Position numbers and translations under genes: made by a program. The notes beneath the pieces are model-generated. The model saw only the letters and a program-made list of their open reading frames with translations. It made no database searches and was not told the origin of the DNA. Source: Minisyncoccota bacterium (GTDB lineage Bacteria > Patescibacteriota > Minisyncoccia > Phycocordibacterales > BOKC01). From it: a stretch of DNA of 64,000 nucleotides. The stretch is taken from contig CP129473.1 of the NCBI GenBank assembly GCA_030583745.1, positions 362,887 through 426,886 of the forward strand, in the 5' to 3' direction. This document shows positions 1 to 64,000 of this stretch, piece by piece (positions within the stretch are counted from its first letter, which is position 1; the number at the start of each line of letters is the position of its first letter).

Positions 1-322
1 GTCCGAGTCCAATAAAACCAGAACTTACTATGGGGCCGTACCAACGATTAAGGAAACTCCCCTCACAATGTTCGAAAACATAATAAGGGTAATCGGGATC
101 TTCGGGAAAAACATCACACCTCGGAAAACCGATGTATCCGTACAACTTCATTCCGTGCTGATTCGCATAGGATCTTAAAACACTAAAATTTGTAAGACCG
201 GGAACCCTTTGTCCGCCCAATTCTATTTGCTCGAAAAGCATGGTTGAATGCGGACCATTCGGCAAATAAGGCACATCCGGCCAAGCGCCACCGATATTGT
301 GGAACCATAAATCAAAAGTGTT
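1..322 (-). CDS. Partial ORF (runs off window start) in the same frame as, and immediately downstream of, the TAA stop of the 323..886 ORF. Translation reads ...NTFDLWFHNIGGAWPDVPYLPNGPHSTMLFEQIELGGQRVPGLTNFSVLRSYANQHGMKLYGYIGFPRCDVFPEDPDYPYYVFEHCEGSF...; possible enzymatic (hydrolase-like) domain.
   Basis: Manual reverse-complement translation. Open through position 1. No ATG until M at ~243. Continuity of frame with the upstream ORF across a single TAA. Confidence 0.3.
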
Positions 323-886
323 TTAACCAAGAATTTGCCTTATAGGTTCAATCCGGCTGGTGAAAGCGTTCCAACCGGTACTATCGCTGTAAACGGTTTG
401 CGAAATTTTTCCTCTCTCCGGCGCACTTTCGTTTGAAAATCCGACAGGCTGAAAGTTTATCAGTCGTTTAAATGGAGGAGGCGGAGGTGGTGGCGGAGGT
501 GGGGGTGGTGGCCCCGGCGGTGGCGGTGGAGGTGGTGGCCCCGGCAGTGGCGGTGGAGGTGGTGGTGGATTAAAAGCCAGAGGAGGAACAGGGGGAGAGG
601 GAGAATCATATGTCCTTGGAAAGGGGGTGGTCGGTTGTCTATACTGGTCTCGACGCAGAAGGATAGAGAGAAGAGAAGGTGGTAGGGGTTCATCAGAAGG
701 AGTGGTTATTCTATCAAACTCATCGTTTATCTTTGAGATGATGTCTGGGTCGGAGGCAAAGAGGATAAGCCAGGAAGAGACGGCGATTATGAGAAAGCCG
801 TAGAGAGAGATTTTTTCTCTTCTGTTGACTCCAGGTTTTGAAATAGCTCCGGTTGAGAGATACTCAATCGCATTCACGATTAACAT
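323..886 (-). CDS. Membrane-anchored proline-rich protein: N-terminal TM helix, ~55-residue near-pure polyproline tract, then a C-terminal domain.
   Basis: ORF track. Hydrophobic segment ISLYGFLIIAVSSWLILF. PPPPPPPLPGPPPPPPPPGPPPPPPPPPPPPPP is encoded by a GGN/CCN-rich imperfect direct repeat (~480-600). Confidence 0.5.
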   Translation of the reverse strand: MLIVNAIEYLSTGAISKPGVNRREKISLYGFLIIAVSSWLILFASDPDIISKINDEFDRITTPSDEPLPPSLLSILLRRDQYRQPTTPFPRTYDSPSPPVPPLAFNPPPPPPPLPGPPPPPPPPGPPPPPPPPPPPPPFKRLINFQPVGFSNESAPERGKISQTVYSDSTGWNAFTSRIEPIRQILG

Positions 887-1051
887 CAGGACGGCGACAA
901 GTCCGGAGAGAAGCAGAAAGATATTGAAAGTATCTAGGTTTAGGGTGTAGGTTTCGGGTTGGGCGGAAGAAATATCTGGCGCAGATAAGAGAAGAAATAA
1001 TAGTGAAATAAAAAAAAGTGTTTTTTTATCTGTCTTGGATGTTTCAAAAAA

Positions 1052-2509
1052 TTAGAAAAGATTAAAATAAGAAAATTTCAAAGTAAAAGGCAGAAATAGT
1101 TTAAAAATAACTCCCCCCTTAAAAGTCGTCCCGCCTTTGATCAAAGTTTTGACCGTGTCACTGCCCTCTCCTGGATCCCCCGGATCAACATACGGTACAG
1201 CAATCGTAAAAGACACCCACTGTTCGGAACTGGAAGTAAAAATATCAGGATCTTCTGTCTGAATTTCTCTGTGGCGTGTCGCCACAGATGTATCAACACC
1301 TGTATTAAAAGAAGTTGGCGATAAATACAAGAAATCCGTGTAATTAGCCGGCGGAGCAGAAACCCTGTGATCGCCATTAACATTCAAATCTCTTGAAACA
1401 GTCGCGATCCAAAGATATTTTCTTGAAGAGAGAGCGTTGTGAGAGGGCGGATTGGTATTGGTGCCGTCTCCGCCGAGCCCCGTCGCAGTCGGCGTCCCTC
1501 CTCTGTCAATAGCAAAAGATATATGTGTACTCTCTTCGCTCGCCGAAGTGGTGATGGTCAAATCATCAGCACTTCCACCATCAGCTATTTTGTAAAGTAT
1601 GGCGCCCTTGACGGTATTGGTACCAGAATTTACTTCTTCATCTAAAAGAATCCAATCATTTGTATCGTAACCAGAGAGTGTCGGATTGTTGCCGTGAACA
1701 GAAAATACAACTAAAAGTAATTGTCCAGTTTTAACCCCAGCTGGCAAACGAATCGCATGGCTAGTGGTATCTCCTCCGGAACGACCCCAATTTCTGGCTC
1801 TAATGGTTGGAAAACCTTCAGTTGCGTCAATAAGATAGGTAACATGAACTGCGCCGCCGCGACCAGTTCTTTGGGTTGAAGTGTTGCTACCACCACCTGA
1901 ACCATAATATCTGTGATTTTCCACTCCAGCACCACCAGAACCGCCGCCACCGAAATAATTACCGCCGCCGTTTGGTCCGGACGAGCCGGCGCCTTCCGTT
2001 CCGCCTCCACCACCACCGGATTTTCCGGAAGTTCCTTGATTACCGTTTCCACCATCAAAACCAAAGTCCCCTATTCCGGCGCTAGCTTTGCCTCCACCAC
2101 CACCATTTGTTCCGCCACCAAAACCACCCTGCGCATCAAGATATTTTGTGCCACCTCTCTCTACCGTTGTACTAGCCCCATTGTTCCCGCCAGCAGCACC
2201 TCCGGACCCAACCGTTATCGTATATTCTTGTGCAGCTTCAACAACCATAGTGGTTGACATAAAAGCTCCGCCACCACCAGCTCCGGCATTTTGAGAACCA
2301 CCGCCACCACCAGCCCAACCTTCAAAAGTTACTTCCGTAACTCCGGACGGCACTGTAAAAGTGCCGTTTGAAGTAAATGTTTCCACTCGCAGATGTCTTA
2401 AAGTCTCGGCTTCAGTAAAAAGTTTTGAGTAGGAAAAAATCGCAGTCAAAACAAAGACTGTGATTAGAGTAAAAATAATTTTTCTTTTGAAACTTTTTTG
2501 AGACTTCAT
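1052..2509 (-). CDS. Secreted glycine-rich domain protein, of the phage minor-tail/tail-fibre glycine-rich-domain type.
   Basis: Signal peptide/TM at N-terminus. Motif FTVPSGVTEVTFEGWAGGGGG followed by long GGxGG tracts typical of this family. Antisense ORFs inside are low-complexity artefacts. Confidence 0.55.
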   Translation of the reverse strand: MKSQKSFKRKIIFTLITVFVLTAIFSYSKLFTEAETLRHLRVETFTSNGTFTVPSGVTEVTFEGWAGGGGGSQNAGAGGGGAFMSTTMVVEAAQEYTITVGSGGAAGGNNGASTTVERGGTKYLDAQGGFGGGTNGGGGGKASAGIGDFGFDGGNGNQGTSGKSGGGGGGTEGAGSSGPNGGGNYFGGGGSGGAGVENHRYYGSGGGSNTSTQRTGRGGAVHVTYLIDATEGFPTIRARNWGRSGGDTTSHAIRLPAGVKTGQLLLVVFSVHGNNPTLSGYDTNDWILLDEEVNSGTNTVKGAILYKIADGGSADDLTITTSASEESTHISFAIDRGGTPTATGLGGDGTNTNPPSHNALSSRKYLWIATVSRDLNVNGDHRVSAPPANYTDFLYLSPTSFNTGVDTSVATRHREIQTEDPDIFTSSSEQWVSFTIAVPYVDPGDPGEGSDTVKTLIKGGTTFKGGVIFKLFLPFTLKFSYFNLF

Positions 2510-2532
2510 AAGTCTTTTTGAAAAATCGGAAT

Positions 2533-5500
2533 TTATAACTCTTCTTCTAAATCTAGCTCTGTTTCTGGTTCACCCTCAACAATCTCATTTTCCGGGCCCG
2601 CCCCAACACTAACTTTCTCTTCGTTTTCTTCACTACCGGTCTCTTCTTTTGATCCAATCTCATCCGCTTTGAAATCACCTTTGTTATCCGAGCCAACTTG
2701 ATCATCCGGATAATCAACACTACCACCACCACTTTTGAAAATTTGACATTCGCCCGGTGCTGAATTTACAACTCCACTGTTTATAGACAAACAATACGGC
2801 TCGCCGGTTATTGTATCGAATAAAGTTATACCTGCCGGATTTTCTCGGTTGCCGACCGTCAACTTTTCGGCAATCAAATTTTTGAAATAGGCAAATCCAT
2901 CCTGGATTTTAACACCAAGCATTTCAAAGTTGGTAAGAATATAATCAAAACCAAAACCGCCGGCATTTCCACCCTTTACAAAAGCTTCCAGATCAGAAAT
3001 TCTTTTTTCCAAATTCAAATCACCCTCACCAAAATAAAAGGTGTTGTTATTTATAAAAGTCATAATCTTACCGACTTCCCCATTAGAAGAAGGTGTGAAA
3101 TCTTCAAGCGCAACACCAACAACTCGGCCGGGTTTTGTGGCTTTCATCCCAATCCCAAGTCTTGATGACGAGGTGATGTAATCTCCGGCTTTTATCGGGC
3201 CGTTTTCGTCTGAAACCTTAACCGGCACCCGACCCATAACCCCAACCGGTATGTCATTTGTCTCTTCAATCCGGTAAGCTGTCGGGCTTTTGGATAGCGT
3301 ACCAATAATACCCGGTTTTGTTGAATAAACGCCCACTAAATTTGCCTGATAAACACCGTAAGATTTTTCAACCTTGCCGGGTTCCAGCTTTGAAGCCACA
3401 ACAATATCCCCCGGCTCGTATTCGGTCTTTAAACCAACAACAGTAAAAGCTTCGGCGTAGTCGGCCGGATTTGTAAGCGAGCCGTCAATTGCCACGTCGC
3501 CGTCGGAATCAACAGTAAATTTACGATTTATGACATCTCCGGTTGTCGTCGCAATTGTAAAAAGATAGGTATTGGCATTTGGCTGATTTGAGACAATTGT
3601 AAAATCTGCATCTGGAGTAGAAGTACCAACTCCAACTCGGACTACGTTGCCAGTTGCGCTTGTTTCAAAAACAATGTTACCAGCTGTTGCCGTACCAATA
3701 TGAGTAGTGCCGTTATCCAAAACTGAAAACAAAGTGGTTGAAGCATTATTAACCAACTCAAAAATTCTATTCGTGCCAGTACCGACCCCCCAGACCGTGA
3801 GCTTGCTGTAAGGTGTTGTCGTGCCAATTCCGACATTACCACCAAAATATGATTTGGTTGTACCACCAGTATAAATAGCAAAACGATTATTACCCCGAAC
3901 AATCTCGTCTATTCTTAATCCATAAACATTTGTCATAGTTCCAGATCCGGTAGTTGAAGGACTTCTAACTCTTATTCCAGAATAATCGGTAATTGCACCG
4001 GAACCACCCAAATACCAAATTGATTCTTCTATCTGCAGTCCAATATATTCAGTAATTGAAGCGTTATTGACTGTTAAACTACCTCTTTCACTCCAAACCG
4101 AAAGTCCTGTTGCCAAAGATATAGTTCCAAGTGCAGTAGAACCAAAATGTAATCCAACTCGTCCACCGGACAGACCACCAGGACCGGTTGTTAAAGTTAA
4201 GGCACCAGAACCGCTGTGCTTAGCAATTGACTGAAAAGCCATATTGGAACCAGAGTTTGAGCTAGAGCCAGTAAAATCTACTGCTGTTAGAAGGCCTCGC
4301 CTTTCTCCACTTGTGCCAGTTATTCCTTTAATTGTAACCAAGCGGTCAGTGTCGTTGGTGGGGCTGACGGGAAGATTTGTGGTGGCTCCGCCAAAATGAG
4401 AGTAGGTATTCATATTCCTTGAAACCTCAAGACCTCCCTCAGCTGTTAATTTGCCACTGACATAAGTCAGATCGGCAGATTCTGAAAGAATGCCGTCTGT
4501 GCTAACAAAAGGAACTCGATTGCTGGTAAAGGGGGTTCTAAAATTTCCGGTAAACCGAAGGTTTGTGAAAGTTGAAGTGGCATTACTAGAAGTGGCTGTA
4601 AAATATTCAGCAACCGCTTGTCCGACAACAGAAAGACGAGCGTAAGGGGAGGACGTGCCGATGCCAAAATTTATGCCATCAAAAACAAAACCGTCGGTAT
4701 CCGTCAAAGCATTACCCGAAGAATTGGTGTGAATAATCCTGTTTGCGGTAAAAGATGATTGTGTGTCTGTTAAACCAAGAAAAGTTGATACCCCACTTCC
4801 ACCACCAACACACACGCCATTTACCGCAAAACATCCGGTACGAATATCTATGCCGGAGCCAAAAGTTGAAGTCGCGGTAGTAGAAATATTTATCGTGTCA
4901 GGGCCAGTGTTGCCTAAAGAAAAAATTGTTCCCGGAGTAGTTGTGCCAATACCAATGTTCCCCAAGAAATATCCAGTTCCATCTTCAAGAAAAGCAGCCA
5001 AAGTAGTTGAAGAATTGTTGGTTAACTCAAAAAGCCGGCTTGCACCAGTGCCCGAACCCCAAACTGAAAATCTGGAGTAAGGAGACGAGGTGCCGACTCC
5101 AACATTACCATTAGAAAGTAGCGCCAAAACAGAAGCCGAGCTTTGCCCGATAAATTCAGCTATTTTACCGGCGCCACTTTGGGTAATTCTTAAAAATGTT
5201 GAAGCGGTGGAGGTTGAGTTTTCGGCATCGGAACGCAAAAATTGTGATGAGTTTAAGCCCGACAATTTGCCAGCTTCAAAAGCTGAGGGCACTGTGCCCA
5301 AAATTTTTCTCGGGGACATTTCATCATCGCAACCAGAAAGTCCAGACGTTCCACAAATCTCAACACCAAGGTAAAGAGTTTGGTTGAAGTTGACCGTTGA
5401 AAGCGGAGTGGAACTGCCAAGCATGACACTAAACAATCCATCGGTTACAGTTATCCGATCACCAGAATCTATACGGATTTCTTCCCAGATATTTGTAGTG

Positions 5501-5706
5501 GTAGCGCTAGTCGCAGTAGTATATAAACGAAATTTCATTATATAGTTACCATCAGGTACCGCCAGATTATTAGTGTCTGTCAATTTGCCTTGATAGTTTA
5601 TCTGCGAATTAAAATCAGCATAAGAGACAAAAGGCAGCAAGAAAAAAAATCCTGAAAAAACCAGAAAAGTATAAATCCGAATTTTTTTTCTAAGCAATAT
5701 TCTCAT
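2533..5706 (-). CDS. Large (1057 aa) secreted tail-fibre-like repeat protein with a Peptidase_G2 / intramolecular-chaperone-like C-terminal region and an acidic tail.
   Basis: Signal peptide. At least 5 repeats of the n(V/I)G(I/V)GT(S/T)(S/T)P....(L/F)(S/T)V.G motif. C-terminal ...PADYAEAFTVVGLKTEYEPGD...GVYSTKPGIIG resembles the ADYAEYFEW block of phi29-gp12-type G2 autoprocessing domains. Confidence 0.55.
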   Translation of the reverse strand: MRILLRKKIRIYTFLVFSGFFFLLPFVSYADFNSQINYQGKLTDTNNLAVPDGNYIMKFRLYTTATSATTTNIWEEIRIDSGDRITVTDGLFSVMLGSSTPLSTVNFNQTLYLGVEICGTSGLSGCDDEMSPRKILGTVPSAFEAGKLSGLNSSQFLRSDAENSTSTASTFLRITQSGAGKIAEFIGQSSASVLALLSNGNVGVGTSSPYSRFSVWGSGTGASRLFELTNNSSTTLAAFLEDGTGYFLGNIGIGTTTPGTIFSLGNTGPDTINISTTATSTFGSGIDIRTGCFAVNGVCVGGGSGVSTFLGLTDTQSSFTANRIIHTNSSGNALTDTDGFVFDGINFGIGTSSPYARLSVVGQAVAEYFTATSSNATSTFTNLRFTGNFRTPFTSNRVPFVSTDGILSESADLTYVSGKLTAEGGLEVSRNMNTYSHFGGATTNLPVSPTNDTDRLVTIKGITGTSGERRGLLTAVDFTGSSSNSGSNMAFQSIAKHSGSGALTLTTGPGGLSGGRVGLHFGSTALGTISLATGLSVWSERGSLTVNNASITEYIGLQIEESIWYLGGSGAITDYSGIRVRSPSTTGSGTMTNVYGLRIDEIVRGNNRFAIYTGGTTKSYFGGNVGIGTTTPYSKLTVWGVGTGTNRIFELVNNASTTLFSVLDNGTTHIGTATAGNIVFETSATGNVVRVGVGTSTPDADFTIVSNQPNANTYLFTIATTTGDVINRKFTVDSDGDVAIDGSLTNPADYAEAFTVVGLKTEYEPGDIVVASKLEPGKVEKSYGVYQANLVGVYSTKPGIIGTLSKSPTAYRIEETNDIPVGVMGRVPVKVSDENGPIKAGDYITSSSRLGIGMKATKPGRVVGVALEDFTPSSNGEVGKIMTFINNNTFYFGEGDLNLEKRISDLEAFVKGGNAGGFGFDYILTNFEMLGVKIQDGFAYFKNLIAEKLTVGNRENPAGITLFDTITGEPYCLSINSGVVNSAPGECQIFKSGGGSVDYPDDQVGSDNKGDFKADEIGSKEETGSEENEEKVSVGAGPENEIVEGEPETELDLEEEL

Positions 5707-7249
5707 AATTTATTTTAAAAATCCTCGGTCGAAATTTCCAAGCAACAAACAAAAGTATAAAAAGTAAAGATAGCCAGAACGTAATAGGTAGCCAAGGAAA
5801 ATTCGGAAACGCGATTGGTGGAAAAGGAAGAATTGATTTCAAAATTCCGTTTATCTTTCTTAGACCGCGATTTTTATGGTCAAGAACGGCGACATGAAGA
5901 CCAAAAGTCCCCTCTTCACCAAGTGGCGCAATGCTTGCCTCATAAGCGCTTCTATTTTCGTTCACCCGAAGCAAAAAACTAAAAACCAAAGATGGGTCAA
6001 CAGGGTGAGTTAGAGTAACAGTAAGAGTCTTTAGAACCTCCGGTACTTTTTCGTAAGGTAGGGAAACTTTCAAAGCTCTATCGCCATTTACAACAACGAT
6101 ATTACCTCTTTCAAGCTTGGCGATTTCGTCTCCTTGAATAAATTTGAAGTCTCCGAGCGTCAATCCCAAAAACATCGAATCAACACTCGAACGTGGCAAA
6201 TCAATCACTCCGGCAAACGGCTCCGGTGGAATTTCTCCCGGGATCAAAAGCTTACCTCTGACCAAAGCACCAGAAGAATAACGACCGCTTTTGTCTCTAA
6301 CAAAAACCGAATAAAAATAGTCTGTGCGTTTTTCAACTTTTGAATCAACAAATCTCTCCCCTCGGCCTTCATAAACTAAATTTCCGTCAAAAGGATCTTT
6401 AGGGAAAAATTTTGGCGAACGAATAATCCTGATATTCTCAAAATTAACTGAAGGATTTTTCCAAGTCAAAATTATCTTTTCCTCATCCGCAAGAGCTCTT
6501 AAGTTAGAAACATTGAAAGGAAATTCGGGAAAAGAAATAGTCTTAAACTGCTGATTGTCCAAAATAATTTTCCGACCGAGCGCATCAACAATCTCTAATC
6601 GGAAAAAATACAAGACGCCGGGGTCAAGGTCCAAAACAGTAATTTGATGATTCGTCTTAAAAACAGAAGAGGCCAGAGAGCCAATTTCATAATCCGGAGT
6701 TTTACCCCAAAATAATACCGTTTTTGAGGGGATATTAGTTTCCAAATTTATGACTGCTTGATATAAATCCGGCTCTACGGAGAAATTTAAGACTTTCAAA
6801 AAAACATATTGACCTGTTTGACCGCGAGCTTGTTCTTCTTCCTCCTCTTCATCCAAAGGAAAAGTGGTGGCTGAAGCAGGATCAGATAACGGGCTGTCAG
6901 CCCCGGAGGTGTCAAAGGCCGAAACTTTGTAAGTATACAAAGTGTTTGGAGAAAGACCGGTGTCGCTATAAGAAGTTCCAGAAGTGGTATCAATCTCTAC
7001 GTCATCCCTGAAAATTTTATAACCATTTACAGGCAGATCACCCTCAACCGCCGCATCCCAAGTCAAATTTATCCCTGAAGTGGAAACAGCAATAGCCGAA
7101 AGATTTTGTGGCGCTTCGGGTGGATTTTCTACAGTAATTATCTGACTGACCTTGAACTGACTTTCAGATTGTGCAGAAACAATTAAAGCTAAGAAAGCAA
7201 AGCTGGCTATTAAAATCTTTATTTGGAATGTAAGAAAATTTAATTTCAT
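5690..7249 (-). CDS. Fibronectin type III domain protein with signal peptide and C-terminal TM anchor.
   Basis: FN3-like block NLSAIAVSTSGINLTWDAA...YTYKVSAFDTSG. N-terminal signal peptide. C-terminal hydrophobic helix WLPITFWLSLLFILLFVAW. 17-nt overlap with upstream gene. Confidence 0.55.
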   Translation of the reverse strand: MKLNFLTFQIKILIASFAFLALIVSAQSESQFKVSQIITVENPPEAPQNLSAIAVSTSGINLTWDAAVEGDLPVNGYKIFRDDVEIDTTSGTSYSDTGLSPNTLYTYKVSAFDTSGADSPLSDPASATTFPLDEEEEEEQARGQTGQYVFLKVLNFSVEPDLYQAVINLETNIPSKTVLFWGKTPDYEIGSLASSVFKTNHQITVLDLDPGVLYFFRLEIVDALGRKIILDNQQFKTISFPEFPFNVSNLRALADEEKIILTWKNPSVNFENIRIIRSPKFFPKDPFDGNLVYEGRGERFVDSKVEKRTDYFYSVFVRDKSGRYSSGALVRGKLLIPGEIPPEPFAGVIDLPRSSVDSMFLGLTLGDFKFIQGDEIAKLERGNIVVVNGDRALKVSLPYEKVPEVLKTLTVTLTHPVDPSLVFSFLLRVNENRSAYEASIAPLGEEGTFGLHVAVLDHKNRGLRKINGILKSILPFPPIAFPNFPWLPITFWLSLLFILLFVAWKFRPRIFKINYENIA

Positions 7250-7258
7250 ATATTCAAT

Positions 7259-8116
7259 TTAAAGAGTGACGGCGGTTAAGGTTGTGGTCGCTACGTAAGT
7301 ATCCGGCAAAAGAATCGGGTTGTGATTTGCAGAGACTATTGCCCTGAAACGCAGAGTCGAAGTCGCGCCGGAGATCGGTGTTCTTGATGTCGTACTAATT
7401 ATCGTCCTTGGTGTGGTGGTCGCCGAAATCCAGCAGTTATCGTCGGTTTCAGTTGAGCCGGTGTTGCAGGCATTCGAACCATTGTTCCTAAATGCGGCCA
7501 CAATTTCACCGGTTGTTGAGGCATTGATGGTATAAGCAAACGCCGAAGAATTCGCTGGTGCCGAATTAAAATTAAAATCCGGCACCTCCGGAGTAGCGGT
7601 GTTTAGATGAAAAATGGTACCAGCATTTTCATTTCCAATCATGCCGTCATCAGAATCGGTTTTTATGGTGACAGAGAAACCAGCGGCATTATCGGTCTTT
7701 ACAATAAACTGAGCACCACCATTTGAAGTCCCCCCAGTCAATCCGCCCAACGCCGGAGACAAAGTGATATCGTCAACAGAAGTAATTGATATAAACACCC
7801 CCTGCATTTGCTGATATCCGGCTTTGAGTCTATAAGACGCGCTTTCAGAAATACCGGTTGCCAATTCACCAATCGTACTTTCTTCAAAATAATTTGCACT
7901 TTGAGACCTAAGACCGCCGATATTCAGACTATCACTCTGCACTCTATAGCTATTACTCTCCATCACAAATGCACTAACTTCAATATAAAAAAACACGGCA
8001 AGCAACAAGCTAAAGAAAAGTGTTGTTATTGTTGCGTTTTTCTTTTTTTTTTGGTTTCTTTGAAAAGACATATTCCACAGCTTGTCCACAAAATTAAATC
8101 TTTTGAAACTTGTCAA
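7259..8116 (-). CDS. Secreted Thr/Ser-rich beta-rich protein, paralog of 9286..10053 (unknown family).
   Basis: Signal peptide. Shared blocks LSPxLGGLTGGTSNGGxQF(I/V)V and GSxACNTGS...CWISAT (conserved Cys pair) with the paralog. Confidence 0.5.
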   Translation of the reverse strand: MTSFKRFNFVDKLWNMSFQRNQKKKKNATITTLFFSLLLAVFFYIEVSAFVMESNSYRVQSDSLNIGGLRSQSANYFEESTIGELATGISESASYRLKAGYQQMQGVFISITSVDDITLSPALGGLTGGTSNGGAQFIVKTDNAAGFSVTIKTDSDDGMIGNENAGTIFHLNTATPEVPDFNFNSAPANSSAFAYTINASTTGEIVAAFRNNGSNACNTGSTETDDNCWISATTTPRTIISTTSRTPISGATSTLRFRAIVSANHNPILLPDTYVATTTLTAVTL

Positions 8117-8217
8117 GTCTTAAACCATTTGCTAGCTTTAGTACAACAAAAGACCTCGTAGTTAGAGTTTCAATTGGTCTTGGGACCCGCTCGGGTCTTT
8201 TGTTTTTTTGTAATATG

Positions 8218-9276
8218 TTATCTTTGTTCATCCATTGGCTTTTTTCTAAATTCAAATCTCTTGGTTAAAAATCTAATAGTAAGAACCAAAATAAGCACAA
8301 TGATAAGGAAAACAAGTATTAATTTCCAAGGCAAAACAAAAAATATAAAACTCTCTTCATCAATGATGTCGTTATAACTACGGTTTACAAAAGCGTGAGC
8401 ATTGTAAACACCGAAAGCCCATCCCGTTTCCCAGACAACCTCTCGCAAACGCAAAGAGTCAGGCATAGAAAACCAAGGATCCATCTCAATTACTTCAACC
8501 TCTTTACCAAGAACGTTATTTATCCGAATCTCGCCATAAGGAGCAAGGTGGATACTTCCGGAATTCTCAAACAAGATTTCAAATGGTACCGGAGTCGAAC
8601 CAAAAATTCTTTTCCCGGCTTTTGTCCTAAAGGTTTGCATTTCCCCCTCCTCATCTACCTCTCCCGGTATTCTTACAAAAAAGAGAGTACCGATTCTTGA
8701 AATGATGGCTGCCCCACCTCTGACATCTCCGTCGCCTCGCTCTGACGGCTTTGACACTGTACTGATTACAACACTGCCGTATCGACCCCCAGGTTCTTCA
8801 TCATAAGGAATTGAAACTGTTATTGGGATTCTTGCCCTCTCTCCGTGTTTCAAAGAAAATTCAAAAGCTGGCACTTTGATGTAATCTTTCAAGGAATAGG
8901 GGCCTCTTTCGCTCCCCAATAAAATAACTGTCTGGTCAGAACTCCTTGAACCGGTAAAATCTTCTATTTCTATGAGAAAGATCCTTTCCTCACCCATTCT
9001 GTTTGTGACATCCAATTTGAAATTTCTGGTTTCTCCAGGAGTAAGTGAGGCATCAAATTTTCCAGGCCCAACAACAAAATCACCGAGAACACCAACATTT
9101 TCTCCTAAACTTTCAATGCTAATTTCTGTATTCCGAACGAAAGTATTGTTTGGCTCTTGAGAAAATACTGTTGAGGCCGGAAAAATCAGCGCAAAACTCC
9201 CAAGCAATAAAGCTGAAAAAACAAATAATATTAACGCCGGTAAACTAAGTTTTTTATCTTGAAATTCAGAATTCAT
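8218..9276 (-). CDS. Cell-surface protein with signal peptide, ~270-aa ectodomain, C-terminal TM anchor and short basic cytoplasmic tail.
   Basis: N-terminal signal peptide LSLPALILFVFSALLLGSFALIF. C-terminal LILVFLIIVLILVLTIRFLTKRFEFRKK. Architecture reminiscent of DUF916/CscA-type anchor proteins (analogy only). Confidence 0.5.
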   Translation of the reverse strand: MNSEFQDKKLSLPALILFVFSALLLGSFALIFPASTVFSQEPNNTFVRNTEISIESLGENVGVLGDFVVGPGKFDASLTPGETRNFKLDVTNRMGEERIFLIEIEDFTGSRSSDQTVILLGSERGPYSLKDYIKVPAFEFSLKHGERARIPITVSIPYDEEPGGRYGSVVISTVSKPSERGDGDVRGGAAIISRIGTLFFVRIPGEVDEEGEMQTFRTKAGKRIFGSTPVPFEILFENSGSIHLAPYGEIRINNVLGKEVEVIEMDPWFSMPDSLRLREVVWETGWAFGVYNAHAFVNRSYNDIIDEESFIFFVLPWKLILVFLIIVLILVLTIRFLTKRFEFRKKPMDEQR

Positions 9277-9285
9277 ATTAATTTA

Positions 9286-10053
9286 TTATTTCATTGTTGC
9301 GGTCAGCGTGGTTGTCGCAGTATATGTATCAATCGGCAGAAGCGGATCCGGATTCTCTCTTACTACCACTCGGAAAAAAATAGTTGAGGTCGCGCCGTAA
9401 AAATCAGTGTTGGTATTACTGTCCAATATCGTAAATGGGATTGACGAAGTGGCGGAAATCCAACACTTTAAAGCCGCTTGATTAGAACCTGTGTTGCAAG
9501 CCGAACCATTATCCTTGAATTTTGTCGCGAGATAATCGGTAGAAGAAGCGTTTACGGTGTAGGCAAATCTAGCCGTGTTAACAGCAACCGTCGTATCATC
9601 AAAGTCAAAATCCGGAACACCAGGTGTCGTCTCTACAAGATGTGGAATGACTCCAGCGGTCGATTCTCCCTCCATCCCGTTTGTGGAAGAGGCGGTTAGA
9701 GTTACGGTCCAACCAGCAGTATTATTGGTCATAACCACAAATTGCGTCCCACCATTTGAAGTTCCACCGGTCAAACCTCCAAGAGAGGGGCTCAAAGTCA
9801 CATCCGACGGCGCGACCTTAAATGTTATTTCAGCAGTTATGCTCTGGCTTATTTCAAACTGTCCGGAACCTCTTGTTATGTTTGGTTCAACATAAGCAAA
9901 ACCAATTGGCACCAACAAAGCAGAGACCATCGTAATCGCTAAGCTTTCTTTGAATAATTTTTTGAAACTAGTCATCTTAAATTTTGAATTAATAAAGCTA
10001 ATAATAAGTTGTTTGTTTCTAATAAATTCGACTTTTTTGTTTTTATCTTTCAT
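9286..10053 (-). CDS. Secreted Thr/Ser-rich protein, paralog of 7259..8116.
   Basis: Signal peptide. Conserved blocks shared with the paralog. Confidence 0.5.
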   Translation of the reverse strand: MKDKNKKVEFIRNKQLIISFINSKFKMTSFKKLFKESLAITMVSALLVPIGFAYVEPNITRGSGQFEISQSITAEITFKVAPSDVTLSPSLGGLTGGTSNGGTQFVVMTNNTAGWTVTLTASSTNGMEGESTAGVIPHLVETTPGVPDFDFDDTTVAVNTARFAYTVNASSTDYLATKFKDNGSACNTGSNQAALKCWISATSSIPFTILDSNTNTDFYGATSTIFFRVVVRENPDPLLPIDTYTATTTLTATMK

Positions 10054-10099
10054 CTTTAAAATTAATTAAACTTCTAATTTGAAAACAAATTTTAACACA

Positions 10100-10999
10100 C
10101 TATTTTTTGGGAACCATCACATAAAAATATTCCTCTTCGGTCGGTTCGGCAAAAACTGGTTTTATTACTCCGGCTACCCCACTCTCATCCGGCACAAATT
10201 CAATCTCGTCAGAAAAAGAATCTCTCAAATAATTTTTTACCTTGGAAAAGGCGTCAGAGTTTTCATTACTGTGAATTGGGATAGTCACAACTCCTCTCTC
10301 ATCTAATGTCAAAGAGGAAAAATTATTTTCTGCGACAGCATTATCTTTTTTTGCGATTTTATTTTTAGAACTCAAGAAAGAAAAGGATTTAGAAAATTTT
10401 TCAAAACCACTCTTCATAACAAATTTAAAATTATCCGAACCTCTTTTGACTGCATCTTTTATGGACGAGCTTGAAAATTCGGGATTCACAATTTTTATTA
10501 GATCAGTCGTCATGGATTGAAAACTATCAGCAACAATCGGCTCTCCTTTTTTCAAGACATTAGCAACATCAAAAACCAAGACAGAGACCGAAACAACAAC
10601 AAAAACTGCAATAAAAAAATTGGAGACTGTTCTTTGTAAAGAAAAGTTTCTAGCTAGTCGATCAGCTATTAAAGACTCACTTCTTAAAGATTGAAAAACT
10701 ATCTTTTGATTATCGTCAAAAAATCCTTCCGATTTCAGACTAGTTGTCTTGAGTTCTTTATTAGATACTTCACGGATAAGCGGGGACGATTTCTTCCTAC
10801 CTGATTTCAGGTGGTTAATAAGAGAGCTTTCTTCAACAAACCAAGTCCTGCTAACCAACCGACAATCCAGTTTACCTGCTCGACAAAGCTGTCCGAGATA
10901 ATCAGAATTATAGCCACTTTTTTTTGAAACTCGGCTAGCCGAGATATATTTCTTGCCTTCTAAATTTAACTCTTTTTCCACCACTAAATTATAATGCAA
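10100..10999 (-). CDS. Membrane protein with N-terminal HTH_17 (MerR/excisionase-type) DNA-binding motif, single TM and C-terminal extracytoplasmic region.
   Basis: KKYISASRVSKKSGYNSDYLGQLCRAGKLDCRLV resembles the HTH of 11290..11523. Hydrophobic stretch FFIAVFVVVSVSVLVF. Confidence 0.4.
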   Translation of the reverse strand: MHYNLVVEKELNLEGKKYISASRVSKKSGYNSDYLGQLCRAGKLDCRLVSRTWFVEESSLINHLKSGRKKSSPLIREVSNKELKTTSLKSEGFFDDNQKIVFQSLRSESLIADRLARNFSLQRTVSNFFIAVFVVVSVSVLVFDVANVLKKGEPIVADSFQSMTTDLIKIVNPEFSSSSIKDAVKRGSDNFKFVMKSGFEKFSKSFSFLSSKNKIAKKDNAVAENNFSSLTLDERGVVTIPIHSNENSDAFSKVKNYLRDSFSDEIEFVPDESGVAGVIKPVFAEPTEEEYFYVMVPKK

Positions 11000-11289
11000 A
11001 AAAGTCTTATCATTAAACTAAAAAAGAGATATCTGTGGATAAATCACCGAAGAAATATTTCTATTGGGTGTAGTAACAAAACAAACCAGATCTTTTAGAA
11101 AACACTGTAATTATCTTAAAAAATCACAGAACACCCTGAAGGTGTGATGTTACCCGACAGTAATCACCTGATCGATTGTCCTAGTCAATTAGTCAAACAA
11201 TTTAATATTTAGATTAAACATTAATAAACAATACTTATTGTGGATATTTTGATTGACAATCTTATTAAGGTTTTATAACCTATAATCAA

Positions 11290-11523
11290 ATGGAGAGAAA
11301 GTTTATAACTATAAAACAAGCATCTGATATTCTTGGAGTCTCAACCCTAACCCTTAGAAATTGGGACAAGAGTGGTAAGTTTAAAGCTCTAAGGCATCCA
11401 ATAAACAACTATCGGGTTTACGAATTGTCAGAAATAGAGAGATTAATTTCCGAGATGAAAAACGCCAACAACCAGAGATTCGGTAAACGGACGAAAAAAC
11501 TTGAAATAAAACACCTGGATTAA
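11290..11523 (+). CDS. Small HTH_17 / excisionase-family (MerR-like) DNA-binding protein.
   Basis: ITIKQASDILGVSTLTLRNWDKSGKFKALRH...YRVYELSEIERLI is a classic helix-turn-helix. Divergent from 10100..10999 across an AT-rich intergenic region. Confidence 0.7.
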   Translation: MERKFITIKQASDILGVSTLTLRNWDKSGKFKALRHPINNYRVYELSEIERLISEMKNANNQRFGKRTKKLEIKHLD

Positions 11524-12933
11524 TTAAACCAAGAGATCTAAGAATAAATCCTTCAAGACCTGCGGATTTCCAGCACCTCTAGTTTCTTTCATCCCTTGCC
11601 CTACCAAGTATTGTAAAACTGATTCTTTTCCACTCCTGTATTCCTCAACAACCTTTGGATTCTCTTCTATTATTTTTCGAACAATTTCTTTTAATTCTCC
11701 CTCGTCACTTTTCTGTAAAAGATTATTTTCTTCCGCGATCTTTTCTACATCGCCACCCTCGCCTACGAGAATTGCAAGAATATCTTTTGCACCACGCGAA
11801 GATATTTTATTTTCCTTGACCATCATCATTAATTTGATGAACTCAAGATGATCTATGTCTAAATCTACTCCCCGCTTCGCAAGCCCCACCATATCTGAAG
11901 TTATGTAGTTCACAGACAACTTTACGATTTCAACGTCACCAGAAAACTTTAAGATTTTTTGAAACAGACCATCAAAAAATTTATTGCGCGACTGGAGGAA
12001 AAAATTTATGTCTTCAGTTTTTAATCCCAAATCTTCATACCTGCCCCTTTTCTCCCAAGGCAATTCTGGAATTTCTTTAAGTAACAGTCCCCTATCAAAT
12101 TCTGGAATTTGGCTTATGTAGAGCTTAGGTAAATCTGGATCTGGAAAATATCGATAGTCGTGGGAAGACTCTTTCGCTCTTTGAACAAAGGTCTCTTCCT
12201 TTTTCTCGTCCCACCCTCTAGTTTCTTGTTGTACCCGACCCCCGCCTTCAAGCAGTTCAATTTGCCTTTTTATTTCATATTTAATTGCCTGCTCCACACT
12301 CTTGAAAGAGTTTAAATTCTTTACCTCAACCTTAACCCCAAGTTCTTTGCCAACACCAACAGAAATATTTGCTTCAATTCGCATTTCACCTTTTTCCATA
12401 TTGGAATCAGAGGCTCCGAGATACTGCAACAAAAGCTGTAATTCTTTAGCAAAAGCAGAAGCGTCTTCTGCCGAATGTATGACCGGTTCGGTAACAAGTT
12501 CCAAAAGAGGAAGCCCTGCTCGATTGAAGTCAACAAGACTGTATTCGCCACGCTCATGTAAGGATGTCGCCGTGTCTTCTTCAAGATGAATTCTTGTGAG
12601 ACTTATCTTGTTTATTTCCCCACCAGAAACCAGTGGATACTTATACTGACTTATTTGATAACCCTTTGGAATGTCTGGGTAAAAATAATTTTTTCGGTCA
12701 AACTCAGTAAAATCCGCAAGGTTTCCACCAACAGCAAGACCGACCTTCAAAACATGTTTGACGGCTTCTTTATTTATTGTCGGCAGAGTCCCCGGTTGTC
12801 CGGTGCAGATCGGACAAATATTTTTATTCGGCTCGGATTCATCCGGATTATTTTTGGAGTTGCAGAACATTTTAGTTTCCGTCTTCAACTCCGCATGGAT
12901 TTCCAAACCAATTGTTGGAATATAATTATTCAT
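11524..12933 (-). CDS. gatB: Asp-tRNA(Asn)/Glu-tRNA(Gln) amidotransferase subunit B.
   Basis: N-terminus PTIGLEIHAEL...CPICTGQPGTLP. GatB/YqeY C-terminus. Confidence 0.9.
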   Translation of the reverse strand: MNNYIPTIGLEIHAELKTETKMFCNSKNNPDESEPNKNICPICTGQPGTLPTINKEAVKHVLKVGLAVGGNLADFTEFDRKNYFYPDIPKGYQISQYKYPLVSGGEINKISLTRIHLEEDTATSLHERGEYSLVDFNRAGLPLLELVTEPVIHSAEDASAFAKELQLLLQYLGASDSNMEKGEMRIEANISVGVGKELGVKVEVKNLNSFKSVEQAIKYEIKRQIELLEGGGRVQQETRGWDEKKEETFVQRAKESSHDYRYFPDPDLPKLYISQIPEFDRGLLLKEIPELPWEKRGRYEDLGLKTEDINFFLQSRNKFFDGLFQKILKFSGDVEIVKLSVNYITSDMVGLAKRGVDLDIDHLEFIKLMMMVKENKISSRGAKDILAILVGEGGDVEKIAEENNLLQKSDEGELKEIVRKIIEENPKVVEEYRSGKESVLQYLVGQGMKETRGAGNPQVLKDLFLDLLV

Positions 12934-13184
12934 TATTTAGAACATCGCTACTGCGATATTCTAGCAAAGAGATGGAGTGCAACCAAACCTTCATTCTCAC
13001 AAAAGTACCGAAACAAAAAAGAGTGGGGGCTTAGGAACCGAGAATTTCAGCATGTTAGTTTATTTTTTTAAAATAAAAGCTGTATTTTTTTAATTTTGAA
13101 AAATTAGAGCCAACTCAAGAAAAACTTAAGGGAACCGTGAATTTAGTATGGGAGTTTTGAAATAAATATTAAGGTTTATTAATC

Positions 13185-14114
13185 TTATTTTTTGCTCTTT
13201 AACGCCTTTTTGGCAAGCTCGACAGCAGACTCTTTTGATTCAGCGACTACCAAAAAGAGCTTCTTATGGCAAAAGGAAGCCCCTTTCACACCACTAGCGA
13301 CTTCCAAATCCTCGCCTTTCAGGCCACCCCAAGACTGTGGAAAAGTCACCCTGCTTTCAAAGCCAAAACGATTTTTCTTGACTGTTGAGATGTTCCACCT
13401 TCCGTCACTACTAGGAAATATTACAAATTTTGGTTTTTTGAAATCAAACAAAAAATCCTTCCAAGGATAGTATTTATCAAAAATAATAATTTCTTTATTC
13501 TTGCTATTTTTATATGTCCTTAAAACTATTTTTTTAGCAATTAATACAGATTTGGTTTTTTTAATCTCTCTTAATAGTATTTTTTCAGCGACCCTAACAG
13601 CTTCGGCAAAAAGCCGATTTTGATCTTCGTCTTCGTTCCAGACCGAATTGAAAGACAAAATAAAGTTCGCTACTCTGTATGGACTAAAATCAAAAACCGG
13701 TTTGAGGATTTCAATACCATTATCTTCGGCGTCAATTGATTGAACTAGATTTTTGTCAATTTCTTTGGCAACAGAAGCATTGCCGCAAATTTTCGGACCA
13801 TATTTTTTCCAAACCAATCCGAAAGAAGCAAATGGTATACCATTTGATCTCTGGCCAGCACCAGTTGCTTGATGGTGGTCGAAGTTCCTCCGGCCGTCAT
13901 ATTTCATACCCACGTCAACCAAGATGTCCCCTTCTTTCATCAAATCTTCATCTCTAGTTCTAACAATTCTTATTTGACCTTTGAAGAAAATCTTCAAAAC
14001 AGCCACAGCGAAAACATCGTCAGCGTGAAAAGAACCGTTGTGAGTAATTACTATTTTTTTTTTGTTTTTTGATTCTCTCGCCATTTTAAAAACCGGAAAC
14101 GTCCATAAGAACAA
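13185..14114 (-). CDS. MYG1/UPF0160 family metal-dependent hydrolase.
   Basis: IVITHNGSFHADDVFAVA motif and NFDHHQ. Likely true start at M11 (~14084). Confidence 0.65.
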   Translation of the reverse strand: MFLWTFPVFKMARESKNKKKIVITHNGSFHADDVFAVAVLKIFFKGQIRIVRTRDEDLMKEGDILVDVGMKYDGRRNFDHHQATGAGQRSNGIPFASFGLVWKKYGPKICGNASVAKEIDKNLVQSIDAEDNGIEILKPVFDFSPYRVANFILSFNSVWNEDEDQNRLFAEAVRVAEKILLREIKKTKSVLIAKKIVLRTYKNSKNKEIIIFDKYYPWKDFLFDFKKPKFVIFPSSDGRWNISTVKKNRFGFESRVTFPQSWGGLKGEDLEVASGVKGASFCHKKLFLVVAESKESAVELAKKALKSKK

Positions 14115-14128
14115 AATAAATCTACTCC

Positions 14129-14800
14129 TTATTGGGGCTTTTCCTCCCCTGCGCCGTTCTTATTCCTTGAGACTCTTCGGAAAACAAAGACAGCAATTAC
14201 AAACACAACAACAAACAGACCGAATATTTCTATCCCACTTATCAAAGATGCATATTTATGATAGAAAGCATTAGCTTGCCAGCCCAATGGAGCTAACACC
14301 AACACCTTAACAAAAGTACCAAGAAAAGTAAAAAACAAGTAAGAATAAATGTTAAACCTAATTAAGCCGCAGGTAAGAGATATTGAGAATGTCGGCACAA
14401 TCGGAAAAACACGGAGACCAAAAAGAACGGATTCATCCCAAAAACTATTCTCAAATTTTTTCTCAAGCTTTTCAACGTTCTTCCAAGATAAATTAAAAAA
14501 ACCGCCCCATTTATCCAAAATTGGCTTACCTAAAAAAAACCCAAGATAATAAATAAAAAGTGAGCCGATCGTAACCCCCAAAGCCGCCGGAACTGCTAAA
14601 GTAAAAATAAGTTTTTGAAAAAAAATTACTGAAATATTTTCTGGTAGAAAAAGAAAACCGGAAGAAAAAACTACAACCGGAGTTGAGATCGGCGGAATAA
14701 TCTGGGCAAAAAAGGTTGCCATAAAAACCCCAAGACCACCGAGCGGTAAAAAAATATTTTGAACTAAATTTATGGCAGACTCTAAAAATCCCGATATCAT
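14129..14800 (-). CDS. DedA/VTT-domain (SNARE-associated) membrane protein.
   Basis: Multi-TM. YYLGFFLGKPILDKWG...FPIVP motif pattern typical of DedA. Confidence 0.6.
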   Translation of the reverse strand: MISGFLESAINLVQNIFLPLGGLGVFMATFFAQIIPPISTPVVVFSSGFLFLPENISVIFFQKLIFTLAVPAALGVTIGSLFIYYLGFFLGKPILDKWGGFFNLSWKNVEKLEKKFENSFWDESVLFGLRVFPIVPTFSISLTCGLIRFNIYSYLFFTFLGTFVKVLVLAPLGWQANAFYHKYASLISGIEIFGLFVVVFVIAVFVFRRVSRNKNGAGEEKPQ

Positions 14801-15270
14801 TTTAATATTTCCATACTCTTGTCTATTATGTTTTCTTCATCAGCAAAGATAAACTTACCCCTGAATTTCCGACCGGCAAAAAACAAAGGCAACCAATAAA
14901 CGTCGTCCGGCCACATTTGTCGAAACGGTATTTCGTCTAGAAAAAACCACTTCGGCTTCATCTCTTCAGTCTCCCTCTCTTCTCCGGAAAATTCAAATAC
15001 CTTAAAAACACTAACCTTCGATTTCTCCCCAGTATTTTTGAATTCAAAAAACAACTCTCCAACCTCTTCTATCTTTAAAGGTTCAATTCCAACCTCTTCT
15101 AAAAGCTCCCTTTTAACTGATTCTTCAATTGATTCTCCATCTTCCACCTTACCGCCAAAACCATTCCAACGACCAGCTCCAAATCCTCTTTTCTTATAAC
15201 CCAAAAGAACCCGCGGATGCTGATAAACTACAGCGAGAGTCAGAATCTTTTCTCCTGGTTTTGACATCAA
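14797..15270 (-). CDS. NUDIX hydrolase (MutT-like).
   Basis: Nudix box GGKVEDGESIEESVKRELLEEVGIE. 4-nt overlap with downstream DedA gene (operon). Confidence 0.8.
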   Translation of the reverse strand: MMSKPGEKILTLAVVYQHPRVLLGYKKRGFGAGRWNGFGGKVEDGESIEESVKRELLEEVGIEPLKIEEVGELFFEFKNTGEKSKVSVFKVFEFSGEERETEEMKPKWFFLDEIPFRQMWPDDVYWLPLFFAGRKFRGKFIFADEENIIDKSMEILK

Positions 15271-15316
15271 AATATTTTACCACCCTTTTCAAAATTTAAG
15301 TGGAGTAATTATAAAT

Positions 15317-17800
15317 TTAACTGCCGTGACACTTTTTATATTTTTTACCACTCCCACACGGACAGGGGTCATTCCTACCAACTTTTTCGTCTGTCGATTT
15401 TTTTCCGGTTTTTTTTGAACTTGAGTCAACAGAAGAAGATTCCGGCCCAGACAATATTAATTTACTAGGAGATGGTTTCGGAGAAGTGGTCGTCTGCGTG
15501 TTAACTGATGAAATCGCGGAAAAAACTTGTTCTTTCAAAGTTCTTTCCATTTCTTTAAACATCCTCAGACCTTCTTTTTTATACTCAACTAAAGGATCTC
15601 TTTGCCCATAAGCGCGCAGATTAACACTCGACCGTAAATAATCCATTGCCTCCAAATGATCAACCCAAAGAAAATCAATACCTTGCAAGACTAGAGATCG
15701 AACCGATAGGAAAAAAGCTTCTTCGCCGAGTTCCTGCTTTTTCTTAGCTGAAACATCACCAACTTCCGGGGCAACTTCCGCAACACTACCTAGAAATTCA
15801 TCTATAAATTGCCTGTCTCCGGAGAGAATTTTTCGGCGTCTGTCATAGACGATTTTTCTCTGAAAATTTAAAACGTCGTCATATTCCAAGACATGTTTTC
15901 TGGCATCAAAATTAAATCCTTCTATTTTGGTTTGAGCCGTCTCAAGAGATCTTGTTATAAGGCGATTTTCAATCGGCTCATCTTCAGCAATTCCCATTCT
16001 ACCCATCAGTTTCTTGACTGTATCTTTGGCAAAGACCCTCATCAATGAATCCTCAAGAGAAACAAAAAACTGTGTTTCTCCAGGATCTCCTTGTCTTCCG
16101 GAACGTCCTCGAAGTTGATTATCAATTCTTCTGGCTTCGTGACGTTCAGTGCCAAGCACAAAAAGCCCACCAAGATTTTTGATTTCCTCGGAATTTTCTG
16201 GGGTTCCCGGGTTACCGCCTAATTTAATATCGACCCCACGACCAGCCATGTTGGTCGCAATCGTTACTCCACCACGCCGACCGGCCTGGGCGATAATTTC
16301 ACCTTCGCGCTCATGATTCTTAGCGTTTAGAATCTCGTGTGGCACACCGGACGTCCTCAAATATTCGGAAATCATTTCATTTTTCTCTATAGAAATGGTA
16401 CCGATCAAAACCGGCTGACCTTTCTGATGAAGTTCTTTAACTTTTCTAGCAATAGCTTGAAGCTTTCCTTTCTCTGTCTGGAAAATTAAATCGTTTCGGT
16501 CAATCCTTTTCGATGGTCTGTTGGTCGGAATAGCAATCGTATTCAAACCATAAACTCTGAAAAACTCTTCCTGCGAGGTTAAGGCAGTTCCAGTCATTCC
16601 GGAAAGTTTTTTGTACATTCTGAAATAATTTTGGAAAGTAATTGAGGCGAAAGTTCTTGATTCTTGTTGGATCCGCACACCTTCTTTAGCTTCTATGGCC
16701 TGATGAAGTCCGCCAGACCAACGTCTCCCGGGTTGAAGTCGACCGGTGAAGTGATCAACAATTATTATTTCTCCCTCTTTCACAACATAATCCACGTCCC
16801 TCTCAAAGAGAGCTTTAGCTTTTACAGCGTTTTCCAGATGATGCACGAGTTTTATACCTTCGTCGGTATAGATATTCTTAACACCTAAAAGTTTTTCGGC
16901 TTTATCTATCCCTTTGTCGGTCAAAGTGATAGCTTTAAGTTTTTCATCAACTTCAAAATCTTCATCGCGCTTCATCTGCCTTACCAATCCGGAAAAAGTT
17001 CGATACAAATTTTCGGCCTCTCCAGATGGAGCGGAGATTATAAGCGGGGTTCTGGCTTCGTCTATGAGGATTGAGTCGACCTCATCGACAATTGCATAAT
17101 TGAAGTCCCTTTGTCTAACATTTTGCAAATCATACTCCAAATTGTCCCGTAGATAATCAAAACCAAATTCGTTGTTAGTGCCGTAAGTAATGTCTGCCAA
17201 ATAGGCGTCCTTTCGACCGCAGGGCTTTAAAAATTCATGAACAACTTTAAAACCTCCGACTTCATCTCTTTTTTCATCAAGTTTTTTTTCATCATCTTTA
17301 TGCGCCGGATCATAGAGATAACTTGCATCATGATTAATACAACCGACACTCATGCCTAAAAAATCATAAATCTGACCCATCCAAACTGCGTCTCTTCTGG
17401 CAAGATAATCATTCACAGTCACCACATGAACACCCCTACCACTAATAGCGTTTAAATAAGCCGGCAGTGTTGCAACAAGAGTTTTACCTTCACCAGTTTT
17501 CATCTCAGCAATATCCCCCTGATGTAAAACAACCCCGCCAATCAACTGAACGTCAAAATGTCTTTGATTCGAAACTCTTTTAGCGGATTCTCGAACAGCG
17601 GCAAAAGCTTCGGGCAACAAATCATCCAAAGTCTCTCCTTGACTAAGGCGATTCTTAAATTCCGCGGTTTTTAATTTCAGCGCGTCGTCTGAAAGTGAGG
17701 AAAAATGGCTCTCTAAAGAGTTTATTTTTTCGATCTTCGGCAGAATTTTCTTTATAATTTTTCCGCTCTCGTCACCCAAAATCTTCTTTAAAAACGGCAT
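15317..17800 (-). CDS. secA: Preprotein translocase ATPase SecA.
   Basis: Full-length SecA signature (DEAD motor, C-terminal Zn finger CPCGSGKKYKKCHG). ORF-track start 17857 trimmed to MPFLKKILG at 17800. Confidence 0.9.
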   Translation of the reverse strand: MPFLKKILGDESGKIIKKILPKIEKINSLESHFSSLSDDALKLKTAEFKNRLSQGETLDDLLPEAFAAVRESAKRVSNQRHFDVQLIGGVVLHQGDIAEMKTGEGKTLVATLPAYLNAISGRGVHVVTVNDYLARRDAVWMGQIYDFLGMSVGCINHDASYLYDPAHKDDEKKLDEKRDEVGGFKVVHEFLKPCGRKDAYLADITYGTNNEFGFDYLRDNLEYDLQNVRQRDFNYAIVDEVDSILIDEARTPLIISAPSGEAENLYRTFSGLVRQMKRDEDFEVDEKLKAITLTDKGIDKAEKLLGVKNIYTDEGIKLVHHLENAVKAKALFERDVDYVVKEGEIIIVDHFTGRLQPGRRWSGGLHQAIEAKEGVRIQQESRTFASITFQNYFRMYKKLSGMTGTALTSQEEFFRVYGLNTIAIPTNRPSKRIDRNDLIFQTEKGKLQAIARKVKELHQKGQPVLIGTISIEKNEMISEYLRTSGVPHEILNAKNHEREGEIIAQAGRRGGVTIATNMAGRGVDIKLGGNPGTPENSEEIKNLGGLFVLGTERHEARRIDNQLRGRSGRQGDPGETQFFVSLEDSLMRVFAKDTVKKLMGRMGIAEDEPIENRLITRSLETAQTKIEGFNFDARKHVLEYDDVLNFQRKIVYDRRRKILSGDRQFIDEFLGSVAEVAPEVGDVSAKKKQELGEEAFFLSVRSLVLQGIDFLWVDHLEAMDYLRSSVNLRAYGQRDPLVEYKKEGLRMFKEMERTLKEQVFSAISSVNTQTTTSPKPSPSKLILSGPESSSVDSSSKKTGKKSTDEKVGRNDPCPCGSGKKYKKCHGS

Positions 17801-17850
17801 AATTGAGAATTCTAGCATAATTCCGTCTTCTAATATAGACAATACAAAAA

Positions 17851-17878
17851 CTCCCACGCTTCTGGCGTGGGAGTTTTT
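17851..17878. terminator. Bidirectional rho-independent-type hairpin (ctcccacgc-ttctg-gcgtgggag) flanked by A- and T-runs.
   Basis: Seen in sequence between the small basic ORF and secA. Confidence 0.5.
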
Positions 17879-17893
17879 GAAAAGCTCGCCAAA

Positions 17894-18007
17894 CTATCTT
17901 CTTCTGCGAGTTGATCTTTTGGCTGGTCTCTTAGCTGTTCTTCTCTTGCTGGTTGTTCTCTTAGCAGTAGTTCTTCTTTTTGTTGTTCTTCTTTTTTTTG
18001 TTGCCAT
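17894..18007 (-). CDS. Possible very basic 37-aa peptide MATKKRRTTKRRTTAKRTTSKRRTAKRPAKRSTRRRR (Lys/Arg/Thr-rich).
   Basis: ATG-initiated sub-ORF of ORF-track 17894..18079. Followed by hairpin terminator. Low-complexity A-rich DNA, so may be spurious. Confidence 0.25.
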   Translation of the reverse strand: MATKKRRTTKRRTTAKRTTSKRRTAKRPAKRSTRRRR

Positions 18008-18189
18008 TTGATTATTGTTGGAAAGATTATTCCAACAACAATTACTTTTAAAAGATGTCTTGTTGATCTGGAAAAACAATTCAACAAGCTCCGACCTCTT
18101 TTAATTATCGTTCAAACAAAAATAAAAACAACAATTTAAATTTCAAAATTGGGGATAACTTACAAAAATAATTTCCAAACTTGCAAAAA

Positions 18190-19212
18190 TTAAAAATCAA
18201 ATTCACCAACTAAAATAATTTCTCTCTCCAAAGTAATTCCGGTTTTTTCTTTCACATCTTTAATTATCTTGTCAGTTGTATTTTTGATTTCAGAAGACAA
18301 AGCTTCACCAAGATTAACTACAACTAGCGGTTGGTCTTTAAAAAATTCGACCTGCCCAAAAATTTTTCCTCGAAGGTTGAAAACTTTATCCAAAATCCAA
18401 GCCGCCGGAATCTTAAACTCTCCGCTTTGGTTTTCAAAGTAAGGTAAATCCGGATAATTCTTTAGTATCGATTCCAATTTTTCTCTACTAACAATCGGAT
18501 TTTTAAAAAAAGACCCGGCAGTGCCAAACTTGTTAAGATCTGGAAACTTCCGACCTCTGATATAAAGGACTGCTTCTCTTACCTCTTTCAAGCTTGGCGA
18601 ACGATCCAAAAAATATTCTTTCAAGTCTTTATAAGACAAATTGGGTGCACCTTTTTTCTTTAAAGAAAAACAAACGCGGGTGATAATCAAACTCCCTACA
18701 CCCAACTCTTTAAAAATACTTCCTCGATAAGAAAAACGGCAATCCCCCTTGGAAAGTTTTTTGATTTTATTGTCTGCCCTATCAAAAACTTCAACCCAAG
18801 AAAGATGGTTTTTGATTTCGGATCCGTAAGCGCCGATGTTTTGGACTGGCGCCGCTCCAACCGTGCCGGGAATTCCGGACAAATTTTCCAAACCATAAAG
18901 ACCCCTTGAGACTGATTGTTCAACAAGTTTGTCCCAAGACTCACCAGCTGAAGCCACAACATCAATCTCCTCGTCACGTCCTAACCATTCAATTCCCTTG
19001 AGACTGATTTTTATAACAAGACCCGGAAAACCGTTGTCCGAGACTAGAATGTTTGAACCGCCACCTAAAACAAGAACCGGCAATCCTTTCTCTTTGGCAA
19101 ATTGAAGTACGTCTGGCAATTCATCTACCAAATTTATCTCTGCGAAATATCTTGCTTCGCCACCTGTTTTAAAAGTATTGAAAGATTTAAGAGATACGTT
19201 TTCCTTTATCAT
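18190..19212 (-). CDS. murB: UDP-N-acetylenolpyruvoylglucosamine reductase.
   Basis: FAD-binding N-terminus LKSFNTFKTGGEARYF...LVLGGGSNIL. Start trimmed to MIKENVSL (19212); ORF-track extension to 19407 covers leader hairpins. Confidence 0.85.
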   Translation of the reverse strand: MIKENVSLKSFNTFKTGGEARYFAEINLVDELPDVLQFAKEKGLPVLVLGGGSNILVSDNGFPGLVIKISLKGIEWLGRDEEIDVVASAGESWDKLVEQSVSRGLYGLENLSGIPGTVGAAPVQNIGAYGSEIKNHLSWVEVFDRADNKIKKLSKGDCRFSYRGSIFKELGVGSLIITRVCFSLKKKGAPNLSYKDLKEYFLDRSPSLKEVREAVLYIRGRKFPDLNKFGTAGSFFKNPIVSREKLESILKNYPDLPYFENQSGEFKIPAAWILDKVFNLRGKIFGQVEFFKDQPLVVVNLGEALSSEIKNTTDKIIKDVKEKTGITLEREIILVGEFDF

Positions 19213-19220
19213 AAAACAAC

Positions 19221-19297
19221 GCCAAGTCATGACCGGCCGCTGCGAGCTCCAAAACAAATGTCTTATATGAGTGCTAACGGCCGGCCATGACTTGGCA
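19221..19297. repeat. GC-rich 19-bp inverted repeat (gccaagtcatgaccggccg / cggccggccatgacttggc, 18/19 match) with ~39-nt spacer, immediately upstream of the murB start.
   Basis: Seen in sequence. GC-rich in an AT-rich context. Confidence 0.6.
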
Positions 19298-19352
19298 CAG
19301 TCATTATAGTATAACAAAACAAGCATAAACGAACAAAAGGGTACGAAAAACC

Positions 19353-19380
19353 CGCCGTGAAGCGGGGTTTTCGCAGACAT
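19353..19380 (-). terminator. Rho-independent terminator (aaaacccgc-cgtgaa-gcggggtttt) downstream of the 19448..21625 gene.
   Basis: GC stem flanked by A/T runs. Confidence 0.55.
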
Positions 19381-19447
19381 TCGTTTATTTTGGAGTGCGC
19401 TACGCACTCACACTTCTCTAGTATATCAGAAAACAAAAAAAATGCAA

Positions 19448-21625
19448 CTAATTTGCCAAGAGCCCGGCTCCCCTGCCGGCTCGAATCTCGGAAATGGCAT
19501 AATCAGCAGTTTCCTTAAAATTCGGGTCAATCTCAACTATTTTCTCCAATTCTTCTATGGCTTTCGGCCAATTTCTCAAAGACAGATAAGAAGCGACAAG
19601 GGCTTGGCGCGATTCTAAATTTTCCGGCTCAAACTCAACTCTCTTCTGCCAAATTTCTAAAACTTTTGAATACTGTTTTATTTCCGCTAAAGTATTCAGG
19701 AGTCGATCGTCAAAATATTTGACGGAGTCAGGTAATATCTCCCATTCAGAATTAGCTTCCGATAATCTGTCGTTTGCAAGAAGAGCCATCAAGTAAAATG
19801 TTCTGGATTCTGGATTTTCCGGCCATAAGTTTTTTGCGGATTCCAACACTTCCATCGCTTCCTCGAACCGACTGGCAGAAAACAGGGTTGAGGCAATTTC
19901 AAAATAAATACTTTGTTTTTTTGGTGAGAGTTTAGAAGCTCGCTCCAGCATCTCAAGAGACCTGTCATATTGCTCCACCTGCCTGAAAAAAACTCCGGAA
20001 GATATCAAAACTCTTGCATCAAGCGGAAACCTTTCTGTCTGAACAGATATTCTATCTTGAGCTAAGTTGAAAAAATCAAGCTTCAACTCTTCAGGGTTGT
20101 CGCTAGCAATCACCATAGACGCCTTGTTTAAAAAATGAATTAGCCCCTCTTGATTGCCAAAAGTATTGTAACTAAAAAATTTCTTGAAATGCTCTAAGCT
20201 GTCTTGATTTGCTGTTTGAGGATGTATGGCATCAATAATCGTTTTTGCCGCTAGTATTGGCTTGTAATGAAGAAAATAACCTGAAATAAAAAACACGGCG
20301 ACAAGAGCAGACAAAATTATCGTCTTGGCGTGAGCAAAAGACAGACCGGCAAACGGTAGTTTTATTGATTCCCCCGGCGTGCTCTTATAGCAGATAAAAG
20401 CCAGAATTGAGAACAAAAGAATATAACTCGTCAAATTATCAAAATCAAATATCCCCTGAAACAAATACGCGGCTAGAAATCCGGACAAAACACTTTTTTC
20501 TAAAATAGAAAAATTGGGTGTTTTCCAAAGATAAAAAATAGAAGAAAAAATAATCAATAAGAAAAATAGAAGCGCCAAAATCCCACCGGCAACAAGCCAG
20601 TCAAGATAAACATTATGAACGCGATCAAACCATGGCTCATGACCATACATTGCCGGATTGTAGTTTTCACTAAAGATGTGGATAAAATTTTCCTGACCAT
20701 AACCAAGAATCGGCCTTTCTTTAAAGCCCTCAATCGCCATCGGCCAGACAAAATAGCGTCCCTGTTCTTTTATCCCCTCAAGAGAAATAGTGGAAAACCT
20801 GGATAGAACTGGGCTCTCTTTTACAAAAGACGAGTCTTTGAAAAACCAAAACGCTCCAAGAAAAACCAATAAAAGAAGCAATAAAACTAGAGATTTTTTC
20901 CTAAGACTTTTATGCTCTTTTCCAAATACAAGTAAGAGAAAAAATGTGACTGCTAGGCCGAAAATCAAAGCTAGAGTTACACCTCTTGTCGCGGTGTTGT
21001 ATAGAATAAAGACCTGCGTCGCAATCAAAAACAAATAGAGATATCGATAGTTGTCGCGCCTCTGAAAGAAATAAAAAATCCCGATAAAGATATGGAACAT
21101 TAAATAAACTGCCAAATAGATAGCGTTGCCAAGTGTTCCGTCCAACCTAACCCCACCTTGCCTTATATCAACCGACCCCACAAGCTGAAGAAAGCTATAG
21201 AAACATATGATTGCACTTGTCACTAAAGAAACGTGGAAAAATATCTTCCAGTCTTTTTCTTTCAGAACCGAGATCATAACTACAAACAACCCAACCAAGT
21301 AAAATAGGGTGATCAATCCTTCCATTCTTTCAAAAGTTGACCAAAAGCTTCTATACGGGTCAATCCCGAAAACAGCTGAAAAGACAAGAACTACCAAAAA
21401 AGAAACGGTTGAATACAAAATCCATGATTTTTTTGGTAAATATTCTTTATTTAAAAATACAAGACCAATCCATGACAAGAAAACAATACTAACAATTATC
21501 CTGAAAGCAAACGCCTTACCGGTTATAAAAGGAAAAAACAAGGAATAGCTTATAATAAGAGGGATGAAAGGAATCAACATTAATCCCGTCACAACAAGAG
21601 TCTTTAAAATTTTCTCCGAGTTCAT
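19448..21625 (-). CDS. O-antigen ligase/polymerase (Wzy_C)-like polytopic membrane protein with C-terminal TPR repeats.
   Basis: >=10 TM helices. Block GYGQENFIHIF...HNVYLDWLVAGGILAL typical of Wzy_C/O-antigen ligase. C-terminal TPR-like helices. Confidence 0.6.
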   Translation of the reverse strand: MNSEKILKTLVVTGLMLIPFIPLIISYSLFFPFITGKAFAFRIIVSIVFLSWIGLVFLNKEYLPKKSWILYSTVSFLVVLVFSAVFGIDPYRSFWSTFERMEGLITLFYLVGLFVVMISVLKEKDWKIFFHVSLVTSAIICFYSFLQLVGSVDIRQGGVRLDGTLGNAIYLAVYLMFHIFIGIFYFFQRRDNYRYLYLFLIATQVFILYNTATRGVTLALIFGLAVTFFLLLVFGKEHKSLRKKSLVLLLLLLVFLGAFWFFKDSSFVKESPVLSRFSTISLEGIKEQGRYFVWPMAIEGFKERPILGYGQENFIHIFSENYNPAMYGHEPWFDRVHNVYLDWLVAGGILALLFFLLIIFSSIFYLWKTPNFSILEKSVLSGFLAAYLFQGIFDFDNLTSYILLFSILAFICYKSTPGESIKLPFAGLSFAHAKTIILSALVAVFFISGYFLHYKPILAAKTIIDAIHPQTANQDSLEHFKKFFSYNTFGNQEGLIHFLNKASMVIASDNPEELKLDFFNLAQDRISVQTERFPLDARVLISSGVFFRQVEQYDRSLEMLERASKLSPKKQSIYFEIASTLFSASRFEEAMEVLESAKNLWPENPESRTFYLMALLANDRLSEANSEWEILPDSVKYFDDRLLNTLAEIKQYSKVLEIWQKRVEFEPENLESRQALVASYLSLRNWPKAIEELEKIVEIDPNFKETADYAISEIRAGRGAGLLAN

Positions 21626-21712
21626 GAGCCCAATATATCATGAAAAATTAAGTGCGGATAGTATGTCATAATACAAACGTAACCCGTTAAAAATCCTCGC
21701 GGGATAAAGCAT

Positions 21713-22969
21713 ATGAAAGAAAAAATCTACAACATTCTTCGGTGGAGTGAAAAATATACCAAAACCGACATGGTTTATTTAACCAAGGGTGGCTCTTGGC
21801 TTGCTCTTGAGTACTCCTTTCAGGTAGTCAGCAGTCTTTTCTTGGCGGTTGCCTTCGCTAATCTTTTACCCAAAGAGGCCTTCGGTACTTATCAGTTCAT
21901 CATTGCTATGGCATCTATCGTCAGTGTCTTTACATTAACCGGTATGAGTAGCGCCATTATGCGCTCAGTCGCTCGCGGCACTGACGGTGCCTTACGCTAC
22001 GGTCTTCAGCTTAAACTTACCTGGAGTATTGGTATTGTTTTAGCATCAGGTGGTCTTTCACTCTATTACTTTTTTAACGACAACCAAACGCTGGCAATAG
22101 CTTTTTTGATCGTCGGCGCCTTTCAGCCTCTAATCTCCAGCTTCAAACTATATGGACCCTTCTTAGTCGGTAAAAAAAATTTCCGGGAAAATTCCACGCT
22201 GAATATTCTGCAGAAATTATTGCCATTTATTCTTCTGCTTTTGGCTCTATTTCTCACGAAAAATCCGCTTATCATTGTTGCTGTCTATTTTATTGCCAAT
22301 GCTACCTCAGTGATTTTTTTGTATCGGTACACTGTTCGGAAATACAAACTGACAATTACACCCGATCCGGAACTCAAAAGCTACAGCAAACACTTAAGTT
22401 TTATGGAATCATTTTTAAAAATTGCCGGACAGTTGGATAAAATTCTTATGTGGCATTTCCTCGGAGCCGCTTCGGTCGCAATTTATACAATTGCACAGAT
22501 GCCTGTATCACACATAAAAGGTTTATTTAATTTAGGTCACTCACTTACCTTTCCAAAATTTGCTAAAAAAAATTTAACAGAGTTAAAGATAATATTACCT
22601 AAAAAAATAACTAAATATTTTTTTATTTCAATTATCACCGCTACTGTTTATATAGTGTTTGCTCCATTTCTTTTCTCAGTTTTCTTTCCAATATATTCCG
22701 AGTCAGTCTTTTATTCACAATTGCTAGCCCTTGCCATTCTTGTTGTACCAAAAACATTCATAAATCAATCTTTCATTTCCCACCAGATGAAAAAAGAGTT
22801 ATATATATCAAACATTAGCACCTCAATAATTAGAATAATTTTAATTGCAATTTTACTACCAATCTATGGTATAACAGGAGCAATTATTGCCTTAATTATC
22901 GCAGAATTTTATGAAACAGCTTTATTATGGTTTCTTTTCCGTCGTTTACGATATCCTAGGGAAATTTGA
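21713..22969 (+). CDS. Polysaccharide biosynthesis protein / oligosaccharide flippase (Wzx-like, MOP superfamily).
   Basis: 12-TM profile. N-terminal block similar to PF01943 family members. Confidence 0.6.
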   Translation: MKEKIYNILRWSEKYTKTDMVYLTKGGSWLALEYSFQVVSSLFLAVAFANLLPKEAFGTYQFIIAMASIVSVFTLTGMSSAIMRSVARGTDGALRYGLQLKLTWSIGIVLASGGLSLYYFFNDNQTLAIAFLIVGAFQPLISSFKLYGPFLVGKKNFRENSTLNILQKLLPFILLLLALFLTKNPLIIVAVYFIANATSVIFLYRYTVRKYKLTITPDPELKSYSKHLSFMESFLKIAGQLDKILMWHFLGAASVAIYTIAQMPVSHIKGLFNLGHSLTFPKFAKKNLTELKIILPKKITKYFFISIITATVYIVFAPFLFSVFFPIYSESVFYSQLLALAILVVPKTFINQSFISHQMKKELYISNISTSIIRIILIAILLPIYGITGAIIALIIAEFYETALLWFLFRRLRYPREI

Positions 22970-23157
22970 CTAACATCTAATCTATAAAAAAGATCTCAGC
23001 CGATTATGACTGAGACCTATACTAGTTAGCTCTCTCCCAGCAGGAAAGGCGAGTATCTTCTTCAACTCTTCTGAAACCGATAGACTCGACAATCCTGATG
23101 TGGTATTCGTACAGTTCAAGCGAAAAACCAAGTATTATCGGCAGAATCTAAATAAAT

Positions 23158-23958
23158 TTATTTGTTTTCCAAAATAAAAATATAATTTGGCGAGTATTCT
23201 CCGATTGAAGGTAATTGTGAGGCAATTTTATTAATCGGGTGTAAATAATCTGGTTCTTTGTTCTCCATTTTTGCAAGTTTAGCATAAACAACCCTAGAAA
23301 TAATGTAGTATAAACTGCCGATGTTGTTTGCTTCCAAAAACTTAAAATTCTTTTTTGAAAAAGAAATGAGTTTTCCTTCTGGCATATAAAAATTGTGCCA
23401 ACGAACTTTAATTGGAAAGAGATCAAATGTCTTTCGTAAATCATTCAAGCGATCTAGTCCCTCAAGAGTATTCTCGCAAAGAATTATTCTTCCTTTCTTT
23501 TTCAACAATTTCTTCATTTCTAAAAGAGAGTGTTTCTGTTCCTCCCAATTAAGTAGGTTAATCAGACATCTTTCAGACACAATAAAATCAAACTTTTGGT
23601 TTTTGAGAAATGGCAAATCTGATAATTCCCGCACATCTCCCTCCTCAAAATTTACTCTTACTTGAACAGATTTTGAAGACTTGTTAGCAGCTTGGCGTGC
23701 ATACTTTATCATTTCGCCAGAATAATCTACACCGACGAACGAAGACTTTTTAAATTTTTCGGCAAATTTAATTGTTGAATATCCATTTCCACAACCAATG
23801 TCTAATACTTTTGTGCTATCTCTTAAATAGTCTTCTATTCTGTTAACTTCCAGTTGGCGATAAAAACTATCTGGTGCAGTAGCAAGCTCAGATTGTTTAT
23901 GCTCAATTGCCATGTTATCCCAAAACTTTTTTATTTCTGTATCTCCTGTTTTTTTCAT
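23158..23958 (-). CDS. Class I SAM-dependent methyltransferase.
   Basis: Motif I VLDIGCGNGYST. Confidence 0.75.
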   Translation of the reverse strand: MKKTGDTEIKKFWDNMAIEHKQSELATAPDSFYRQLEVNRIEDYLRDSTKVLDIGCGNGYSTIKFAEKFKKSSFVGVDYSGEMIKYARQAANKSSKSVQVRVNFEEGDVRELSDLPFLKNQKFDFIVSERCLINLLNWEEQKHSLLEMKKLLKKKGRIILCENTLEGLDRLNDLRKTFDLFPIKVRWHNFYMPEGKLISFSKKNFKFLEANNIGSLYYIISRVVYAKLAKMENKEPDYLHPINKIASQLPSIGEYSPNYIFILENK

Positions 23959-23972
23959 AAAATAAACTTATC

Positions 23973-25631
23973 TTAATCTGTTAAATCCCAACTTAAGGGT
24001 GTTCCTTTTTCAATATCTGTCTTTGCTTTTTTATTCAAAATCTCATCATAAAATTTTGGAGGCAAGCCATGTCCCGGTCTTATGGATCGCACATTTTCTT
24101 TGGTCAACTTTTCCCCTTTCTTTATGTCTTGAACCGCAAATAAAGATTTTCTAAATATTACTGATCCTACCTCCGCCGTGCCGGGACCGTCTAAAACCGA
24201 TCCCAGAGCTTTTTCCGCTTGGCGAATTGAAGACACTAAATTTTTGAATTCTTCAGGCTCAAGTGAAAAACCGGCATCTGGACCTCCATCTGATCTTCTA
24301 AGGGTAAGATGTTTTTCAATTATCTTTGCCCCTAGAGAAACCGCCATCTCTGATGCCATGCTACTTAAAGAGTGATCAGAGAGACCCGTTACTACATTAT
24401 ATCTTTTTTGCAGGTCAGGAATAGTTGACAGATTCATATCTTCCGGTTTCGTCGGGTAAGAGCTTATACAGTGCAAAACTGCGACATGAGGAGTTCCTGC
24501 CTTTTTTAAGGTTTCCAAAGCCAGCTTAATTTCTTCGCTCGAAGCCATACCGCTTGACATAATCACAGGCTTTTTTGTACTACCTACCTTTTTAAGAAGT
24601 GGAATATCAACGACTTCAAATGAAGCAATTTTATAAATTGGAACATTCAACTCCTCTAAAAAATCTACGGATGTATTATCGAAGGGCGAGGAAAAAAACA
24701 CTAAACCTAATTTCTCAGCATATTCTTTAAGCTTCGGATGCCAATCCCACGGTGTATAGGCTTCGCCGTACAGCTCATATAAATTTTTTCCATCCCAAGG
24801 TCCTCCTTTAATTTTAAAATAATCCTTATTTGAATCAATGGTAATCGTATCCGGAGTATAGGTTTGAAGTTTGACCGCATCCGAACCTGAAGCGGCGGCG
24901 GCATCCATTATTCTAAAAGCATTGTTTATGTCTTGGTTGTGATTACCTGATATCTCAGCCACGATAAAAACCGGGTGGCCGTTTCCAATAAATCTTACAC
25001 CTTGAGAGTCATTAAAGCTGAGCATGTTTTTTTTATATTGACCTTTAGACAAATCTTCCAACCCCTTTTTTTCTCTCTCTTGCCAAACTTTCATATTAGG
25101 ATTGCTTTTAAATTTTTCAATCTCAATTATCCATTTTTCATAATCGCTTGCAAGTAAAACATTCTCAGCAGATTCAATATAAACTAAGTCACTTAATTTT
25201 TGTAATTCCGTAAAATGTTCTATAAATCCCTTCACTCTAGAGGCCTGGTATTCATTAGTAACAACGAAAACATCTGTATAATGATACTTTTCTATAAAGT
25301 ATTTAATAGCAAACAATTGTTCTACGGTGTCATTAGACCTACGCTCTTTTATAATTTTTTCCTTAGGGACTCCTAGCGTCTCCAATTCAAGAGCAATCAA
25401 ATCACAAAGATCGGGTCTGTTTATTTCGTCGTTTTTTACACCTCGGCCTCGGCCTCCCGGAATAAAAATTAGTGCTTCCGGATTTTTAATATATAGTTCG
25501 TATGTCGCTTTTATTCTCAGAGTACCGCCTGGGGCAAGATCAAAATCCTCGTTAGTAAAATATCCTGTACTCACCCATTTCCCGTCTTCCTTTTTTATAC
25601 CTGCACTTAAAATAACAATTACTTTTTTCAT
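23973..25631 (-). CDS. Fusion protein: N-terminal DUF218/YdcF-like domain plus C-terminal NeuB-family nonulosonic acid synthase (sialic/pseudaminic/legionaminic acid synthase) with SAF domain.
   Basis: C-terminal half matches the NeuB/PseI/LegI TIM-barrel (VFIVAEISGNHNQD..., LHCISSYPT, SAF-like tail). N-terminal 190 aa resembles DUF218. Confidence 0.8.
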   Translation of the reverse strand: MKKVIVILSAGIKKEDGKWVSTGYFTNEDFDLAPGGTLRIKATYELYIKNPEALIFIPGGRGRGVKNDEINRPDLCDLIALELETLGVPKEKIIKERRSNDTVEQLFAIKYFIEKYHYTDVFVVTNEYQASRVKGFIEHFTELQKLSDLVYIESAENVLLASDYEKWIIEIEKFKSNPNMKVWQEREKKGLEDLSKGQYKKNMLSFNDSQGVRFIGNGHPVFIVAEISGNHNQDINNAFRIMDAAAASGSDAVKLQTYTPDTITIDSNKDYFKIKGGPWDGKNLYELYGEAYTPWDWHPKLKEYAEKLGLVFFSSPFDNTSVDFLEELNVPIYKIASFEVVDIPLLKKVGSTKKPVIMSSGMASSEEIKLALETLKKAGTPHVAVLHCISSYPTKPEDMNLSTIPDLQKRYNVVTGLSDHSLSSMASEMAVSLGAKIIEKHLTLRRSDGGPDAGFSLEPEEFKNLVSSIRQAEKALGSVLDGPGTAEVGSVIFRKSLFAVQDIKKGEKLTKENVRSIRPGHGLPPKFYDEILNKKAKTDIEKGTPLSWDLTD

Positions 25632-25636
25632 AAAAA

Positions 25637-26926
25637 CTAACGTACTTTAAAAATATCGGTAATAAGCCCGCCCTCAATTCTTTTCTCCAGAGTTTTATTT
25701 TCTATGAGAGTTTTAAGTTCAGCAAAAGTCCTATCATAAGTTTTTAATAGTTTTTCCATTTGAGGTTTTGTGTGTGAGAAACTCATATTATGCTGGCCAT
25801 ACCAGAGAAAGCCAGCTTTAAGAATTTCTTGCTGAAGATAGGTTTTTATTTCTATAGCCGAATATTCATAACTATCTTTTATCATAAATAAATTCCAACA
25901 GGGCTTGCCTTTAACTTGAATAAATTCAGAAAGACCGTGCTTTACAAGAAGCTCATTGGTATTATCTTGAAGATGTTTTCCGAGTTTCCAAATATATGGA
26001 ATAACTTTTTTCTTTTCCATTTCTTTTATAGTGGCAATTGCTGCAGCGATTGAAAGGGCTTCCCCACCCTGAGTAAAAGAGTAAAAAATTTTGTCAACTG
26101 TTTGCATATATTCTCTTTTCCCTACCAAAGCCGAAATCGGCATACCGTTTGCCATTGATTTACCGAAACAAGCTAAATCCGGAGTTACATTAAAATATTT
26201 TTGTGCTCCACCTAAAGAAAACCTGAATCCACAAATAACCTCGTCAAAAATCAAAAGTGCGCCATTTTTATGAGCCACTTTTTTTACCTCTTCCAAAAAA
26301 CCCTTTTCCGGCTCCACATAATTCATCGGCTCCATTATGACTGCCGCAATCTTGCCGGGATATTTTCTGAAAAGCGCTTTAAGAGAATCTATGTCGTTGT
26401 AATAGAACTTAAGTGTTAGATTTTTTGTGGCTTTCGGCACACCCAAATCACGAGTAGTTGAACCAATATACCAATCATGCCAGCCGTGGTATCCGCATAC
26501 CGCAACATAATCCCGCCCTGTATAAGCACGGGCAACCCTTATCGCTCCGGTCGTGGCATCCGATCCATTTTTTCCGAATCGCACCATTTCGGCGCAAGGT
26601 ATATGTTTTATTAAAAGCTCGGCCAATTCATATTCCAAAGGAGAAGGTAAGGAAAGAATGATTCCTTTTTTTAGTTGGGCTTTAATTGCATTGTCCACCG
26701 CCGGATACTGATAACCTAAAACCACCGGCAAAAGAGCGTTTATCATATCTACATACTCATTTCCGTCCACATCCCAAATTTTTGCGCCTTTAGCATGAGT
26801 AGCAAAAAGCGGTGCTTGACCTTTGATAAATTGAAGGTGGCTTTTACTGAAAGTTTGCGAAGCGAGAGGAATAACTTTCTCCACCCTTTTGAATAATTCG
26901 CTACTTTTCTTTAATTTGAGTTTCAT
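25637..26926 (-). CDS. Class-III (GSA-aminotransferase-like) PLP-dependent aminotransferase.
   Basis: hemL-like blocks, e.g. FDEVICGFR; a Lys-bearing segment FGKSMANG is present. Confidence 0.75.
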   Translation of the reverse strand: MKLKLKKSSELFKRVEKVIPLASQTFSKSHLQFIKGQAPLFATHAKGAKIWDVDGNEYVDMINALLPVVLGYQYPAVDNAIKAQLKKGIILSLPSPLEYELAELLIKHIPCAEMVRFGKNGSDATTGAIRVARAYTGRDYVAVCGYHGWHDWYIGSTTRDLGVPKATKNLTLKFYYNDIDSLKALFRKYPGKIAAVIMEPMNYVEPEKGFLEEVKKVAHKNGALLIFDEVICGFRFSLGGAQKYFNVTPDLACFGKSMANGMPISALVGKREYMQTVDKIFYSFTQGGEALSIAAAIATIKEMEKKKVIPYIWKLGKHLQDNTNELLVKHGLSEFIQVKGKPCWNLFMIKDSYEYSAIEIKTYLQQEILKAGFLWYGQHNMSFSHTKPQMEKLLKTYDRTFAELKTLIENKTLEKRIEGGLITDIFKVR

Positions 26927-27012
26927 TTTTTTATCTAATTTCTAAGCTAAAGTATTAGATATTATACAAAACTTCTTTGCTTATTGAAATTTAAAAAACC
27001 AAGAAATAAATT

Positions 27013-27047
27013 TGACAAAAAAATGATTTTGACTTATGATTAAGTCT
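27013..27047 (+). promoter_or_regulatory. Sigma70-like promoter for the 27117 gene (ttgaca -17 nt- tatgat).
   Basis: Seen in sequence. Confidence 0.4.
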
Positions 27048-27116
27048 GTTGTTCTTCGTCGTCTCATTTACCTGAAATCTTGATCTAGGAGGTGTCCCCT
27101 GATATCCGAACAAGTC

Positions 27117-27683
27117 TTGCGAAAGAGTCTTAGGCGAGAGTTCGAAACTTTGCGTATGAGGAAGGCATACGAGTTACCAGACAACGTACAAGCAATCGTG
27201 AACCTGATCGGCGCAGGCAAAAAGTGTGCCGAGGATGTTTCAAGAACTGGTCACGTTGCTCGACTCGTGAGTCAGATTGGAGCAACAGGTTCAGGTCTTC
27301 CTGTGGTTTTTCTAAACGGAGAGTCAGAAGAGCTTGAAAATATGGTGGAGCTTGCCGTTCAAGCCGATATTCCGCCTCAGATCATCCGACTCCAAGACTG
27401 TGGTCGGAAAGGTGAGGCGAATACCAAAACTCAATTTCAGGCTTTGAAAGCCGACTTGGAGTCGTATGCGCTTTCGCGCATTGTTTTGGTGACAAGCACT
27501 TACCATGTTCCCCGGGTCGCAAGAACGGCGGTTAAACACCTCCCGCCGAGTGTCTGGTTTACTGTTGTCTCTGATCTGAACGATATTGAGCTCTACGACT
27601 GGGAGGAGAGGGTGGGGAGCGAAATTGAACGGATCATCCGTTACGTCGCAAAGGGAGACATTAGCGCCGAATTGCCGGCATAA
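27117..27683 (+). CDS. DUF218/YdcF-family protein, GC-rich (~50% GC), probably horizontally acquired.
   Basis: LVTSTYHVPRVARTA matches the DUF218 hallmark. aggagg SD upstream. ORF-track TTG start; ATG at 27156 also possible. GC content clearly above flanks. Confidence 0.55.
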   Translation: MRKSLRREFETLRMRKAYELPDNVQAIVNLIGAGKKCAEDVSRTGHVARLVSQIGATGSGLPVVFLNGESEELENMVELAVQADIPPQIIRLQDCGRKGEANTKTQFQALKADLESYALSRIVLVTSTYHVPRVARTAVKHLPPSVWFTVVSDLNDIELYDWEERVGSEIERIIRYVAKGDISAELPA

Positions 27684-27703
27684 TCTCCCGACCATAAGTG
27701 AAA

Positions 27704-27737
27704 AGGGGTGTCCTTAACCGGGCACCCTTTATTTTTT
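27704..27737. terminator. Hairpin plus T-run terminator (gggtgtcc-ttaacc-gggcaccc tttatttttt), overlapping the 3' end of the convergent cytidylyltransferase gene.
   Basis: Seen in sequence. Confidence 0.55.
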
Positions 27738-28475
27738 GTCCTCTTTTAGTGATTTTAACAAACCTTCATTTCGCACAATTTTAGCATTCTTTGCCATCAC
27801 CTCTGGATTTTCAAGAAGCAAGTCGCAGTATTCCTTAAATTCAAGCTCATATCCATAATTTTCAATCAAAAACTTAATTACTTCAAAATCTTCGGGGTTG
27901 TCGACGGTCAAACGGAATTTTGAAAGATCTTGATCGTTTTCTATATTTACCTTTTTGTACTTTGGATTATTACGGATATACAAAGTTACATGTTCCCTTT
28001 CAGATCCAAGCTTGGCTTCTTCATCTGATTCAAGCAAAGATTTTCTAGTGAAGACTTCTACATCAATACCGTCTGGGTAAGTTTCCTTAAGAGCATTACT
28101 TGCGTAGTCTGCTTTTTCTTTTTTAAAAGCTGAAACTACTTCGTCTACAACTTCTGGATCAATAAGCGGGCAATCGCCGGTAACGCGAACAATTGTGTCA
28201 AACTCTGGATACTCTCTAGCGCAATCGGCAAAACGCTTTAAAACGTCGTTCAAAGATCCGCGAAAATAATTTTGATTGTTCCCGCGACAAAACTCTATAA
28301 CCTCGTTATCATCTTCGTGATCACTCGTTGCTAAAACAATTTTGTCAATTTTTTCGGATTTTTTAAGGCGTTCCAAAACATACCAAAGCATCGGCTTTCT
28401 GTTTATTTCTTTCAAGATTTTGCCTGGTAAACGAGTCGAGCTAATTCTAGCTTGAACAATACAGAGAGTTTTCAT
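27729..28475 (-). CDS. Acylneuraminate/pseudaminate cytidylyltransferase (CMP-nonulosonic acid synthetase, NeuA/PseF/SpsF-like).
   Basis: N-terminal CIVQARISSTRLPGK and CTP_transf_3 fold signature. Confidence 0.75.
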   Translation of the reverse strand: MKTLCIVQARISSTRLPGKILKEINRKPMLWYVLERLKKSEKIDKIVLATSDHEDDNEVIEFCRGNNQNYFRGSLNDVLKRFADCAREYPEFDTIVRVTGDCPLIDPEVVDEVVSAFKKEKADYASNALKETYPDGIDVEVFTRKSLLESDEEAKLGSEREHVTLYIRNNPKYKKVNIENDQDLSKFRLTVDNPEDFEVIKFLIENYGYELEFKEYCDLLLENPEVMAKNAKIVRNEGLLKSLKEDKK

Positions 28476-29425
28476 ATCAGGTATTTTAAAATTTCTTTAG
28501 CTTGGGTAACATCGTTAAAAGTTTTCTTTTTTTCCTTTACTGATTTCAAAAAATATTTAACTTCTTCAATATACATCTCGTTTTTATCGTATTCTTTTTC
28601 TCCAAAAATTTTCTTTACACTCTTCTCATTTTCAAGCCAGACAATATTCTCATTCCAATCCCAAGATAAATTACCTTTTTCTCCGACAACCCGACAAATT
28701 CTATGATATTTTTTAGACAAATAATCACAAGACACTGAACCAGATAAACCGTTTTTAAACTGAAAAATTCCCTTAGCGATATCTTCTGTTTCAATTTTCA
28801 AACTACCACTGTGTTCCTTAATAATTAAGTGTTTTTTTACTGGCGAAAAATTATTGATCCAAAACAGAAGATCAAATTCGTGAATATCGTCTAAAACTAT
28901 CCCTCCGCCCATTTTATTTTTCGCGGCATAGTTTTTTCTGTAATCAGTTCCCGGCCGCCAATATGGAAGATAATATCCGAACTCGTGGTCTACGCTATAA
29001 ATCTTACCAAGTTTTCCACTATCAATATATTTTTTGATTACCAAAAAGGCTGGATGAAAACGCATATTGCAGGCAACCATATCTATAAGTTTTTTACTTT
29101 TTAAAAGTTTTTCCAGTTTAGTTACGCCCTTCAAATCATGAGAAAGGGGTTTTTCAATAAAAAGATGAAGTCCGGCTTCAGCGCATTTAATAGAAGCTTC
29201 AACATGTTTATGATTTGGGTTGCAAATAAATGCAATATCAAAGTTACCCAAAGTTTTCTTATCCAGGATTTTTATCTTTAATTTCTGATATTTGATCTTT
29301 TTTACATCTGTATCAAAAACAGTAATGTTTTTATAACCAAGAGAAACAAGATTCCTGTAATGCCTCTGCCCAATCGATCCAAACCCGATTATTAGAATTT
29401 TTGTATTATTTTTTGTCTCCTGCAT
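28472..29425 (-). CDS. Gfo/Idh/MocA-family NAD(P)-dependent oxidoreductase.
   Basis: Rossmann motif ILIIGFGSIGQRH. Start trimmed to MQETKNN (29425). Confidence 0.7.
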   Translation of the reverse strand: MQETKNNTKILIIGFGSIGQRHYRNLVSLGYKNITVFDTDVKKIKYQKLKIKILDKKTLGNFDIAFICNPNHKHVEASIKCAEAGLHLFIEKPLSHDLKGVTKLEKLLKSKKLIDMVACNMRFHPAFLVIKKYIDSGKLGKIYSVDHEFGYYLPYWRPGTDYRKNYAAKNKMGGGIVLDDIHEFDLLFWINNFSPVKKHLIIKEHSGSLKIETEDIAKGIFQFKNGLSGSVSCDYLSKKYHRICRVVGEKGNLSWDWNENIVWLENEKSVKKIFGEKEYDKNEMYIEEVKYFLKSVKEKKKTFNDVTQAKEILKYLI

Positions 29426-31202
29426 GATACATCTTATAAAAAAAAGAATCTGTTCTAGAAAGCAAATCCCCCGGTTTCCCCTCCTCAATAATCCGACCTT
29501 TGTCCAAAACTAAAAGATGATCAACATTCATAATCGTTGACAAGCGATGAGCAATTATAAAAAGAGTGGTTTCCCCACGGAGATTATCAATGGCTCTACG
29601 TACTGCTAATTCTGACTCATTATCAAGAGCACTAGTTGCTTCGTCAAGGATAAGAAGTTGGGGATTGCGAGCAAAGACACGCGCCAAAATAAGCCTTTGG
29701 CGCTGTCCGACAGACAACATCATGCCACGATCACCGACCAAAGTGTCCAAACCTTGAGGAAGTTCTCTTATTAGATCTCTTATATAGGACTTTTCTAATG
29801 CTTCAATAACACGCTCGTCGCTTATACTTTCGTCATACAACTTTATATTGCTTCTAATAGTGTCGTGTAGCAAAAAGGGATCTTGTGATACATATCCGAT
29901 ATTGCGTCGCCATTCGTCAAGATCAAATTCGTTTGCTTCTACCCCATCAAGCAGAATTTTACCGGAACCAGGATTAAACAAGCGCAACAAAAGATCAGCT
30001 AGAGTGGTTTTACCTGCACCAGAAGAACCAATAATTCCAACCGACGCGCCCTTGCGAACAGTAAAGCTAATATCTTTAAAAACAGGTTCGCGATTATCGT
30101 AAGAAAAAGCAACATTTGAAAACTTAAGATCGTTCTTAAAAACAAAAGGTTTGCCTCCTTGAGAAATTTCCTCTTTGGAATTCAAAAGAGCGTAGTGAAA
30201 TTCAGCGAAATTACTTACATGAGGTACGTAACTTACAAGAGACTGGAGAACACTTTGAATCGATTGGATTTGAGATACAACTCTATAGATTAGGTATAAA
30301 AGGACTGCGAATACAGCAAAATTAAACTCTGGCTTCCCGTAAGAAAAAAAGAATGTGATAAAAATTATTAAAACTGCCAGCGGTTGGAAAAAAATTGTAC
30401 CTAAAGGATAAAGAGCCGAGAAACGCAAACTAGCATCGGTAAAATCAGTTGCAAATTTATCGCTTTGTCTCTGTACAAACACCCTGGAAATTCCGGTTTT
30501 AATCATCTTAATCCCGGTCATGAGTTGGTACATATAATGGACAAAGTCTTTTTCAATCTCTATAATCTTTCTTGAATAGCGACGAATAGCGACTAGTACA
30601 AAACGCAAAAGTAACATAAATACCAAACCGCTACCTAATGCCACAGCAGTCATTAAAGGAGAGATCATAAAAGCAAACACTATATAAACAACCAGGAGCA
30701 AGGAACTGTGAAGCAAACCTATCCCGCGCGATAGAAAATCAATCACCTGGGGAATATCTCGAGACATAATGTATTGAACATGACCGAACTTCTGTTTTAT
30801 TAAAAACAGCCAATTGGCATTGTAGGCATTCAGCAGAAAGTTCTGTCTAAGTAATATGGAGAGTTTATAGCTTAAAAAGTTTTGCAGAAAAGACGCCACC
30901 CAGAGCATGGAAGCTCTGGCTACAAAAAAGAAAAATATTAAAAGCAATAAAACTTGCGGACTTTGATCTACTTGTAGTCGCGAGATTAATCCATAAAAAA
31001 AAGCAATTACCTTATTTGGAGCCTCGTAAGGGACACCACTTAACGAAGAAAGAAAAGGAATCAAGATTGTAATGCCAAAGCTTTCAAAAAGCGCTCCCAA
31101 AAAAGTTACTAAAAAAATCGGTATGATAAGAAACCAAAATCGACGTAGTAGCTCCGAGATAAACCTTACTGTTGTAGAACTGTTTAGGTATCGTTGAATC
31201 AT
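29406..31202 (-). CDS. ABC transporter, fused permease/ATPase exporter (MsbA-like).
   Basis: 6-TM domain plus Walker A GSSGAGKTT, signature LSVGQRQRL, Walker B LLILDEATSALD. Confidence 0.85.
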   Translation of the reverse strand: MIQRYLNSSTTVRFISELLRRFWFLIIPIFLVTFLGALFESFGITILIPFLSSLSGVPYEAPNKVIAFFYGLISRLQVDQSPQVLLLLIFFFFVARASMLWVASFLQNFLSYKLSILLRQNFLLNAYNANWLFLIKQKFGHVQYIMSRDIPQVIDFLSRGIGLLHSSLLLVVYIVFAFMISPLMTAVALGSGLVFMLLLRFVLVAIRRYSRKIIEIEKDFVHYMYQLMTGIKMIKTGISRVFVQRQSDKFATDFTDASLRFSALYPLGTIFFQPLAVLIIFITFFFSYGKPEFNFAVFAVLLYLIYRVVSQIQSIQSVLQSLVSYVPHVSNFAEFHYALLNSKEEISQGGKPFVFKNDLKFSNVAFSYDNREPVFKDISFTVRKGASVGIIGSSGAGKTTLADLLLRLFNPGSGKILLDGVEANEFDLDEWRRNIGYVSQDPFLLHDTIRSNIKLYDESISDERVIEALEKSYIRDLIRELPQGLDTLVGDRGMMLSVGQRQRLILARVFARNPQLLILDEATSALDNESELAVRRAIDNLRGETTLFIIAHRLSTIMNVDHLLVLDKGRIIEEGKPGDLLSRTDSFFYKMYHAGDKK

Positions 31203-31217
31203 TTTTTAAAGAAATAT

Positions 31218-32324
31218 CTAATCTTTTTTGAAAAAGTCTTTCAATGTTTTTGCTATAAAATTGATATCCTTGTCAGACAACAAAGGGTGAATGGGTAGAG
31301 TGATAGCTGTCTTATGATATAAATCAGTATTTTTTAATTTTGTTTTTGCATAGCCATTTTTTCTATAATAAGGATGGGAGTAAACTGCCGGATAATGGAA
31401 ATTTACTCCAATACCTTTTTCTTTCAAAAAATTATAAAGAGGAAAACGATCTTTTTCTTTTACAGTTCTAATAACATAAACATGCCAACCAGATAAGACA
31501 TTTTCTGACTCAATTGGTAAAATTATTTCTTTAATGCCTCCGATTAATTTCTCATACTTTTTTACAATCACTCTTCTCTTTTCAACAAAATAAGGGAGAC
31601 GTTCTAATTGAGACAACCCTAGTGCGCACTGAATATCAGTTATACGGTAGTTATACCCCATTTCTGTCATAACATTAAAACCTTTTTTATCCTTATGGAT
31701 TCCGTGACTTCGTAATGACAAAAGTCGGTCATATGATTTTTTACTATTTGTTAGAATAGCCCCTCCTTCACCTGTTGTTATGGCTTTCACAGCATGAAAA
31801 CTCATGACGGTCATATCCCCTATCCCACCAATTGGTTTTTTCTTATAAACGGAACCGAGAGCATGACATCCGTCTTCGATAACTTTCAATTTATACTTTT
31901 TGGCAATTTTTAAAATTGTATCCATTTCACAAGCTCCCCCAGCAAAATGAACGGGAACAATCGCTTTGGTTTTTTTATTAATAAGACCCTCTATTTTTGT
32001 TTCATCAATATTATAAGTATCAAGACGAATGTCACAAAAGACAGGTTTGGCGCCAACTGCAAGCAACATATTTGAAGTTGCCACAAAAGTATTAGGTGTT
32101 GTTATAACTTCGTCCCCTTCCTTTAGACCAGCGACAAGGTATGCGAGATGTAATGCAGCCGTACCGTTTGATACAGCTATCGCGTATTTGGACCCACAAT
32201 ATTTTGCTAAGGCATTTTCAAACTCCAAAACTTTTGGCCCCTGCGTTAAAAAAGGAGATTTTAAAGCTTTAACTACTGCATCAATATCACTTTTGTCTAA
32301 ACATTGTTTTCCGTAAGGAATCAT
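31218..32324 (-). CDS. DegT/DnrJ/EryC1/StrS-family PLP-dependent sugar aminotransferase (PseC/ArnB-like).
   Basis: Conserved fold-type I sugar aminotransferase blocks throughout. Confidence 0.85.
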   Translation of the reverse strand: MIPYGKQCLDKSDIDAVVKALKSPFLTQGPKVLEFENALAKYCGSKYAIAVSNGTAALHLAYLVAGLKEGDEVITTPNTFVATSNMLLAVGAKPVFCDIRLDTYNIDETKIEGLINKKTKAIVPVHFAGGACEMDTILKIAKKYKLKVIEDGCHALGSVYKKKPIGGIGDMTVMSFHAVKAITTGEGGAILTNSKKSYDRLLSLRSHGIHKDKKGFNVMTEMGYNYRITDIQCALGLSQLERLPYFVEKRRVIVKKYEKLIGGIKEIILPIESENVLSGWHVYVIRTVKEKDRFPLYNFLKEKGIGVNFHYPAVYSHPYYRKNGYAKTKLKNTDLYHKTAITLPIHPLLSDKDINFIAKTLKDFFKKD

Positions 32325-32403
32325 ATAATTTAAAATTTGTATTTTTGCCTAAAAAATCATCGCGGAGTAAGATTAAAAAAACCCGAAAACCTGTAAATTT
32401 AAT

Positions 32404-33414
32404 TTAAAGCATTTGTTTTTCTAGCTCTTTTGCTATCTTAAGCAAATCGTTACGGCTCATTTGTAAAGTATTAGTATCGCTGGTAAAGGAAAAATCTGCC
32501 GGAATTTTCTTGCCCTTAGTCTTATGTTTTTTAAACCTCAAAGAATTAATGTATTTATGTTCTGGCAATATTACAAAATAGCTATCAAGTTCAAGCGAAT
32601 GTCTGGCTTCTTCCGCAGTTAGTAGAACCTCATGAATTTTTTCTCCAGGTCTAATACCACTCACCTCTTTTTTAAGATTTGGAGCGATGGTTTCAAAAAT
32701 ATCTTTTATCGACATGCTGGGAACTTTTTTAGGTATAAATATCTCACCGCCTTCCATCTGTTTCAGAGCAAATAAAACCAACTGGAAGGATTCTTCCAGC
32801 CTTAACCAAAACCTGGTCATTCTCTCATCTGTAAGACAAATGCTTTCTTTATTTTTATTCTTCAAAAGAATTTCTATGATACTACCGCGACTGCCGATAA
32901 CATTACCGTATCTCACACAGCTAAACTTTGTATATTCACCAGCGTAGACATTGCTTGCAATAAAAAGTTTCTCGGCACACAATTTTGTAGAACCATACAG
33001 ATTTACCGGCTGAGCAGCTTTATCTGTTGAAACCAAAAGCACTTTAGAAACACCTTGATCTACAGCGGCTTCAATTACATTTTGTGTTCCCAATACATTC
33101 GTCTTTACTGCTTCAATTGGATTGTATTCCAAGGTCGGAACTTGTTTTAAAGCGGCAGCGTGGACAATAATATCTACGCCATGAAAAGCCCTTTGCAACC
33201 TTGATAAATCTCTTATGTCACCCAGAAAAAAACGCACACGGTCATCTTTAAATTCCTCAGCCATTACTGACTGTTTTAATTCATCTCGGCTAAAAACAAT
33301 GAGCTTCTTCAAGGAATGATTTTCTAGAAGATGTCTGGCAAAATTTTTACCAAAAGAACCAGTCCCTCCGGTAATAAGCAAAGTTTTGTTTTTCAAAAAA
33401 TCGTTTTTTTTCAT
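32404..33414 (-). CDS. UDP-GlcNAc 4,6-dehydratase (PseB/FlaA1/CapD-like SDR).
   Basis: TGGTGSFG Rossmann motif; the Yxxx(A)K catalytic motif is present (YGSTK). Confidence 0.85.
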   Translation of the reverse strand: MKKNDFLKNKTLLITGGTGSFGKNFARHLLENHSLKKLIVFSRDELKQSVMAEEFKDDRVRFFLGDIRDLSRLQRAFHGVDIIVHAAALKQVPTLEYNPIEAVKTNVLGTQNVIEAAVDQGVSKVLLVSTDKAAQPVNLYGSTKLCAEKLFIASNVYAGEYTKFSCVRYGNVIGSRGSIIEILLKNKNKESICLTDERMTRFWLRLEESFQLVLFALKQMEGGEIFIPKKVPSMSIKDIFETIAPNLKKEVSGIRPGEKIHEVLLTAEEARHSLELDSYFVILPEHKYINSLRFKKHKTKGKKIPADFSFTSDTNTLQMSRNDLLKIAKELEKQML

Positions 33415-33454
33415 ATTTTATATGGATAAACTTATGATTTCCAAAGTATATTAA

Positions 33455-34144
33455 TTAAACTCCAGCCGAAAAGCTTTTTAATGATTTTCTTAGTAAAGTA
33501 CAAGCCCCCCTGCCAGAGGAGTCAACTTTAGCGTCTAGCTTATCGTAATCTTGACTGAAAGTAAAACGTCCAACTGGAGTATATATAGCAGTGGAAGTAA
33601 AAATTTTAGGATAATCTAGTTTGTAAGTATATACGTTCTTTTCCGGCAAATGATGGTAAAGAACTCGTGTTGGCACATCCGGTGAAAAATCACTGATAAT
33701 TAGGAAGCCCTCGTTTTTTACTAATCTATCAATTTCTGATACAGATTTTAAAAGTCCATCTCGAGCTATCCAATGAAAAACGAAAGAGACAATCACCAAA
33801 TCAAAAGAACCTTCGATCGGCATTTTTGATGCCAAAGCTCGTTGTAATTTTAATTTTGGATAACGCTTCTTACCATCGCGAACAGCTTCAGCAGAAGGTT
33901 CTACCCCCACACATTCTGCTTTGTATTTTTTTTGTAAATTATTCAACCTCCAACCGTTACTGCATCCAACTTCCAAAATTCGTCTAGGCTTAATACTGTA
34001 TTCCCCAAGCATCTTTAACACTTGATCTTCACTAGAAACAGAACGCTTTTTGGTAATTTTGTCTTTATTTCTAGTAAACCAATTGTCTCCCTCGTAATCA
34101 AAAAAAATACTGTCCTGGTTCATATATGACATCCATATTAGCAA
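33455..34144 (-). CDS. Class I SAM-dependent methyltransferase.
   Basis: ILEVGCSNGWRL motif I. Confidence 0.65.
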   Translation of the reverse strand: MLIWMSYMNQDSIFFDYEGDNWFTRNKDKITKKRSVSSEDQVLKMLGEYSIKPRRILEVGCSNGWRLNNLQKKYKAECVGVEPSAEAVRDGKKRYPKLKLQRALASKMPIEGSFDLVIVSFVFHWIARDGLLKSVSEIDRLVKNEGFLIISDFSPDVPTRVLYHHLPEKNVYTYKLDYPKIFTSTAIYTPVGRFTFSQDYDKLDAKVDSSGRGACTLLRKSLKSFSAGV

Positions 34145-34227
34145 AAAAACACCTTAACAACAAGGTTTTTACATAAGAGTTATTCAATAACCCTATCATA
34201 GAAATTATTGGCGTATTTACTTATTTT

Positions 34228-34292
34228 AGTAGTCCGTAACCTCTGCTAATCCACCGTTTGAGTTGGTAACGACACTGGTGCCGCCTAGGTGG
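34228..34292 (-). pseudogene. Stub of RHS core 3' region (third, truncated copy); encodes ...HLGGTSVVTNSNGGLAEVTDYY... but is not followed by a toxin ORF.
   Basis: ~63 bp nearly identical to 36778..36843 and similar to 37970..38035. Confidence 0.5.
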
Positions 34293-34359
34293 TGTTATAG
34301 AAAATAGCACTGTCACAATTTCCTTAGCAACAGAAATTGTAGTTTAAACTAAAGGCTTT

Positions 34360-34734
34360 TTAATCATTATTCCAAAAATTAATTACATTATTCCACTCAT
34401 TTTTAAGATTGTCTGATAAATAAATCAAAAATTCCTCAGGATTAGCGTCTTTTTCCCAAGAAATATTATTTTGCAAGGTTTCTAATAATCCTATTGTAAT
34501 TGCTTCTTTGACATATCTATCGCCATCTTTAAATATGTTATCTATCAGTTTAAATATTGTTTTTAGTTCTTCTTCCTTTTTTTCTTTATAAAGTTTTAAA
34601 ATGTATCTGGAAAGCTCTGCAAGAATTGTGTAGACATCTTCTTTCTCCCAAACAAATTCCATAAACTCTAAATATCCTCTGAACCCATCAGATTTTTTGA
34701 CTATGTGGTCTGTTAAATCTCTCTTAGTAAACAT
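34360..34734 (-). CDS. Hypothetical 124-aa acidic protein; candidate immunity protein for the orphan toxin 34735..35505.
   Basis: Position immediately downstream of toxin cassette with 1-nt spacing. No recognisable family. Confidence 0.4.
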   Translation of the reverse strand: MFTKRDLTDHIVKKSDGFRGYLEFMEFVWEKEDVYTILAELSRYILKLYKEKKEEELKTIFKLIDNIFKDGDRYVKEAITIGLLETLQNNISWEKDANPEEFLIYLSDNLKNEWNNVINFWNND

Positions 34735-35505
34735 TTATTTTTTTATCTTACTAAGTGCATCCTTAAGATCTTTGGAAATTCTGTTTAGAACATTCCTCTC
34801 TTGAGAATTCAAACTAGATCCATGTTTATCAAATATATTATCAATTCTATTTAGGGTATTACGCGCCTTTTCAATATGGGTGGAACCCCCAACCGGGTCG
34901 CCTGTCTTTGCGGTATGTCTTATTGCGTCTGCCGTGCTACCATCCCCTATTTTCGATCCTGCTCTATAATTATCTCTTATAAGGTTAAGGATGCTTTCAT
35001 TCTCTACACCTTTCATTAAGGAACGACCCACCATATTAGTGCTTCTAAAAGCATCCCCCAACGCACCAAATACTCCAGGAATAACAGAAACTCCAGCCAA
35101 AGCTCGCTCACCCCAACTCAATCCTTCACCAGTAAATACATCTTGACCAGTGCGTGCTTCTTGAATTGCAATAGCATCACTGGAGCCGGGCGCGAAGTTA
35201 AGGGCAGTCTGGTAATTATCAACCAGTATCGGCACCAGATGAACATTTGAGGCGATGAACGAAGAGATGGCGATGAGAGCGGGGGCTAGTTGAATAAACT
35301 CCCCTCCCGGGTCCACATGTTTGATCGGATTCCCCCTAGCATAACTGTACGAATTATGCAGTTGCGGATCAGAAAGGTATTGCTCTAGTTCAAGGTTGGT
35401 TTTGTTCTTTATTTCCCCAGGATTACCTACCGCAAGAAAGACTGGGTCCTGACTCAAGAACCTAGCGGTCTTACCATCCTGATACCTCGCCACCATGTAG
35501 TTCAA
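34735..35505 (-). CDS. Orphan RHS C-terminal cassette 2: conserved core tail (in-frame extension up to ~35640 without ATG) plus divergent C-terminal toxin domain of unknown type.
   Basis: N-terminus MNYMVARYQDGKTARFLSQDPVFLAVGN parallels the main RHS junction NYMNARYQDGKVGRFISQDPVFLAVGN. Upstream in-frame sequence encodes ...TDYYPYGKIKLDE. Confidence 0.6.
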   Translation of the reverse strand: MNYMVARYQDGKTARFLSQDPVFLAVGNPGEIKNKTNLELEQYLSDPQLHNSYSYARGNPIKHVDPGGEFIQLAPALIAISSFIASNVHLVPILVDNYQTALNFAPGSSDAIAIQEARTGQDVFTGEGLSWGERALAGVSVIPGVFGALGDAFRSTNMVGRSLMKGVENESILNLIRDNYRAGSKIGDGSTADAIRHTAKTGDPVGGSTHIEKARNTLNRIDNIFDKHGSSLNSQERNVLNRISKDLKDALSKIKK

Positions 35506-35668
35506 ATCAGTAGCTTCGTCATAGAAGTGCCCGGTGAATTTTCTTCTTTCTTTAAATGTACCTGTCGTCTCGTCTAACTTTATCTTACCATACGGGTAGT
35601 AGTCCGTAACCTCTGTTAATCCACCTCTACTGGTGGATTAGCGAAATAATAAATTAAAAAGAAATTTG

Positions 35669-35917
35669 TTAAATTTTCATGTGGGGAGAACAAAAACCTG
35701 TGAGATAATCTAAGGCCTCTAATACCCAATCTTCATCTTTCTCTCTGCCTTCTTTCCGTAGAAAAAGCATATACTCTGTCACATCGCTCTCTAATTGTTT
35801 CCGATCATACCCTTCCTTGAGAATCTTAATGAAAAGTTCGCGCATTTTAAGATCAGGGTCCATTTCTGCCTTGAGAGCTTCCTCTATACCATTTATCAAT
35901 TCTTCTTTCTTTTTCAT
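35669..35917 (-). CDS. Hypothetical 82-aa protein; candidate immunity protein for orphan cassette 1.
   Basis: Genomic position only. Confidence 0.35.
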   Translation of the reverse strand: MKKKEELINGIEEALKAEMDPDLKMRELFIKILKEGYDRKQLESDVTEYMLFLRKEGREKDEDWVLEALDYLTGFCSPHMKI

Positions 35918-35920
35918 AAA

Positions 35921-36676
35921 TTAAAGCTTTTTCCAGAATTCTTGGGTAGATTGCATTAGTTTATCAAGCTTGCTTTTAGACATACTGTTAGAAGGTTGTA
36001 TAGTGCCGTGAGTAGAACTATCTGGAACATATTTAAGACCGCTCGGTAAATTAGAGCATTTTATGCACCATACTGGATCTTTTCCTGTGCCTCCAAATTC
36101 TGGTGTGCGTCTATGTATTTGTAGATTATAGGGACTATTAGGACTAACCGACATTCCCCCATCTGCGGAATGAACAAAACCTTTTGCATCTATAGGAATA
36201 TCCCTTCCTAATCTTACCCCTAACCCTCTCGCGGAATTTTCTACCATCGGAAGTCCGTCGGGACCCTCTTTCATCGCCCTAAATAGAAGCGTTTCTCCAA
36301 CATCATCCACTTTATTCACCGCCGCTCCTACCGCCTTATTCACCCCCTTAGAAGCGCCTCCACCCGGAGCGACGATTGAGCCGACCAGGATAGCGGCTTC
36401 CAGTCCGGGATTTTCAAAATTATCGCTGGTTGGAGCGTAAGCAACATTGGGAGTCAAAAGCCCGATAATAGCGGCTAAAACTAAACCTTCCCCCGTCGGA
36501 TCAACATACTTTAGAGGATTGTTGGCCACATAACTGTAGGAGTTTAGCTCTTGAGGATTTATCAGTAGTTGTTCCAGAGTTCTGTCGTATTTACTCAAAT
36601 CCTTTCCGACATCATGGAACATGGGATCTTGTGAGATAAATCTCCCAACCTTCCCATCTTGATAACGGGCGTTCAT
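35921..36676 (-). CDS. Orphan RHS C-terminal cassette 1: core tail (in-frame extension to ~36843, 160 bp identical to main RHS) plus distinct C-terminal toxin domain of unknown type.
   Basis: MNARYQDGKVGRFISQDP junction identical to main gene. DNA 36623..36783 matches 37826..37987. Confidence 0.6.
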   Translation of the reverse strand: MNARYQDGKVGRFISQDPMFHDVGKDLSKYDRTLEQLLINPQELNSYSYVANNPLKYVDPTGEGLVLAAIIGLLTPNVAYAPTSDNFENPGLEAAILVGSIVAPGGGASKGVNKAVGAAVNKVDDVGETLLFRAMKEGPDGLPMVENSARGLGVRLGRDIPIDAKGFVHSADGGMSVSPNSPYNLQIHRRTPEFGGTGKDPVWCIKCSNLPSGLKYVPDSSTHGTIQPSNSMSKSKLDKLMQSTQEFWKKL

Positions 36677-36866
36677 GTAATTAAGGTCGGTATCTTCATC
36701 GTAGGTGTGGCCGGTGTATTTCTTTGACGTTTTGAAAGTGCTGGCTTGTTCGTCTAGTTTTATCTTACCATACGGATAGTAGTCAGTAACCTCTGCTAAT
36801 CCACCGTTTGAGTTGGTGACAACACTGGTGCCGCCTAGGTGAAAAGTTAAGAGCTCCTATTGTTAC

Positions 36867-37127
36867 TCACGATAACTTTAAAATTGATTCTGCGATTTTA
36901 TAATATTTCTTGCTATCCCCAGCTATATTTTCATCAAACTGATCTACAAAGACTGTATATAGTTTTTCTCCAAGTTCATATTTATCATCTTCCTTGTTTA
37001 ACAATGGTATGATAAATTTTTCAACCAGTGGATCATATTCATCATTAGGTGCACCAGTTCTTATAAGATCAACGGGGTCGTGGTTTCGAAAGATGTCTTT
37101 TATTTCTTTTATATAATTCTTTTCCAT
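36867..37127 (-). CDS. Hypothetical 86-aa acidic protein; candidate immunity protein for the main RHS toxin.
   Basis: 2-nt gap downstream of RHS stop. Small acidic cytoplasmic protein. Confidence 0.4.
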   Translation of the reverse strand: MEKNYIKEIKDIFRNHDPVDLIRTGAPNDEYDPLVEKFIIPLLNKEDDKYELGEKLYTVFVDQFDENIAGDSKKYYKIAESILKLS

Positions 37128-37129
37128 TT

Positions 37130-40100
37130 TTATTCCGCATATTTTTTAAGAAACTTGATTATATGTGGTTCAAACTGCTTTTTTGAGTAAGTAGTAATAA
37201 CTTTATTAGTTTTATTATCTAACACAACAGCCGTCTCTTTTGTAAGATACAAAGATCTTCCACTTGTTTGTTCTAATTTAGCGACAGGATTTCCTATGGT
37301 ATTCAACACATCTTGATGACTGACGCCTCTTGTTTCAGATCTCATGGCTGAATATGGAGTGTATCCACCAAATTTTCCTGCTGTAGGTTCTACAATTTTG
37401 CCTAAATCTCCGATTGAATCGCCAACTCTTAGTGATTTACTTGAGTCAATAACTCTCTCAATTGCTTTTCTTGCATCATTAACATCATCCGCCTTCCCTC
37501 CAATCCTAGCCGCAAATCCTAATCCCGCCACTCCCGGCAAAGCAGCACCGGCAATATCAGCTCCTAAAGCAGTAATGTTTTCCCTGCTGACACTTCCAGT
37601 TCGGGCAATATCTTGACCGATTTTGTATAGATCATAGCCAATAAAGCCGACATCAAGAAAGATGTCAATGAATTCTCCGGTGGAGTCGGTGTGTTTAAGC
37701 GGATTGTTCTTGACGTAACTGTACGAGTTCAAGAGTTGCGGATCAGAAAGATACTGCTCTAATTCTAGTCCCGTCTTCTCCTTTATTACCTGTGAATTCC
37801 CCACCGCCAGAAAGACCGGATCTTGTGAGATAAATCTCCCAACCTTCCCATCTTGATAACGGGCGTTCATGTAATTAAGGTCGGTATCTTCATCGTAGGT
37901 GTGGCCGGTGTATTTCTTTGACGTTTTGAAAGTGCTGGCTTGTTCGTCTAGTTTTATCTTACCATACGGATAGTAGTCGGTTAACTCTTCTAATCCACCG
38001 TTGCTTTTGGTAACGACACTGGTGCCTAAGAGATGGTCGGGGTGTAGATAGAATATCTTGGCACTTGCGTCTATAGGCTCTGACATGGAGCCAAATCCCC
38101 CAAATCCTCCTCCGCCTGTTTGTAAGACACTTGTTTCAATCGTGGCGATCAGATCGTCGCCTGCGTAGATATGCTTGGTCGGTTTTCTATTTTTGACATC
38201 ATAATGCCGAGTGATATAAGTGGTGGTGGCAGAGTTGTTTATGGCATAGGTTAAACGATTGCCTTGGGGATCGTAGGAGTAGGTTGTGGTGGTGGCGCCG
38301 TTTGAAATTTCGGTCAATTGATTGCGGTAATCCCAAGAGAAAGATGATTGACCGAGAGCGGTTAAGTTTCCATTCTTATCGTAAGTGAGAGTATTGGAAG
38401 CGATGGAAGTTACGGCATGAGGATTGGCGTAATTTGATCCCTGGTTGCCTTCATATAAGTAATTCCCTTGATCGGATTTGGATGTGATGTTGCCGATATT
38501 TGAATAGGTGTAAGCTTCTGAATAATTTCCGCCGACAGCATCAGTTGTGGAAGCTGAAGTCAGGCGGTGCAGATCGTCATAGGCATAATCAATCATCTTG
38601 GCTGTGTTTGTATCAGAGCTGTCAATAATTTTAGTGATGTTTCCTACGGCATCATAAGTGTAGGATAAATCTTGCCAGACATTTTCATTGTAGCGAGTAG
38701 TTTTGTTTGACAGGCGGTAGAGCTTGTCAGGATCATAGGTATTTGTCGTTGAAGCGTTATTTCCGTAATGGAGGTAAGTGACTTGACCCAAAGGAGAGTA
38801 ATCTAGATCGTGCGCCAAGACGCTCGGATATATTGAAGTCGGCTCTTTCCAGGCCACCTTTTCCAATAGACCGGCCTTGTTGTAATCGTAGCTGATAAAT
38901 GAACTATCCGGGTGGGTAAGCTTAGTTAAATTGCCCTGACGATCATACTCATATTGAGTGGCGTAATTCGTGTTGATAATCTTTTTGGTTTCTTTTTTAA
39001 CACGACCTAAAGGATCATATTCATTTGATAGAACCATAATTGTAGTTGTGGCACTGCAAAGCTGGCCGATACCGTTCGGGCATGAGTCGTAACCGTATTC
39101 CACTTCTGTTCCAGACCAGACGGTGTAATTTTCTGTCAGACGACGATTTAGGTCGTTATATGTATATATAATGTTTTGGCCTTTCGGGTCTGTACTAGAA
39201 GCCAAATTACCCGCAGGATCATAATCGTAAGACCAGATACCAAAAGTATTGTCTGTGGGATTATGAAGATCTTCTGCCGTTAAATTCCTACCTAACCCGT
39301 CATAGGTAAAGTTGCGGATATTACCTTCAGCGTCAGTAATCTTTGTAAGATTTCTATTGCCATTCCAGTTATAAGTCGTGGTATAGGTATTTGCGTTATT
39401 GATTTCTTCAACTTTAACAAGATTATCATATGCGTCTTTGTAGAAATGCTTTACTTTATTCAGCGGATCGGTAACGGTAAGCTTCCAATCGTTATAGGTA
39501 TTAGCGGTTGTTCCTAAGGCATTGAATATTGTTTTAACTCTTCCCAGAGCGTCATAAGAATGCTCGATGTATAGAGCGGATGTGGTGGTAGCAGGTGTAG
39601 AGCTTGCGCCGGTAGAAAAATACGGCAGTGATTCTTTCTGTATTTTACCAATGGCATTGTAGGCAAAATCGCGAACAGAAAAATTATTGAAATCTTCAGC
39701 CTCTCTACGTTCTTGGATCACTCTTCCCAGCCCGTCAAGATAAGTATACGCATCAGACGAAGTGGCGGAATTAAGATAATCAGTTCTTTTAATTGAGCGT
39801 GGAAAACTGAAGTCGTCGTAGGAAAAAGCGGTCTTGGTGACTAGATTTCCCGGTGAGTCCAAATCCGGCTGTTTTTCTTCAATTATTCTGCCAAATGAAT
39901 CGTAGAAGACCTGAAAAGTATTTCCGTTAGGGTCTATTATTTCTCGCGGTTTACCTGAAGAATAATCGTAGTACCTTTCTGTTATATGTGATAGCGGATT
40001 TGTAGTAGTGGCAGGATATAGATTGTGGAGATCGTAAACGTAAGTTGTTATTTTGCCTCTAGGGTCTTTTTCCTCGGTTACCAAACCGAAATTGTTATAG

Positions 40101-48636: not shown

Positions 48637-49821
48637 ATGAACATCATTTTTATCGCTCCTAAAATTAATCTTAGTGGCGGTGGCTCCAATTCAAACACTG
48701 ATCTCCGTATTCGGACTCTTCAAGAAAGAGGGCATCGGGTAAAAGCCATTACTCTTTTTTCAAAATACAATAAACTACCAGATTATAATCCGTATGAGAT
48801 TATTCCCTTCAACAAAAAACCAAAACATTGGATTCTTATAAATCTTTTTGTCTTTAAAATCTTGAAAAAATACGATAAAGAAACAGATCTATTCTACGTA
48901 GACGGACCACAATTCCTCTGGGGATCCGGACTTTACAAACTTTTTTATAAAAAACCAGTCTTAATTCATTTGAATGTGCTTCCCTATACAATTTTAGAAC
49001 ATGGGACAAAATTCTGCGCTGAAATCGACAAGGCGTCTGGAATTTTAAATAAAACAAAATCATTAGTGAGAACAAAAATGGGTGGAATTATCGACCGATA
49101 TTTTGCAAAAAAAATTGACGCTTTTACTTGCACTTCTCCAATAATTAAAGAACATTGTGTAGACTTTGGATTCGGTGAGAAAAACATGCACGTTATTCCA
49201 GAATTCATTGACACTGGAATATTCACCAAAAGAACAAAAGGGCAAAAAGATAAAAAAAATCAAAAAAAGCGCTTACTTTATGTCGGCAGGCTGGTAGCTT
49301 GCAAAGGGGTTGATGTGTTAATAAAAGCCTTAGAAAGATTAAACCGAAAAGATATAGAGCTTGATATTGTTGGCGATGGATTGGAATTAGAAAAATTAAA
49401 AAAATTGGCTGAAAAATCTGGTTTGGATGAACAAATTCATTTTCACGGTTGGATTAAAAGAGAGATGCTTGGAGAGATATACAGCCAAGCAGACATATTT
49501 GTTCATCCGGCCCGCTGGGCAGAGCCCTTAGGAATCACTATAGTTGAAGCAATGTCCATGGGACTTCCGGTCATCGTACCTGAAATAAGCGGCTCCGCCT
49601 GGGCATCTGGCCTTGCCGGTCTTAAATTTAAAAATGGAAACGCAGAAGATTTGGCGAATAAAATAGAAACTCTTTTAGATGATGATAAGCTTTATCAAAA
49701 ACTACAAGGTCACACCGAACAAGAGACGGAAAAAATGGGCTACAGAAAATGGACTAGGAAGTTTGAAAATCTAATTGAAGAGCTCATTTCTCTGCCTCGA
49801 AATAATAACCTAGAGTCATAA
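48637..49821 (+). CDS. Glycosyltransferase family 4.
   Basis: GT4 C-terminal signature FVHPARWAEPLGITIVEAMSMGLPVI. Confidence 0.8.
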   Translation: MNIIFIAPKINLSGGGSNSNTDLRIRTLQERGHRVKAITLFSKYNKLPDYNPYEIIPFNKKPKHWILINLFVFKILKKYDKETDLFYVDGPQFLWGSGLYKLFYKKPVLIHLNVLPYTILEHGTKFCAEIDKASGILNKTKSLVRTKMGGIIDRYFAKKIDAFTCTSPIIKEHCVDFGFGEKNMHVIPEFIDTGIFTKRTKGQKDKKNQKKRLLYVGRLVACKGVDVLIKALERLNRKDIELDIVGDGLELEKLKKLAEKSGLDEQIHFHGWIKREMLGEIYSQADIFVHPARWAEPLGITIVEAMSMGLPVIVPEISGSAWASGLAGLKFKNGNAEDLANKIETLLDDDKLYQKLQGHTEQETEKMGYRKWTRKFENLIEELISLPRNNNLES

Positions 49822-50416
49822 ATTTTTTAGACATTTTGTTTTCTTTTTTTATCAAAGAAAGAATTTTATCGCCAAGTCTAGCCAAAGCAATAAGTGGTCC
49901 CGCTAACCAGTTCCATCTGACAAAACCAATAAAAACATGGTAAGCGACACTAAAAGAGCCGGTTCCCAATTCTGTTATCTTAATTTCCCGAAAGCCAGCG
50001 TTTCCTAGTATGCGTTCAAGAGAAAAGCGGGTAAAGCGGAAATGATCGCTTGGAGAACCGTGTATTGGAAACATGAATGGAACAACTCCAACAACTCTTC
50101 CTTTATGTTTAAGTACTCTGAAGGATTCCTTAACAGCGTTGTTATATTCAAATAAATGTTCCAGTAGATTAATGAACAAAACACAGTCAAAGCGCTCGTT
50201 CTCAAAAGGCCAGGGTTTTTCAGCGTCAAAATTAATATCAATTCCATAAGAATCATTAATATTGCCGACCACCACCGTATGATTTCCTTTGATTAGCTCT
50301 AAATAACCCGAAGTATGAGAACCTCCGACATCTAAAATTTCACCGTTAACTTCCAGGTTTTGAATGGCTCGATATTGCTCTTGCCTCAGAAAAGATTTGG
50401 TATTAAAAAGCGCCAT
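49784..50416 (-). CDS. Class I SAM-dependent methyltransferase (type-11-like).
   Basis: ILDVGGSHTSG motif I. Convergent overlap (~38 nt) with GT4 gene. Confidence 0.6.
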   Translation of the reverse strand: MALFNTKSFLRQEQYRAIQNLEVNGEILDVGGSHTSGYLELIKGNHTVVVGNINDSYGIDINFDAEKPWPFENERFDCVLFINLLEHLFEYNNAVKESFRVLKHKGRVVGVVPFMFPIHGSPSDHFRFTRFSLERILGNAGFREIKITELGTGSFSVAYHVFIGFVRWNWLAGPLIALARLGDKILSLIKKENKMSKKFMTLGYYFEAEK

Positions 50417-50425
50417 ATAATAAAT

Positions 50426-51466
50426 TTATAAATTACCGATAGCTATTTTTAGTCGGTTTGCAAGAATAGCTAGGTCGTGATTTTTCTCAACATAATCGCG
50501 CAGTTCATTTCTTATAAGCTTGGTTTTCTCAGAATCTAAATGTAATAGATTATGCAATGTAATTGCAAGATCTTCTGCATCAACCCTATCAAGAATTAAT
50601 TCTGGATTAATTTTTCCTCGAAGATTTGAATGCGGAGAAACGATTAGAGTCCCGACAGACATTGCTTCAAACATTGTTTTATCATATAAGCCATCTGGAC
50701 TCAAATTAACAAAAATATTATGAGAAGCGTAAATACTTGGCGTAGTATGGTTTGGAACAGATTGAAAAAAAATAACTTTATTCTCAATTTCTAAAACCTG
50801 AGCCTTCTTTTTCAAACTTAAATAGTAATTTTCATCTTTTGGTAATGGATCGCCGTAAATTGACGCCATAAATTCGTCTCCCTTTTGATTAAGTAATCCG
50901 AGTGATTCAATAAACAAGTCCTGTTTTTTTATAGGAGCGATCCGACCTAAACAAAGAATGGTATTTTGTTTTCTAGAAATGGAATCATCCGGTTTAAAAA
51001 AATTTGTATCTATACCAACGGGCATTATTTCTGTTTTATCAAACTTAGCGGTGAAAGATTTGGAAGATGTGCAAAAAACTTTATCAGAAAAATAAATCGC
51101 TAATCTAGTTAAAAAATTACCACTTGAGTGGTTGCGCCACATAGTAATCTTTTTTCCCAGAATTTTCCAAAATAAACCTCCCAAAATAATATACTCTTGG
51201 TTCATATGGACAAAAACAGAATCATAGTTTTTCCTTTCATTCCAAATATATTTATAAAATCTGTATAAGTATTTTAATTTGGAAGTTCCGCCTTCTTTAC
51301 CAAGAGATAGAACGTTTACATTATTAGGTAAGTGATATTCACCTCTCCAAAGACAAATGACTGTAATTTTTTCAAAATGTTTAGAAAATTCCTCAAGCCA
51401 ATGATGGAAAAAGCCCAAAATAGAATCGTTTCTATCAACTTTCTGTGTGATAATCAGCAATTTCAT
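50426..51466 (-). CDS. Glycosyltransferase (GT4-like).
   Basis: CLGRIAPIKKQD...FEAMSVGTLIVSP. Confidence 0.65.
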   Translation of the reverse strand: MKLLIITQKVDRNDSILGFFHHWLEEFSKHFEKITVICLWRGEYHLPNNVNVLSLGKEGGTSKLKYLYRFYKYIWNERKNYDSVFVHMNQEYIILGGLFWKILGKKITMWRNHSSGNFLTRLAIYFSDKVFCTSSKSFTAKFDKTEIMPVGIDTNFFKPDDSISRKQNTILCLGRIAPIKKQDLFIESLGLLNQKGDEFMASIYGDPLPKDENYYLSLKKKAQVLEIENKVIFFQSVPNHTTPSIYASHNIFVNLSPDGLYDKTMFEAMSVGTLIVSPHSNLRGKINPELILDRVDAEDLAITLHNLLHLDSEKTKLIRNELRDYVEKNHDLAILANRLKIAIGNL

Positions 51467-51470
51467 ATAA

Positions 51471-52466
51471 TTATTTTCCTCCTAATTTCTCTAATATGAG
51501 ATCAGATAATATTTTCGGATTGAAATCATAAAATAAAAAAGCTCCCAAATCACAAGCCGAGCCAACGTCGCTCGAAATTACCGGGCAATTAGCGGCTTTT
51601 GCTTCAGCAATAGTCATCCCGTAACCCTCATAAAAAGAAGTGACTAAAAATAAATCAGTGGTTTTGTAGTATGAAACAAGATCATCAGTCCAGGGTTCAA
51701 ATTTAATATTAGATTCCAGATTCAATTTTTTGACAAAAGATTTTAATTTATATTCTTCTGGACCAGAACCAACGATTATAAGACCTGTGTTATTCTGATT
51801 TTTAATAACTTCCTTAAAAGCTAAAATTGCCAGAGAAATATTCTTCTCCTTTGATAAACGTGAGGCCATTAAAATAATTTTTTCATACTGCGGATATTTT
51901 TTCCTTAAATCGGTTTTAATTTCTGATTTACGAATATTTTCAGTATCAATAAAAATAGGTCTAACGTTAATTTTATTGTTTTCTATATTAAATTTGAGAT
52001 TAATAAAATCTTTTATTCTATTGTTAACAACCCTTATCTTACTGGCTTTTGGTAAAAGAATTTTTGCCATCAAAAACCTTAATTTATTAATAAAAGATTC
52101 TTTTCGGAAATATCGGCTTCCAATGTCAGTATGAACTTGTAGCTCTAATTCAGAGCCAAAAAATCTTGAGAGCAGCCAAGCAACTAAACCACACTCGAAC
52201 GGATCTTGAGCAGTGATCAAGTCTGGTTTTATCAATCTCCTACCTATCCTGGTAGCATCAATCGGATAAAGCCAGCGACAAAATGAATTCGTGGGATAAA
52301 CCCAAAATTTGGAAGATATTTTTTTATCCCGAAAGTTTGAATTTTTTAATGTAAATACAATAATATCCAATCTATCAAGATTATTTGCATATCCTATATG
52401 TCGCTTTAAGACATCACTATTGTCTTCAAAAAATCTTTTATCTCTACTGATAGACAAAATTTCCAT
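51471..52466 (-). CDS. Glycosyltransferase (GT4-like).
   Basis: MASRLSKEKN...SFYEGYGMTIAEAKAANCPVISSDVGS. Confidence 0.7.
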   Translation of the reverse strand: MEILSISRDKRFFEDNSDVLKRHIGYANNLDRLDIIVFTLKNSNFRDKKISSKFWVYPTNSFCRWLYPIDATRIGRRLIKPDLITAQDPFECGLVAWLLSRFFGSELELQVHTDIGSRYFRKESFINKLRFLMAKILLPKASKIRVVNNRIKDFINLKFNIENNKINVRPIFIDTENIRKSEIKTDLRKKYPQYEKIILMASRLSKEKNISLAILAFKEVIKNQNNTGLIIVGSGPEEYKLKSFVKKLNLESNIKFEPWTDDLVSYYKTTDLFLVTSFYEGYGMTIAEAKAANCPVISSDVGSACDLGAFLFYDFNPKILSDLILEKLGGK

Positions 52467-52472
52467 AAAAAA

Positions 52473-53576
52473 TCACTTATTTACTAAGATATTTTCAATG
52501 ATATTTAAAGTTTTTCCTACTGTATTTTCAATTGAAAAATCTCTAGACCTTTTTTCAGCTTCAGCGGTAATTTTCTCCCTAAATCCAAAATCAGATGAAA
52601 GCTTCTCAACAGATTTAATAAATTCAAGTTTGTCGTCAGGAGTTATTAATATCCCAGACTTCATACTCTCTATTATTTCAGGGATGCTTCCTGTCAAGGT
52701 GGAGATAACCGGTGTCCCAACATACATAGACTCAACAACTTGAAAAGAGAAACTTTCAAAATGAGTATTCAAAGCAAAAATTTCACAATTTTTTATAAAT
52801 TTAGCCAAGTGTTCTCTTTCAAGCTTACCTAAAAAAATAACCCTGTCTTTCACCTCTAGATTTTCAGCTGTTTTTTTAAGATTAAGTTCTTCAGGGCCTT
52901 CTCCGGCGATAAAAAGTTTCCAGTCCTGGAGTTCCACTAATGACCCTATCAACATTTCAAAACCTTTCCATGGCACAAGTCTACCAGCAGAGATTATTGT
53001 CTTTGGTTTATATTGATATCCAGAATCTGCTCTTGGAAGTTCTTTAAAATCAATTCCATTGTAAACGGTCTCTATTTTTATTTTTATTTTTCTATTTGAC
53101 ATCCACTTACTGACCAGATTAGAAAAATATAGACTGGGAGTAATTATTTTGTCAGCTCTTCTAACAACAAATTTTTGGATAGAGCGCATAAATTCAACTC
53201 TAAATCCGTAATTTTTGTCCTGAAAATTATCAATACTGTCAGTCACTTTATACCTTTGCCTGGACTGTTCCCAAGCATAATCGCCGGCAACCCTAATAAT
53301 AAATTTCTTTCTCATAATCTTTGAAGCGATAAGAGAGGGAAGCCCAACACTTACAGGATCTTGAGCATAAATAATGTTTGTGTTTACTGATTTTAATAGC
53401 ACATGAATAACAAAGACAAAGTGGCGAATAACTTTAGGTAAAAATCTTACAACCCTAAAAGGTAGGACCCCTACATCAATTCCGATTTTTCTAAAATTTT
53501 CCTCCAAGAGCTTAGTGTAGGTTGCCGGGCCACCTATTTCGGGAGGGTAAATTCCTGTAGTTATAAGAATCTTCAT
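52473..53576 (-). CDS. Glycosyltransferase family 4.
   Basis: SAGRLVPWKGFEML...ESFSFQVVESMYVGTPVIST. Confidence 0.8.
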   Translation of the reverse strand: MKILITTGIYPPEIGGPATYTKLLEENFRKIGIDVGVLPFRVVRFLPKVIRHFVFVIHVLLKSVNTNIIYAQDPVSVGLPSLIASKIMRKKFIIRVAGDYAWEQSRQRYKVTDSIDNFQDKNYGFRVEFMRSIQKFVVRRADKIITPSLYFSNLVSKWMSNRKIKIKIETVYNGIDFKELPRADSGYQYKPKTIISAGRLVPWKGFEMLIGSLVELQDWKLFIAGEGPEELNLKKTAENLEVKDRVIFLGKLEREHLAKFIKNCEIFALNTHFESFSFQVVESMYVGTPVISTLTGSIPEIIESMKSGILITPDDKLEFIKSVEKLSSDFGFREKITAEAEKRSRDFSIENTVGKTLNIIENILVNK

Positions 53577-53579
53577 TTT

Positions 53580-54800
53580 CTAAGCTTGAATATCATTAAA
53601 TACCTCTTTCTTCATTCTTTGGCTGATATTGTCCCAATCATAGCTTTTTTGGACATTTTCTCTAGCATTTTTTACAATATTTTCCCTAAGTTTATCATCC
53701 TCTATTAACCTTTTTACCTGTTTTGCAATGTCATCAGGATCATCGACTTTGCAAAAAAGGCCGGTTATTCCATCCTCCAAAAAATCCACAATCCCGCCAA
53801 CCGGTGTAGCGACTACCGGCAATCCAGCGGCCATGGCTTCAATAAAAGAATTACCCATACCTTCCGAACGAGACGGTCGCACAAAACAATCGCTTGTCTT
53901 AAGCAAGGTGGGTAATTTTTTATGCTCAATAAAACCTCCAAATTTGACTCTTTGTGCCAAACCCAAACTTCCAACAAGCCTCTCTAATTCATCACTTTCC
54001 TGCCCTGTGCCGGCAACGAAAAACTTGTAGTTCTTCGGCAAAAAAGTTAGAGATTTTATCACGATATCGACAGCATTTTTCTTAACCAACCGTGAAGAAG
54101 TAATGATAAAAAAATCGCCCGGTTGTTTACCTAAAATTTCTCTAGCTTCTTTGAGTTCTTCTTCCGAAATTACACGGCCAAAATTTGAGATATCGACACC
54201 GTTGGGAATAACAATCGGCTGACCTTTGTGCCCCATAGATTTTCCAAACTCTGCCAAGAAGTTGGAGATTGCCTGAATTTTGTCGGCCTTATGAAAAATC
54301 TGTCGGAAAAGAGGCATAAAAATCCCAACCCTTTTTTTTATGTACTCCAAATCATCCCCCTCCTGAAGAGTCAGAAGAAACGGGATTTTCGGATAAAACC
54401 ATTTAAAAAACAGAGCGGCAAAACCAGCATAGTTCGCCATAATTGACCAAGTTAAATCAAATCTTTCCTTGCGATTTAAGGAACGAGCTTTCAGAAAAGC
54501 TAGAAAAGGGAAAAGATATTTGCTCACTGTTAGAGGCCAGTTTACCGAGGACCTGATAAAAATCCCTTCTTTTTTGGCGGCAAAGCCGATTCGGTGAATT
54601 GTTATGTTTTCAATCTTTTCAATCTTCGGCAAAGCCCTGTCCATTCTCAAGGTAATAATATTGAAATCAAACCCAGAAAGACGCTTGCAAATTTCTTGAA
54701 CAGCTACTTCAGCGCCACCAATAAACGGGTGGTAAGCGATGGAAAAAATTAAAATCTTGTTTTTCATTCTGTTAAAAAATTTATCGGTATTACTCGTCAA
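53580..54800 (-). CDS. Glycosyltransferase family 4.
   Basis: SSRLVKKNAVD...RPSRSEGMGNSFIEAMAAGLPVVATPVGG. Confidence 0.8.
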   Translation of the reverse strand: MTSNTDKFFNRMKNKILIFSIAYHPFIGGAEVAVQEICKRLSGFDFNIITLRMDRALPKIEKIENITIHRIGFAAKKEGIFIRSSVNWPLTVSKYLFPFLAFLKARSLNRKERFDLTWSIMANYAGFAALFFKWFYPKIPFLLTLQEGDDLEYIKKRVGIFMPLFRQIFHKADKIQAISNFLAEFGKSMGHKGQPIVIPNGVDISNFGRVISEEELKEAREILGKQPGDFFIITSSRLVKKNAVDIVIKSLTFLPKNYKFFVAGTGQESDELERLVGSLGLAQRVKFGGFIEHKKLPTLLKTSDCFVRPSRSEGMGNSFIEAMAAGLPVVATPVGGIVDFLEDGITGLFCKVDDPDDIAKQVKRLIEDDKLRENIVKNARENVQKSYDWDNISQRMKKEVFNDIQA

Positions 54801-54914
54801 TCTCTACAATCTTAACGCCCCGAGCATCGTCTCGTTCTCTTGGTAAGAAATATACCAAAACCGACACAGTCAACAGAAAAATAGCAAGAATTAATATCCA
54901 CTTAAACATAAAAA

Positions 54915-56657
54915 TTATTGTCCAATATCTAAAATTTTTTCCAACTCTTCCCTCGGAATCTCTTTCGCGCTGTTTCTTTGTTTGTGTTCGACTCTGTCAG
55001 TCTGGGGAATTTTAATTTTATGCTGGCTGTCTTTTTTTTCTTGTTCAAAACCGACCGCGCCTTTTTCATTTAACCCCTCTGACATTGTTGGTTTTTTTTC
55101 CTCCGCCAAAATTCCGGCCAAAGCGGCTTTCAGCTCGTTTCTTGAGCTCATAGATGGCCCAGACTCTTTATCTTTTCTCTTACTTGAGTCAGCGATTTTT
55201 TTCAAAGAAACCTTAAAATCTCTGCGATCAGGAACGCTCTTTGGTGGTCGGCTATCGGGAATCTTATCCACCCTTTTTTCTTCCATATTAAAACTTGCAG
55301 GTTTTTGCCGAAAAGAGTTGTCATCTCGTCTTCTTACTGATTTGTCTAAATTTTCTTCTGGAGTAGACGGGGTGTGCCAATCTGCTATTTTCTGCTCAAC
55401 ACTTATTCTAGGTTCAGCAAATGTTTTTCTGGAAAACTCAATTATTTGATCTTTGTTGGAAACTGGTGGTTTCTTAATTGGTGGAAGAGTCGTAGCAGAG
55501 AATGGTTGAGAAGTAATACTATCTATCATCAACTTTAAATAAATTTGAACAAACCCCAAATTGACCAAATCTTCAATAGTGAAAGTTGGAGCAAATTCTT
55601 TCTCCAAAATCTCCGCATCAAAAGCGCCAATCCGAAAGACAATCATCGTACCGACGTTGCCAAAAACAGCCGCCCGCACCTCTTCTGGCATCTGCTCTAT
55701 GTATTGGTGGGCAATGGTCAAAGATAATTTATATTTTCTAGCTTCAGACAAAATATCAGCGAAAGATTCATTAGCAAAAGACTGGAATTCGTCAACAAAC
55801 AGATAAAATTGCGGCAAACTCTCCAAAACACTTTCATGAACATCAGCTCTAGACATGGCCGAAAGATATATCTTTGTAACAATCATTGAGCCGAGAAGTT
55901 GGGCATTTACCTCCCCCATCCGGCCCTTTGACAAATTGATAATCAAAATCTTCTTTTGGTCCATTATCTCGCGCAGATTAAATGAAGATTTTGGCTGGCC
56001 GATGATGTTTCTTATGAGAGGGTTTGAAGTAAATTGGCCAATTTTGTTTTGGATAGCCGGTGTGGCCTCTTGGGTGTAGCGATCGGTGTATTTGGCATAT
56101 TCATCTTCCCAAAAAGATTTGACAATCGGGTCAGTGATGTTGGCAACCACTTTCTTTCTGTATTCCTTATCGGCATACATCCTGTTGACCCCAAGCAGTG
56201 TGGCTCCTGGATATTCCAAAAGAGCAAAAAGTGTGTTTGAAAGGATATACTCCATACGGCCGGACCAAGCGTCAACCCAGATCTTTTTGAAGGCCGACAT
56301 CAATCCAGAAACAACTAGATGTCGTTTGTCATACCCAACATCTTCCATAATATTGAAAGAAATTGGGTAGTCCATATCAAAAGGCGCGAAATATACGACA
56401 TCCTCAATTCTCTCTTTCGGCACATATTCCAAGAGCAGCTCGGCGGTCTTGCCGTGCGGGTCAATAAAAGCCAAGCCCTCGCCGTTCTTTATATCTTGGA
56501 TAGCCAAATTCTCAAGAAGTGTGGACTTTCCCATTCCGGTCTTACCGATAATATAAATATGCCGAGCTCTATCTTTAGCTTTAATACCAAACGGCACTCT
56601 TCTGCCTCGCGCATCAGTTTCGGCAAAATAAGTTACTTTGTTGTCTTGATTACTCAT
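54915..56657 (-). CDS. AAA-like ATPase of the VirD4/TraD/TrwB (type-IV-secretion coupling protein / HerA-FtsK) superfamily with Lys/Glu-rich disordered C-terminal tail.
   Basis: Walker A IIGKTGMGKST. IDPHG block. Walker B LFVDEFQSF. Confidence 0.55.
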   Translation of the reverse strand: MSNQDNKVTYFAETDARGRRVPFGIKAKDRARHIYIIGKTGMGKSTLLENLAIQDIKNGEGLAFIDPHGKTAELLLEYVPKERIEDVVYFAPFDMDYPISFNIMEDVGYDKRHLVVSGLMSAFKKIWVDAWSGRMEYILSNTLFALLEYPGATLLGVNRMYADKEYRKKVVANITDPIVKSFWEDEYAKYTDRYTQEATPAIQNKIGQFTSNPLIRNIIGQPKSSFNLREIMDQKKILIINLSKGRMGEVNAQLLGSMIVTKIYLSAMSRADVHESVLESLPQFYLFVDEFQSFANESFADILSEARKYKLSLTIAHQYIEQMPEEVRAAVFGNVGTMIVFRIGAFDAEILEKEFAPTFTIEDLVNLGFVQIYLKLMIDSITSQPFSATTLPPIKKPPVSNKDQIIEFSRKTFAEPRISVEQKIADWHTPSTPEENLDKSVRRRDDNSFRQKPASFNMEEKRVDKIPDSRPPKSVPDRRDFKVSLKKIADSSKRKDKESGPSMSSRNELKAALAGILAEEKKPTMSEGLNEKGAVGFEQEKKDSQHKIKIPQTDRVEHKQRNSAKEIPREELEKILDIGQ

Positions 56658-56701
56658 AAACCTGCTAATTATTATAGCAGTTAAAAAAGGTAGTGTCTGG
56701 A

Positions 56702-58018
56702 TTATGGCAGTCCCTGTTTCAAAACCTCTCTTAAACTTTCGTAGCGATTAGCCGGGTCCCAAAACATCCAAGAATGGAGTCCAGCATCATAAGTCGCTTG
56801 AATTTGCGCTTTTATTGCATCCGGACCGTACTCTCCTCCATAACGAAAATCTTGGAGCCATGGGCGCATAATGTTGGCGTCATAAACCGGTTTGTCATAC
56901 AACCCGCTAAAGACCTCTCTTGTGGTTGTAGCTTGTCTTTCCGAATCAAATTCAGCCACTTTGTTCATTATCGGTTTGTTGTATTTAGTCTTTACCGGAG
57001 TCGTGGCAGAGGTGGCACGCCGAACAGCTTCTTTCATCGAAATATTTATAACCTCATAAGGATAGTGATTCGGATTGGCAAAATTATTCCAATTGGGTGG
57101 ATAATGGGACGGGTAAACCATCGGGGCAATGTAGTCAAAATAAGGCATGGCTCTTTCCAAAACCTGACCAATGTTTAAGTCATCGGTGTTAGTCGTCGTC
57201 ATACCGAATAAATCAGCGGATAAAATAACTCCGGTGTCTTTTAAAGCGCCGTCCAAATATTCAAAAAAATCTTCCAAGACTTCCGGCTTCGGCCTCTCGC
57301 TACTTATCGGAAACTTTATATCTTTCATCGGTCCATCTGAAGGAAATCTTATGTAATCAAAATTCAGCTCGTCAAATCCTATTTTTCTCGCCTCTTTTGA
57401 AATATCGATGTGATAATCCCAAATTTCTTTAGACCCGGGATCAGTAAAAGACAAACCTTTGAAATCTTTCCAGATTGACCCGTCGCTTCTTTTTTGAACT
57501 GCCAAATCCGGTCTCAAATTAGCCATGTGTGGGTCTTGGAAAACCGTAATCCGCCCGATGGTGTAAATATTTTTAGAGTGAAGCTCTTTTATAAAATCTT
57601 TCATTTCCAAGGTCCCGCAACGAGCCGCTTCCCAAGCATGCAAAAGTTTTTGATCTTCGGGTTTAAATGAAAGAGTTCCAGAAAAATCTTTTATGTCTAT
57701 GATAACCGAATTAAGCTCGGTGGTTTCCAAAAAATCCAAAAGATTATTTCTAAAGGAGGGTGTCGAAGCTACACAGCTTGTCATATATATAGATTTTAGC
57801 GGGACAGGAGTCTTTAGATAAACTTCATCCTCGGAAGCCAAGAGCAGGGCCTTCCCCACCTTTGCCTCTTCAATAAAATTATTTAGATCTCCCCTTTGAT
57901 AACTGACTGAAAACAATTTTGGCGCCAAAAGATAAAAAGCCAGCCCGAAAGCAAGCAGAACAAAACCCAAAAAAAATTTTGTTTTAAAAATTTGTTGTCT
58001 GTTCTTGTTTTTTTTCAT
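56702..58018 (-). CDS. Membrane-anchored glycoside-hydrolase-like TIM-barrel protein (GHL10 / DUF4015-type).
   Basis: Hallmark FDYIRFP motif, IIDIKD block, N-terminal TM. Start trimmed to MKKNKNRQQ. Confidence 0.55.
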   Translation of the reverse strand: MKKNKNRQQIFKTKFFLGFVLLAFGLAFYLLAPKLFSVSYQRGDLNNFIEEAKVGKALLLASEDEVYLKTPVPLKSIYMTSCVASTPSFRNNLLDFLETTELNSVIIDIKDFSGTLSFKPEDQKLLHAWEAARCGTLEMKDFIKELHSKNIYTIGRITVFQDPHMANLRPDLAVQKRSDGSIWKDFKGLSFTDPGSKEIWDYHIDISKEARKIGFDELNFDYIRFPSDGPMKDIKFPISSERPKPEVLEDFFEYLDGALKDTGVILSADLFGMTTTNTDDLNIGQVLERAMPYFDYIAPMVYPSHYPPNWNNFANPNHYPYEVINISMKEAVRRATSATTPVKTKYNKPIMNKVAEFDSERQATTTREVFSGLYDKPVYDANIMRPWLQDFRYGGEYGPDAIKAQIQATYDAGLHSWMFWDPANRYESLREVLKQGLP

Positions 58019-58277
58019 TTTCCAAAACTGAAAAATTTTCATCCTGATCAGGATTCTGAATGTTCTCTTCCGAATTATCAAGGGCGCGTGTTTCAAATTC
58101 TATTCTGCTAGCCCGGCCGGTCAAAGCGTTTTTTCTAGCAATTAAATAGGCCGAAATAAAAACAAGAACTCCAAACAAAAGGAAAAGCAGATTTTTGAAT
58201 TTTTGAGGGAAACCCAGAAAAGGAAGGATGGCTGTCAAAAGACCGGCAACGATAATTAAGTTTATTTTGGTTCTCAT
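57984..58277 (-). CDS. Small two-TM membrane protein (98 aa).
   Basis: Sub-ORF MRTKINLIIVAGLLTAILPFLGF... of ORF-track 57984..58454. Follows murC stop. Confidence 0.35.
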   Translation of the reverse strand: MRTKINLIIVAGLLTAILPFLGFPQKFKNLLFLLFGVLVFISAYLIARKNALTGRASRIEFETRALDNSEENIQNPDQDENFSVLENEKKQEQTTNF

Positions 58278-58284
58278 TTGAAAT

Positions 58285-59565
58285 TTATTTAGCTGATATT
58301 TTTTCAGTAACTTTATAGATATCTCCAGCACCCATTGTAACAATAACGTATTGATTATCAAAATTTTCCAGCAGATACTGCGCGATTTCTCCAAAATCGT
58401 TAATTGCCGTAGATTTTTGTCCCCGTTTTCTGATTTCAAACGCCAATTTTTCATTACTAACGCTAGGGTCTATTTCTTCTCTTGCCCCGTAAATCGGAGC
58501 AACAATAACCTCCTCAACATCAGCGAAACTTTTTCCAAATTCTTCGAGAAAAAATTTTGTCCGACTGTAAAGATGCGGCTGAAAAGCAACGATGATTTTT
58601 TTGTCCGGAAAAGTCTCTCTAAGCGACAACACCGATGCTCTTATTTCAGTTGGATGATGAGCGTAATCGTCATAAACAATCGCTCCTTTGTCAGTTTCGC
58701 CCCTCCGCTCTAAACGCCGCCAAGTCCCCTGAAAATTTTCAAGAGACTTCTTGGCTTCTTCTCCAGAAATCTCAAAAACCGCCGCGACCGCCAAAGCCGC
58801 TTTGGCATTTTCTTCATTGTGCCGTCCTGGCACTTTCAGACTCGGCATTTCGGCCTTGAGTGAATGGTAATCAACGATGTTACATTCAATTTCCGGATTG
58901 TCTATTATTAGCTCTAAATTCGGGTCGTTTATGTTGCAAATTAAAAAATCGTCTTTAGCAAGTTTTTTTGCCAGTTCCAAAAAGGCGTTTTGAATATCTG
59001 ACAAATCTGTATAGTAATCAAGATGATCAGCTTCAATGTTTGTAATAACCAAAATATTCGGATTCAAATGAAGAAAGGTTCGGCGATATTCGCAGGCCTC
59101 AACTAAAAAATTTTGGCTGGCGCCAAGAAAAAAATTACTTCCAAAATCCGACAAGATCGAGCCGGCAATCACGGTCGGCGACAAACCAGCGTCCACCATA
59201 ACTTTTGCGATCATCGCAGTCGTTGTCGTTTTGCCGTGAGTGCCGGCGACCGCGATTGTAAATTTGCCACTTGAAATCATTCCCAGAGCTTCGGCATAAG
59301 AAACTGTTTTAATATTTAATTGTCTTGCTTTTTCAAGCTCTGGATTTTTTGAGTCAATTGCCGTGGTGTAGATAGCAAGCTTTGCATCATCTGGTAGATT
59401 TTCAGTGCTGTGACCAAAAAATATTTTTATACCTTTTGATGTTAAGAGGTCTGTTACTTTTGACGGCGCCAAATCAGAACCAGAAATTTCATGCCCCTCG
59501 GATAGAAAAAATTGAGCAATTGCCGACATACCAATCCCGCCTATACCTATGAAATGGATTTTCAT
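58285..59565 (-). CDS. murC: UDP-N-acetylmuramate--L-alanine ligase (MurC; Mpl not excluded).
   Basis: IHFIGIGGIGMSA...GSD N-terminus. AVAGTHGKTTTT P-loop. Confidence 0.8.
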   Translation of the reverse strand: MKIHFIGIGGIGMSAIAQFFLSEGHEISGSDLAPSKVTDLLTSKGIKIFFGHSTENLPDDAKLAIYTTAIDSKNPELEKARQLNIKTVSYAEALGMISSGKFTIAVAGTHGKTTTTAMIAKVMVDAGLSPTVIAGSILSDFGSNFFLGASQNFLVEACEYRRTFLHLNPNILVITNIEADHLDYYTDLSDIQNAFLELAKKLAKDDFLICNINDPNLELIIDNPEIECNIVDYHSLKAEMPSLKVPGRHNEENAKAALAVAAVFEISGEEAKKSLENFQGTWRRLERRGETDKGAIVYDDYAHHPTEIRASVLSLRETFPDKKIIVAFQPHLYSRTKFFLEEFGKSFADVEEVIVAPIYGAREEIDPSVSNEKLAFEIRKRGQKSTAINDFGEIAQYLLENFDNQYVIVTMGAGDIYKVTEKISAK

Positions 59566-59606
59566 AATCAAAGTATACTTGAAAACAAAACTTGAGAAAA
59601 TTCTTC

Positions 59607-60929
59607 TTAAAGCTGGTTAACCAGATCCACAAATTTCTCTCCTCGGTCAAACTCATTTTTGAATTGACCAAATGATGTAAACGCCGGGCTAAAAAGAATG
59701 ATGTCTCCCGAATTAGCAACCTTAAAAGACCTTTCTAGAGATTCCTTAAGTTCCCTAACCCTTTCTAAACCCAGCCCGTCAATTTCTGTCGGCAAACGAT
59801 CACTGCCACTACCCGGGACAACAAATACTTTCTTACAAAACCTTGGTAAATCATCCAAAAGCCCTGTAAGGTTTAGTCCTTTATCATTGCCCCCGAAGAT
59901 CAAAACAATATTTTTTTTCTCTTCATTTCCGAGGGCTTCAAGAGCGGCAATCGTAGCTTCTGGAGTAGTAGATGTGGTGTCATTATATATCTTTATTCCG
60001 TTAATTTCTTTCATAAACTCTAACCGCCCCGGAACGCCTGAAAAAGACTCCAAAGCCGATTTTACAATCGCTCGGTCAATATTTAGAGACTCCACGGTCA
60101 ACATGGCCAGAGTAGCATTATATCTGTTGTGCTCACCTAGAATTTTTAAATTCCAGTCTGACGGCAAATCCTTGCTATCTCCTATTAAAACCCGAGCTTT
60201 TGATTCATAATTGTCTTTTATTAGACCGGCGCATTGACTACCAAGAATTAAAAAATCATTTTCTTTTTGGTTAGAAAAAATATACGACTTATCTTTCAAA
60301 TAAGCGTTTAGGTCACCTTTGTAATAATTTAGGTGGTCCGGAAAAAATGTTATAAAAACCGCGATGTGCGGAGAGATTTTTTCTTCACCAAACCCTTGGA
60401 GTTGCCAAGAATCTAATTCTAAAACCGCAATTTCGTCCGGAGTACTCTTGGGTAGATGTGCTAAAGTTGAAACACCTTTGACATTGCCTCCCAAAAAAAC
60501 TTTTTTACCAGCGGCTTTTAATATTTCATAAATCATGGCGGTTACGGTCGACTTTCCTCTTGTACCGGTTACGCCGATAATTGTGCCCGGAAAAAATTTG
60601 GCAAAAAGCGAGGTGCTCATCTTCACCGGAATGTTGTTTTTTTCAGCTTCTGCAATAAAAGGCGAGTCAAATGGCACTCCGGCCGCCTTTATAATCAAAT
60701 CTCTACTTCTGAAGTCATCAAGTTTATGACCGCCCAAAGAATACGTTATGTCATATTCTTTAAGTTGTTCCAAAGAAGAAACAAGATCTTCTTTGGTTTT
60801 CAAATCGGTAACGGTTAAAACCGCTCCATGTTCAGCCAAAAATTTAATATCACCGACTCCTCTGCCAAGAATCCCCAGTCCAATCACCGTAATTTTTTTA
60901 CCTTTAAAATATTCTTTATAATTCATCAT
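59607..60929 (-). CDS. murD: UDP-N-acetylmuramoylalanine--D-glutamate ligase.
   Basis: KKITVIGLG...GVTGTRGKST and Mur ligase C-domain. Confidence 0.8.
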   Translation of the reverse strand: MMNYKEYFKGKKITVIGLGILGRGVGDIKFLAEHGAVLTVTDLKTKEDLVSSLEQLKEYDITYSLGGHKLDDFRSRDLIIKAAGVPFDSPFIAEAEKNNIPVKMSTSLFAKFFPGTIIGVTGTRGKSTVTAMIYEILKAAGKKVFLGGNVKGVSTLAHLPKSTPDEIAVLELDSWQLQGFGEEKISPHIAVFITFFPDHLNYYKGDLNAYLKDKSYIFSNQKENDFLILGSQCAGLIKDNYESKARVLIGDSKDLPSDWNLKILGEHNRYNATLAMLTVESLNIDRAIVKSALESFSGVPGRLEFMKEINGIKIYNDTTSTTPEATIAALEALGNEEKKNIVLIFGGNDKGLNLTGLLDDLPRFCKKVFVVPGSGSDRLPTEIDGLGLERVRELKESLERSFKVANSGDIILFSPAFTSFGQFKNEFDRGEKFVDLVNQL

Positions 60930-60943
60930 CTAACTAATATAAG

Positions 60944-60962
60944 GACATCGCAAGTCCTTATT
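60944..60962. repeat. REP-like 19-nt hairpin aaggacatcgcaagtcctt (orientation A), just 3' of the transposase gene.
   Basis: Stem aaggac/gtcctt with 7-nt loop. Related copies at 61476, 61697, 61748. Confidence 0.7.
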
Positions 60963-61644
60963 ATTCTAAATCTAAAGCAACCTCTTGAAAATTTTCCACA
61001 CTTATATCTTTAAGCCAGTTTCGTATACCTTTTCTATAGCCATCAGTTCCGCCGAAAAAATCTAACATGAAATCACGTTGGGTAACAGATGGAAAATTTT
61101 TCTCTCCAAGATAGTCTAAATGACTCGACCAACGATAAGAACCTAGAAAATTTATTGCCTGCCTATAATCTTTCAACTTCCCCTCTCTCCACTCCGGCGC
61201 GGTTAAATCAAGAGGGTTTAAATGAATGTAATAAGGTAAGTGAATGAAATGCGCGTCGTTTTCTACTAAAACTCTTTTATATCTTGATTCAAATAAAGCC
61301 CCCTTTCTCTCATATTTTTCATTGAAATATTTAGCATATCCCATATTTACTTTCTTCATAAATTTGGAAATACCGTAATCTATTTTGGATGAAATCAATA
61401 AATGATAATGGTTGGGCATCAAACAGAAAGCGTTAAGATTTACCAACAGTTTTCGCTTCTGCCGAGTTTTTTCAATATAAGGACTTGCGATGTCCTTAAT
61501 TTTGGAGAAACGATAAAGAGAGTTGTTAACCCAATTCTGATCGTTAAACTCAAATAAATCGTGAATAAAACGGAGATAATCCTTGTTATCAAGAAAAATA
61601 TTTCTCTTGTCTACCCCTCTATTTAGTACGTGGTAAAACTCCAT
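60961..61644 (-). CDS. IS200/IS605-type HuH Y1 transposase / REP-associated tyrosine transposase (RAYT)-like.
   Basis: HuH motif PNHYHLL. C-terminal Tyr region RYKRVLVENDAHFIHLPYYIHLNPL. Confidence 0.7.
   Translation of the reverse strand: MEFYHVLNRGVDKRNIFLDNKDYLRFIHDLFEFNDQNWVNNSLYRFSKIKDIASPYIEKTRQKRKLLVNLNAFCLMPNHYHLLISSKIDYGISKFMKKVNMGYAKYFNEKYERKGALFESRYKRVLVENDAHFIHLPYYIHLNPLDLTAPEWREGKLKDYRQAINFLGSYRWSSHLDYLGEKNFPSVTQRDFMLDFFGGTDGYRKGIRNWLKDISVENFQEVALDLE
61476..61494. repeat. REP-like hairpin aaggacttgcgatgtcctt (orientation B), located inside the transposase CDS (encodes KDIASPY).
   Basis: Exact reverse complement of the 60944 copy. Confidence 0.7.
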
Positions 61645-61696
61645 ATTCTATTGCTCAATTCACAATTTACCTATTATACCATAATTAATAATATTA

Positions 61697-61715
61697 AGGA
61701 CTTGCGATGTCCTTA
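61697..61715. repeat. REP-like hairpin aaggacttgcgatgtcctt (orientation B), 5' of the transposase gene.
   Basis: Exact copy; a variant hairpin cggacgtctgatgtccg follows at ~61748..61764. Confidence 0.7.
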
Positions 61716-61786
61716 TATTTATATTTAGAGAAAGGTCTAATTTTCGGACGTCTGATGTCCGATGTTTATTAAATTTTCGAAAAAGT

Positions 61787-61856
61787 CGGGCTGCCGAGAA
61801 TCGAACCCGGACTTCACGCACCCGAAGCGTGTGGACTACCACTATCCTACAGCCCG
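61787..61856 (-). tRNA. tRNA-Pro (anticodon CGG).
   Basis: Manual cloverleaf. C1:G72 acceptor cgggctg/cagcccg. Anticodon stem cacgc/gcgtg with loop ttCGGgt. T-arm GGTTCGATTC. CCA not encoded. Confidence 0.75.
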
Positions 61857-61886
61857 AACTAAATAAAAACTTACTTTTTTACCGAA

Positions 61887-61970
61887 TGGGCAAGGGGGGA
61901 GTTGAACCCCCACTGGATTGCTCCAACACGGCCCTGAACCGTGCGCGTCTGCCAATTCCGCCACTTGCCC
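61887..61970 (-). tRNA. tRNA-Leu (anticodon CAG), long variable arm.
   Basis: Acceptor gggcaag/cttgccc. Anticodon stem cacgg/ccgtg, loop ttCAGgg. Long variable arm. T-arm GGTTCAACTCC. Confidence 0.7.
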
Positions 61971-62053
61971 ACACACTTACTTTGCCATTAAAGAATTTTT
62001 TGCAACGAAAAAGACTGGTAAAGCTGATGTGGAACATGCCCAATCAAAACCAA

Positions 62054-62110
62054 TGCGCGTGCCAGGGATCGAACCTGGGACCTTTCGAGTATCAGTCGAA
62101 TGCTCTACCT
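62054..62110 (-). pseudogene. Partial copy (~55 nt, 3' portion: T-arm, anticodon arm, part of D-arm) of tRNA-Ile(GAU).
   Basis: Identical to the 3' part of the 62155..62227 tRNA, diverging at the D-stem. Confidence 0.55.
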
Positions 62111-62154
62111 TCACCCGCCCATCAATTTTTAAATACTTTATTTACCGTCCAAAG

Positions 62155-62227
62155 TGCGCGTGCCAGGGATCGAACCTGGGACCTTTCGAGTATCAGTCGA
62201 ATGCTCTACCAACTGAGCTACACGCGC
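62155..62227 (-). tRNA. tRNA-Ile (anticodon GAU).
   Basis: gcgcgtg-ta-gctc-agttggta-gagc-a-ttcga-ctGATac-tcgaa-aggtc-ccagg-ttcgatc-cctgg-cacgcgc-a; perfect cloverleaf. Confidence 0.8.
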
Positions 62228-62284
62228 ACTCTAGAAATTAAAAATATATTTATTGATGTCAAAATTGATAGGCGGGCAAGCCTG

Positions 62285-62393
62285 AGCTACACGCGCGCAA
62301 TATTTGCTTTTCAAGATTCTAACACCCTGCGTACGTTTAATCTCTGGGCCTACCAAGACAGCTACACGCGCGCAATATTTGCTTTTCAAGATT
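62285..62393. repeat. Two 34-bp direct repeats (agctacacgcgcgcaatatttgcttttcaagatt) 75 bp apart; their first 12 nt equal the 5' end of tRNA-Ile (reverse complement gcgcgtgtagct).
   Basis: Seen in sequence at ~62285..62318 and ~62360..62393. Confidence 0.6.
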
Positions 62394-62469
62394 TCTACCA
62401 CGCGAGACAAACCTAAACCCAAAATACCCATAAAAATTAACAAAAAAAACTCTCAAAAACAAGAGAGCC

Positions 62470-62497
62470 CCGCGCGCAAGCGCGCGGGGCTCATATA
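62470..62497 (-). terminator. Strong GC hairpin (gagccccgcgcgc-aa-gcgcgcggggctc) followed on the minus strand by a T-run; terminator of 62503..62742.
   Basis: Perfect 13-bp palindrome. Confidence 0.6.
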
Positions 62498-62502
62498 TGA
62501 AT

Positions 62503-62742
62503 TCACTTCCCCCATTCAGGTCCAACCCAGACCCGATGGTACCGACGCCTTCCCTCAATTGCCTCCAACGGCACTTTCTTGCCGTTGATCTCCACCTGCA
62601 CGATCTTGCCGGTGGGGACGGAAACATAGACGACGGGCTTTCGGGCGTCATCAACGATGATCACCACAGTCAAAGCCCCGAAGAAAATATAGAAGACAGT
62701 GAGAAGAAGAACGTTTCGAATTAGACGCTTGATTTTTCCCAC
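62503..62742 (-). CDS. Small (79 aa) GC-rich membrane protein, GTG start with aaaggag SD.
   Basis: N-terminal TM LLLTVFYIFFGALTVVIIV. Own SD and terminator. Other overlapping ORFs in this GC-rich stretch rejected. Confidence 0.4.
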   Translation of the reverse strand: MGKIKRLIRNVLLLTVFYIFFGALTVVIIVDDARKPVVYVSVPTGKIVQVEINGKKVPLEAIEGRRRYHRVWVGPEWGK

Positions 62743-62831
62743 GAAGAGCTCCTTTCTTCTTTATTCCTGCCGTCATTGGCTGGGAATCTTCTAATAGGAT
62801 ACAACAATTAACAAAATAAGTCAAATGAAAA

Positions 62832-62857
62832 CGCCCCCGTCTAGACGGAGGCGTGAG
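62832..62857 (-). terminator. Hairpin acgcccccgtc-tag-acggaggcgt downstream of 62872..63108.
   Basis: Seen in sequence. Confidence 0.4.
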
Positions 62858-62871
62858 CGAGACACAACAGG

Positions 62872-63108
62872 TCAAGCCCAGTACCGAGGGCTGCACTCTG
62901 TGCAGACCTGTTCTCCGGTGTAAGGATCCACCTGGAGAAGCGTTTTGTGGGTCGAACAGTAGAGGGCGAGGTGGGGCCACTCCTCCTTTTCCTCGCTTTC
63001 CACATCAACACCACCGAGGTGACTTTCAGTCAAAGCCACCTGACCAGCTTCGGTCTTGATGAGATTCCTCATTTCTCTCACCTTATCCCACCTGATTGTG
63101 GCCATCAT
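62872..63108 (-). CDS. Small (79 aa) GC-rich Cys-containing (CxxH...CxxC) hypothetical protein with perfect aaggagg SD 5 nt upstream of ATGATG.
   Basis: Start trimmed from ORF-track 63150 to MMATIRWDKV. SD and terminator present. Confidence 0.45.
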   Translation of the reverse strand: MMATIRWDKVREMRNLIKTEAGQVALTESHLGGVDVESEEKEEWPHLALYCSTHKTLLQVDPYTGEQVCTECSPRYWA

Positions 63109-63195
63109 GACCTCCTTCTTTGTTGCGAAGAGTCCTTTCACACATAGCACTTACAACAAGCGCTAATCCTTTTTCATACTAACACATTTAAAAAC

Positions 63196-63231
63196 AAAAA
63201 GCAATCCAAGTCTGGACTGCTTTTTGTTTAT
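63196..63231. terminator. A/T-flanked hairpin (aaaaagcaatccaagtctggactgcttttt) between the small GC-rich gene and the 16S 3' end; probable rRNA operon terminator.
   Basis: Seen in sequence. Confidence 0.4.
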
Positions 63232-63399
63232 TATCCTTTGTTTTGTTCCGTTCTAGCCCGATCATTTTACAAAGTAAAATAATTTAGGGTCTTTGTTGTG
63301 TATCTTTCTACACCTGTCATCCAATTTAGGTTTTGAAAACCATTGTACACTCGATCGAGATGTACAATATCGACTGTAGCCCCCACCGAAGTGAGGGTT

Positions 63400-63547
63400 G
63401 TTCAATTTGAAATATTCCACGAGCAGCTTCCGCTACCCGTGCCTTGTTACGACTTACTCCCTGTTATTGAGCTTACCGTGATGCCACAAAAGTGACGCTT
63501 CGGGTATTCCCAACTCCCTTGAGTTGACGGGCGGTATTTGATGTGTT
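63400..63547 (-). rRNA. Partial 16S rRNA, 3'-terminal ~150 nt (E. coli ~1390-1540 region), continuing upstream beyond an intervening sequence.
   Basis: Reverse complement reads ACCGCCCGTCAACTCAAGGGAGTTGGG...GGGAGTAAGTCGTAACAAGGCACGGGTAGCGGAAGCTGCTCGTGGAAUAUUUCAAAUU. Universal 1400-region and GUAACAAGG signatures; h45 with GGAA loop. Boundaries approximate. Confidence 0.6.
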
Positions 63548-64000
63548 ATAATGTCACCATTATAATTCTCTTCAACACGGGGCAAGCGGTTTTCCCGCAC
63601 CCTCGCGTTTTCCAAAGGTTGCTTATCCGATTTTTTTATCGAATTCACTTACCTTGCCATGATAAGTTTTAGCTTTCTTCCCTAATGAGCGCAAATCATT
63701 GCGTAGGGAAACAATTTTGTTAAATCCATCATCAGATAAATGTTCTTTGGCGCAAACCATAAGAACTATTTTTCTAAAAATAAGATAGGATTTTTTCTTT
63801 TTCGCCTGTAATGGATACTTATCAAGAAACGGGAATAAATACTCTTTCAGGTCCCAGATGCTGGTAATTTTATACTTGGCATGCGGATACCATCCATATC
63901 GCTCATAAGAGCAATCATAAATTCTCCCGATTCCGATAGTCACAAGTATGCGTTCCAGGATTTCTTGATCATCTTTCCGCAATTCTATTTCAAATTCCGG
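63548..64000 (-). mobile_element. Intervening sequence (probable group I intron) inserted near the 16S 1390s/1400 region, carrying a homing-endonuclease ORF; extends beyond window end.
   Basis: Sequence between the recognisable 16S exon and window end is non-rRNA-like and encodes a LAGLIDADG-fold protein in the rRNA orientation. Confidence 0.5.
63623..64000 (-). CDS. LAGLIDADG-family homing endonuclease (I-CreI-like, C-terminal part; N-terminus with the LAGLIDADG motif lies outside the window).
   Basis: ...IGRIYDCSYERYGWYPHAKYKITSIWDLKEYLFPFLDKYPLQAKKKKSYLIFRKIVLMV... aligns in pattern with the I-CreI segment VGYVRDRGSVSDYILSEIKPLHNFLTQLQPFLKLKQKQANLVLKII. Frame open to position 64000. Confidence 0.55.
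   Translation of the reverse strand, partial: PEFEIELRKDDQEILERILVTIGIGRIYDCSYERYGWYPHAKYKITSIWDLKEYLFPFLDKYPLQAKKKKSYLIFRKIVLMVCAKEHLSDDGFNKIVSLRNDLRSLGKKAKTYHGKVSEFDKKIG

Follow-up and report, generated by a model that had tools for sequence, protein, structure and literature searches.

A DUF218 subfamily as the proposed replacement for PseG in the pseudaminic acid loci of Patescibacteria

Introduction

In the canonical pathway to CMP-pseudaminic acid (CMP-Pse) of Campylobacter jejuni and Helicobacter pylori, which comprises PseB, PseC, PseH, PseG, PseI, and PseF, UDP is released from the sugar by PseG, an enzyme with a GT-B fold. An analogous nucleotide release is carried out in the Neu and Leg pathways by NeuC and LegG, hydrolyzing UDP/GDP-sugar 2-epimerases of the Epimerase_2 family; the Pse route does not need a 2-epimerization. 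Bacillus subtilis, which carries the sps genes (SpsC, D, E, F, G, and M), has been reported to make legionaminic acid, and its spsF gene encodes a putative cytidylyltransferase without which the nonulosonic acid is not transferred to the spore surface (PMC7439481). A domain family without known chemistry, DUF218 (PF02698), includes ElyC and SanA, which are periplasmic, membrane-anchored proteins tied to the balance of ECA and peptidoglycan and for which no reaction is known. Here we describe a Pse locus in which a DUF218 domain is fused to PseI, and we propose that the subfamily to which this domain belongs takes the place of PseG.

Results

The locus is of the Pse type

All of the genes named in the initial annotation of the window (the whole stretch of 64,000 nucleotides that was analyzed) were found on the minus strand at the same coordinates (Table 1), confirming that observation. 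PseB (TIGR03589, 442.8 bits, cut-off 407.75), PseC (TIGR03588, 437.8 bits, cut-off 423.5), and the NeuB domain, as PseI (TIGR03586, 481.5 bits, cut-off 340.25), all pass the NCBIfam equivalog cut-offs, and therefore the pathway is, as judged from the protein models, of the Pse type and not a Neu, Leg, KDO, or DAHP pathway. The competing models gave lower values, i.e. 314 bits for NeuB_NnaB on the synthase domain (cut-off 399.65), 60.7 bits for LegB on PseB (cut-off 475), 267.5 bits for LegC on PseC (cut-off 420), and only about 25 bits for the DAHP synthase models on the synthase. Of the earlier interpretation, the nonulosonic acid locus, now specified as Pse type, the absence of PseG and PseH, and the recurrence of the fusion stood, whereas the unusual composition and the glycoprotein target did not.

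Table 1. Features of the Pse locus and of associated glycan genes in the window
Feature	Position	Strand	Match or remark
Wzy_C (O-antigen ligase/O-oligosaccharyltransferase-like) membrane protein	19448-21625	-	C-terminal TPR repeats
Wzx-like polysaccharide flippase	21713-22969	+	Polysacc_synt
Terminator-like hairpin	22991-23018	-	11-pair stem and T-run; 3' of last methyltransferase gene
Class I SAM-dependent methyltransferase	23158-23958	-	Pfam Methyltransf_31/25/11; closes second operon
DUF218 + NeuB + SAF fusion, 552 aa	23973-25631	-	
PseI (pseudaminic acid synthase) and SAF domain of fusion, residues about 216-552	23973-24986	-	TIGR03586
Pse-type DUF218 subfamily domain of fusion, residues 1-202	25026-25631	-	
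Class-III (HemL-like) PLP aminotransferase or aminomutase	25637-26926	-	Pfam Aminotran_3, 170 bits; opens second operon
Sigma-70-like promoter candidate for + strand DUF218 gene	27012-27040	+	Consensus match alone
Divergent standalone DUF218 (ElyC/SanA/YdcF family), 175 aa	27156-27683	+	Pfam DUF218, 32 bits (cut-off 27.6)
Probable terminator	27703-27730		G+C-rich hairpin and T-run, 11 pairs, 6 G-C
SpsF-type CTP_transf_3 cytidylyltransferase	27729-28475	-	Pfam CTP_transf_3, 120.6 bits
Gfo/Idh/MocA oxidoreductase, 317 aa by gene call	28472-29425	-	Pfam GFO_IDH_MocA and C-terminal domains
ABC exporter, half-size, HepA/MsbA/PglK type	29406-31202	-	Pfam ABC_membrane and ABC_tran
PseC, UDP-4-amino-4,6-dideoxy-N-acetyl-beta-L-altrosamine transaminase	31218-32324	-	TIGR03588
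PseB, UDP-GlcNAc inverting 4,6-dehydratase	32404-33414	-	TIGR03589; Pfam Polysacc_synt_2
Class I SAM-dependent methyltransferase	33455-34123	-	Pfam Methyltransf_11/25; opens upstream operon
Three KpsC/KpsS-like paralogs, about 480 aa	43825-48407	-	Pfam Capsule_synth, 25-37 bits (cut-off 20)

The genes do not form the single strand-contiguous block described before, since a DUF218 gene on the plus strand, missed at that time, interrupts them and gives rise to two operons. This gene lies within a patch of higher G+C and was also called in L005, L006, and L138-140; its product, named 'ElyC/SanA/YdcF family protein [Candidatus Paceibacterota bacterium]' at NCBI, retains the YHxPR motif (STYHVPR), reaches just 21 bits against the HMM of the Pse-type subfamily described below, and represents a type linked to Pse genes in this genome only. 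Between its 3' end and that of the convergent cytidylyltransferase gene lies the top terminator-like site of the region, and its promoter candidate, which matches 11 of the 12 hexamer positions and shares first rank in the region, is located in a 230-bp AT-rich divergent intergenic region in which the downstream operon on the minus strand must have its promoter, too.

The gene content is not unusual for this lineage, because an ABC exporter, a cassette of oxidoreductase, SpsF-type cytidylyltransferase, and class-III aminotransferase, and a DUF218 gene beside pseI constitute the standard layout of the Pse loci of Patescibacteria. The upstream methyltransferase (222 aa according to the gene call in a relative, L005; the longest ORF begins at 34144) matches the Pse-associated methylase model TIGR03587 weakly (31 bits, cut-off 112) and has homologs in other DUF218-type loci (L088, L091, and L092). 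In L131, the closest unfused relative, PseI is followed by a formyltransferase-like gene and then by a methyltransferase of 261 aa whose Pfam matches are those of the enzyme encoded at the end of the second operon. The presence of two methyltransferases and one aminotransferase makes methylated or aminated Pse derivatives plausible.

The cytidylyltransferase was found to be of the Bacillus SpsF type (282.9 bits) rather than of the PseF type (46.8 bits). It is presumed to be the CMP-Pse synthetase, and an SpsF-type enzyme is the sole cytidylyltransferase of the minimal loci L103 and L132. The oxidoreductase/cytidylyltransferase/aminotransferase cassette recurs in L109, L128, L131, and L133, and other loci show an aldo-keto reductase in place of the Gfo/Idh/MocA oxidoreductase. 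The class-III aminotransferase reaches 401 bits with NF004856, below the cut-off of 486; its homologs are present in 20 of the 48 DUF218-type loci, where they usually immediately precede the DUF218 gene, and in 9 of a diverse set of 79 Pse loci, each time together with an SpsF-type cytidylyltransferase.

A DUF218 subfamily occupies the PseG slot beside pseI

The initial annotation had found no evident PseG or PseH, and a six-frame search with HMMs made from 53 PseG and 24 PseH sequences extended this result to the whole 64-kb window, where the best PseG match (17.6 bits) was a GT4 glycosyltransferase and the best PseH match reached 4.8 bits. Moreover, PseG was absent from all 48 loci bearing the Pse-type DUF218 subfamily (contexts of +/-10 kb).

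The DUF218 part of the fusion is not confined to residues 4-141 followed by a linker but is a complete 202-residue subfamily domain. The PseI domain is 60-68% identical to many 354-aa PseI proteins of Patescibacteria. The fusion is not an artefact of assembly, since the identical 552-aa protein was called on two independent Logan assemblies and three further data sets contain a fusion of the same architecture with 48% identity. Such fusions do recur, two DUF218-PseI cases being counted.

An exhaustive profile search delimited a tight subfamily of 242 clusters (E<=1e-30), mostly standalone proteins of about 205 aa that cover the full 202-position profile and whose fold is nucleotide-binding and resembles that of the adenine nucleotide alpha-hydrolases. 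Residues E82, R132, and E187 are invariant, and W19, R39, T102, N126, H129, E156, and Y199 are nearly so. In the fused copy of the window, the N-x-Y-H-x-P-R motif has Gln129 instead of His and Ser131 instead of Pro, and all of the remaining invariant residues are kept. The His, whose equivalent was reported to be essential in SanA (PMC12176290), is conserved in 116 of 124 members and is changed to Gln in 5 otherwise well-conserved ones, including a standalone pseI-adjacent protein (P0134, locus L134), and Gln may be tolerated at this position.

Where neighboring genes are available for loci of Patescibacteria, the subfamily gene directly precedes pseI and sits in the slot held by PseG elsewhere. 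The minimal loci L103 and L132 have the order PseB-PseC-cytidylyltransferase-DUF218-PseI-GNAT, that is, five canonical functions with DUF218 in the place of PseG. Of the PseI loci that span 6 kb or more, 51 contained only PseG, 17 only DUF218, 24 neither, and none both, counting PseG linked within +/-10 kb (Fisher p about 1e-7); because the DUF218-type loci all belong to a single lineage and their sampling differed from that of the PseG set, this exclusivity is confounded by phylogeny and the p value overstates independence. The 24 loci that lack both genes also imply that the absence of a nearby PseG is not diagnostic by itself.

The fusion partners of both proteins run in parallel, since each is joined to GNAT proteins and to SpsF-type cytidylyltransferases. 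PseG-PseH fusions were found in 15 loci and PseG-SpsF in L059, and the DUF218 subfamily is fused to GNAT (6 clusters), formyltransferase (4 proteins, formyltransferase-DUF218), CTP_transf_3 (4 clusters, CTP_transf_3-DUF218), and PseI (2 DUF218-PseI and 1 PseI-GNAT-DUF218), as well as to Gfo/Idh/MocA, methyltransferase, and HAD (P0252) domains. Other hydrolase-type proteins, either a TIM barrel or a HAD and NUDIX pair, occupy the PseG slot in further PseG-less loci, which shows that the UDP-release step is prone to non-homologous replacement.

Associated glycan genes

The exporter, whose best NCBIfam match is HepA_fam_ABC (352 bits, below the cut-off), probably carries a lipid-linked or polymeric glycan, and its homologs lie beside Pse genes in L092, L103, L119, L126, L132, and L134. 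The Wzx-like flippase probably belongs to the same glycan system. The Capsule_synth paralogs are candidate CMP-Pse-dependent glycosyltransferases, and their homologs are immediate neighbors of Pse genes in 13 of the 48 DUF218-type loci, plus L131, L132, and L134. Nearby surface proteins had been suggested as targets of the sugar; the large neighbor at 37130-43663 is an Rhs/SpvB polymorphic toxin, accompanied by orphan toxin cassettes, and not an obvious glycoprotein target.

Discussion

The best reading of these comparative genomic data is that the Pse-type DUF218 subfamily, treated before as an oddity of the synthase, would be a functional replacement for PseG, which would best explain why the latter is missing. 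PseB and PseC would convert UDP-GlcNAc into UDP-4-amino-4,6-dideoxy-beta-L-AltNAc, whose 4-amino group would be modified by an N-acyltransferase; no such PseH equivalent was found in the window, which leaves a gap in this route. We infer that UDP is then released from the sugar, here and in Patescibacteria generally, by the dedicated DUF218 (YdcF/ElyC/SanA) subfamily. PseI would condense the released sugar with PEP, the product would be CMP-activated by the SpsF-type cytidylyltransferase, and the in-frame fusion of the DUF218 gene with the adjacent pseI would unite two successive steps in a single polypeptide. The KpsC/KpsS-like proteins would probably transfer the product, and the ABC exporter and the Wzx/Wzy_C proteins encoded nearby would probably export or flip it. 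We give about an even chance to this reading as a whole, namely that the locus makes CMP-Pse or a tailored derivative with the DUF218 subfamily supplying UDP release. If true, it would provide DUF218 with a testable biochemical role.

Alternatively, although this appears somewhat unlikely, DUF218 might have an accessory, tailoring, or regulatory function in the Pse pathway (e.g. as a regulator that binds SAM or a nucleotide, as an esterase or deacylase, or as a PseI scaffold), with UDP being released by an unlinked or unrecognized enzyme. The description of Escherichia coli YdcF as SAM-binding or SAM-utilizing (title of 3CA8), the subfamily fusions with tailoring enzymes (Gfo/Idh/MocA and methyltransferase), the loss of the conserved His in the fused copy, and the 24 PseG-less loci without a nearby copy of either protein are in agreement with such a role. 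However, the DUF218 gene is kept even in minimal six-gene loci that lack tailoring genes, its commonest fusion partner is a PseH-type GNAT, as it is for PseG, and its absence from every PseG-bearing locus is an exclusion not expected of an accessory function.

In L106, L107, and L134, a NUDIX-GNAT gene immediately precedes the DUF218 gene, and this arrangement, together with the HAD-DUF218 fusion, hints that the PseG-equivalent step may be split in two, with DUF218 performing one half only. It would then be either a UDP-sugar pyrophosphatase yielding UMP and a sugar 1-phosphate, with a phosphatase completing the reaction, or the phosphatase for a sugar 1-phosphate that a NUDIX pyrophosphatase has formed. 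Such a two-step release would suit a fold like that of the adenine nucleotide alpha-hydrolases, which cut alpha-beta phosphate bonds (PMC12176290), the HAD and NUDIX pair in the PseG slot of a DUF218-less Patescibacteria locus (L060), and the NUDIX gene at 14797-15270, 8 kb off in the window. Nevertheless, a two-step release is unlikely, given that neither NUDIX nor HAD genes are near most DUF218-type loci, including L103 and L132, that the two associations imply opposite reaction halves for DUF218, and that NUDIX genes are common housekeeping genes. We consider it very unlikely that the fused domain is a catalytically degenerate scaffold and that the plus-strand DUF218 protein provides the activity. 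The altered motif of the fused copy and the intact one of the standalone protein point in this direction, as does the fact that, in another sugar cluster, the gene of a standalone-type homolog (P0279) immediately follows one of the UDP-GlcNAc 2-epimerase family, which links the standalone type to nucleotide sugars too. Against it, the His-to-Gln change is shared with a standalone pseI-adjacent member, the fused copy is otherwise intact at the invariant positions, and the standalone gene is very divergent and accompanies Pse genes in this genome only.

With the proposed replacement of PseG by DUF218, the locus can be compared with the systems described. It shares PseB, PseC, and PseI orthologs with the canonical CMP-Pse pathway, whose common B-C-F-G-H-I order is paralleled in the related minimal loci, but it differs in that the window lacks the GT-B hydrolase PseG and PseH, the cytidylyltransferase is SpsF- and not PseF-type, and DUF218 occupies the PseG position. 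It differs from the NeuC/LegG pathways in having no Epimerase_2 homolog in the locus and LegB and LegC matches below the cut-offs. The SpsF-type cytidylyltransferase and the synthase have homologs among the B. subtilis sps products, SpsE-like synthases (L065, L071, and L075) being 50-51% identical to the PseI domain, whereas B. subtilis has the PseG-like SpsG and the retaining dehydratase SpsM, and in the window the dehydratase is of the inverting PseB type and SpsG is absent. Within PF02698, the Pse-type subfamily is cytoplasmic, soluble, and strictly Pse-linked, and it is set apart from its relatives by a conserved helical extension at the C terminus (profile positions about 150-202); the fused copy of the window further departs from the superfamily by its Gln for His. 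Although PseG, a two-domain GT-B protein of about 280-350 aa, is unrelated in sequence and fold to the single Rossmann-like, YdcF-like domain (about 200 aa) of the DUF218 subfamily, the two are alike in operon position, in their GNAT/PseH and SpsF-type fusion partners, and in the step that they would catalyze.

Genes and pathway type

All the genes named in the initial annotation were found on the minus strand by the ORF listing and the profile scans, and the nonulosonic acid pathway proposed there held when the NeuB domain of the 552-aa protein was scored against models of the different synthase types. This domain (residues 221-546) reached 481.5 bits with the PseI model TIGR03586 (cut-off 340.25), and PseI, PseB and PseC all scored above their NCBIfam equivalog cut-offs. 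The sialic acid (Neu5Ac) model NeuB_NnaB, TIGR03569, gave 314.3 bits (cut-off 399.65) and the locus has no NeuC; LegB and LegC gave 60.7 bits (cut-off 475) and 267.5 bits (cut-off 420), respectively, and a Pfam search for a LegG-like 2-epimerase detected no Epimerase_2 domain in any window ORF scanned. DAHP synthase models reached only about 25 bits on the NeuB domain, and a KDO/DAHP-type placement is not favoured. Because PseB, PseC and PseI pass and the Neu, Leg and DAHP models fail their equivalog cut-offs, the window locus is, as judged from these profile scores, a nonulosonic acid pathway of the pseudaminic acid (Pse) type. For the product, predicted to be a 5,7-diamino-3,5,7,9-tetradeoxy-L-glycero-L-manno-nonulosonic acid, the stereochemistry cannot be deduced from homology alone, since the Sps homologs of B. 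subtilis are reported to make Leg (PMC7439481).

The cytidylyltransferase reached 33.8 bits with the PseF model TIGR03584 (cut-off 205.7) and is instead a clear CTP_transf_3 protein of the SpsF type (282.9 bits with an SpsF-type HMM versus 47 bits with a PseF-type HMM), which makes it a candidate CMP-Pse synthetase. Of 79 diverse Pse loci, 26 have no cytidylyltransferase other than one of the SpsF type. In B. subtilis, transfer of nonulosonic acid to the spore surface requires spsF, which encodes a putative cytidylyltransferase (PMC7439481).

The genes had also been described as a strand-contiguous block, which did not hold, since a divergent DUF218 gene on the + strand splits the block and the Pse genes thus make up two operons rather than one. 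This gene has the best promoter-like site of the region on its 5' side and the best terminator-like hairpin on its 3' side, and lies within a patch of raised G+C. A relationship with c31, an opposite-strand gene found at the same position in relatives, was rejected, c31 being multi-pass membrane protein-like by sequence. A homolog sharing 43% identity with the + strand gene occurs in L136 (6808-8690), an unrelated sugar cluster of CPR origin, directly 3' of a UDP-GlcNAc 2-epimerase-family (Epimerase_2) gene; this links a second DUF218 type to nucleotide sugars.

Features of the Pse locus and its surroundings (window positions)
Feature	Positions	Strand	Basis
Wzy_C (O-antigen ligase / PglL-like) membrane protein with TPR repeats	19448-21625		
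Second methyltransferase	23158-23958	-	ORF listing, profile scans
DUF218 + NeuB + SAF protein, 552 aa	23973-25631	-	ORF listing, profile scans
Class-III (HemL-like) aminotransferase	25637-26926	-	ORF listing, profile scans
Divergent DUF218 gene, 175 aa	27156-27683	+	Pfam DUF218, 32 bits; gene call shared by independent assemblies
CTP_transf_3 cytidylyltransferase	27729-28475	-	ORF listing, profile scans
Gfo/Idh/MocA oxidoreductase	28472-29425	-	ORF listing, profile scans
Oxidoreductase/cytidylyltransferase/aminotransferase cassette (two parts)	25637-26926, 27729-29425		
ABC exporter, HepA/MsbA/PglK type	29406-31202	-	ORF listing, profile scans
PseC aminotransferase	31218-32324	-	TIGR03588 437.8 bits, cut-off 423.5
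PseB, inverting UDP-GlcNAc 4,6-dehydratase	32404-33414	-	TIGR03589 442.8 bits, cut-off 407.75
SAM methyltransferase, first	33455-34123	-	ORF listing, profile scans
Toxin locus, whole	34360-43663	-	
DUF7674 orphan cassette	34360-34734		
PT-TG pre-toxin orphan cassette	34735-35505		
Tse2-like ADP-ribosyltransferase orphan cassette	35921-36676		
Rhs/SpvB/FG-GAP polymorphic toxin, 2177 aa	37130-43663	-	
Three Capsule_synth (KpsC/KpsS-like) paralogs	43825-48407		
Five GT4 glycosyltransferase genes and a small methyltransferase gene	48637-54800		
IS200-like Y1 transposase gene	60961-61644		
LAGLIDADG endonuclease fragment	63623-63982		

Search for PseG and an acyltransferase

The whole 64 kb was searched in six frames with HMMs built from 53 PseG and 24 PseH sequences. 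Neither PseG (GT-B, TIGR03590 type) nor PseH (GNAT, TIGR03585 type) was detected in this stretch, the best matches being 17.6 bits, on a GT4 glycosyltransferase, and 4.8 bits, respectively, which within the 64 kb bears out the initial annotation, where both genes were not evident. No Pfam domain of another acyltransferase was present in any window ORF scanned. In relatives, a GNAT or formyltransferase-like gene follows pseI, and in L131, the closest unfused relative of the window locus, an acyltransferase-type gene is located between pseI and the methyltransferase gene; the window has neither a PseH-like nor a formyl-type gene. The acyltransferase could be encoded in another part of the genome; alternatively, the 7-amino group may undergo a different modification. 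L131 also carries sulfotransferase and ATP-sulfurylase/APS-kinase genes beside its Pse genes (2023-3057 and 12292-13926), which suggests sulfated Pse derivatives in some Patescibacteria.

The DUF218-PseI fusion and the DUF218 subfamily

The 552-aa protein was called identically on two independent assemblies, which rules out an assembly artefact, and the fusion recurs as a DUF218-PseI protein of 48% identity in three other data sets (P0052); a PseI-GNAT-DUF218 triple fusion (P0096) was observed as well. The PseI part of the 552-aa protein does not stand out among those of Patescibacteria, sharing 60-68% identity with many proteins of 354 aa. The DUF218 part scored 42.1 bits with Pfam PF02698 (gathering cut-off 27.6) and has a YdcF-like Rossmann/AANH-like fold; a sequence-profile search of the PDB returned no related solved structure. 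With only the DUF218 domain as query, a word-indexed search gave a single relative, and an exhaustive profile search was needed: a profile from three Pse-linked DUF218 domains, scored against 1.84 billion cluster representatives, matched 242 clusters at E<=1e-30, nearly all of them about 205 aa long and covering the whole 202-position profile, which includes a C-terminal helical extension beyond the Pfam model. A different arrangement was observed in L001 (8223-9998) and L015 (3222-5006), which encode 591-594-aa fusions of a divergent NeuB-like N-terminal part to an SpsF-type cytidylyltransferase C-terminal part; the one in L001 is directly upstream of a DUF218-PseI fusion.

In a 124-sequence alignment of the subfamily, E82, R132 and E187 are invariant, and conservation reaches 90% or more at W19, R39, A42, G59, T102, N126, H129, E156 and Y199. 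A putative Thr/His/Glu catalytic triad is essential in SanA, where the corresponding His is reported as essential (PMC12176290). The fused copy keeps Thr102 and the invariant Glu residues and has Gln in place of His129, versus His in 116 of the 124 members. The loss of His does not track a neighbouring NUDIX-GNAT gene, as L106, L107 and L126 keep His and L134 has Gln.

Gene order and co-occurrence with PseG

The loci examined were 44 metagenome loci retrieved with a subfamily alignment of 9 sequences, three Patescibacteria PseI relatives chosen from the match list without knowledge of their neighbours, and one locus with the His-to-Gln variant; 79 phylogenetically diverse PseI loci formed the comparison set. 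Wherever context exists, the DUF218 subfamily gene is directly upstream of pseI, and the genes typically follow one another as PseB, PseC, any tailoring genes, an SpsF-type cytidylyltransferase, in some loci a class-III aminotransferase, DUF218, PseI and finally either a GNAT or a formyltransferase-like gene. In L103 and L132 (Candidatus Buchananbacteria), the minimal loci, the order is PseB-PseC-cytidylyltransferase-DUF218-PseI-GNAT, that is, the five canonical functions plus DUF218 where PseG sits in other bacteria. The composition of the window locus, initially regarded as unusual, is thus that of a typical Patescibacteria Pse locus; taken as a whole, the initial interpretation stood as to the nonulosonic pathway (Pse type), the DUF218-PseI fusion and the lack of PseG and PseH in the window, and fell as to contiguity and unusual composition.

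PseG was present in none of the 48 loci with the DUF218 subfamily, and the 79 diverse loci contained PseG in 53 cases and the subfamily in none. Among PseI loci 6 kb or longer, with redundant ones removed, 51 had PseG only, 17 DUF218 only, 24 neither and 0 both (Fisher p ~1e-7, a value that overstates independence, the DUF218 loci being of one lineage and sampled differently from the comparison loci).

Two other proteins were considered and discarded. One, c7, has about 357 aa and is encoded between the PseC and cytidylyltransferase genes of 8 loci; it was rejected as a hidden PseG because the minimal loci lack it and its only match, to Acetyltransf_6, is weak. The other, g23, with about 187 aa, occupies the PseG slot in Bacteroidota loci and proved to be a second GNAT rather than a DUF218 protein. 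Pse loci of other lineages that have neither PseG nor DUF218 hold other hydrolase-like proteins in the PseG slot, namely a xylose-isomerase-like TIM barrel (alone or GNAT-fused), a HAD and NUDIX pair, and a 265-aa domain fused to GNAT (L019 8645-9412; L068 6705-7460; L024 8751-9989; L060 8773-9965; L037 8685-9962). The PseG step thus looks like a hot spot at which unrelated proteins have repeatedly taken over, with DUF218, TIM-barrel and HAD+NUDIX proteins as its apparent occupants.

PseG and the DUF218 subfamily also share fusion partners, and those of DUF218 represent all pathway steps after PseC, except PseG.

Fusion partners of PseG and of the DUF218 subfamily
Partner	Fused to PseG	Fused to DUF218
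PseH-type GNAT	15 diverse loci	6 clusters, DUF218 N-terminal as PseG is
SpsF-type cytidylyltransferase	L059	4 clusters
Formyltransferase domain	none seen	4 proteins
PseI	none seen	2 fusions and the PseI-GNAT-DUF218 triple
Gfo/Idh/MocA	none seen	2 clusters
HAD hydrolase	none seen	1 cluster
Methyltransferase	none seen	1 protein (L105)

Proposed role of the DUF218 subfamily

Elimination, synteny, mutual exclusion and parallel fusions point to DUF218 in place of PseG, and we give about an even chance to the subfamily supplying the UDP-release step of the Pse pathway. Its members would free 2,4-diacetamido-2,4,6-trideoxy-L-altrose from UDP, and the window fusion would couple this release to the next step, PseI. 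A two-step release, in which DUF218 would act as a pyrophosphatase only or as a phosphatase only, is hinted at by the NUDIX-GNAT neighbours, the HAD-DUF218 fusion and the alpha-hydrolase-like fold. A rival explanation casts DUF218 as accessory or regulatory, with an unlinked hydrolase performing the release. For this particular genome, the fused domain could also be degenerate and the activity supplied by the + strand DUF218 protein, which retains the His; the Gln found at a position that is His in most relatives and essential in SanA (PMC12176290) would agree with such a loss, but the same change is present in a standalone subfamily member adjoining pseI (L134).

The replacement of PseG by DUF218 is a specific and apparently unreported hypothesis: full-text searches returned no paper joining DUF218 or YdcF with pseudaminic acid, and none discussing nonulosonic acids in Patescibacteria. 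With five steps of a six-step pathway covered and one vacant, a soluble DUF218 subfamily gets a defined candidate substrate, UDP-2,4-diacetamido-2,4,6-trideoxy-L-altrose. If the proposal is true, Pse biosynthesis in Patescibacteria uses a non-orthologous enzyme for the PseG step, and the pathway would look incomplete to annotation pipelines that demand PseG.

Exporter, candidate transferases and recurrent cassette

The ABC exporter gene is a recurrent neighbour of Pse genes, found next to them in six or more related loci, and in 13 of the 48 loci the Pse genes are flanked by genes for Capsule_synth proteins about 500 aa long. KpsS-like proteins are predicted Pse transferases of Acinetobacter capsules, and by analogy the three window paralogs are candidate Pse transferases. 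They are separated from the Pse genes by the Rhs toxin locus, with its orphan cassettes 3' of the toxin gene, and in relatives the Pse and KpsC-like genes adjoin each other. The GT4 genes that follow the KpsC-like paralogs extend the glycan-synthesis region to about 35 kb, and the transposase gene and endonuclease fragment are near the 3' end of the window. As a member of the Patescibacteria, the organism is assumed to lack an outer membrane, and the Wzy_C protein could be an O-oligosaccharyltransferase for protein glycosylation.

A cassette of an oxidoreductase (Gfo/Idh/MocA or aldo-keto reductase), an SpsF-type cytidylyltransferase and a class-III aminotransferase occurs in several phyla. 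It is present in 20 of the 48 DUF218 loci and in 9 of the 79 diverse ones, all 9 of which have the SpsF type. Besides the window, it was observed in L024, L028, L036, L037, L043, L046, L056, L085, L109, L131 and L133, and never in a PseF-only locus. The cassette may act on Pse or CMP-Pse, where a hydroxyl could undergo keto/amino modification.

Comparison with known systems

The window shares PseB, PseC and PseI with the canonical Pse pathway at equivalog cut-offs and differs from it in lacking PseG and PseH within the 64 kb searched and in having a cytidylyltransferase of the SpsF rather than the PseF type. With PF02698 the window domain shares profile and fold; the Pse-linked members are a distinct cytoplasmic branch of the family. 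The large DUF218 superfamily, with ElyC, SanA, YdcF and YgjQ of E. coli among its members, is tied by genetics to the balance of cell-envelope precursors, with no reaction known; ElyC and SanA are periplasmic, and their loss raises ECA or peptidoglycan synthesis (PMC12176290). It is a tentative generalization, less likely than not, that the Pse-linked proteins are a new enzyme class cleaving the glycosyl-diphosphate of UDP-sugars, non-homologous analogues of PseG, and that ElyC, SanA and YdcF by extension act on nucleotide- or undecaprenyl-diphosphate sugars; a superfamily acting on sugar-diphosphate carriers would explain the raised output on loss of ElyC or SanA. By analogy, if the Pse subfamily cleaves sugar-diphosphate-nucleoside, action of ElyC and SanA on sugar-diphosphate-undecaprenol would fit their phenotypes.

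Follow-up and report, generated by a model that had tools for sequence, protein, structure and literature searches.

The window, by which we mean the whole 64-kb stretch of DNA analysed, carries a standalone DUF218 gene on the plus strand of a pseudaminic-acid locus. On balance, we judge it probable that this is a monocistronic gene of a Patescibacteria DUF218 subfamily that was acquired horizontally as a xenologous replacement and, more weakly, that its product has a PseG-like role. The gene would lie where two minus-strand transcription units adjoin and be transcribed against both of them from a sigma-70 promoter of its own, and its transcription would end at a hairpin that also closes the convergent pseF-like gene. 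Its nucleotide composition, codon usage, amino-acid composition and possession of an SD all mark it as foreign.

Anatomy of the DUF218 transcription unit

The gene, its signals and the neighbouring pathway genes are as follows.

23973 to 25631, minus strand: DUF218-PseI fusion, PseI being pseudaminic acid synthase (Pfam DUF218, N-terminal, NeuB and SAF; NCBIfam PseI at 481.5 bits, cut-off 340.25)
25637 to 26926, minus strand: class-III aminotransferase, divergent neighbour (Pfam Aminotran_3, 9e-50)
26961 to 26989, minus strand: candidate divergent promoter
27012 to 27040, plus strand: putative sigma-70-type promoter (TTGACA 27012-27017, 17 nt, TATGAT 27035-27040)
27087 to 27092, plus strand: SD-like AGGAGG
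27117 to 27683, plus strand: DUF218 (YdcF-like) coding sequence, predicted cytoplasmic, 188 aa counted from TTG; alternative starts CTG 27099 and the public ATG 27156 (175 aa)
27703 to 27737, no strand assigned: terminator (GC-rich hairpin 27703-27730 of 11 pairs, including 6 G-C pairs, followed by ATTTTTT)
27729 to 28475, minus strand: CMP-sugar cytidylyltransferase (PseF step), convergent neighbour (Pfam CTP_transf_3, 1e-34)
31218 to 32324, minus strand: PseC aminotransferase (NCBIfam PseC at 437.8 bits, cut-off 423.5)
32404 to 33414, minus strand: PseB, UDP-GlcNAc 4,6-dehydratase, inverting (NCBIfam PseB at 442.8 bits, cut-off 407.75)

The DUF218 open reading frame is the sole substantial plus-strand gene from 23 to 48 kb. 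The first-pass annotation had described it as a self-contained cassette with a -35/-10 promoter, an SD and a hairpin-T terminator, and the analysis bore out both ends of this unit. The promoter, checked base by base, matched 11 of 12 positions and was joint best in a scan of 20-35 kb, where promoter-like sites as a class were not enriched (48 found versus 43 expected from shuffled sequence). The hairpin was the top-ranked terminator of the same region. Read on the minus strand, it is followed by TTTTCACTT; since the convergent cytidylyltransferase gene has its stop codon immediately before it, the terminator is probably bidirectional and closes both genes. With its own promoter and terminator, the DUF218 gene is, as judged from sequence, a self-contained transcription unit. 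On its other side, the candidate divergent promoter might serve a unit of the aminotransferase, DUF218-PseI and a methyltransferase. It has a perfect minus-strand TATAAT (plus-strand ATTATA 26961-26966) about 35 nt upstream of ATG 26926 and a weak -35 element (TTTCAA, 3/6), which puts it under the threshold of the promoter scan.

The SD was described only partly correctly. The AGGAGG is present in the leader of about 70 nt (44% GC), but its spacing is not textbook: it lies 6 nt from an in-frame CTG at 27099, 24 nt from TTG 27117 and 63 nt from ATG 27156, and is correctly spaced for the CTG alone, so that it is misplaced for the canonical start codons. An in-frame stop, TGA, lies upstream at 27081. 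The public gene model starts at ATG 27156 and thereby removes a conserved helix of the protein, which shows that this model is truncated at its 5' end. As had been claimed, the native genes are mostly devoid of a recognisable SD; a placed GGAG-type motif was found in only 3 of 38, and the SD is thus rare in this host. We also considered a structured RNA or riboswitch in the leader or the gene and dropped it, since Rfam gave no match to either, whether at the gathering or at the E-value threshold, and shuffled sequence folded better than the leader; leader and coding sequence are without unusual structure.

Composition of the gene and integrity of the assembly

The GC content of the DUF218 gene is 0.503 (GC1 0.598, GC3 0.508). 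GC3 of the 38 other genes in the window has a mean of 0.331, a standard deviation of 0.045 and a maximum of 0.422, which places the DUF218 gene at z = +3.97. Its synonymous-codon log-likelihood (z = -3.75) ranks it first of 39 window genes in atypicality, and the GC and codon profiles thus agree with the initial description of a GC-rich gene amid an AT-rich locus. The deviation extends to the protein, where GARP minus FYMINK is +0.06, compared with -0.04 to -0.28 in native genes and -0.10 to -0.19 in AT-rich homologues. The block of high GC runs from about 27050 to 27730, and the promoter region upstream of it has 19% GC. An antisense open reading frame at 27324-27695 (minus strand, 123 aa) had no match in a family search and was taken as a by-product of the GC-rich sequence.

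The compositional step is sharp at both ends of the block, as might be seen in an assembly chimera or a contaminating fragment, a concern already raised in the first-pass annotation. However, four independent assemblies from different sequencing runs are 99.3-100% identical and collinear across both junctions, and the NCBI MAG carries identical junctions. The stretch is therefore not an assembly chimera, and the chance of one is negligible, unless independent samples share the same systematic error. SNPs were absent across the entire 22-28 kb block in the strain comparison.

Family, fold and conserved residues

DUF218, the domain of ElyC, SanA and YdcF, is widespread and affects the synthesis of peptidoglycan and enterobacterial common antigen as well as antibiotic barrier function. 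The window protein matched Pfam DUF218 (PF02698) over residues 38-142 with 32.0 bits against a curated gathering cut-off of 27.6, and its public annotation is 'ElyC/SanA/YdcF family protein'; the NCBIfam models gave no family match at 1e-5. A confident structure model predicts a single domain with a YdcF-type Rossmannoid alpha/beta fold. In the subfamily alignment, H130 is invariant and T103, T105, T137, E39 and E169 are nearly so. The N-terminus is a charged amphipathic helix, MRKSLRREFETLR, which is part of the folded domain, and no hydrophobic segment that could form a membrane anchor like that of ElyC and SanA was visible by eye in the sequence. Lacking a transmembrane anchor, the protein is predicted to be soluble and cytoplasmic, and it would act on nucleotide-linked rather than on flipped, lipid-linked intermediates.

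Among known DUF218 proteins, E. coli YdcF (PDB 3CA8) is likewise soluble, but it has 259 aa compared with the 188 aa of the window protein, which lies in a nonulosonic-acid locus. The two share 12% identity with no sequence-level match even by profile: profile searches of PDB sequences gave no hit to YdcF, and for want of such a hit no residue-level alignment to SanA or YdcF placed the Thr-His-Glu triad. ElyC and SanA of Enterobacterales resemble the window protein in the DUF218 domain and in their association with envelope glycans, and they are suspected enzymes (PMC12176290); in contrast with the unanchored window protein, which belongs to another phylum, they are membrane-anchored and periplasmic. 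One published proposal (PMC12176290) is that DUF218 is a Thr-His-Glu triad enzyme and keeps the flux of Und-PP-linked glycan intermediates in check.

The misplaced SD could also mean that the acquired gene is decaying or silent, in that an original ATG after the SD became CTG and the protein is no longer made. The correct spacing of AGGAGG for CTG 27099 only, with TTG and ATG starts devoid of an SD, would fit such a history. Yet the frame is intact over 188-194 codons, every family-invariant residue is kept, the structure model is confident, and promoter and terminator are intact. Furthermore, most host genes start without an SD, so TTG 27117 could serve, and we regard decay as very improbable.

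Relatives and recurrence of the opposite-strand layout

The nearest homologues had been expected in a different phylum, which proved wrong: all named relatives of the DUF218 protein are Patescibacteria (Paceibacterota, Zambryskibacteria, Saccharibacteria and Levybacteria). The closest known protein is at most 46% identical, and the relatives from glycan loci are 35-46% identical. Outside the glycan loci of Patescibacteria (CPR) the subfamily is almost unknown, and every case examined lies in a glycan or pseudaminic-acid locus. The earlier picture of an alien insert thus gives way to that of a regular resident of such loci.

A lone DUF218 gene on the opposite strand was found in seven pseudaminic-acid loci, namely the window, L005, L018, L019, L025, L026 and L027. 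In the six loci other than the window, it has its own promoter-like upstream sequence in all six and its own terminator hairpin in four. When the narrower subfamily alignment was used as the query, two loci were found in the genome collection and five in the metagenome collection. Considering that the opposite-strand layout recurs in the gene family, the event in the window is better termed the xenologous replacement of a gene that is typical of the locus.

In three AT-rich hosts, the DUF218 copy is GC-rich and has an SD that the host genes lack. One of these, L019, holds two copies in tandem. The GC-rich copy (GC3 0.58, with a TTGACA-17-TATAAT promoter, GGAGG and a terminator) lies directly upstream of a copy with native composition (GC3 0.41, without an SD) to which it is 65% identical. 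The native copy is nearer to its orthologues in L025 and L027 (72-74%) than to its GC-rich neighbour, which forms an outgroup to the clade holding the native-like copy. From the sequence, this tandem would catch xenologous arrival in a direct snapshot. Four opposite-strand copies (L025, L026, L027 and L019b) have host-like GC, and members of host-like composition are also present in genomes of 47-53% GC (L018, L031 and L032), genomes of a kind that could act as donors. That the three GC-rich copies are in AT-rich hosts, with no case reversed, could mean selection on composition instead of repeated transfer. The GC-rich copies as a single monophyletic cassette lineage were ruled out by the neighbour-joining tree and the identity matrix; the window gene is on a long branch in the tree.

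Origin of the DUF218 gene

Since the window gene fills a slot held by a native-composition orthologue in related loci, we infer a xenologous replacement. The copy in this Paceibacterota genome would not have evolved in place but would have come by horizontal transfer from a higher-GC, SD-using lineage, and the donor is most likely another Patescibacterium (a higher-GC CPR), although the search for a donor of the window gene identified none (best identity 46%). As for the claim that the gene was recently acquired, the foreign composition supports acquisition, but the age is uncertain: a database search for a close relative of the species gave none, and the acquisition cannot be dated from relatives since the nearest PseI homologue is only 68% identical.

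A native, vertically inherited gene, whose GC, codons and SD selection has maintained, perhaps for strong independent expression, mRNA stability or withstanding head-on transcription inside the cluster, would account for the GC excess in three non-sister copies that share a strong promoter, an SD and a terminator layout. The lack of mobility signatures near the gene, and the fact that an AT-rich copy in a GC-rich host was never seen, are also in line with it. Against this, the amino-acid composition is shifted too, beyond synonymous sites, and the copies of L025, L026, L027 and L019b, host-like in GC, indicate that the opposite-strand layout does not need high GC. Moreover, the GC-rich copy of L019 falls outside the clade of its native-like neighbour, and neither an RNA family match nor unusual structure was found in leader and coding sequence. 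We therefore consider native descent unlikely.

Transfer could also have occurred as a mobile, moron- or integron-like cassette hopping between glycan loci, perhaps phage-derived and perhaps for cell-surface remodelling. Phage morons are units of promoter, gene and terminator with deviant GC. The window gene shares with them, and with genes displaced xenologously in surface-polysaccharide loci, the self-contained unit, the deviant GC and codon usage and the exchange-prone glycan locus; the neighbours vary among loci, and the GC-rich copy of L019 stands in tandem with a resident copy. Unlike morons, however, the window gene has no prophage, mobility gene or phage relatives, and it swaps like for like rather than adding a function. 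A search of the window, L005 and L019 for direct or inverted repeats flanking the gene gave short chance matches only, and no att sites, attC-like sites, integrase or transposase were found near the gene. The copies are 35-50% identical to one another, so no recently shared element is visible. Taking these together, we hold a mobile cassette to be quite improbable. A phage or plasmid origin was dropped, as no DUF218-subfamily relatives were found in INPHARED phages and PLSDB plasmids (tblastn) or in IMG/VR (pattern scan).

Under xenologous replacement, the same gene slot holds a foreign-composition copy in three sampled AT-rich loci, one of which retains both the resident and the incoming copy. 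It would be an example of genes being replaced like for like in the loci for surface glycans of ultra-small bacteria that depend on hosts.

Candidate role in the pseudaminic-acid pathway

PseB, PseC and PseI equivalogs were all identified at NCBIfam cut-offs, which marks the host locus as one for pseudaminic acid. The cytidylyltransferase matched NCBIfam PseF weakly (33.8 bits against a cut-off of 205.7), too low for a PseF equivalog. PseG and PseH had no match among the window ORFs scanned, which took in the window apart from ORFs 2533-5706 and 37130-43663 and some short ones; a PseG could lie outside the 64-kb window. PseG was likewise not found among the tested neighbours in L025, L026 and L027.

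Pfam confirmed the previously noted native DUF218 domain at the N-terminus of the NeuB protein, so that DUF218 is present twice in the window locus, the second time on PseI. That the standalone gene duplicates this NeuB-fused domain was ruled out, as the two share 29% identity over 56 residues with an hhalign probability of 23%. The functional linkage to the NeuB/PseI gene that had been hinted at is upheld by DUF218-PseI fusions in the window and elsewhere (P0223). In addition, P0267 is a triple fusion of PseI, a PseH-like GNAT and DUF218, whose DUF218 part matches the profile of the standalone family (hhalign 94%, 154 columns).

Considering that no PseG was found in the loci scanned and that DUF218 is fused to PseI and PseH, the domain may perform a PseG-like nucleotide-sugar hydrolase step. 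The DUF218 protein would then act on the nucleotide-sugar intermediate of the pathway, a step that we propose with less assurance than the transfer, and the free 6-deoxy-hexose would be released from its UDP carrier, as in the PseG step that feeds PseI. Such release from the UDP carrier would be its most likely role. PseG, the UDP-sugar hydrolase of the pseudaminic acid pathway with a GT-B fold (NCBIfam TIGR03590), whose substrate is UDP-2,4-diacetamido-2,4,6-trideoxy-beta-L-altropyranose, is non-homologous to the window protein, which is a single domain with no match to the PseG model, and the likeness is one of pathway position only. Family members occur in loci without NeuB or with an adjoining Epimerase_2 gene (L005, L011, L015, L031 and L032), and a strict PseG role therefore does not apply to the whole family. 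A literature search gave nothing linking DUF218 with nonulosonic, pseudaminic or legionaminic acids.

Instead of being a pathway enzyme, the DUF218 protein could put a brake on flux or regulate it, a role that has been suggested for ElyC and SanA. Its substrate might be CMP-pseudaminic acid or a lipid-linked intermediate, which it would hydrolyse, or it might bind SAM or a nucleotide, and its independent expression would tune surface glycosylation. Loss of ElyC and SanA is reported to raise the flux of ECA or peptidoglycan precursors (PMC12176290). The separate opposite-strand transcription unit in seven loci and the members in loci without NeuB would suit such a protein as well. On the other hand, DUF218 is fused to PseI and to PseI plus PseH, as one would expect of enzymes that act consecutively in a pathway, and the loci examined offer no other candidate for the PseG step. 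We consider a brake rather unlikely.

In its fullest form, the hydrolase proposal holds that standalone Patescibacteria DUF218 is a non-homologous replacement of PseG that would hydrolyse UDP-linked 2,4-diacetamido-trideoxy-hexose for PseI, that ElyC and SanA would cleave Und-PP- or NDP-sugars, and that the gene would have been repeatedly exchanged as an opposite-strand unit from promoter to terminator. In this form it is tentative and rather unlikely. If true, it would give the DUF218 fold its first defined biochemical activity and, by extension, the control of envelope synthesis by ElyC and SanA would work through cleavage of diphosphate-linked (Und-PP or NDP) sugar intermediates. The window offers a soluble DUF218 protein in a well-understood six-step pathway, with one step that has no candidate enzyme and with the domain fused to enzymes of the flanking steps, and the question of DUF218 function is thereby reducible to a simple in vitro assay.

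Composition and transcription layout of the DUF218 gene

Between 23 and 48 kb of the window, the substantial ORFs all lie on the minus strand with the sole exception of the DUF218 gene at 27117-27683. Its GC content is 0.503 and its GC3 is 0.508, in a window with an overall GC of 38.9%. Compared with the 38 other window genes, whose GC3 has a mean of 0.331, an sd of 0.045 and a maximum of 0.422, the gene stands at z = +3.97, and its synonymous-codon log-likelihood under their usage is the lowest of 39 (z = -3.75). The first-pass annotation had described a standalone GC-rich gene on the plus strand amid minus-strand genes, and this was confirmed: the gene ranks first of 39 in atypicality and is not uniform with its neighbours in codon or GC profile. 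In a 100-nt profile, the GC-rich block covers ~27050-27730, between the promoter region, where GC falls to 19%, and the terminator. Since the GARP-minus-FYMINK amino-acid bias of the protein is shifted as well (+0.06, where native genes of the window range from -0.04 to -0.28 and AT-rich homologues from -0.10 to -0.19), the foreign signal goes beyond synonymous sites.

Transcription and translation signals around the DUF218 gene
26966-26961, minus strand: perfect TATAAT, ~35 nt before the aminotransferase ATG
27012-27040, plus strand: promoter TTGACA-17-TATGAT, 11 of 12 positions matching, joint best in 20-35 kb
27087-27092, plus strand: AGGAGG, 24 nt before TTG 27117, 63 nt before the public ATG 27156
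27703-27730: terminator hairpin followed by ATTTTTT, the top-ranked terminator-like site

Promoter-like matches as a class were not enriched in 20-35 kb over shuffled sequence. Of the signals proposed in the first-pass annotation, the promoter and terminator stood, as did the rarity of native SDs; an SD-type motif was placed in 3/38 other window genes, indicating very little SD use by the genome. The AGGAGG is present in the sequence but poorly spaced, as the ideal distance of 6 nt is reached from the in-frame CTG 27099 only, with an in-frame stop at 27081. The convergent cytidylyltransferase gene ends at 27729. Because its stop codon adjoins the hairpin, which is followed on the minus strand by TTTTCACTT, the hairpin probably terminates both units alike. 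The DUF218 promoter is carried by a 190-bp AT-rich spacer upstream of the gene. With a minus-strand unit on either side, we infer that the DUF218 gene sits between two units rather than splitting a single operon.

Gene model and assembly

In independent assemblies of four sequencing runs, the gene kept its neighbours, on contigs collinear with the window across both junctions at 99.3-100% identity, and an assembly chimera was thereby excluded. The 175-aa form of the protein occurs unchanged in NCBI as 'MAG: ElyC/SanA/YdcF family protein [Candidatus Paceibacterota bacterium]', encoded on a contig of 691,769 bp. When residues are numbered from TTG 27117, L5, E8 and F9 lie upstream of the annotated ATG 27156 and are nearly invariant in a 40-sequence alignment, and the Phe is invariant in a 26-sequence alignment. 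In the AlphaFold2 model (mean pLDDT 95.7, pTM 0.91), these residues fall inside a confident first helix of residues 2-14. As conserved residues and a confidently modelled helix precede it, the public start truncates the protein and removes this helix; the translation start is most likely TTG 27117 or CTG 27099.

A divergent subfamily in pseudaminic-acid loci

The window protein matches Pfam DUF218 at 32.0 bits (cut-off 27.6); no NCBIfam model matched it, and a Foldseek search of its model against the PDB found nothing. Whereas ElyC and SanA are membrane-anchored, its N-terminus is charged and not hydrophobic, marking it by sequence as a soluble YdcF-like member. When 1.84 billion cluster representatives were searched exhaustively with HMMER, 144 proteins came up at E <= 1e-3 and only the query itself at E < 1e-30, which points to a small, divergent subfamily. 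The expectation that the nearest homologues would come from a different phylum was not borne out, as the organism-named relatives are all Patescibacteria (Paceibacterota, Zambryskibacteria, Saccharibacteria and Levybacteria). The DNA around 14 further members was a glycan-biosynthesis locus in every case.

Layout and composition of DUF218 genes in other loci (locus; contig GC; orientation; composition)
L005; 32%; lone, opposite to both neighbours; GC 0.54, GC3 0.60, neighbours GC3 ~0.20
L019, first copy; 39%; lone, opposite strand; GC 0.50, GC3 0.58, neighbours ~0.37
L025, L026, L027; ~39-40%; lone, opposite strand; host-like
L018 (Saccharibacteria); 52.5%; lone, opposite strand; host-like
L028, L011, L015, L031, L032; 34-48%; co-oriented, in operon; host-like

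A lone DUF218 gene opposite to both neighbours thus occurs in seven loci including the window. In the other six, it lies among PseB-like, DegT/PseC, NeuB/PseI, CTP_transf_3 and GNAT genes, with its own promoter-like upstream sequence in 6/6 and its own terminator hairpin in 4/6. The self-contained opposite-strand layout is therefore a recurrent trait of the gene in pseudaminic-acid loci, not peculiar to the window. The subfamily is a distinct one associated with such loci. The GC excess is limited to three copies in AT-rich hosts (window, L005 and L019). All three carry a GGAGG SD, and host genes in the stretches examined had an SD in 0/8 (L005) and 0/11 (L019) cases.

Origin of the GC-rich copies

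The Zambryskibacteria pseudaminic-acid locus L019 carries two DUF218 genes in tandem on the same strand (5983-7258), whose proteins are 65% identical.

5983-6543: first copy, GC-rich, with TTGACA-17-TATAAT, GGAGG and a terminator
6707-7258: second copy, native composition (GC 0.41), without an SD

Identity to the orthologues in L025 and L027 is 72-74% for the native-like copy, and identity to that whole clade is 65-68% for the GC-rich one. A local duplication was therefore rejected. Because the native-like copy is nearer to orthologues of other genomes than to its neighbour, the GC-rich copy appears to have come from outside the clade and to have settled next to the resident gene.

The three GC-rich copies are not mutually closest relatives, so the events would be independent, and members of host-like composition in genomes of 47-53% GC (L018, L031 and L032) indicate that plausible donor-type lineages exist. 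For the window gene, horizontal transfer is the best reading of the sequence evidence. The incoming copy would derive from within the same superphylum and would replace, like for like, a gene proper to such loci. Of the acquired self-contained cassette proposed initially, the foreign composition and the separate transcription unit thus held, but the content would be a replacement of a locus-typical gene. No donor was found, the best relatives of the window protein being ~40-45% and at most 46% identical; neither a mobility signature around the gene nor relatives on phages, plasmids or viral contigs were detected. The acquisition had also been called recent. Since the next PseI homologue is 68% identical and no close host relative was found against which to date the transfer, the word says no more than that the base composition has yet to shift towards the host's. 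As an instance of gene transfer, it would be an ordinary one.

Possible function

The gene offers a useful clue to the chemistry of DUF218, a long-standing question. NCBIfam equivalogs in the window comprise PseB (442.8 bits, cut-off 407.75), PseC (437.8 bits, cut-off 423.5) and PseI, the C-terminal part of the DUF218-NeuB-SAF protein (481.5 bits, cut-off 340.25); the window further encodes a cytidylyltransferase. Within the 64 kb of the genome that the window covers, the ORFs scanned gave no PseG and no PseH. In L025, L026 and L027, a PseH-like GNAT adjoins the DUF218 gene, and no PseG was found among their unannotated neighbours.

We scored 8,000 PseI homologues and took architectures from the best 120 of the 8,000, among which were PseI-GNAT fusions. 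P0223 (L030:9001-10509, 502 aa) comprises DUF218, PseI and SAF and is 48% identical to the window fusion; P0267 (L029:3733-5883, 716 aa) comprises PseI, SAF, a PseH-like GNAT and DUF218 in order, and in an hhalign comparison 154 columns of its DUF218 part aligned with the profile of the standalone family (probability 94%). L030 also encodes a NeuB-cytidylyltransferase fusion of 591 aa. The native DUF218 domain fused to NeuB, noted earlier as a hint of functional linkage, is indeed there, but it has only remote similarity to the standalone protein.

DUF218 is fused to the enzymes flanking the one unfilled step, its fold is of a nucleotide-binding type and the protein is cytoplasmic; taken together, these point to UDP-sugar hydrolysis, the PseG step, as a possible role of the standalone protein, to which we give fairly low confidence. 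As a caveat, for some subfamily members the locus has no NeuB or the adjacent gene is an Epimerase_2. DUF218 proteins have been described as likely enzymes, with a Thr-His-Glu triad, that limit envelope-glycan precursor flux (PMC12176290), and no paper in the literature searched tied DUF218 to nonulosonic acids. A regulator or flux brake, instead of a pathway hydrolase, would fit the independent transcription unit equally well.

Other features of the window

Between 17156 and 34265, SNPs against the other-strain contig L001 are very unevenly distributed, with 93 in 17.0-22.0 kb, 0 in 22.0-28.0 kb and 21 in 28.0-34.3 kb. Both the DUF218 gene and the PseI fusion fall in the SNP-free central block, a pattern suggestive of recent recombination or of a recent sweep.

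A polymorphic-toxin-like module (34360-36676 and 37130-43663) adjoins the glycan locus. Downstream of an ORF of 2177 aa, it encodes a Pre-toxin TG domain protein, a protein whose toxin domain is of the Tse2-like ADP-ribosyltransferase type and a DUF7674 protein. In codon usage, only the DUF218 gene is more atypical than two of these genes. Three tandem ORFs of ~480 aa follow at 43825-48407; 43825-45291 and 45485-46948 have weak Pfam Capsule_synth matches, and the third, 46977-48407, had no NCBIfam match. The first and third are directly preceded by the same 30 nt (catttttaatggtttcctacttctaacggg), a sign that the duplication may be recent.

Of the ORFs at 7259-8116 and 54915-56657, one weakly matches PamT, a pilus protein of the CPR type, and the other is an ATPase that weakly matches coupling proteins of the TraD/CedD type for DNA translocation; both fit a Patescibacteria origin. 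Rfam gives a four-tRNA cluster at 61786-62227, of which ARAGORN gives three, missing the 65-nt match at 62054-62118 (41 bits). Finally, the longest ORF of the Gfo/Idh/MocA oxidoreductase (28472-29488) overlaps the ABC transporter gene (29406-31202) by 83 nt, and the public calls use a later start that yields 317 aa and an overlap of ~20 nt.

What the first reader, a model, noticed from the sequence alone, without database searches (positions are those of the whole stretch)
36867..37127. Three small acidic ORFs as candidate novel immunity proteins for three uncharacterised RHS C-terminal toxins
Each toxin tip (main, orphan 1, orphan 2) is followed within 1-4 nt by a small ORF (86, 82, 124 aa) with no obvious family. 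Toxin tips after the DPxF junction are ~180-200 aa and also unassigned. Motifs seen include GGMSVSP / LLFRAMKEG in orphan 1 and GSTADAIRHTAKTGDPVGGSTHIEKA in orphan 2. These are good candidates for new toxin/immunity families. The span given covers only the first immunity ORF; the other two are at 35669..35917 and 34360..34734.
Basis: inference. Interest (0 to 1): 0.55.

Follow-up and report, generated by a model that had tools for sequence, protein, structure and literature searches.

The report
RHS toxin array with three immunity genes
A tiny-genome (candidate phyla radiation) bacterium carries a large secreted RHS toxin gene plus two spare toxin tips, each followed by a small acidic protector gene; the layout is a well-known kind of bacterial weapon locus, and the toxin and protector families are mostly poorly described, not new.

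Summary
Three small acidic ORFs (86, 82 and 124 aa; pI 4.7-4.9) start 2, 3 and 0 nt after three basic RHS toxin tips (pI 9.2-9.9). All lie on the minus strand of a Candidatus Paceibacterota contig.

The claim of "no obvious family" is only partly right.
- **Main tip:** its model is a confident BECR-fold RNase-like domain, closest to colicin E5, RelE and BrnT, with weak DUF4258 similarity. Its partner imm1 is a divergent DUF1871 protein (PDB 1U84 fold).
- **Orphan 1:** this is a Pfam Tse2-family toxin. Its partner imm2 belongs to a family of about 100 proteins with no Pfam model and a C-terminal GWCSPHMK motif.
- **Orphan 2:** this has a PT-TG pre-toxin domain plus a widespread all-helical tip. 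The tip has no Pfam or NCBIfam model and no significant structural match. Its partner is DUF7674.

Each toxin-partner pairing recurs in unrelated genomes, including Patescibacteria, Dysgonomonas and Proteus mirabilis. That supports cognate immunity.

The locus is a classic Rhs main-plus-orphan array with repeated core-homology boxes. It carries a Sec-type leader and no PAAR domain, so it resembles WapA/WapI. I rate it a new member of a known kind, of moderate interest, mainly for the functional hints it gives to DUF1871, DUF7674 and the unmodelled families.

The parts
37130..43663 (-). Main RHS/YD-repeat toxin gene (2177 aa). It has an N-terminal hydrophobic leader, an SpvB domain, FG-GAP-like repeats, RHS repeats, the Rhs-associated core and a C-terminal toxin.
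   Evidence: ORF. Pfam RHS_repeat 3.4e-35, FG-GAP_3 2.1e-26, SpvB 3.4e-16. TIGR03696 Rhs_assc_core 4.8e-12. No PAAR or VgrG domain was reported.
37133..37444 (-). Main toxin tip (last 104 aa): BECR-fold, colicin-E5/RelE/BrnT-like predicted RNase domain.
37445..37669 (-). Pre-toxin linker between the DSTGEF junction and the tip (hydrophobic, Gly/Ala-rich).
   Evidence: This is the only part shared with P0002 and P0003 (68% and 40% identity). It aligns with the same region in other RHS tips.
36867..37127 (-). imm1 (86 aa, pI 4.7): divergent DUF1871-like predicted immunity protein for the main tip.
   Evidence: Relatives P0034, 40, 48, 69, 79, 130 and 134. 7 of 8 hit PF08958. The profile hits PDB 1U84 at E=0.015, and hhalign gives 88.6% probability. 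The same toxin-partner pair occurs in L006, L007 and L040.
36603..36856 (-). Core-homology box that begins orphan 1, in frame with the orphan ORF.
   Evidence: A 230-nt direct repeat is 91% identical to 37797-38026 in the main gene. The in-frame translation is HLGGTSVVTNSNGGLAEVTDYYPYGK....
35921..36676 (-). Orphan 1 toxin module. The Tse2-family domain lies at about 35945..36259.
   Evidence: PF18648 ADPRTs_Tse2 E=2.9e-12, 47.8 bits against a cut-off of 26.6. It is 69% identical to a 427-aa RHS/Tse2 protein in L097.
35669..35917 (-). imm2 (82 aa, pI 4.9): member of an unmodelled family with a C-terminal GWCSPHMK motif; predicted immunity for the Tse2-like tip.
   Evidence: 104 relatives, none with a Pfam domain and no PDB relative. 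It lies directly downstream of Tse2-like proteins in L092-95, L096-98 and L102.
35423..35652 (-). Core-homology box that begins orphan 2.
   Evidence: Direct-repeat family D1, 63% identity to the reference copy. The frame stays open in frame up to 35637.
34735..35505 (-). Orphan 2 toxin module. PT-TG pre-toxin domain at about 35005..35211; unmodelled all-helical tip at 34738..35067.
34360..34734 (-). imm3 (124 aa, pI 4.8): DUF7674, predicted immunity for the orphan-2 tip.
   Evidence: PF24722 E=8.7e-21. DUF7674 genes directly follow tip3-type toxins in L089, L090 and L100 (Proteus mirabilis).
34227..34291 (-). Terminal 65-nt remnant of the core-homology box, with no toxin attached; it marks the end of the array.
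   Evidence: Direct-repeat family D2, 95% identical to 36777-36841. It translates to HLGGTSVVTNSNGGLAEVTDY followed by a stop.

Best explanation
This is a polymorphic-toxin locus of the Rhs type in a Candidatus Paceibacterota (CPR) bacterium.

The 2177-aa protein is exported by a Sec-type leader. Its RHS shell most likely encloses the C-terminal toxin, which is cut off at the conserved core junction and delivered into a neighbouring cell (inferred from the family).

The expressed tip is a BECR-fold RNase-like domain that probably cleaves tRNA or other translation RNA (inferred from fold). The producer is protected by imm1, a DUF1871-fold acidic protein translated from the next ORF 2 nt downstream, presumably by binding the basic toxin 1:1 (inferred).

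Two downstream orphan modules each keep about 45-60 codons of core sequence:
- a Tse2-family toxin with imm2;
- a PT-TG plus helical toxin with DUF7674.

The repeated core boxes allow homologous recombination to swap an orphan tip and its immunity gene onto the main gene. The orphan immunity genes can also protect against kin that express those tips (inferred from Rhs orphan arrays in enterobacteria).
For: - **Anatomy:** searches show the ORFs, 0-3 nt coupling, repeated core boxes at 91%, 63% and 95% identity, acidic partners and basic tips.
- **RHS architecture:**
- **Organism:** (NCBI name for the identical imm1).
- **Main tip fold:**, with weak DUF4258 support.
- **imm1 = DUF1871-like:**
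- **Conserved pairs:**
  - tip1 with an imm1-like gene in L006 (Dysgonomonas), L007 (Patescibacteria) and L040;
  - Tse2-like with imm2 in L092-98 and L102;
  - tip3 with DUF7674 in L089, L090 and L100.
- **WapI link:** in L005 the tip1-type toxin is followed by a WapI-like immunity protein (PF24716, 3e-31). This places the toxin family in the company of WapA-type RHS toxins.
Against: - No activity, binding or expression data exist; every functional step is inferred.
- The window's main tip has Tyr where 27 of 30 relatives have His, so its catalytic competence is uncertain.
- The window's imm1 itself scores no Pfam family; its DUF1871 link is transitive.
- 79 of 80 metagenomic DUF1871-like genes have no tip1-type toxin upstream, so the fold is not exclusively an immunity module.
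- Some imm2 relatives stand alone or overlap an RF-1-domain gene.
- The Tse2 family's biochemical activity is itself unproven (own knowledge).
- The orphans have no convincing promoter.
Confidence: 0.8

Rival explanations
1. The orphan modules are decaying remnants. Their toxin parts are never made, and imm2 and imm3 are either dead or kept only as acquired defence against other strains, not as partners of a usable toxin reserve.
For: The orphans lack the N-terminal 1900 aa and a clear promoter. Orphan 2 begins with TTG and its core box is only 63% identical to the reference copy, the orphan-1 box. A toxin-less 65-nt remnant shows that decay occurs.
Against: Both orphan frames are intact through the toxin domain, and their families' conserved residues are present. 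The orphan-1 box is 91% identical over 230 nt to the main gene, which is enough for recombination. The immunity ORFs are full length and conserved.
Confidence: 0.3
2. The small ORFs are not inhibitors but accessory or chaperone proteins needed to fold, stabilise or load the toxin tips.
For: Small acidic helical proteins also serve as toxin chaperones in other secretion systems (own knowledge). DUF1871-like and imm2-like genes often occur without a toxin.
Against: Known Rhs chaperones are encoded upstream and match the N-terminal region, not the variable tip (own knowledge). Here the partner changes with the tip and sits directly downstream. In L005 the same toxin type is followed by a WapI-family immunity protein in the same position. 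P0190 follows a free-standing 131-aa Tse2-family gene in a two-gene, toxin-antitoxin-like arrangement.
Confidence: 0.07
3. The small ORFs are chance open frames in AT-rich DNA and do not encode proteins.
For: The region is 30-38% GC, where short ORFs arise easily. imm1 had only itself as a hit in the word-indexed search.
Against: A full HMMER search found relatives for all three. 104 imm2 relatives carry an invariant C-terminal motif. imm3 matches Pfam at 8.7e-21. Synteny with the same toxin types is conserved across phyla.
Confidence: 0.01

Closest known systems
WapA/WapI of Bacillus subtilis (Sec-exported, wall-associated RHS protein with polymorphic C-terminal tRNase tips and cognate immunity)
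   Same: Both have a signal-peptide leader, no PAAR/T6SS module, an RHS shell, a variable C-terminal toxin after the core junction and an immunity gene immediately downstream. A relative of the main tip is paired with a WapI-family protein in L005. The producer presumably lacks an outer membrane.
   Different: The N-terminal half here carries SpvB and FG-GAP-like repeats, as in Tc-toxin TcB proteins. The immunity protein is DUF1871-like, not WapI. I did not test homology of the tip to any WapA tip. The host is a CPR bacterium.
Rhs main-plus-orphan arrays of Enterobacteria (Salmonella, E. coli, Dickeya, Proteus)
   Same: A full-length rhs gene is followed by displaced tip-plus-immunity modules, each starting with a fragment of core sequence that can recombine with the main gene. 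The orphan-2 tip type with DUF7674 occurs as exactly such an orphan in Proteus mirabilis.
   Different: Those systems are T6SS-delivered (PAAR/VgrG). No such domain was found in this protein.
Tse2/Tsi2 of Pseudomonas aeruginosa
   Same: Orphan 1 matches the Pfam Tse2 family above its threshold and is followed by a small acidic protein of about 80 aa, the size of Tsi2.
   Different: The domain is fused to an RHS core rather than being a free T6SS effector. The imm2 profile finds no Tsi2 chain in the PDB even at E<=10 and carries a distinct GWCSPHMK motif.
BECR RNase toxins: colicin E5, RelE/YoeB, BrnT/DUF4258 (Ntox49), CdiA-CT NC101
   Different: No member reaches the DUF4258 gathering score. 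The profile finds no PDB chain by sequence. The partner is not ImmE5, BrnA or RelB but a DUF1871-fold protein. The near-invariant His is Tyr here.
DUF1871 (PDB 1U84, Geobacillus hypothetical protein; scaffold of the designed binder HB36)
   Same: The imm1 family aligns over 65 columns with 1U84 (hhalign 88.6%), and 7 of 8 relatives hit PF08958.
   Different: No function is recorded for DUF1871 in the papers searched. The window protein itself does not score the Pfam model.

Membership tests
Rhs polymorphic toxin with orphan array | YD/RHS repeats plus the Rhs-associated core, ending in a DPxG-type junction before a variable tip | tested here: met
   PF05593 3.4e-35. TIGR03696 matches the main gene and both orphans. 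The junctions DSTGEF, DPTGEG and DPGGEF align.
Rhs polymorphic toxin with orphan array | Downstream modules that begin with a fragment of core sequence, carry an unrelated tip and have their own small downstream gene | tested here: met
   Direct repeats D1-D3. The tips are unalignable after the junction. The orphan frames stay open into the core fragment.
Rhs polymorphic toxin with orphan array | Cognate immunity shown by neutralisation of toxicity | not testable with these tools
   This needs co-expression assays. Only conserved synteny is available.
T6SS-delivered Rhs | N-terminal PAAR domain or adjacent VgrG/chaperone genes | tested here: not met
   Pfam on the full protein gives SpvB, FG-GAP_3 and RHS_repeat only. 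The neighbours are Capsule_synth and sugar-modification genes.
WapA-type Sec-exported RHS toxin | N-terminal signal sequence on an RHS protein in a cell without an outer membrane | tested here: inconclusive
   A hydrophobic leader, KNSVFARITASLIAVSFLMPTHTLLF, is visible. No signal-peptide predictor was available, and the envelope type is assumed from the phylum.
Pfam PF18648 ADPRTs_Tse2 | Score above the Pfam gathering threshold | tested here: met
   47.8 bits against a cut-off of 26.6, E=2.9e-12, residues 140-244.
Tsi2 immunity family | Sequence similarity of the partner to Tsi2 | tested here: not met
   The imm2 profile (36 sequences) against all PDB chains at E<=10 returns no Tsi2 entry. 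There is no Pfam hit.
Pfam PF14076 DUF4258 (colicin-like BECR) | Score above the Pfam gathering threshold (25 bits) | tested here: not met
   The window tip scores 13.3 bits, E=0.11. The best of 30 relatives reaches E=7.5e-4.
BECR fold superfamily | Alpha/beta topology superposable on colicin E5, RelE and BrnT | tested here: met
BECR fold superfamily | RNase activity | not testable with these tools
   Invariant R39, Q59, T84 and Y86 are kept, but the near-invariant His31 is Tyr.
Pfam PF08958 DUF1871 | Match to the family model or to its solved member 1U84 | tested here: inconclusive
   The window imm1 has no Pfam hit at E<=1. 7 of 8 relatives hit it, best 2.2e-6. The profile against 1U84 gives E=0.015, and hhalign gives 88.6%.
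Pfam PF24722 DUF7674 | Score above the Pfam gathering threshold | tested here: met
   74.5 bits against a cut-off of 27, E=8.7e-21.
Pfam PF14449 PT-TG pre-toxin domain | Score above the Pfam gathering threshold | tested here: met
   47 bits against a cut-off of 23.5, residues 99-167 of orphan 2.
CdiA-CT EC536-type helical tRNA anticodon nuclease | Detectable homology, with the catalytic His aligned | tested here: inconclusive

The most novel reading that the evidence does not exclude
The orphan-2 tip and DUF7674 form a widespread toxin-immunity pair, found from CPR to Proteus, that has not been described. It has an all-helical fold unlike any solved structure and possibly a new activity, or it is a very remote EC536-like metal-dependent tRNA nuclease. 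In addition, DUF1871 (structure solved two decades ago, function unknown) and the GWCSPHMK family are immunity folds for BECR and Tse2-like toxins. Together these would show that CPR bacteria wield a WapA-like contact weapon with a swappable arsenal.
Probability: 0.4. Interest if true: 0.55.

Novelty: new member of a known kind. Interest (0 to 1): 0.4.

Why it matters
The locus gives testable functions to several orphan protein families:
- DUF1871 as an inhibitor of a BECR RNase;
- DUF7674 as the immunity partner of a very common but unmodelled helical toxin domain;
- a GWCSPHMK-motif family as an alternative to Tsi2 for Tse2-like toxins.

It also shows a complete, apparently Sec-exported RHS weapon with a recombination-ready toxin reserve in a Paceibacterota genome of about 0.7 Mb. 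That bears on how these reduced, probably host-attached bacteria compete or attack. None of this changes the known concept of polymorphic toxin systems.

Tried and rejected
- **Single-sequence searches.** Pfam, NCBIfam and PDB searches of imm1, imm2 and the main tip gave nothing useful.
- **Word-indexed homologue searches.** The imm1 search found only itself. The 179-aa main C-terminus found only relatives of the pre-toxin linker.
- **Locus searches.** Narrower alignments worked.
- **Is DUF1871 generally toxin-linked?** In 79 of 80 metagenomic loci no tip1-type toxin lies upstream. Recurring neighbours look (by eye, no profile search) like MazF/PemK toxins and 23S-IVP proteins. I therefore do not claim DUF1871 as a dedicated immunity family.
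- **Orphan-2 tip.**
  - Pfam and NCBIfam on 25 relatives gave no family.
  - Foldseek gave nothing below E=0.77.
  - The afdb50 library was unavailable.
- **EC536 CdiA-CT lead.** I followed it by fetching the gene from E. coli 536, but hhalign gave only 8% probability.
- **Promoter and terminator scan of the array.** This was uninformative.
- **Literature.** Nothing on the function of DUF1871 or DUF7674, and nothing on RHS toxins in Patescibacteria.

Full report
**Observation.**
- a 2177-aa RHS protein (37130..43663), followed 2 nt later by an 86-aa ORF (36867..37127);
- a first orphan tip (35921..36676), followed 3 nt later by an 82-aa ORF (35669..35917);
- a second orphan tip (34735..35505), abutted by a 124-aa ORF (34360..34734).

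The small proteins are acidic (pI 4.7-4.9) and the toxin tips are basic (pI 9.2-9.9). GC content falls to 30-38% over the tips and small ORFs, against 42-53% over most of the RHS body. An identical imm1 sequence is named by NCBI as a hypothetical protein of a Candidatus Paceibacterota MAG on a 692-kb contig.

**Array anatomy.** The three tips align well only up to the junction (DSTGEF, DPTGEG, DPGGEF) and are unrelated after it.
- A 230-nt stretch of the main gene (37797-38026) is repeated at 91% identity at the head of orphan 1. The orphan-2 copy is 63% identical to that orphan-1 reference copy.
- A 65-nt remnant of the same box lies after imm3 (34227-34291) with no toxin attached.
- Both orphan frames stay open through these core fragments.

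This is the classic Rhs main-plus-orphan arrangement. The full protein has SpvB, FG-GAP-like and RHS repeats and the Rhs-associated core, with no PAAR domain. Its neighbours are capsule and sugar-modification genes. With its hydrophobic N-terminal leader, it most resembles the Sec-exported WapA of Bacillus.

**How the relatives were found.** I made one exhaustive HMMER search with the four unassigned pieces joined end to end (collected). Every piece has relatives, which I then treated separately.

**Main tip and imm1.**
- *Tip family.* At least 51 representative proteins carry the tip, several at the C-termini of proteins of 1770-2957 aa.
- *Pfam relation.* 14 of 30 relatives give sub-threshold DUF4258 hits. 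A 2026 bioRxiv preprint places DUF4258/Ntox49 in the colicin-like BECR branch.
- *Catalytic residues.* The window copy keeps the invariant R39, Q59, T84 and Y86. It has Tyr where 27 of 30 relatives have His.
- *imm1.* It has seven clear relatives of 80-93 aa, plus a tandem duplicate. 7 of 8 family members hit Pfam DUF1871. The profile finds the DUF1871 structure 1U84 (E=0.015), and hhalign gives 88.6% probability over 65 columns.
- *Pairing, starting from the toxin.* Four genomic loci were recovered. In a Patescibacteria MAG (L007) and a Dysgonomonas MAG (L006), the ORF directly downstream matches the imm1 profile (E=1.8e-16 and 2.5e-8). In L005 the downstream ORF is a WapI-family protein (3e-31). 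In L008 it is something else.
- *Pairing, starting from imm1.* Only 1 of 80 metagenomic DUF1871-like genes (L040) has this toxin upstream. The others sit among genes that look (by eye, no profile search) like MazF/PemK toxins and 23S-IVP proteins.

I conclude that the pair is real and recurrent, but DUF1871 is a broader fold of which this is one use.

**Orphan 1 and imm2.**
- *Tip.* It matches Pfam ADPRTs_Tse2 above threshold.
- *imm2 family.* There are 104 relatives of about 80 aa with an almost invariant C-terminal GWCSPHMK(L/I) motif. They have no Pfam domain and no PDB relative, Tsi2 included.
- *Close relatives.* Relatives at 72-77% identity lie 3-4 nt downstream of RHS-core/Tse2 proteins that are 37-69% identical to orphan 1.
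- *Distant relatives.* A 35% relative follows a free-standing 131-aa Tse2-family gene. Others stand alone, two of them overlapping an RF-1-domain gene.

**Orphan 2 and imm3.**
- *Tip.* Orphan 2 carries a PT-TG pre-toxin domain and a 95-110-aa tip with at least 88 representative relatives. The invariant residues are Tyr, G-x-G, A-D-A, V-G, His and Lys. No Pfam or NCBIfam model matches any of 25 relatives.
- *A lead only.* The profile's second-best PDB hit is CdiA-CT of E. coli 536 (E=0.14). The family's invariant His falls on the catalytic H178 (role of H178 from PMC11724271). The same chain is Foldseek rank 6. hhalign probability is only 8%.
- *imm3.* It is DUF7674 (8.7e-21). DUF7674 genes directly follow this tip type in L089, in L090, and in an Rhs orphan of Proteus mirabilis.

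**Interpretation.** Shown here:
- the anatomy of the array;
- the family or fold assignments;
- the recurrence of each toxin-partner pair.

Inferred:
- export, encapsulation and release of the tip;
- RNase activity of the main tip;
- 1:1 neutralisation by the acidic partners;
- tip switching by recombination at the core boxes.

The rival readings are decayed orphans, chaperones and chance ORFs. The first cannot be excluded for the toxin halves of the orphans. The other two fit the data poorly.

**Novelty.** The system is a known kind. Two tips fall in known superfamilies and one immunity gene is in Pfam as a DUF.

Three things appear new, as far as the searchable literature shows:
- the functional linkage of DUF1871 and DUF7674 to specific toxins;
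- the imm2 family;
- the unmodelled helical tip.

The setting in a CPR bacterium also appears new. I score interest at 0.4.

Noticed in passing
window 40992-42457 (- strand, inside the RHS gene): A 219-nt tandem repeat of 6.7 copies, 100% identical at the DNA level, encodes the 73-aa FG-GAP-like units. The region is GC-rich (about 0.51) compared with the rest of the gene. Perfect identity suggests a very recent expansion or an assembly artefact.
   Followed up: partly
window 43825-48407 (- strand): Three paralogous genes of about 480 aa with a Capsule_synth (PF05159) domain lie directly upstream of the RHS gene. A methyltransferase, a PseB-like dehydratase and a DegT aminotransferase lie downstream. 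The toxin array is therefore inserted in a surface-polysaccharide cluster.
   Followed up: partly
window 37352-37354 (codon for residue 31 of the 104-aa main tip): Tyr replaces the His found in 27 of 30 relatives. Two other relatives (P0023 and P0065) share the Tyr, so this may be a functional sub-lineage rather than an inactivating change.
   Followed up: partly
L091 3001-3761 and L099 3501-4267: Distant imm2-family genes (about 40% identity) overlap by one base the start of a 175-aa RF-1-domain (ArfB-like) gene, with no toxin nearby. This hints at a second role for the GWCSPHMK family.
   Followed up: no
L005 3-1270: A Gammaproteobacteria MAG RHS tip of the same family as the main tip is followed by a WapI-family immunity protein (PF24716, 3e-31). 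One toxin fold is therefore served by at least three unrelated partner families (DUF1871-like, WapI-like and the L008 type).
   Followed up: partly
L003 1094-1749: An imm1 relative (P0040) lies immediately upstream of a Barstar-like gene with no toxin in between, like a small cluster of orphan immunity genes.
   Followed up: no
L090 214-3869: One contig holds an Ntox21 fragment, two DUF7674 genes and a tip3-type toxin. This suggests a multi-module toxin/immunity island in a non-CPR genome.
   Followed up: no
L001 1146-1517: A 123-aa orphan fragment is 68% identical to the main gene's junction and pre-toxin linker but is cut off before any toxin domain. It lies next to a NUDIX gene, so it is a decayed relative of this locus in another metagenome.
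   Followed up: no

Follow-up and report, generated by a model that had tools for sequence, protein, structure and literature searches.

A probable REPtron-like unit in Patescibacteria: an HUH/Y1 nuclease gene that carries, and is flanked by, copies of one short hairpin

REP/RAYT systems are the textbook example of a domesticated transposase with its own population of mini-elements. According to Bertels et al., a domesticated RAYT is reportedly present as a single copy per genome and is inherited vertically. To our knowledge, the mode by which REPs are copied is still unexplained. Patescibacteria, the ultra-small CPR bacteria, account for a large share of bacterial diversity, and their tiny genomes are presumed to be poor in repeats.

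Among the Y1 enzymes, the Y---NP form of the Y motif marks TnpAY1 class 2, or RAYT, and the Y---Q form marks IS200 TnpA (PMC6006769). Members of subclass 2.4, in Cyanobacteria and Bacteroidetes, have REPs in frame inside their tnpA(REP) genes (Quentin et al., 2018, PMC6006769). Subclass 2.1 is reported to be without REP-like sequences, often with a DnaA-C-like HTH tail and GGGG[AT][CG]A[CG] terminal inverted repeats (PMC6006769). The original prediction for the locus described here held that REP/RAYT systems are essentially undescribed outside Proteobacteria; this was overstated, as they have been described in Cyanobacteria, Bacteroidetes and other phyla (PMC6006769). Palindromes within genes are also known as intragenic REPs and Rickettsia palindromic elements (RPE) (Di Nocera et al., 2013, PMC3733652). 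Our literature search returned no report that links Patescibacteria with REP/RAYT. Here we describe a locus that is probably a REPtron-like unit of Patescibacteria, in which a RAYT-class HUH/Y1 ssDNA nuclease-transferase is paired with cognate short palindromes.

A Y1 nuclease gene and its hairpins

The window, by which we mean the whole 64-kb stretch of DNA analysed, contains a gene for an HUH/Y1 nuclease upstream of murD (Table 1). The protein scores 43.4 bits against the Pfam profile PF01797 (Y1_Tnp), above the curated cut-off of 23, and no second Pfam domain was found in it. H79, H81, Y139 and N143 are invariant in an alignment of 46 homologs, and P144 is nearly so. Its Y motif, YIHLNP, has the class-2 Y---NP form and not the Y---Q form of IS200. 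REP_Tyr_transpos (NF047646) is the best NCBIfam model but stays below threshold, at 40.6 bits against a cut-off of 80, and the IS200 TnpA model (NF033573) reaches 15.9 bits against a cut-off of 55. The AF2 model has a pLDDT of 83, with values below 50 at residues 40-60. Its top Foldseek match in the PDB is 4er8_A, the E. coli RAYT bound to REP, at 12% identity, and the predicted fold also matches 2XM3 and 2VJV. Searches of the PDB with the single sequence gave no match, and a sequence profile retrieved ISDra2 TnpA alone (E 0.002); given such sparse sequence matches, our classification rests on motifs and fold. The original prediction of an IS200/RAYT-like HuH transposase is thus borne out in that the enzyme is of the HUH/Y1 type, and by profile and fold it lies nearer to RAYT than to IS200 TnpA.

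Compared with Table 1 of PMC6006769, the protein has the motifs of subclass 2.1 (NHYH, YIHLNP and YRWSS). Relatives outside CPR detected by tblastn are 22-32% identical and of the subclass 2.1 type, and those on plasmids show neither the disordered loop described below nor a match between CDS and flanks. In the alignment, the CPR protein ends before the C-terminal extensions of its relatives from Sporomusa, Legionella and Rhodospirillum. One weak homolog of the protein is present in phage records. A PADLOC defence scan gave no match, PHROGs gave a weak transposase match alone (0.018), and a defence or phage connection of the locus was rejected.

The exact 19-mer AAGGACATCGCAAGTCCTT occurs three times in the window, and all three copies belong to the Y1 gene: one lies 5' of it, one spans codons 49-55, and one occupies the gap towards murD, 1 nt past the stop codon and 11 nt short of the murD start. 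The chance expectation is 0.01, and three matches were reached in 0 of 100 shuffles. No further copy is found in the 64 kb, even when up to three mismatches are allowed. These exact matches confirm the earlier reading of the locus, which had placed copies before, within and after the gene, translated the internal one as KDIASPY, and noted a variant hairpin further 5'. Each copy extends to a perfect stem of 7-8 bp with a 7-nt loop, which reads ATCGCAA on the gene strand in the upstream and internal copies and is inverted in the downstream copy. As ssDNA, the copies fold with dG of -4.8 to -5.4 kcal/mol (z-scores of -3.1 to -6.7 against shuffles). The peptide encoded by the internal hairpin falls within a disordered, low-confidence loop of the protein that is absent from non-CPR relatives. 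A known RNA family was ruled out for the hairpins by the absence of any Rfam match there at E up to 1; tRNAs and rRNA alone were detected.

Table 1. Coordinates of the Y1 gene, its hairpins and its neighbours in the window
Feature	Position	Strand	Remarks
murD	59607..60929	-	conserved flank on the right; nt identity of 98% to L022 and L101
Downstream hairpin	60939..60961	+	stem of 8 bp; orientation opposite to that of the other two copies
19-mer, downstream copy	60941-60959	+	
HUH/Y1 (RAYT-like) nuclease gene	60961..61644	-	227 aa; ORF call, Pfam Y1_Tnp 4.5e-11
'WSS' tail motif	aa 172-174 of Y1 protein		
Y motif Y-I-H-L-N-P	codons 139-144 (61213-61230)	-	
HUH motif N-H-Y-H	codons 78-81 (61402-61413)	-	
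Intragenic hairpin	61478..61498	-	oriented like the upstream copy; codes KDIASPY (aa 49-55), disordered loop
19-mer, internal copy	61479-61497	-	
Upstream hairpin	61695..61715	-	TAAGGAC-ATCGCAA-GTCCTTA on gene strand; 51 nt 5' of start codon
19-mer, upstream copy	61696-61714	-	
Second hairpin type	61744..61762	-	CGGACATCAGACGTCCG on gene strand; variant CGGACGTCTGATGTCCG at 61746-61762; adjoins tRNA-Pro
tRNA-Pro(CGG)	61785..61856	-	conserved left flank of variable cassette

Hairpins across loci, strains and genomes

The CPR Y1 family comprises more than 4000 protein clusters, from which we examined 76 non-redundant homologous loci for exact matches of at least 12 nt between segments of the CDS and the gene's own flanks (+/-150 nt). 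Nucleotides 130-190 of the gene (codons ~46-58) match their own flanks in 62 of the 76 loci, and the remaining CDS windows do so in 0-2. When the same segment is set against the flanks of other loci, a match is found in 8.7% of comparisons, and the hairpin sequence differs from locus to locus. Because each locus has its own hairpin sequence, which both brackets the gene and recurs inside it, the arrangement looks like a mobile-hairpin system of the REP/RAYT type. In the other 14 loci no own-flank match was found, and some of these, L014 and L022 among them, have a degenerate internal copy. Imperfect variants of the hairpin are common to all three copies of a locus (e.g. TAAGGACATCGCAAGACCATA in L030), which points to copying and not to independent selection. 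In L005, a 42%-identical homolog, the same 19-mer is internal in the opposite orientation and in another reading frame. The original prediction treated inverted flanks as a family signature, and flanks are indeed inverted in the window and in L021. No such rule emerges across the family, however: among asymmetric cores, upstream copies are antisense in 21 cases and sense in 11, downstream copies are divided 13 to 11, and both flanks are co-oriented in most loci with asymmetric loops.

The outer feet of the element, CAAT[A/C]TA...TA[G/T]ATTG, are conserved across hairpin types in internal and external copies, and the canonical REP foot GT[AG]G (or CGTC) is not present. Between these feet the core varies from locus to locus with compensatory changes in the stem. 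Stem positions pair in 82.5% of cells versus 62.6% in shuffles, and double-sided stem changes number 110 against 31 expected. One-sided changes of the G-U type are nearly absent, which argues for a palindrome in DNA rather than a structure formed in RNA only. The right arm contains TAG in 33 of 111 external copies versus 2 of 56 internal ones. Core type correlates weakly with protein similarity (Spearman 0.24), and it may be that the core is not read by the Y1 protein.

These features bear on whether the palindromes are immobile cis-regulatory sites, such as operators, terminators, mRNA-stability elements or Y1 autoregulatory sites, that are kept by selection. The downstream copy lies between the Y1 stop and the murD start, the upstream copy is in the promoter/5' region, and terminator-like pattern matches are found at upstream hairpins; REPs in other bacteria likewise act as RNA stabilisers and terminators (PMC3733652). 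We nevertheless consider regulatory selection an improbable explanation. The covariation is strictly Watson-Crick, the imperfect variants common to a locus indicate copying, no Rfam family matches, and the same elements occur far from Y1 genes and in frame in unrelated housekeeping genes. Orientation is variable, and, depending on the locus, 9 to about 130 nt separate the hairpin from the start codon, which leaves no fixed operator geometry. With this variable spacing, and with a consensus scan that detected no promoter in the stretch from the upstream hairpin to the start codon, we rejected a fixed promoter/operator relationship.

The 19-mer is not confined to the window, and its exact sequence occurs a further 22 times at 20 loci, all in Patescibacteria MAGs (about 15 other MAGs); no exact match was found in viral contigs. 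The dispersed copies are intergenic, or form inverted doublets, or lie in frame within housekeeping genes (UvrD/PcrA, LepA, CysRS, a carbamoyltransferase, a cysteine desulfurase and a methyltransferase). The high copy number expected of REPs is not seen: representative MAGs hold 1-4 exact copies each, fewer than in classical high-copy REP families. The evidence nonetheless supports the hairpin as a dispersed REP-like element. At the cysteine desulfurase site, the feet are identical while the core differs from lineage to lineage, and one version is short and AT-rich. An all-against-all comparison of loci, together with the core swaps and AT-rich version at this site, yielded no clean, unambiguous pair of filled and empty sites. 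The hairpin peptide of LepA and UvrD takes the place of residues and is not a clear addition. For LepA, UvrD and the carbamoyltransferase, the alignments with PDB entries are too remote to tell insertion from replacement.

A Y1 homolog lies within a few kb at 2 of the 20 loci with a dispersed exact 19-mer. Together with the weak tie between core type and protein similarity, this would suit a scenario in which other machinery mobilises the palindromes and the Y1 gene happens to sit in a receptive region. Such a coincidence is very improbable in our judgement, as copies are ~80-fold enriched beside and inside Y1 genes, with the own-flank match seen at most loci, while the density away from the gene in related loci is about 0.07 copies per kb, one third of these within long open frames. 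Moreover, HUH/Y1 proteins are the only enzyme class known to process such hairpins (4ER8, IS608), and in one strain the hairpins travel with the catalytic part of the gene.

This last point comes from the site upstream of murD, where three strains have kept a Y1 gene with diverging alleles. L022 and L101 are strains near-identical to that of the window, yet their Y1 genes are merely 75-83% identical to its own, and such divergent alleles bear other hairpin types at this locus. The left flank is 99.3% identical to L022 down to 61746, and the second hairpin type of the window, which marks the left end of the variable cassette, equals the hairpin that lies upstream in the alternative L022 allele. 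Alleles are exchanged at the strain level within bounds set by hairpins, with the left breakpoint at a hairpin. The L101 allele is a homologous-recombination mosaic: its downstream hairpin is identical to that of the window, and its upstream and internal hairpins go along with the N-terminal catalytic module.

Exchange of a hairpin-bounded cassette is also what an autonomous IS200-like insertion sequence might produce, if hairpin, gene and hairpin moved as a whole, the internal hairpin served as an accessory third end, and solo hairpins were footprints or mini-derivatives. The co-oriented flanks of most asymmetric-loop loci resemble those of IS200/IS605, and genomic context differs at nearly every locus, where 124 neighbouring ORFs form 92 clusters. 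(tRNAs adjoin the Y1 gene in a few loci only, and we rejected tRNA-targeted integration as a rule on that count.) In L081, two copies with identical CDS lie 2.7 kb apart. We regard an insertion sequence of this kind as unlikely. Orientation is not fixed at either flank, and the window and nearly all contigs have a single Y1 gene, with L081 the case of two; best non-self matches are 63-81% identical, with no swarm of near-identical copies. The three strains retain the gene at one site, with diverging alleles, one of them a mosaic. The Y motif has the form Y---NP rather than Y---Q (PMC6006769), the IS200 HMM scores far below its cut-off, and tnpB is absent among the ORFs of the window locus and L081, the two loci whose ORFs were inspected. 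Finally, an unrelated GC-rich repeat of 40 nt stands on either side of the L081 unit; recombination can explain the duplication, and we therefore rejected the tandem duplicate as proof of transposition.

A proposed mode of action

We favor a REPtron-like unit as the probable explanation, with an element made of conserved feet, roughly CAAT[A/C]TA ... TA[G/T]ATTG, with a variable stem-loop core between them. If it behaves like TnpA(REP) and IS200/IS605 TnpA, the enzyme would bind the hairpin when it is extruded in ssDNA, probably recognizing the conserved feet and the structure. Cutting and rejoining at the feet could then copy or replace hairpin cores wherever feet already exist. If the enzyme acted mostly in cis, copies would accumulate close to its own gene, at distances of up to about 100 nt. 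Inside the gene, the disordered CPR-specific surface loop 5' of the HUH motif may be the sole place that tolerates a copy, and this loop would therefore always display the current hairpin type, recoded minimally so as to avoid stop codons. Further copies lie between genes or where housekeeping genes encode permissive loops, and the gene with its hairpins behaves as a cassette that strains exchange through recombination.

A bolder possibility, which we consider doubtful, is that the intragenic hairpin is a working part and no mere tolerated passenger, with the Y1 enzyme overwriting cores by templated replacement between fixed feet, in its own gene and at foot-bearing sites genome-wide, essential CDSs included. 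One could then envision short peptide-coding palindromes evolving in concert across the genome, and the enzyme's own alleles diversifying rapidly, module by module, within a species. Patescibacteria would in that case possess a self-referential ssDNA editing system and not a classical transposon.

Natural variants of the system are many: cores differ while the feet stay the same, mosaics exist, and the CDS-internal copy is found in either orientation. They provide an unusually clean comparative data set for asking what a Y1 enzyme recognizes, whether an element is copied or replaced in place, and how essential genes can take up short palindromes and stay intact. Repeats may be what drives assembly breaks and the "variable loops" of CPR proteins, and the label "transposase" is likely misleading for these Y1 genes.

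Comparison with known systems

The best structural match to the HUH/Y1 fold is the enzyme of the REPtron (E. coli-type TnpA(REP)/RAYT, subclass 2.2, 4ER8). Both systems have a Y motif of the class-2 form Y---NP, a single gene copy in each stretch examined (the window and nearly all contigs), and a hairpin that co-varies with the gene. Cognate palindromes that flank the gene and recur elsewhere in the genome, also as inverted doublets, are seen here in the 62 loci, in the far copies and in other MAGs. The CPR protein is only 12% identical to its REPtron counterpart, falls below the NCBIfam cut-off, and is longer, with a C-terminal tail and an extra loop. Its elements have the feet CAAT[A/C]TA / TA[G/T]ATTG where those of the REPtron have GT[AG]G. 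Copy number is low, flank orientation is variable, most members contain a CDS-internal copy, and the host phylum is Patescibacteria. Canonical REPs number tens to hundreds per genome and are mainly extragenic, which the CPR hairpins do not match.

With subclass 2.1 / TIRYT (Bertels group 1), the CPR family shares NH[YF]H, RYK, Y[IV]HLNP, a proximal 'SS' tail (YRWSS) and a length near 238 aa. It differs in having no distal HTH, in being flanked by hairpins instead of GGGG[AT][CG]A[CG] TIRs, and in an insertion of ~27 aa between helix A and the HUH strand, which hosts the hairpin. IS200/IS605 TnpA (IS608, ISDra2) likewise has subterminal hairpins, and its fold and catalytic chemistry are expected to be the same. 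Unlike the CPR family, those enzymes have a Y---Q motif and ~150 aa, and their elements are multi-copy and near-identical, with fixed co-oriented ends and often tnpB.

Partial precedents exist for a palindrome inside a gene. As in subclass 2.4, the cognate palindrome lies within the enzyme's own frame, where it is non-disruptive and in a peripheral variable region. In the CPR family the copy precedes the HuH motif, and its position, in a loop particular to this family, is fixed; the subclass 2.4 motifs are NH[IFV]H / YIxNNP versus NHYH / YIHLNP in the CPR family, and the REP there has a GT[AG]G double foot. Intragenic REPs and RPEs offer the other partial precedent, that of palindromes in frame in housekeeping genes for repair and translation in a reduced-genome lineage. 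In contrast to both, the CPR elements encode about 7-11 aa only, have common feet around cores that vary, even at a given site from one lineage to another, and are tied to a Y1 gene that bears one itself.

Hairpins and Y1 gene upstream of murD

The window carries three exact copies of the 19-mer AAGGACATCGCAAGTCCTT (0.01 expected by chance), and no further site was found in its 64 kb even when up to three mismatches were allowed. Read along the gene strand, the upstream and internal copies share one orientation, opposite to that of the downstream copy, which starts 1 nt past the stop codon. All four hairpins at the locus, the three copies and a related variant, are stable as ssDNA (dG -4.8 to -5.4 kcal/mol, z-scores -3.1 to -6.7). 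The original prediction had described copies 5' of, 3' of and inside the coding sequence, the last encoding KDIASPY, together with the variant; exact 19-mer search, orientations and ssDNA folding bear this layout out.

Features of the Y1 locus, its surroundings and homolog contigs
Feature	Contig	Position	Strand	Remark
murD	window	59607-60929		flank of Y1 ORF
Downstream 19-mer AAGGACATCGCAAGTCCTT	window	60941-60959	+	exact match
Y1 ORF, 227 aa	window	60961-61644	-	ORF prediction; between tRNA-Pro and murD
Internal 19-mer AAGGACATCGCAAGTCCTT	window	61479-61497	-	exact match; encodes KDIASPY
Upstream 19-mer AAGGACATCGCAAGTCCTT	window	61696-61714	-	exact match
Variant hairpin CGGACGTCTGATGTCCG	window	61746-61762		second, related hairpin
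tRNA-Pro	window	61785-61856		flank of Y1 ORF
tRNA-Ile(GAT) truncated duplicate and repeats	window	62054-62118, 62154-62227, 62206-62393		duplicate: Rfam tRNA 41 bits; no ARAGORN call
Perfect 34-nt direct repeat	window	62285-62318, 62360-62393
GC-rich perfect palindrome GAGCCCCGCGCG-CAAG-CGCGCGGGGCTC	window	62465-62492		kept in L022 (4333-4360)
16S rRNA 3' part	window	63405-64000	-	weak Rfam SSU match, 37 bits
ORF inside 16S 3' part	window	63623-63982		LAGLIDADG endonuclease domain, Pfam 2.3e-7
Repeat CCCGACACCACCCCGCCCGCCGCGCCCAGCGGAGTCATAGT	L081	3053-3090, 3868-3917, 5353-5393, 5878-5918, 6690-6733, 8116-8152
Dense long palindromes	L096	3200-6800		around Y1 homolog
Indel, ~370 nt	L043, L046	7038-7073 (L043), 5124-5530 (L046)		1.4 kb downstream of Y1 gene

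The encoded protein matches Pfam Y1_Tnp (4.5e-11). Among NCBIfam models the REP-associated tyrosine transposase ranks top (40.6 bits, against 15.9 for IS200), both scores lying below the curated cut-offs. The protein carries the motifs NHYH and YIHLNP plus a YRWSS tail; across 46 homologs, H79, H81, Y139 and N143 never vary. Under the classification of Quentin et al. 2018 (PMC6006769), Y---NP marks class 2, on the RAYT side, and NH[YF]H, Y[IV]HLNP and 'SS' together mark subclass 2.1. An AlphaFold model from 46 sequences (pLDDT 83, pTM 0.82) is confident except at residues 40-60. Its best fold match in the PDB is 4ER8, the E. coli RAYT with a REP hairpin, followed by IS608 and ISDra2 TnpA; sequence search of the PDB gave almost no matches. 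The family comprises more than 4000 clusters, and its named top matches, at 63-81% identity, are all Patescibacteria.

A hairpin triplet with a locus-specific core

The hairpin triplet is a rule for the Y1 family, and its sequence is locus-specific. For 76 non-redundant loci among 80 metagenomic homolog loci fetched, all on short contigs, we determined which parts of the coding sequence recur in the gene's own ±150-nt flanks as exact matches of at least 12 nt. Nucleotides 130-190 of the gene do so in 62/76 loci and other 36-nt windows in 0-2/76; against the flanks of other loci, nucleotides 130-190 match in 8.7% of comparisons. What recurs is a palindrome whose stem pairs perfectly over 5 to 22 bp. 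Its core varies by locus (e.g. TAAGGACATCGCAAGTCCTTA, AAGGACGTCAGACGTCCTT, ACGTCATCGCAAGACGT, CTGTCGCTGTCGGACAGCGACAG, TATTGACTTACGAAGTCAATA, CACGCAGTCAGAGTGCGTG) between constant feet, approximately CAAT[A/C]TA ... TA[G/T]ATTG, in internal and external copies alike.

We aligned 50 internal hairpins, selected on their inner five pairs. Paired cells make up 82.5% (62.6% in shuffles), double-sided stem changes number 110 (31 expected), and the covariation score, 0.475 versus 0.117, is reached by 0/500 shuffles. The outer pairs, which lie outside the selection criterion, covary too. One-sided changes of the G-U type are nearly missing, and thus the constraint acts on the DNA palindrome. Imperfect variants are common to all three copies within a locus (e.g. 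L030), a pattern that points to copying rather than independent selection. Core similarity follows protein similarity weakly (Spearman 0.24, reached by 2/2000 permutations), and the same core is found with Y1 proteins just 62-73% identical.

The peptide encoded by the internal copy is a passenger. Its residues fall within the low-confidence loop of the model, part of a segment of ~27 aa wholly missing from non-CPR relatives of subclass-2.1 type, in which no CDS-to-flank repeat was found. In L005, a homolog of 42% identity, the identical 19-mer sits in this loop too, but with opposite orientation and another reading frame. TAG occurs in the right foot of 33/111 external versus 2/56 internal copies, internal copies having TAT in its place; at several loci the external copies are mutually identical and the internal copy differs by one codon-changing base.

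Allele exchange and dispersed copies

Two near-identical strains, each represented by a metagenomic contig, carry other alleles at the murD-upstream site. L022 is 98.3% (murD, nt) and 99.3% (tRNA side) identical to the window, and its Y1 gene is 75% identical (69% aa), with its own hairpin type, GGACGTCAGACGTCC, upstream, downstream and as a degenerate internal copy. High identity on the tRNA side stops inside the common upstream hairpin, the variant of the window. L101 (murD 98.0%) has a mosaic allele: between the Y motif (~61213) and the downstream hairpin of type 1 it matches the window at ~99% identity; its first ~430 nt are ~75% identical and bear a third type, CAATATAAGGGTGTCGTAAACCCTTATATTG, upstream and internally. 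Thus, upstream and internal hairpins move together with the N-terminal catalytic module. In six more strains with the window allele, gene and hairpins are unchanged save one base in the variant-hairpin loop. Across homolog loci the neighbours of the Y1 gene nearly always differ (124 flanking ORFs in 92 clusters). Allele exchange, often co-oriented flanks and one duplication lend some support to an IS-like element; variable orientation, single copies, a murD-upstream position fixed in three strains, a class-2 Y motif and a lack of near-identical copies from genome to genome speak against it.

Further repeats and other features occur in the window and on homolog contigs. The truncated tRNA-Ile duplicate, also found in L022, shares 56 identical nt with the full gene, and its region holds three copies of a tRNA 3'-end fragment, AGCTACACGCGC; duplicate and repeats could have been left behind by repeated integration at tRNA-Ile. 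Four independent assemblies of one strain (L103, L105, L106, L107) all break off ~440 nt 5' of the Y1 gene, at window ~62083, inside this duplicated region, and the repeat appears to cause the breaks. The GC-rich palindrome beyond it, in an AT-rich genome, may come from another palindromic element family, and the ORF in the 16S rRNA gene is probably an intron-encoded homing endonuclease. On contig L081, six copies of a ~40-nt GC-rich repeat occupy mostly intergenic gaps (one overlaps an ORF 3' end) and flank both copies of a duplicated Y1 gene. On L096, where the Y1 homolog's own internal hairpin is weak, palindromes of 27-48 nt are built from GGATTTCGGGAACC and ATCTATTGGTTTCGGAAACCAATAGAT. 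Contigs L043 and L046, 99.8% identical, differ by an indel.

In a species-representative genome collection the exact 19-mer occurs 22 times at 20 loci, all in Patescibacteria MAGs (Paceibacterota/Parcubacteria, Saccharibacteria, Liptonbacteria, Wolfebacteria, Sungiibacteriota); chance matches, estimated at ~4 from collection size and 19-mer complexity, would scatter across the tree. A Y1 homolog is near in just 2/20 loci. The remaining copies are intergenic, form back-to-back, REPIN-like inverted doublets, or lie in-frame in UvrD/PcrA, LepA, CysRS, carbamoyltransferase, cysteine desulfurase and methyltransferase genes. At one site in the cysteine desulfurase gene, lineages differ in core between identical feet: GGCAATCT-AAGGACATCGCAAGTCCTT-AGATTGCC, GGCAATCT-ATGGACGTCGGACGTCCAT-AGATTGCC, a decayed ACGAC type and a short AT-rich version. 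No empty site was found among the loci compared. Own-type copies crowd near the Y1 gene at homolog loci, where their density within 150 nt is ~80 times that farther off; their copy number is low, because just 18 distant copies occur in 243 kb, one third of them within long open frames. A purely regulatory role leaves the dispersed and intragenic copies unaccounted for.

Patescibacterial cysteine desulfurases (homologs of L016:2906-4126, alignment A3) range from 377 to 493 aa owing to several in-frame variable inserts, including PPAGG at two sites, as expected from a GC-rich palindrome, and inserts of 40-100 aa. Insertion of repeats in frame may be common among CPR proteins.

Comparison with known REPtrons

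These data are read most economically as a REPtron-like system: a Y1 enzyme of the RAYT class together with cognate palindromic mini-elements. REPtrons and RAYTs are well described. By analogy with the biochemistry of TnpA(REP) and IS200/IS605, the enzyme would recognise feet and hairpin in ssDNA, cleave at the feet and prefer to act in cis, and cores would be replaced at foot-bearing sites. Ongoing copying would keep the palindromes alike; they cluster around the Y1 gene, with one copy in what would be the sole permissive intragenic place.

REPs within genes and the RPEs of Rickettsia were already known (PMC3733652), as were in-frame REPs inside the tnpA(REP) gene itself in subclass 2.4 (PMC6006769). 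Subclass 2.1 was reported without REPs (PMC6006769); the Y1 protein resembles it in motifs but, unlike it, is encoded by a gene associated with hairpins. A full-text literature search of incomplete coverage returned nothing on the Patescibacteria system or the following features. What appears to be new is a REPtron-like system in Patescibacteria, hairpins tied to a subclass-2.1-like protein, feet other than GTAG, an intragenic copy at a fixed position before the HUH motif that is family-wide and co-varies with the flanks, and allele exchange within a species.
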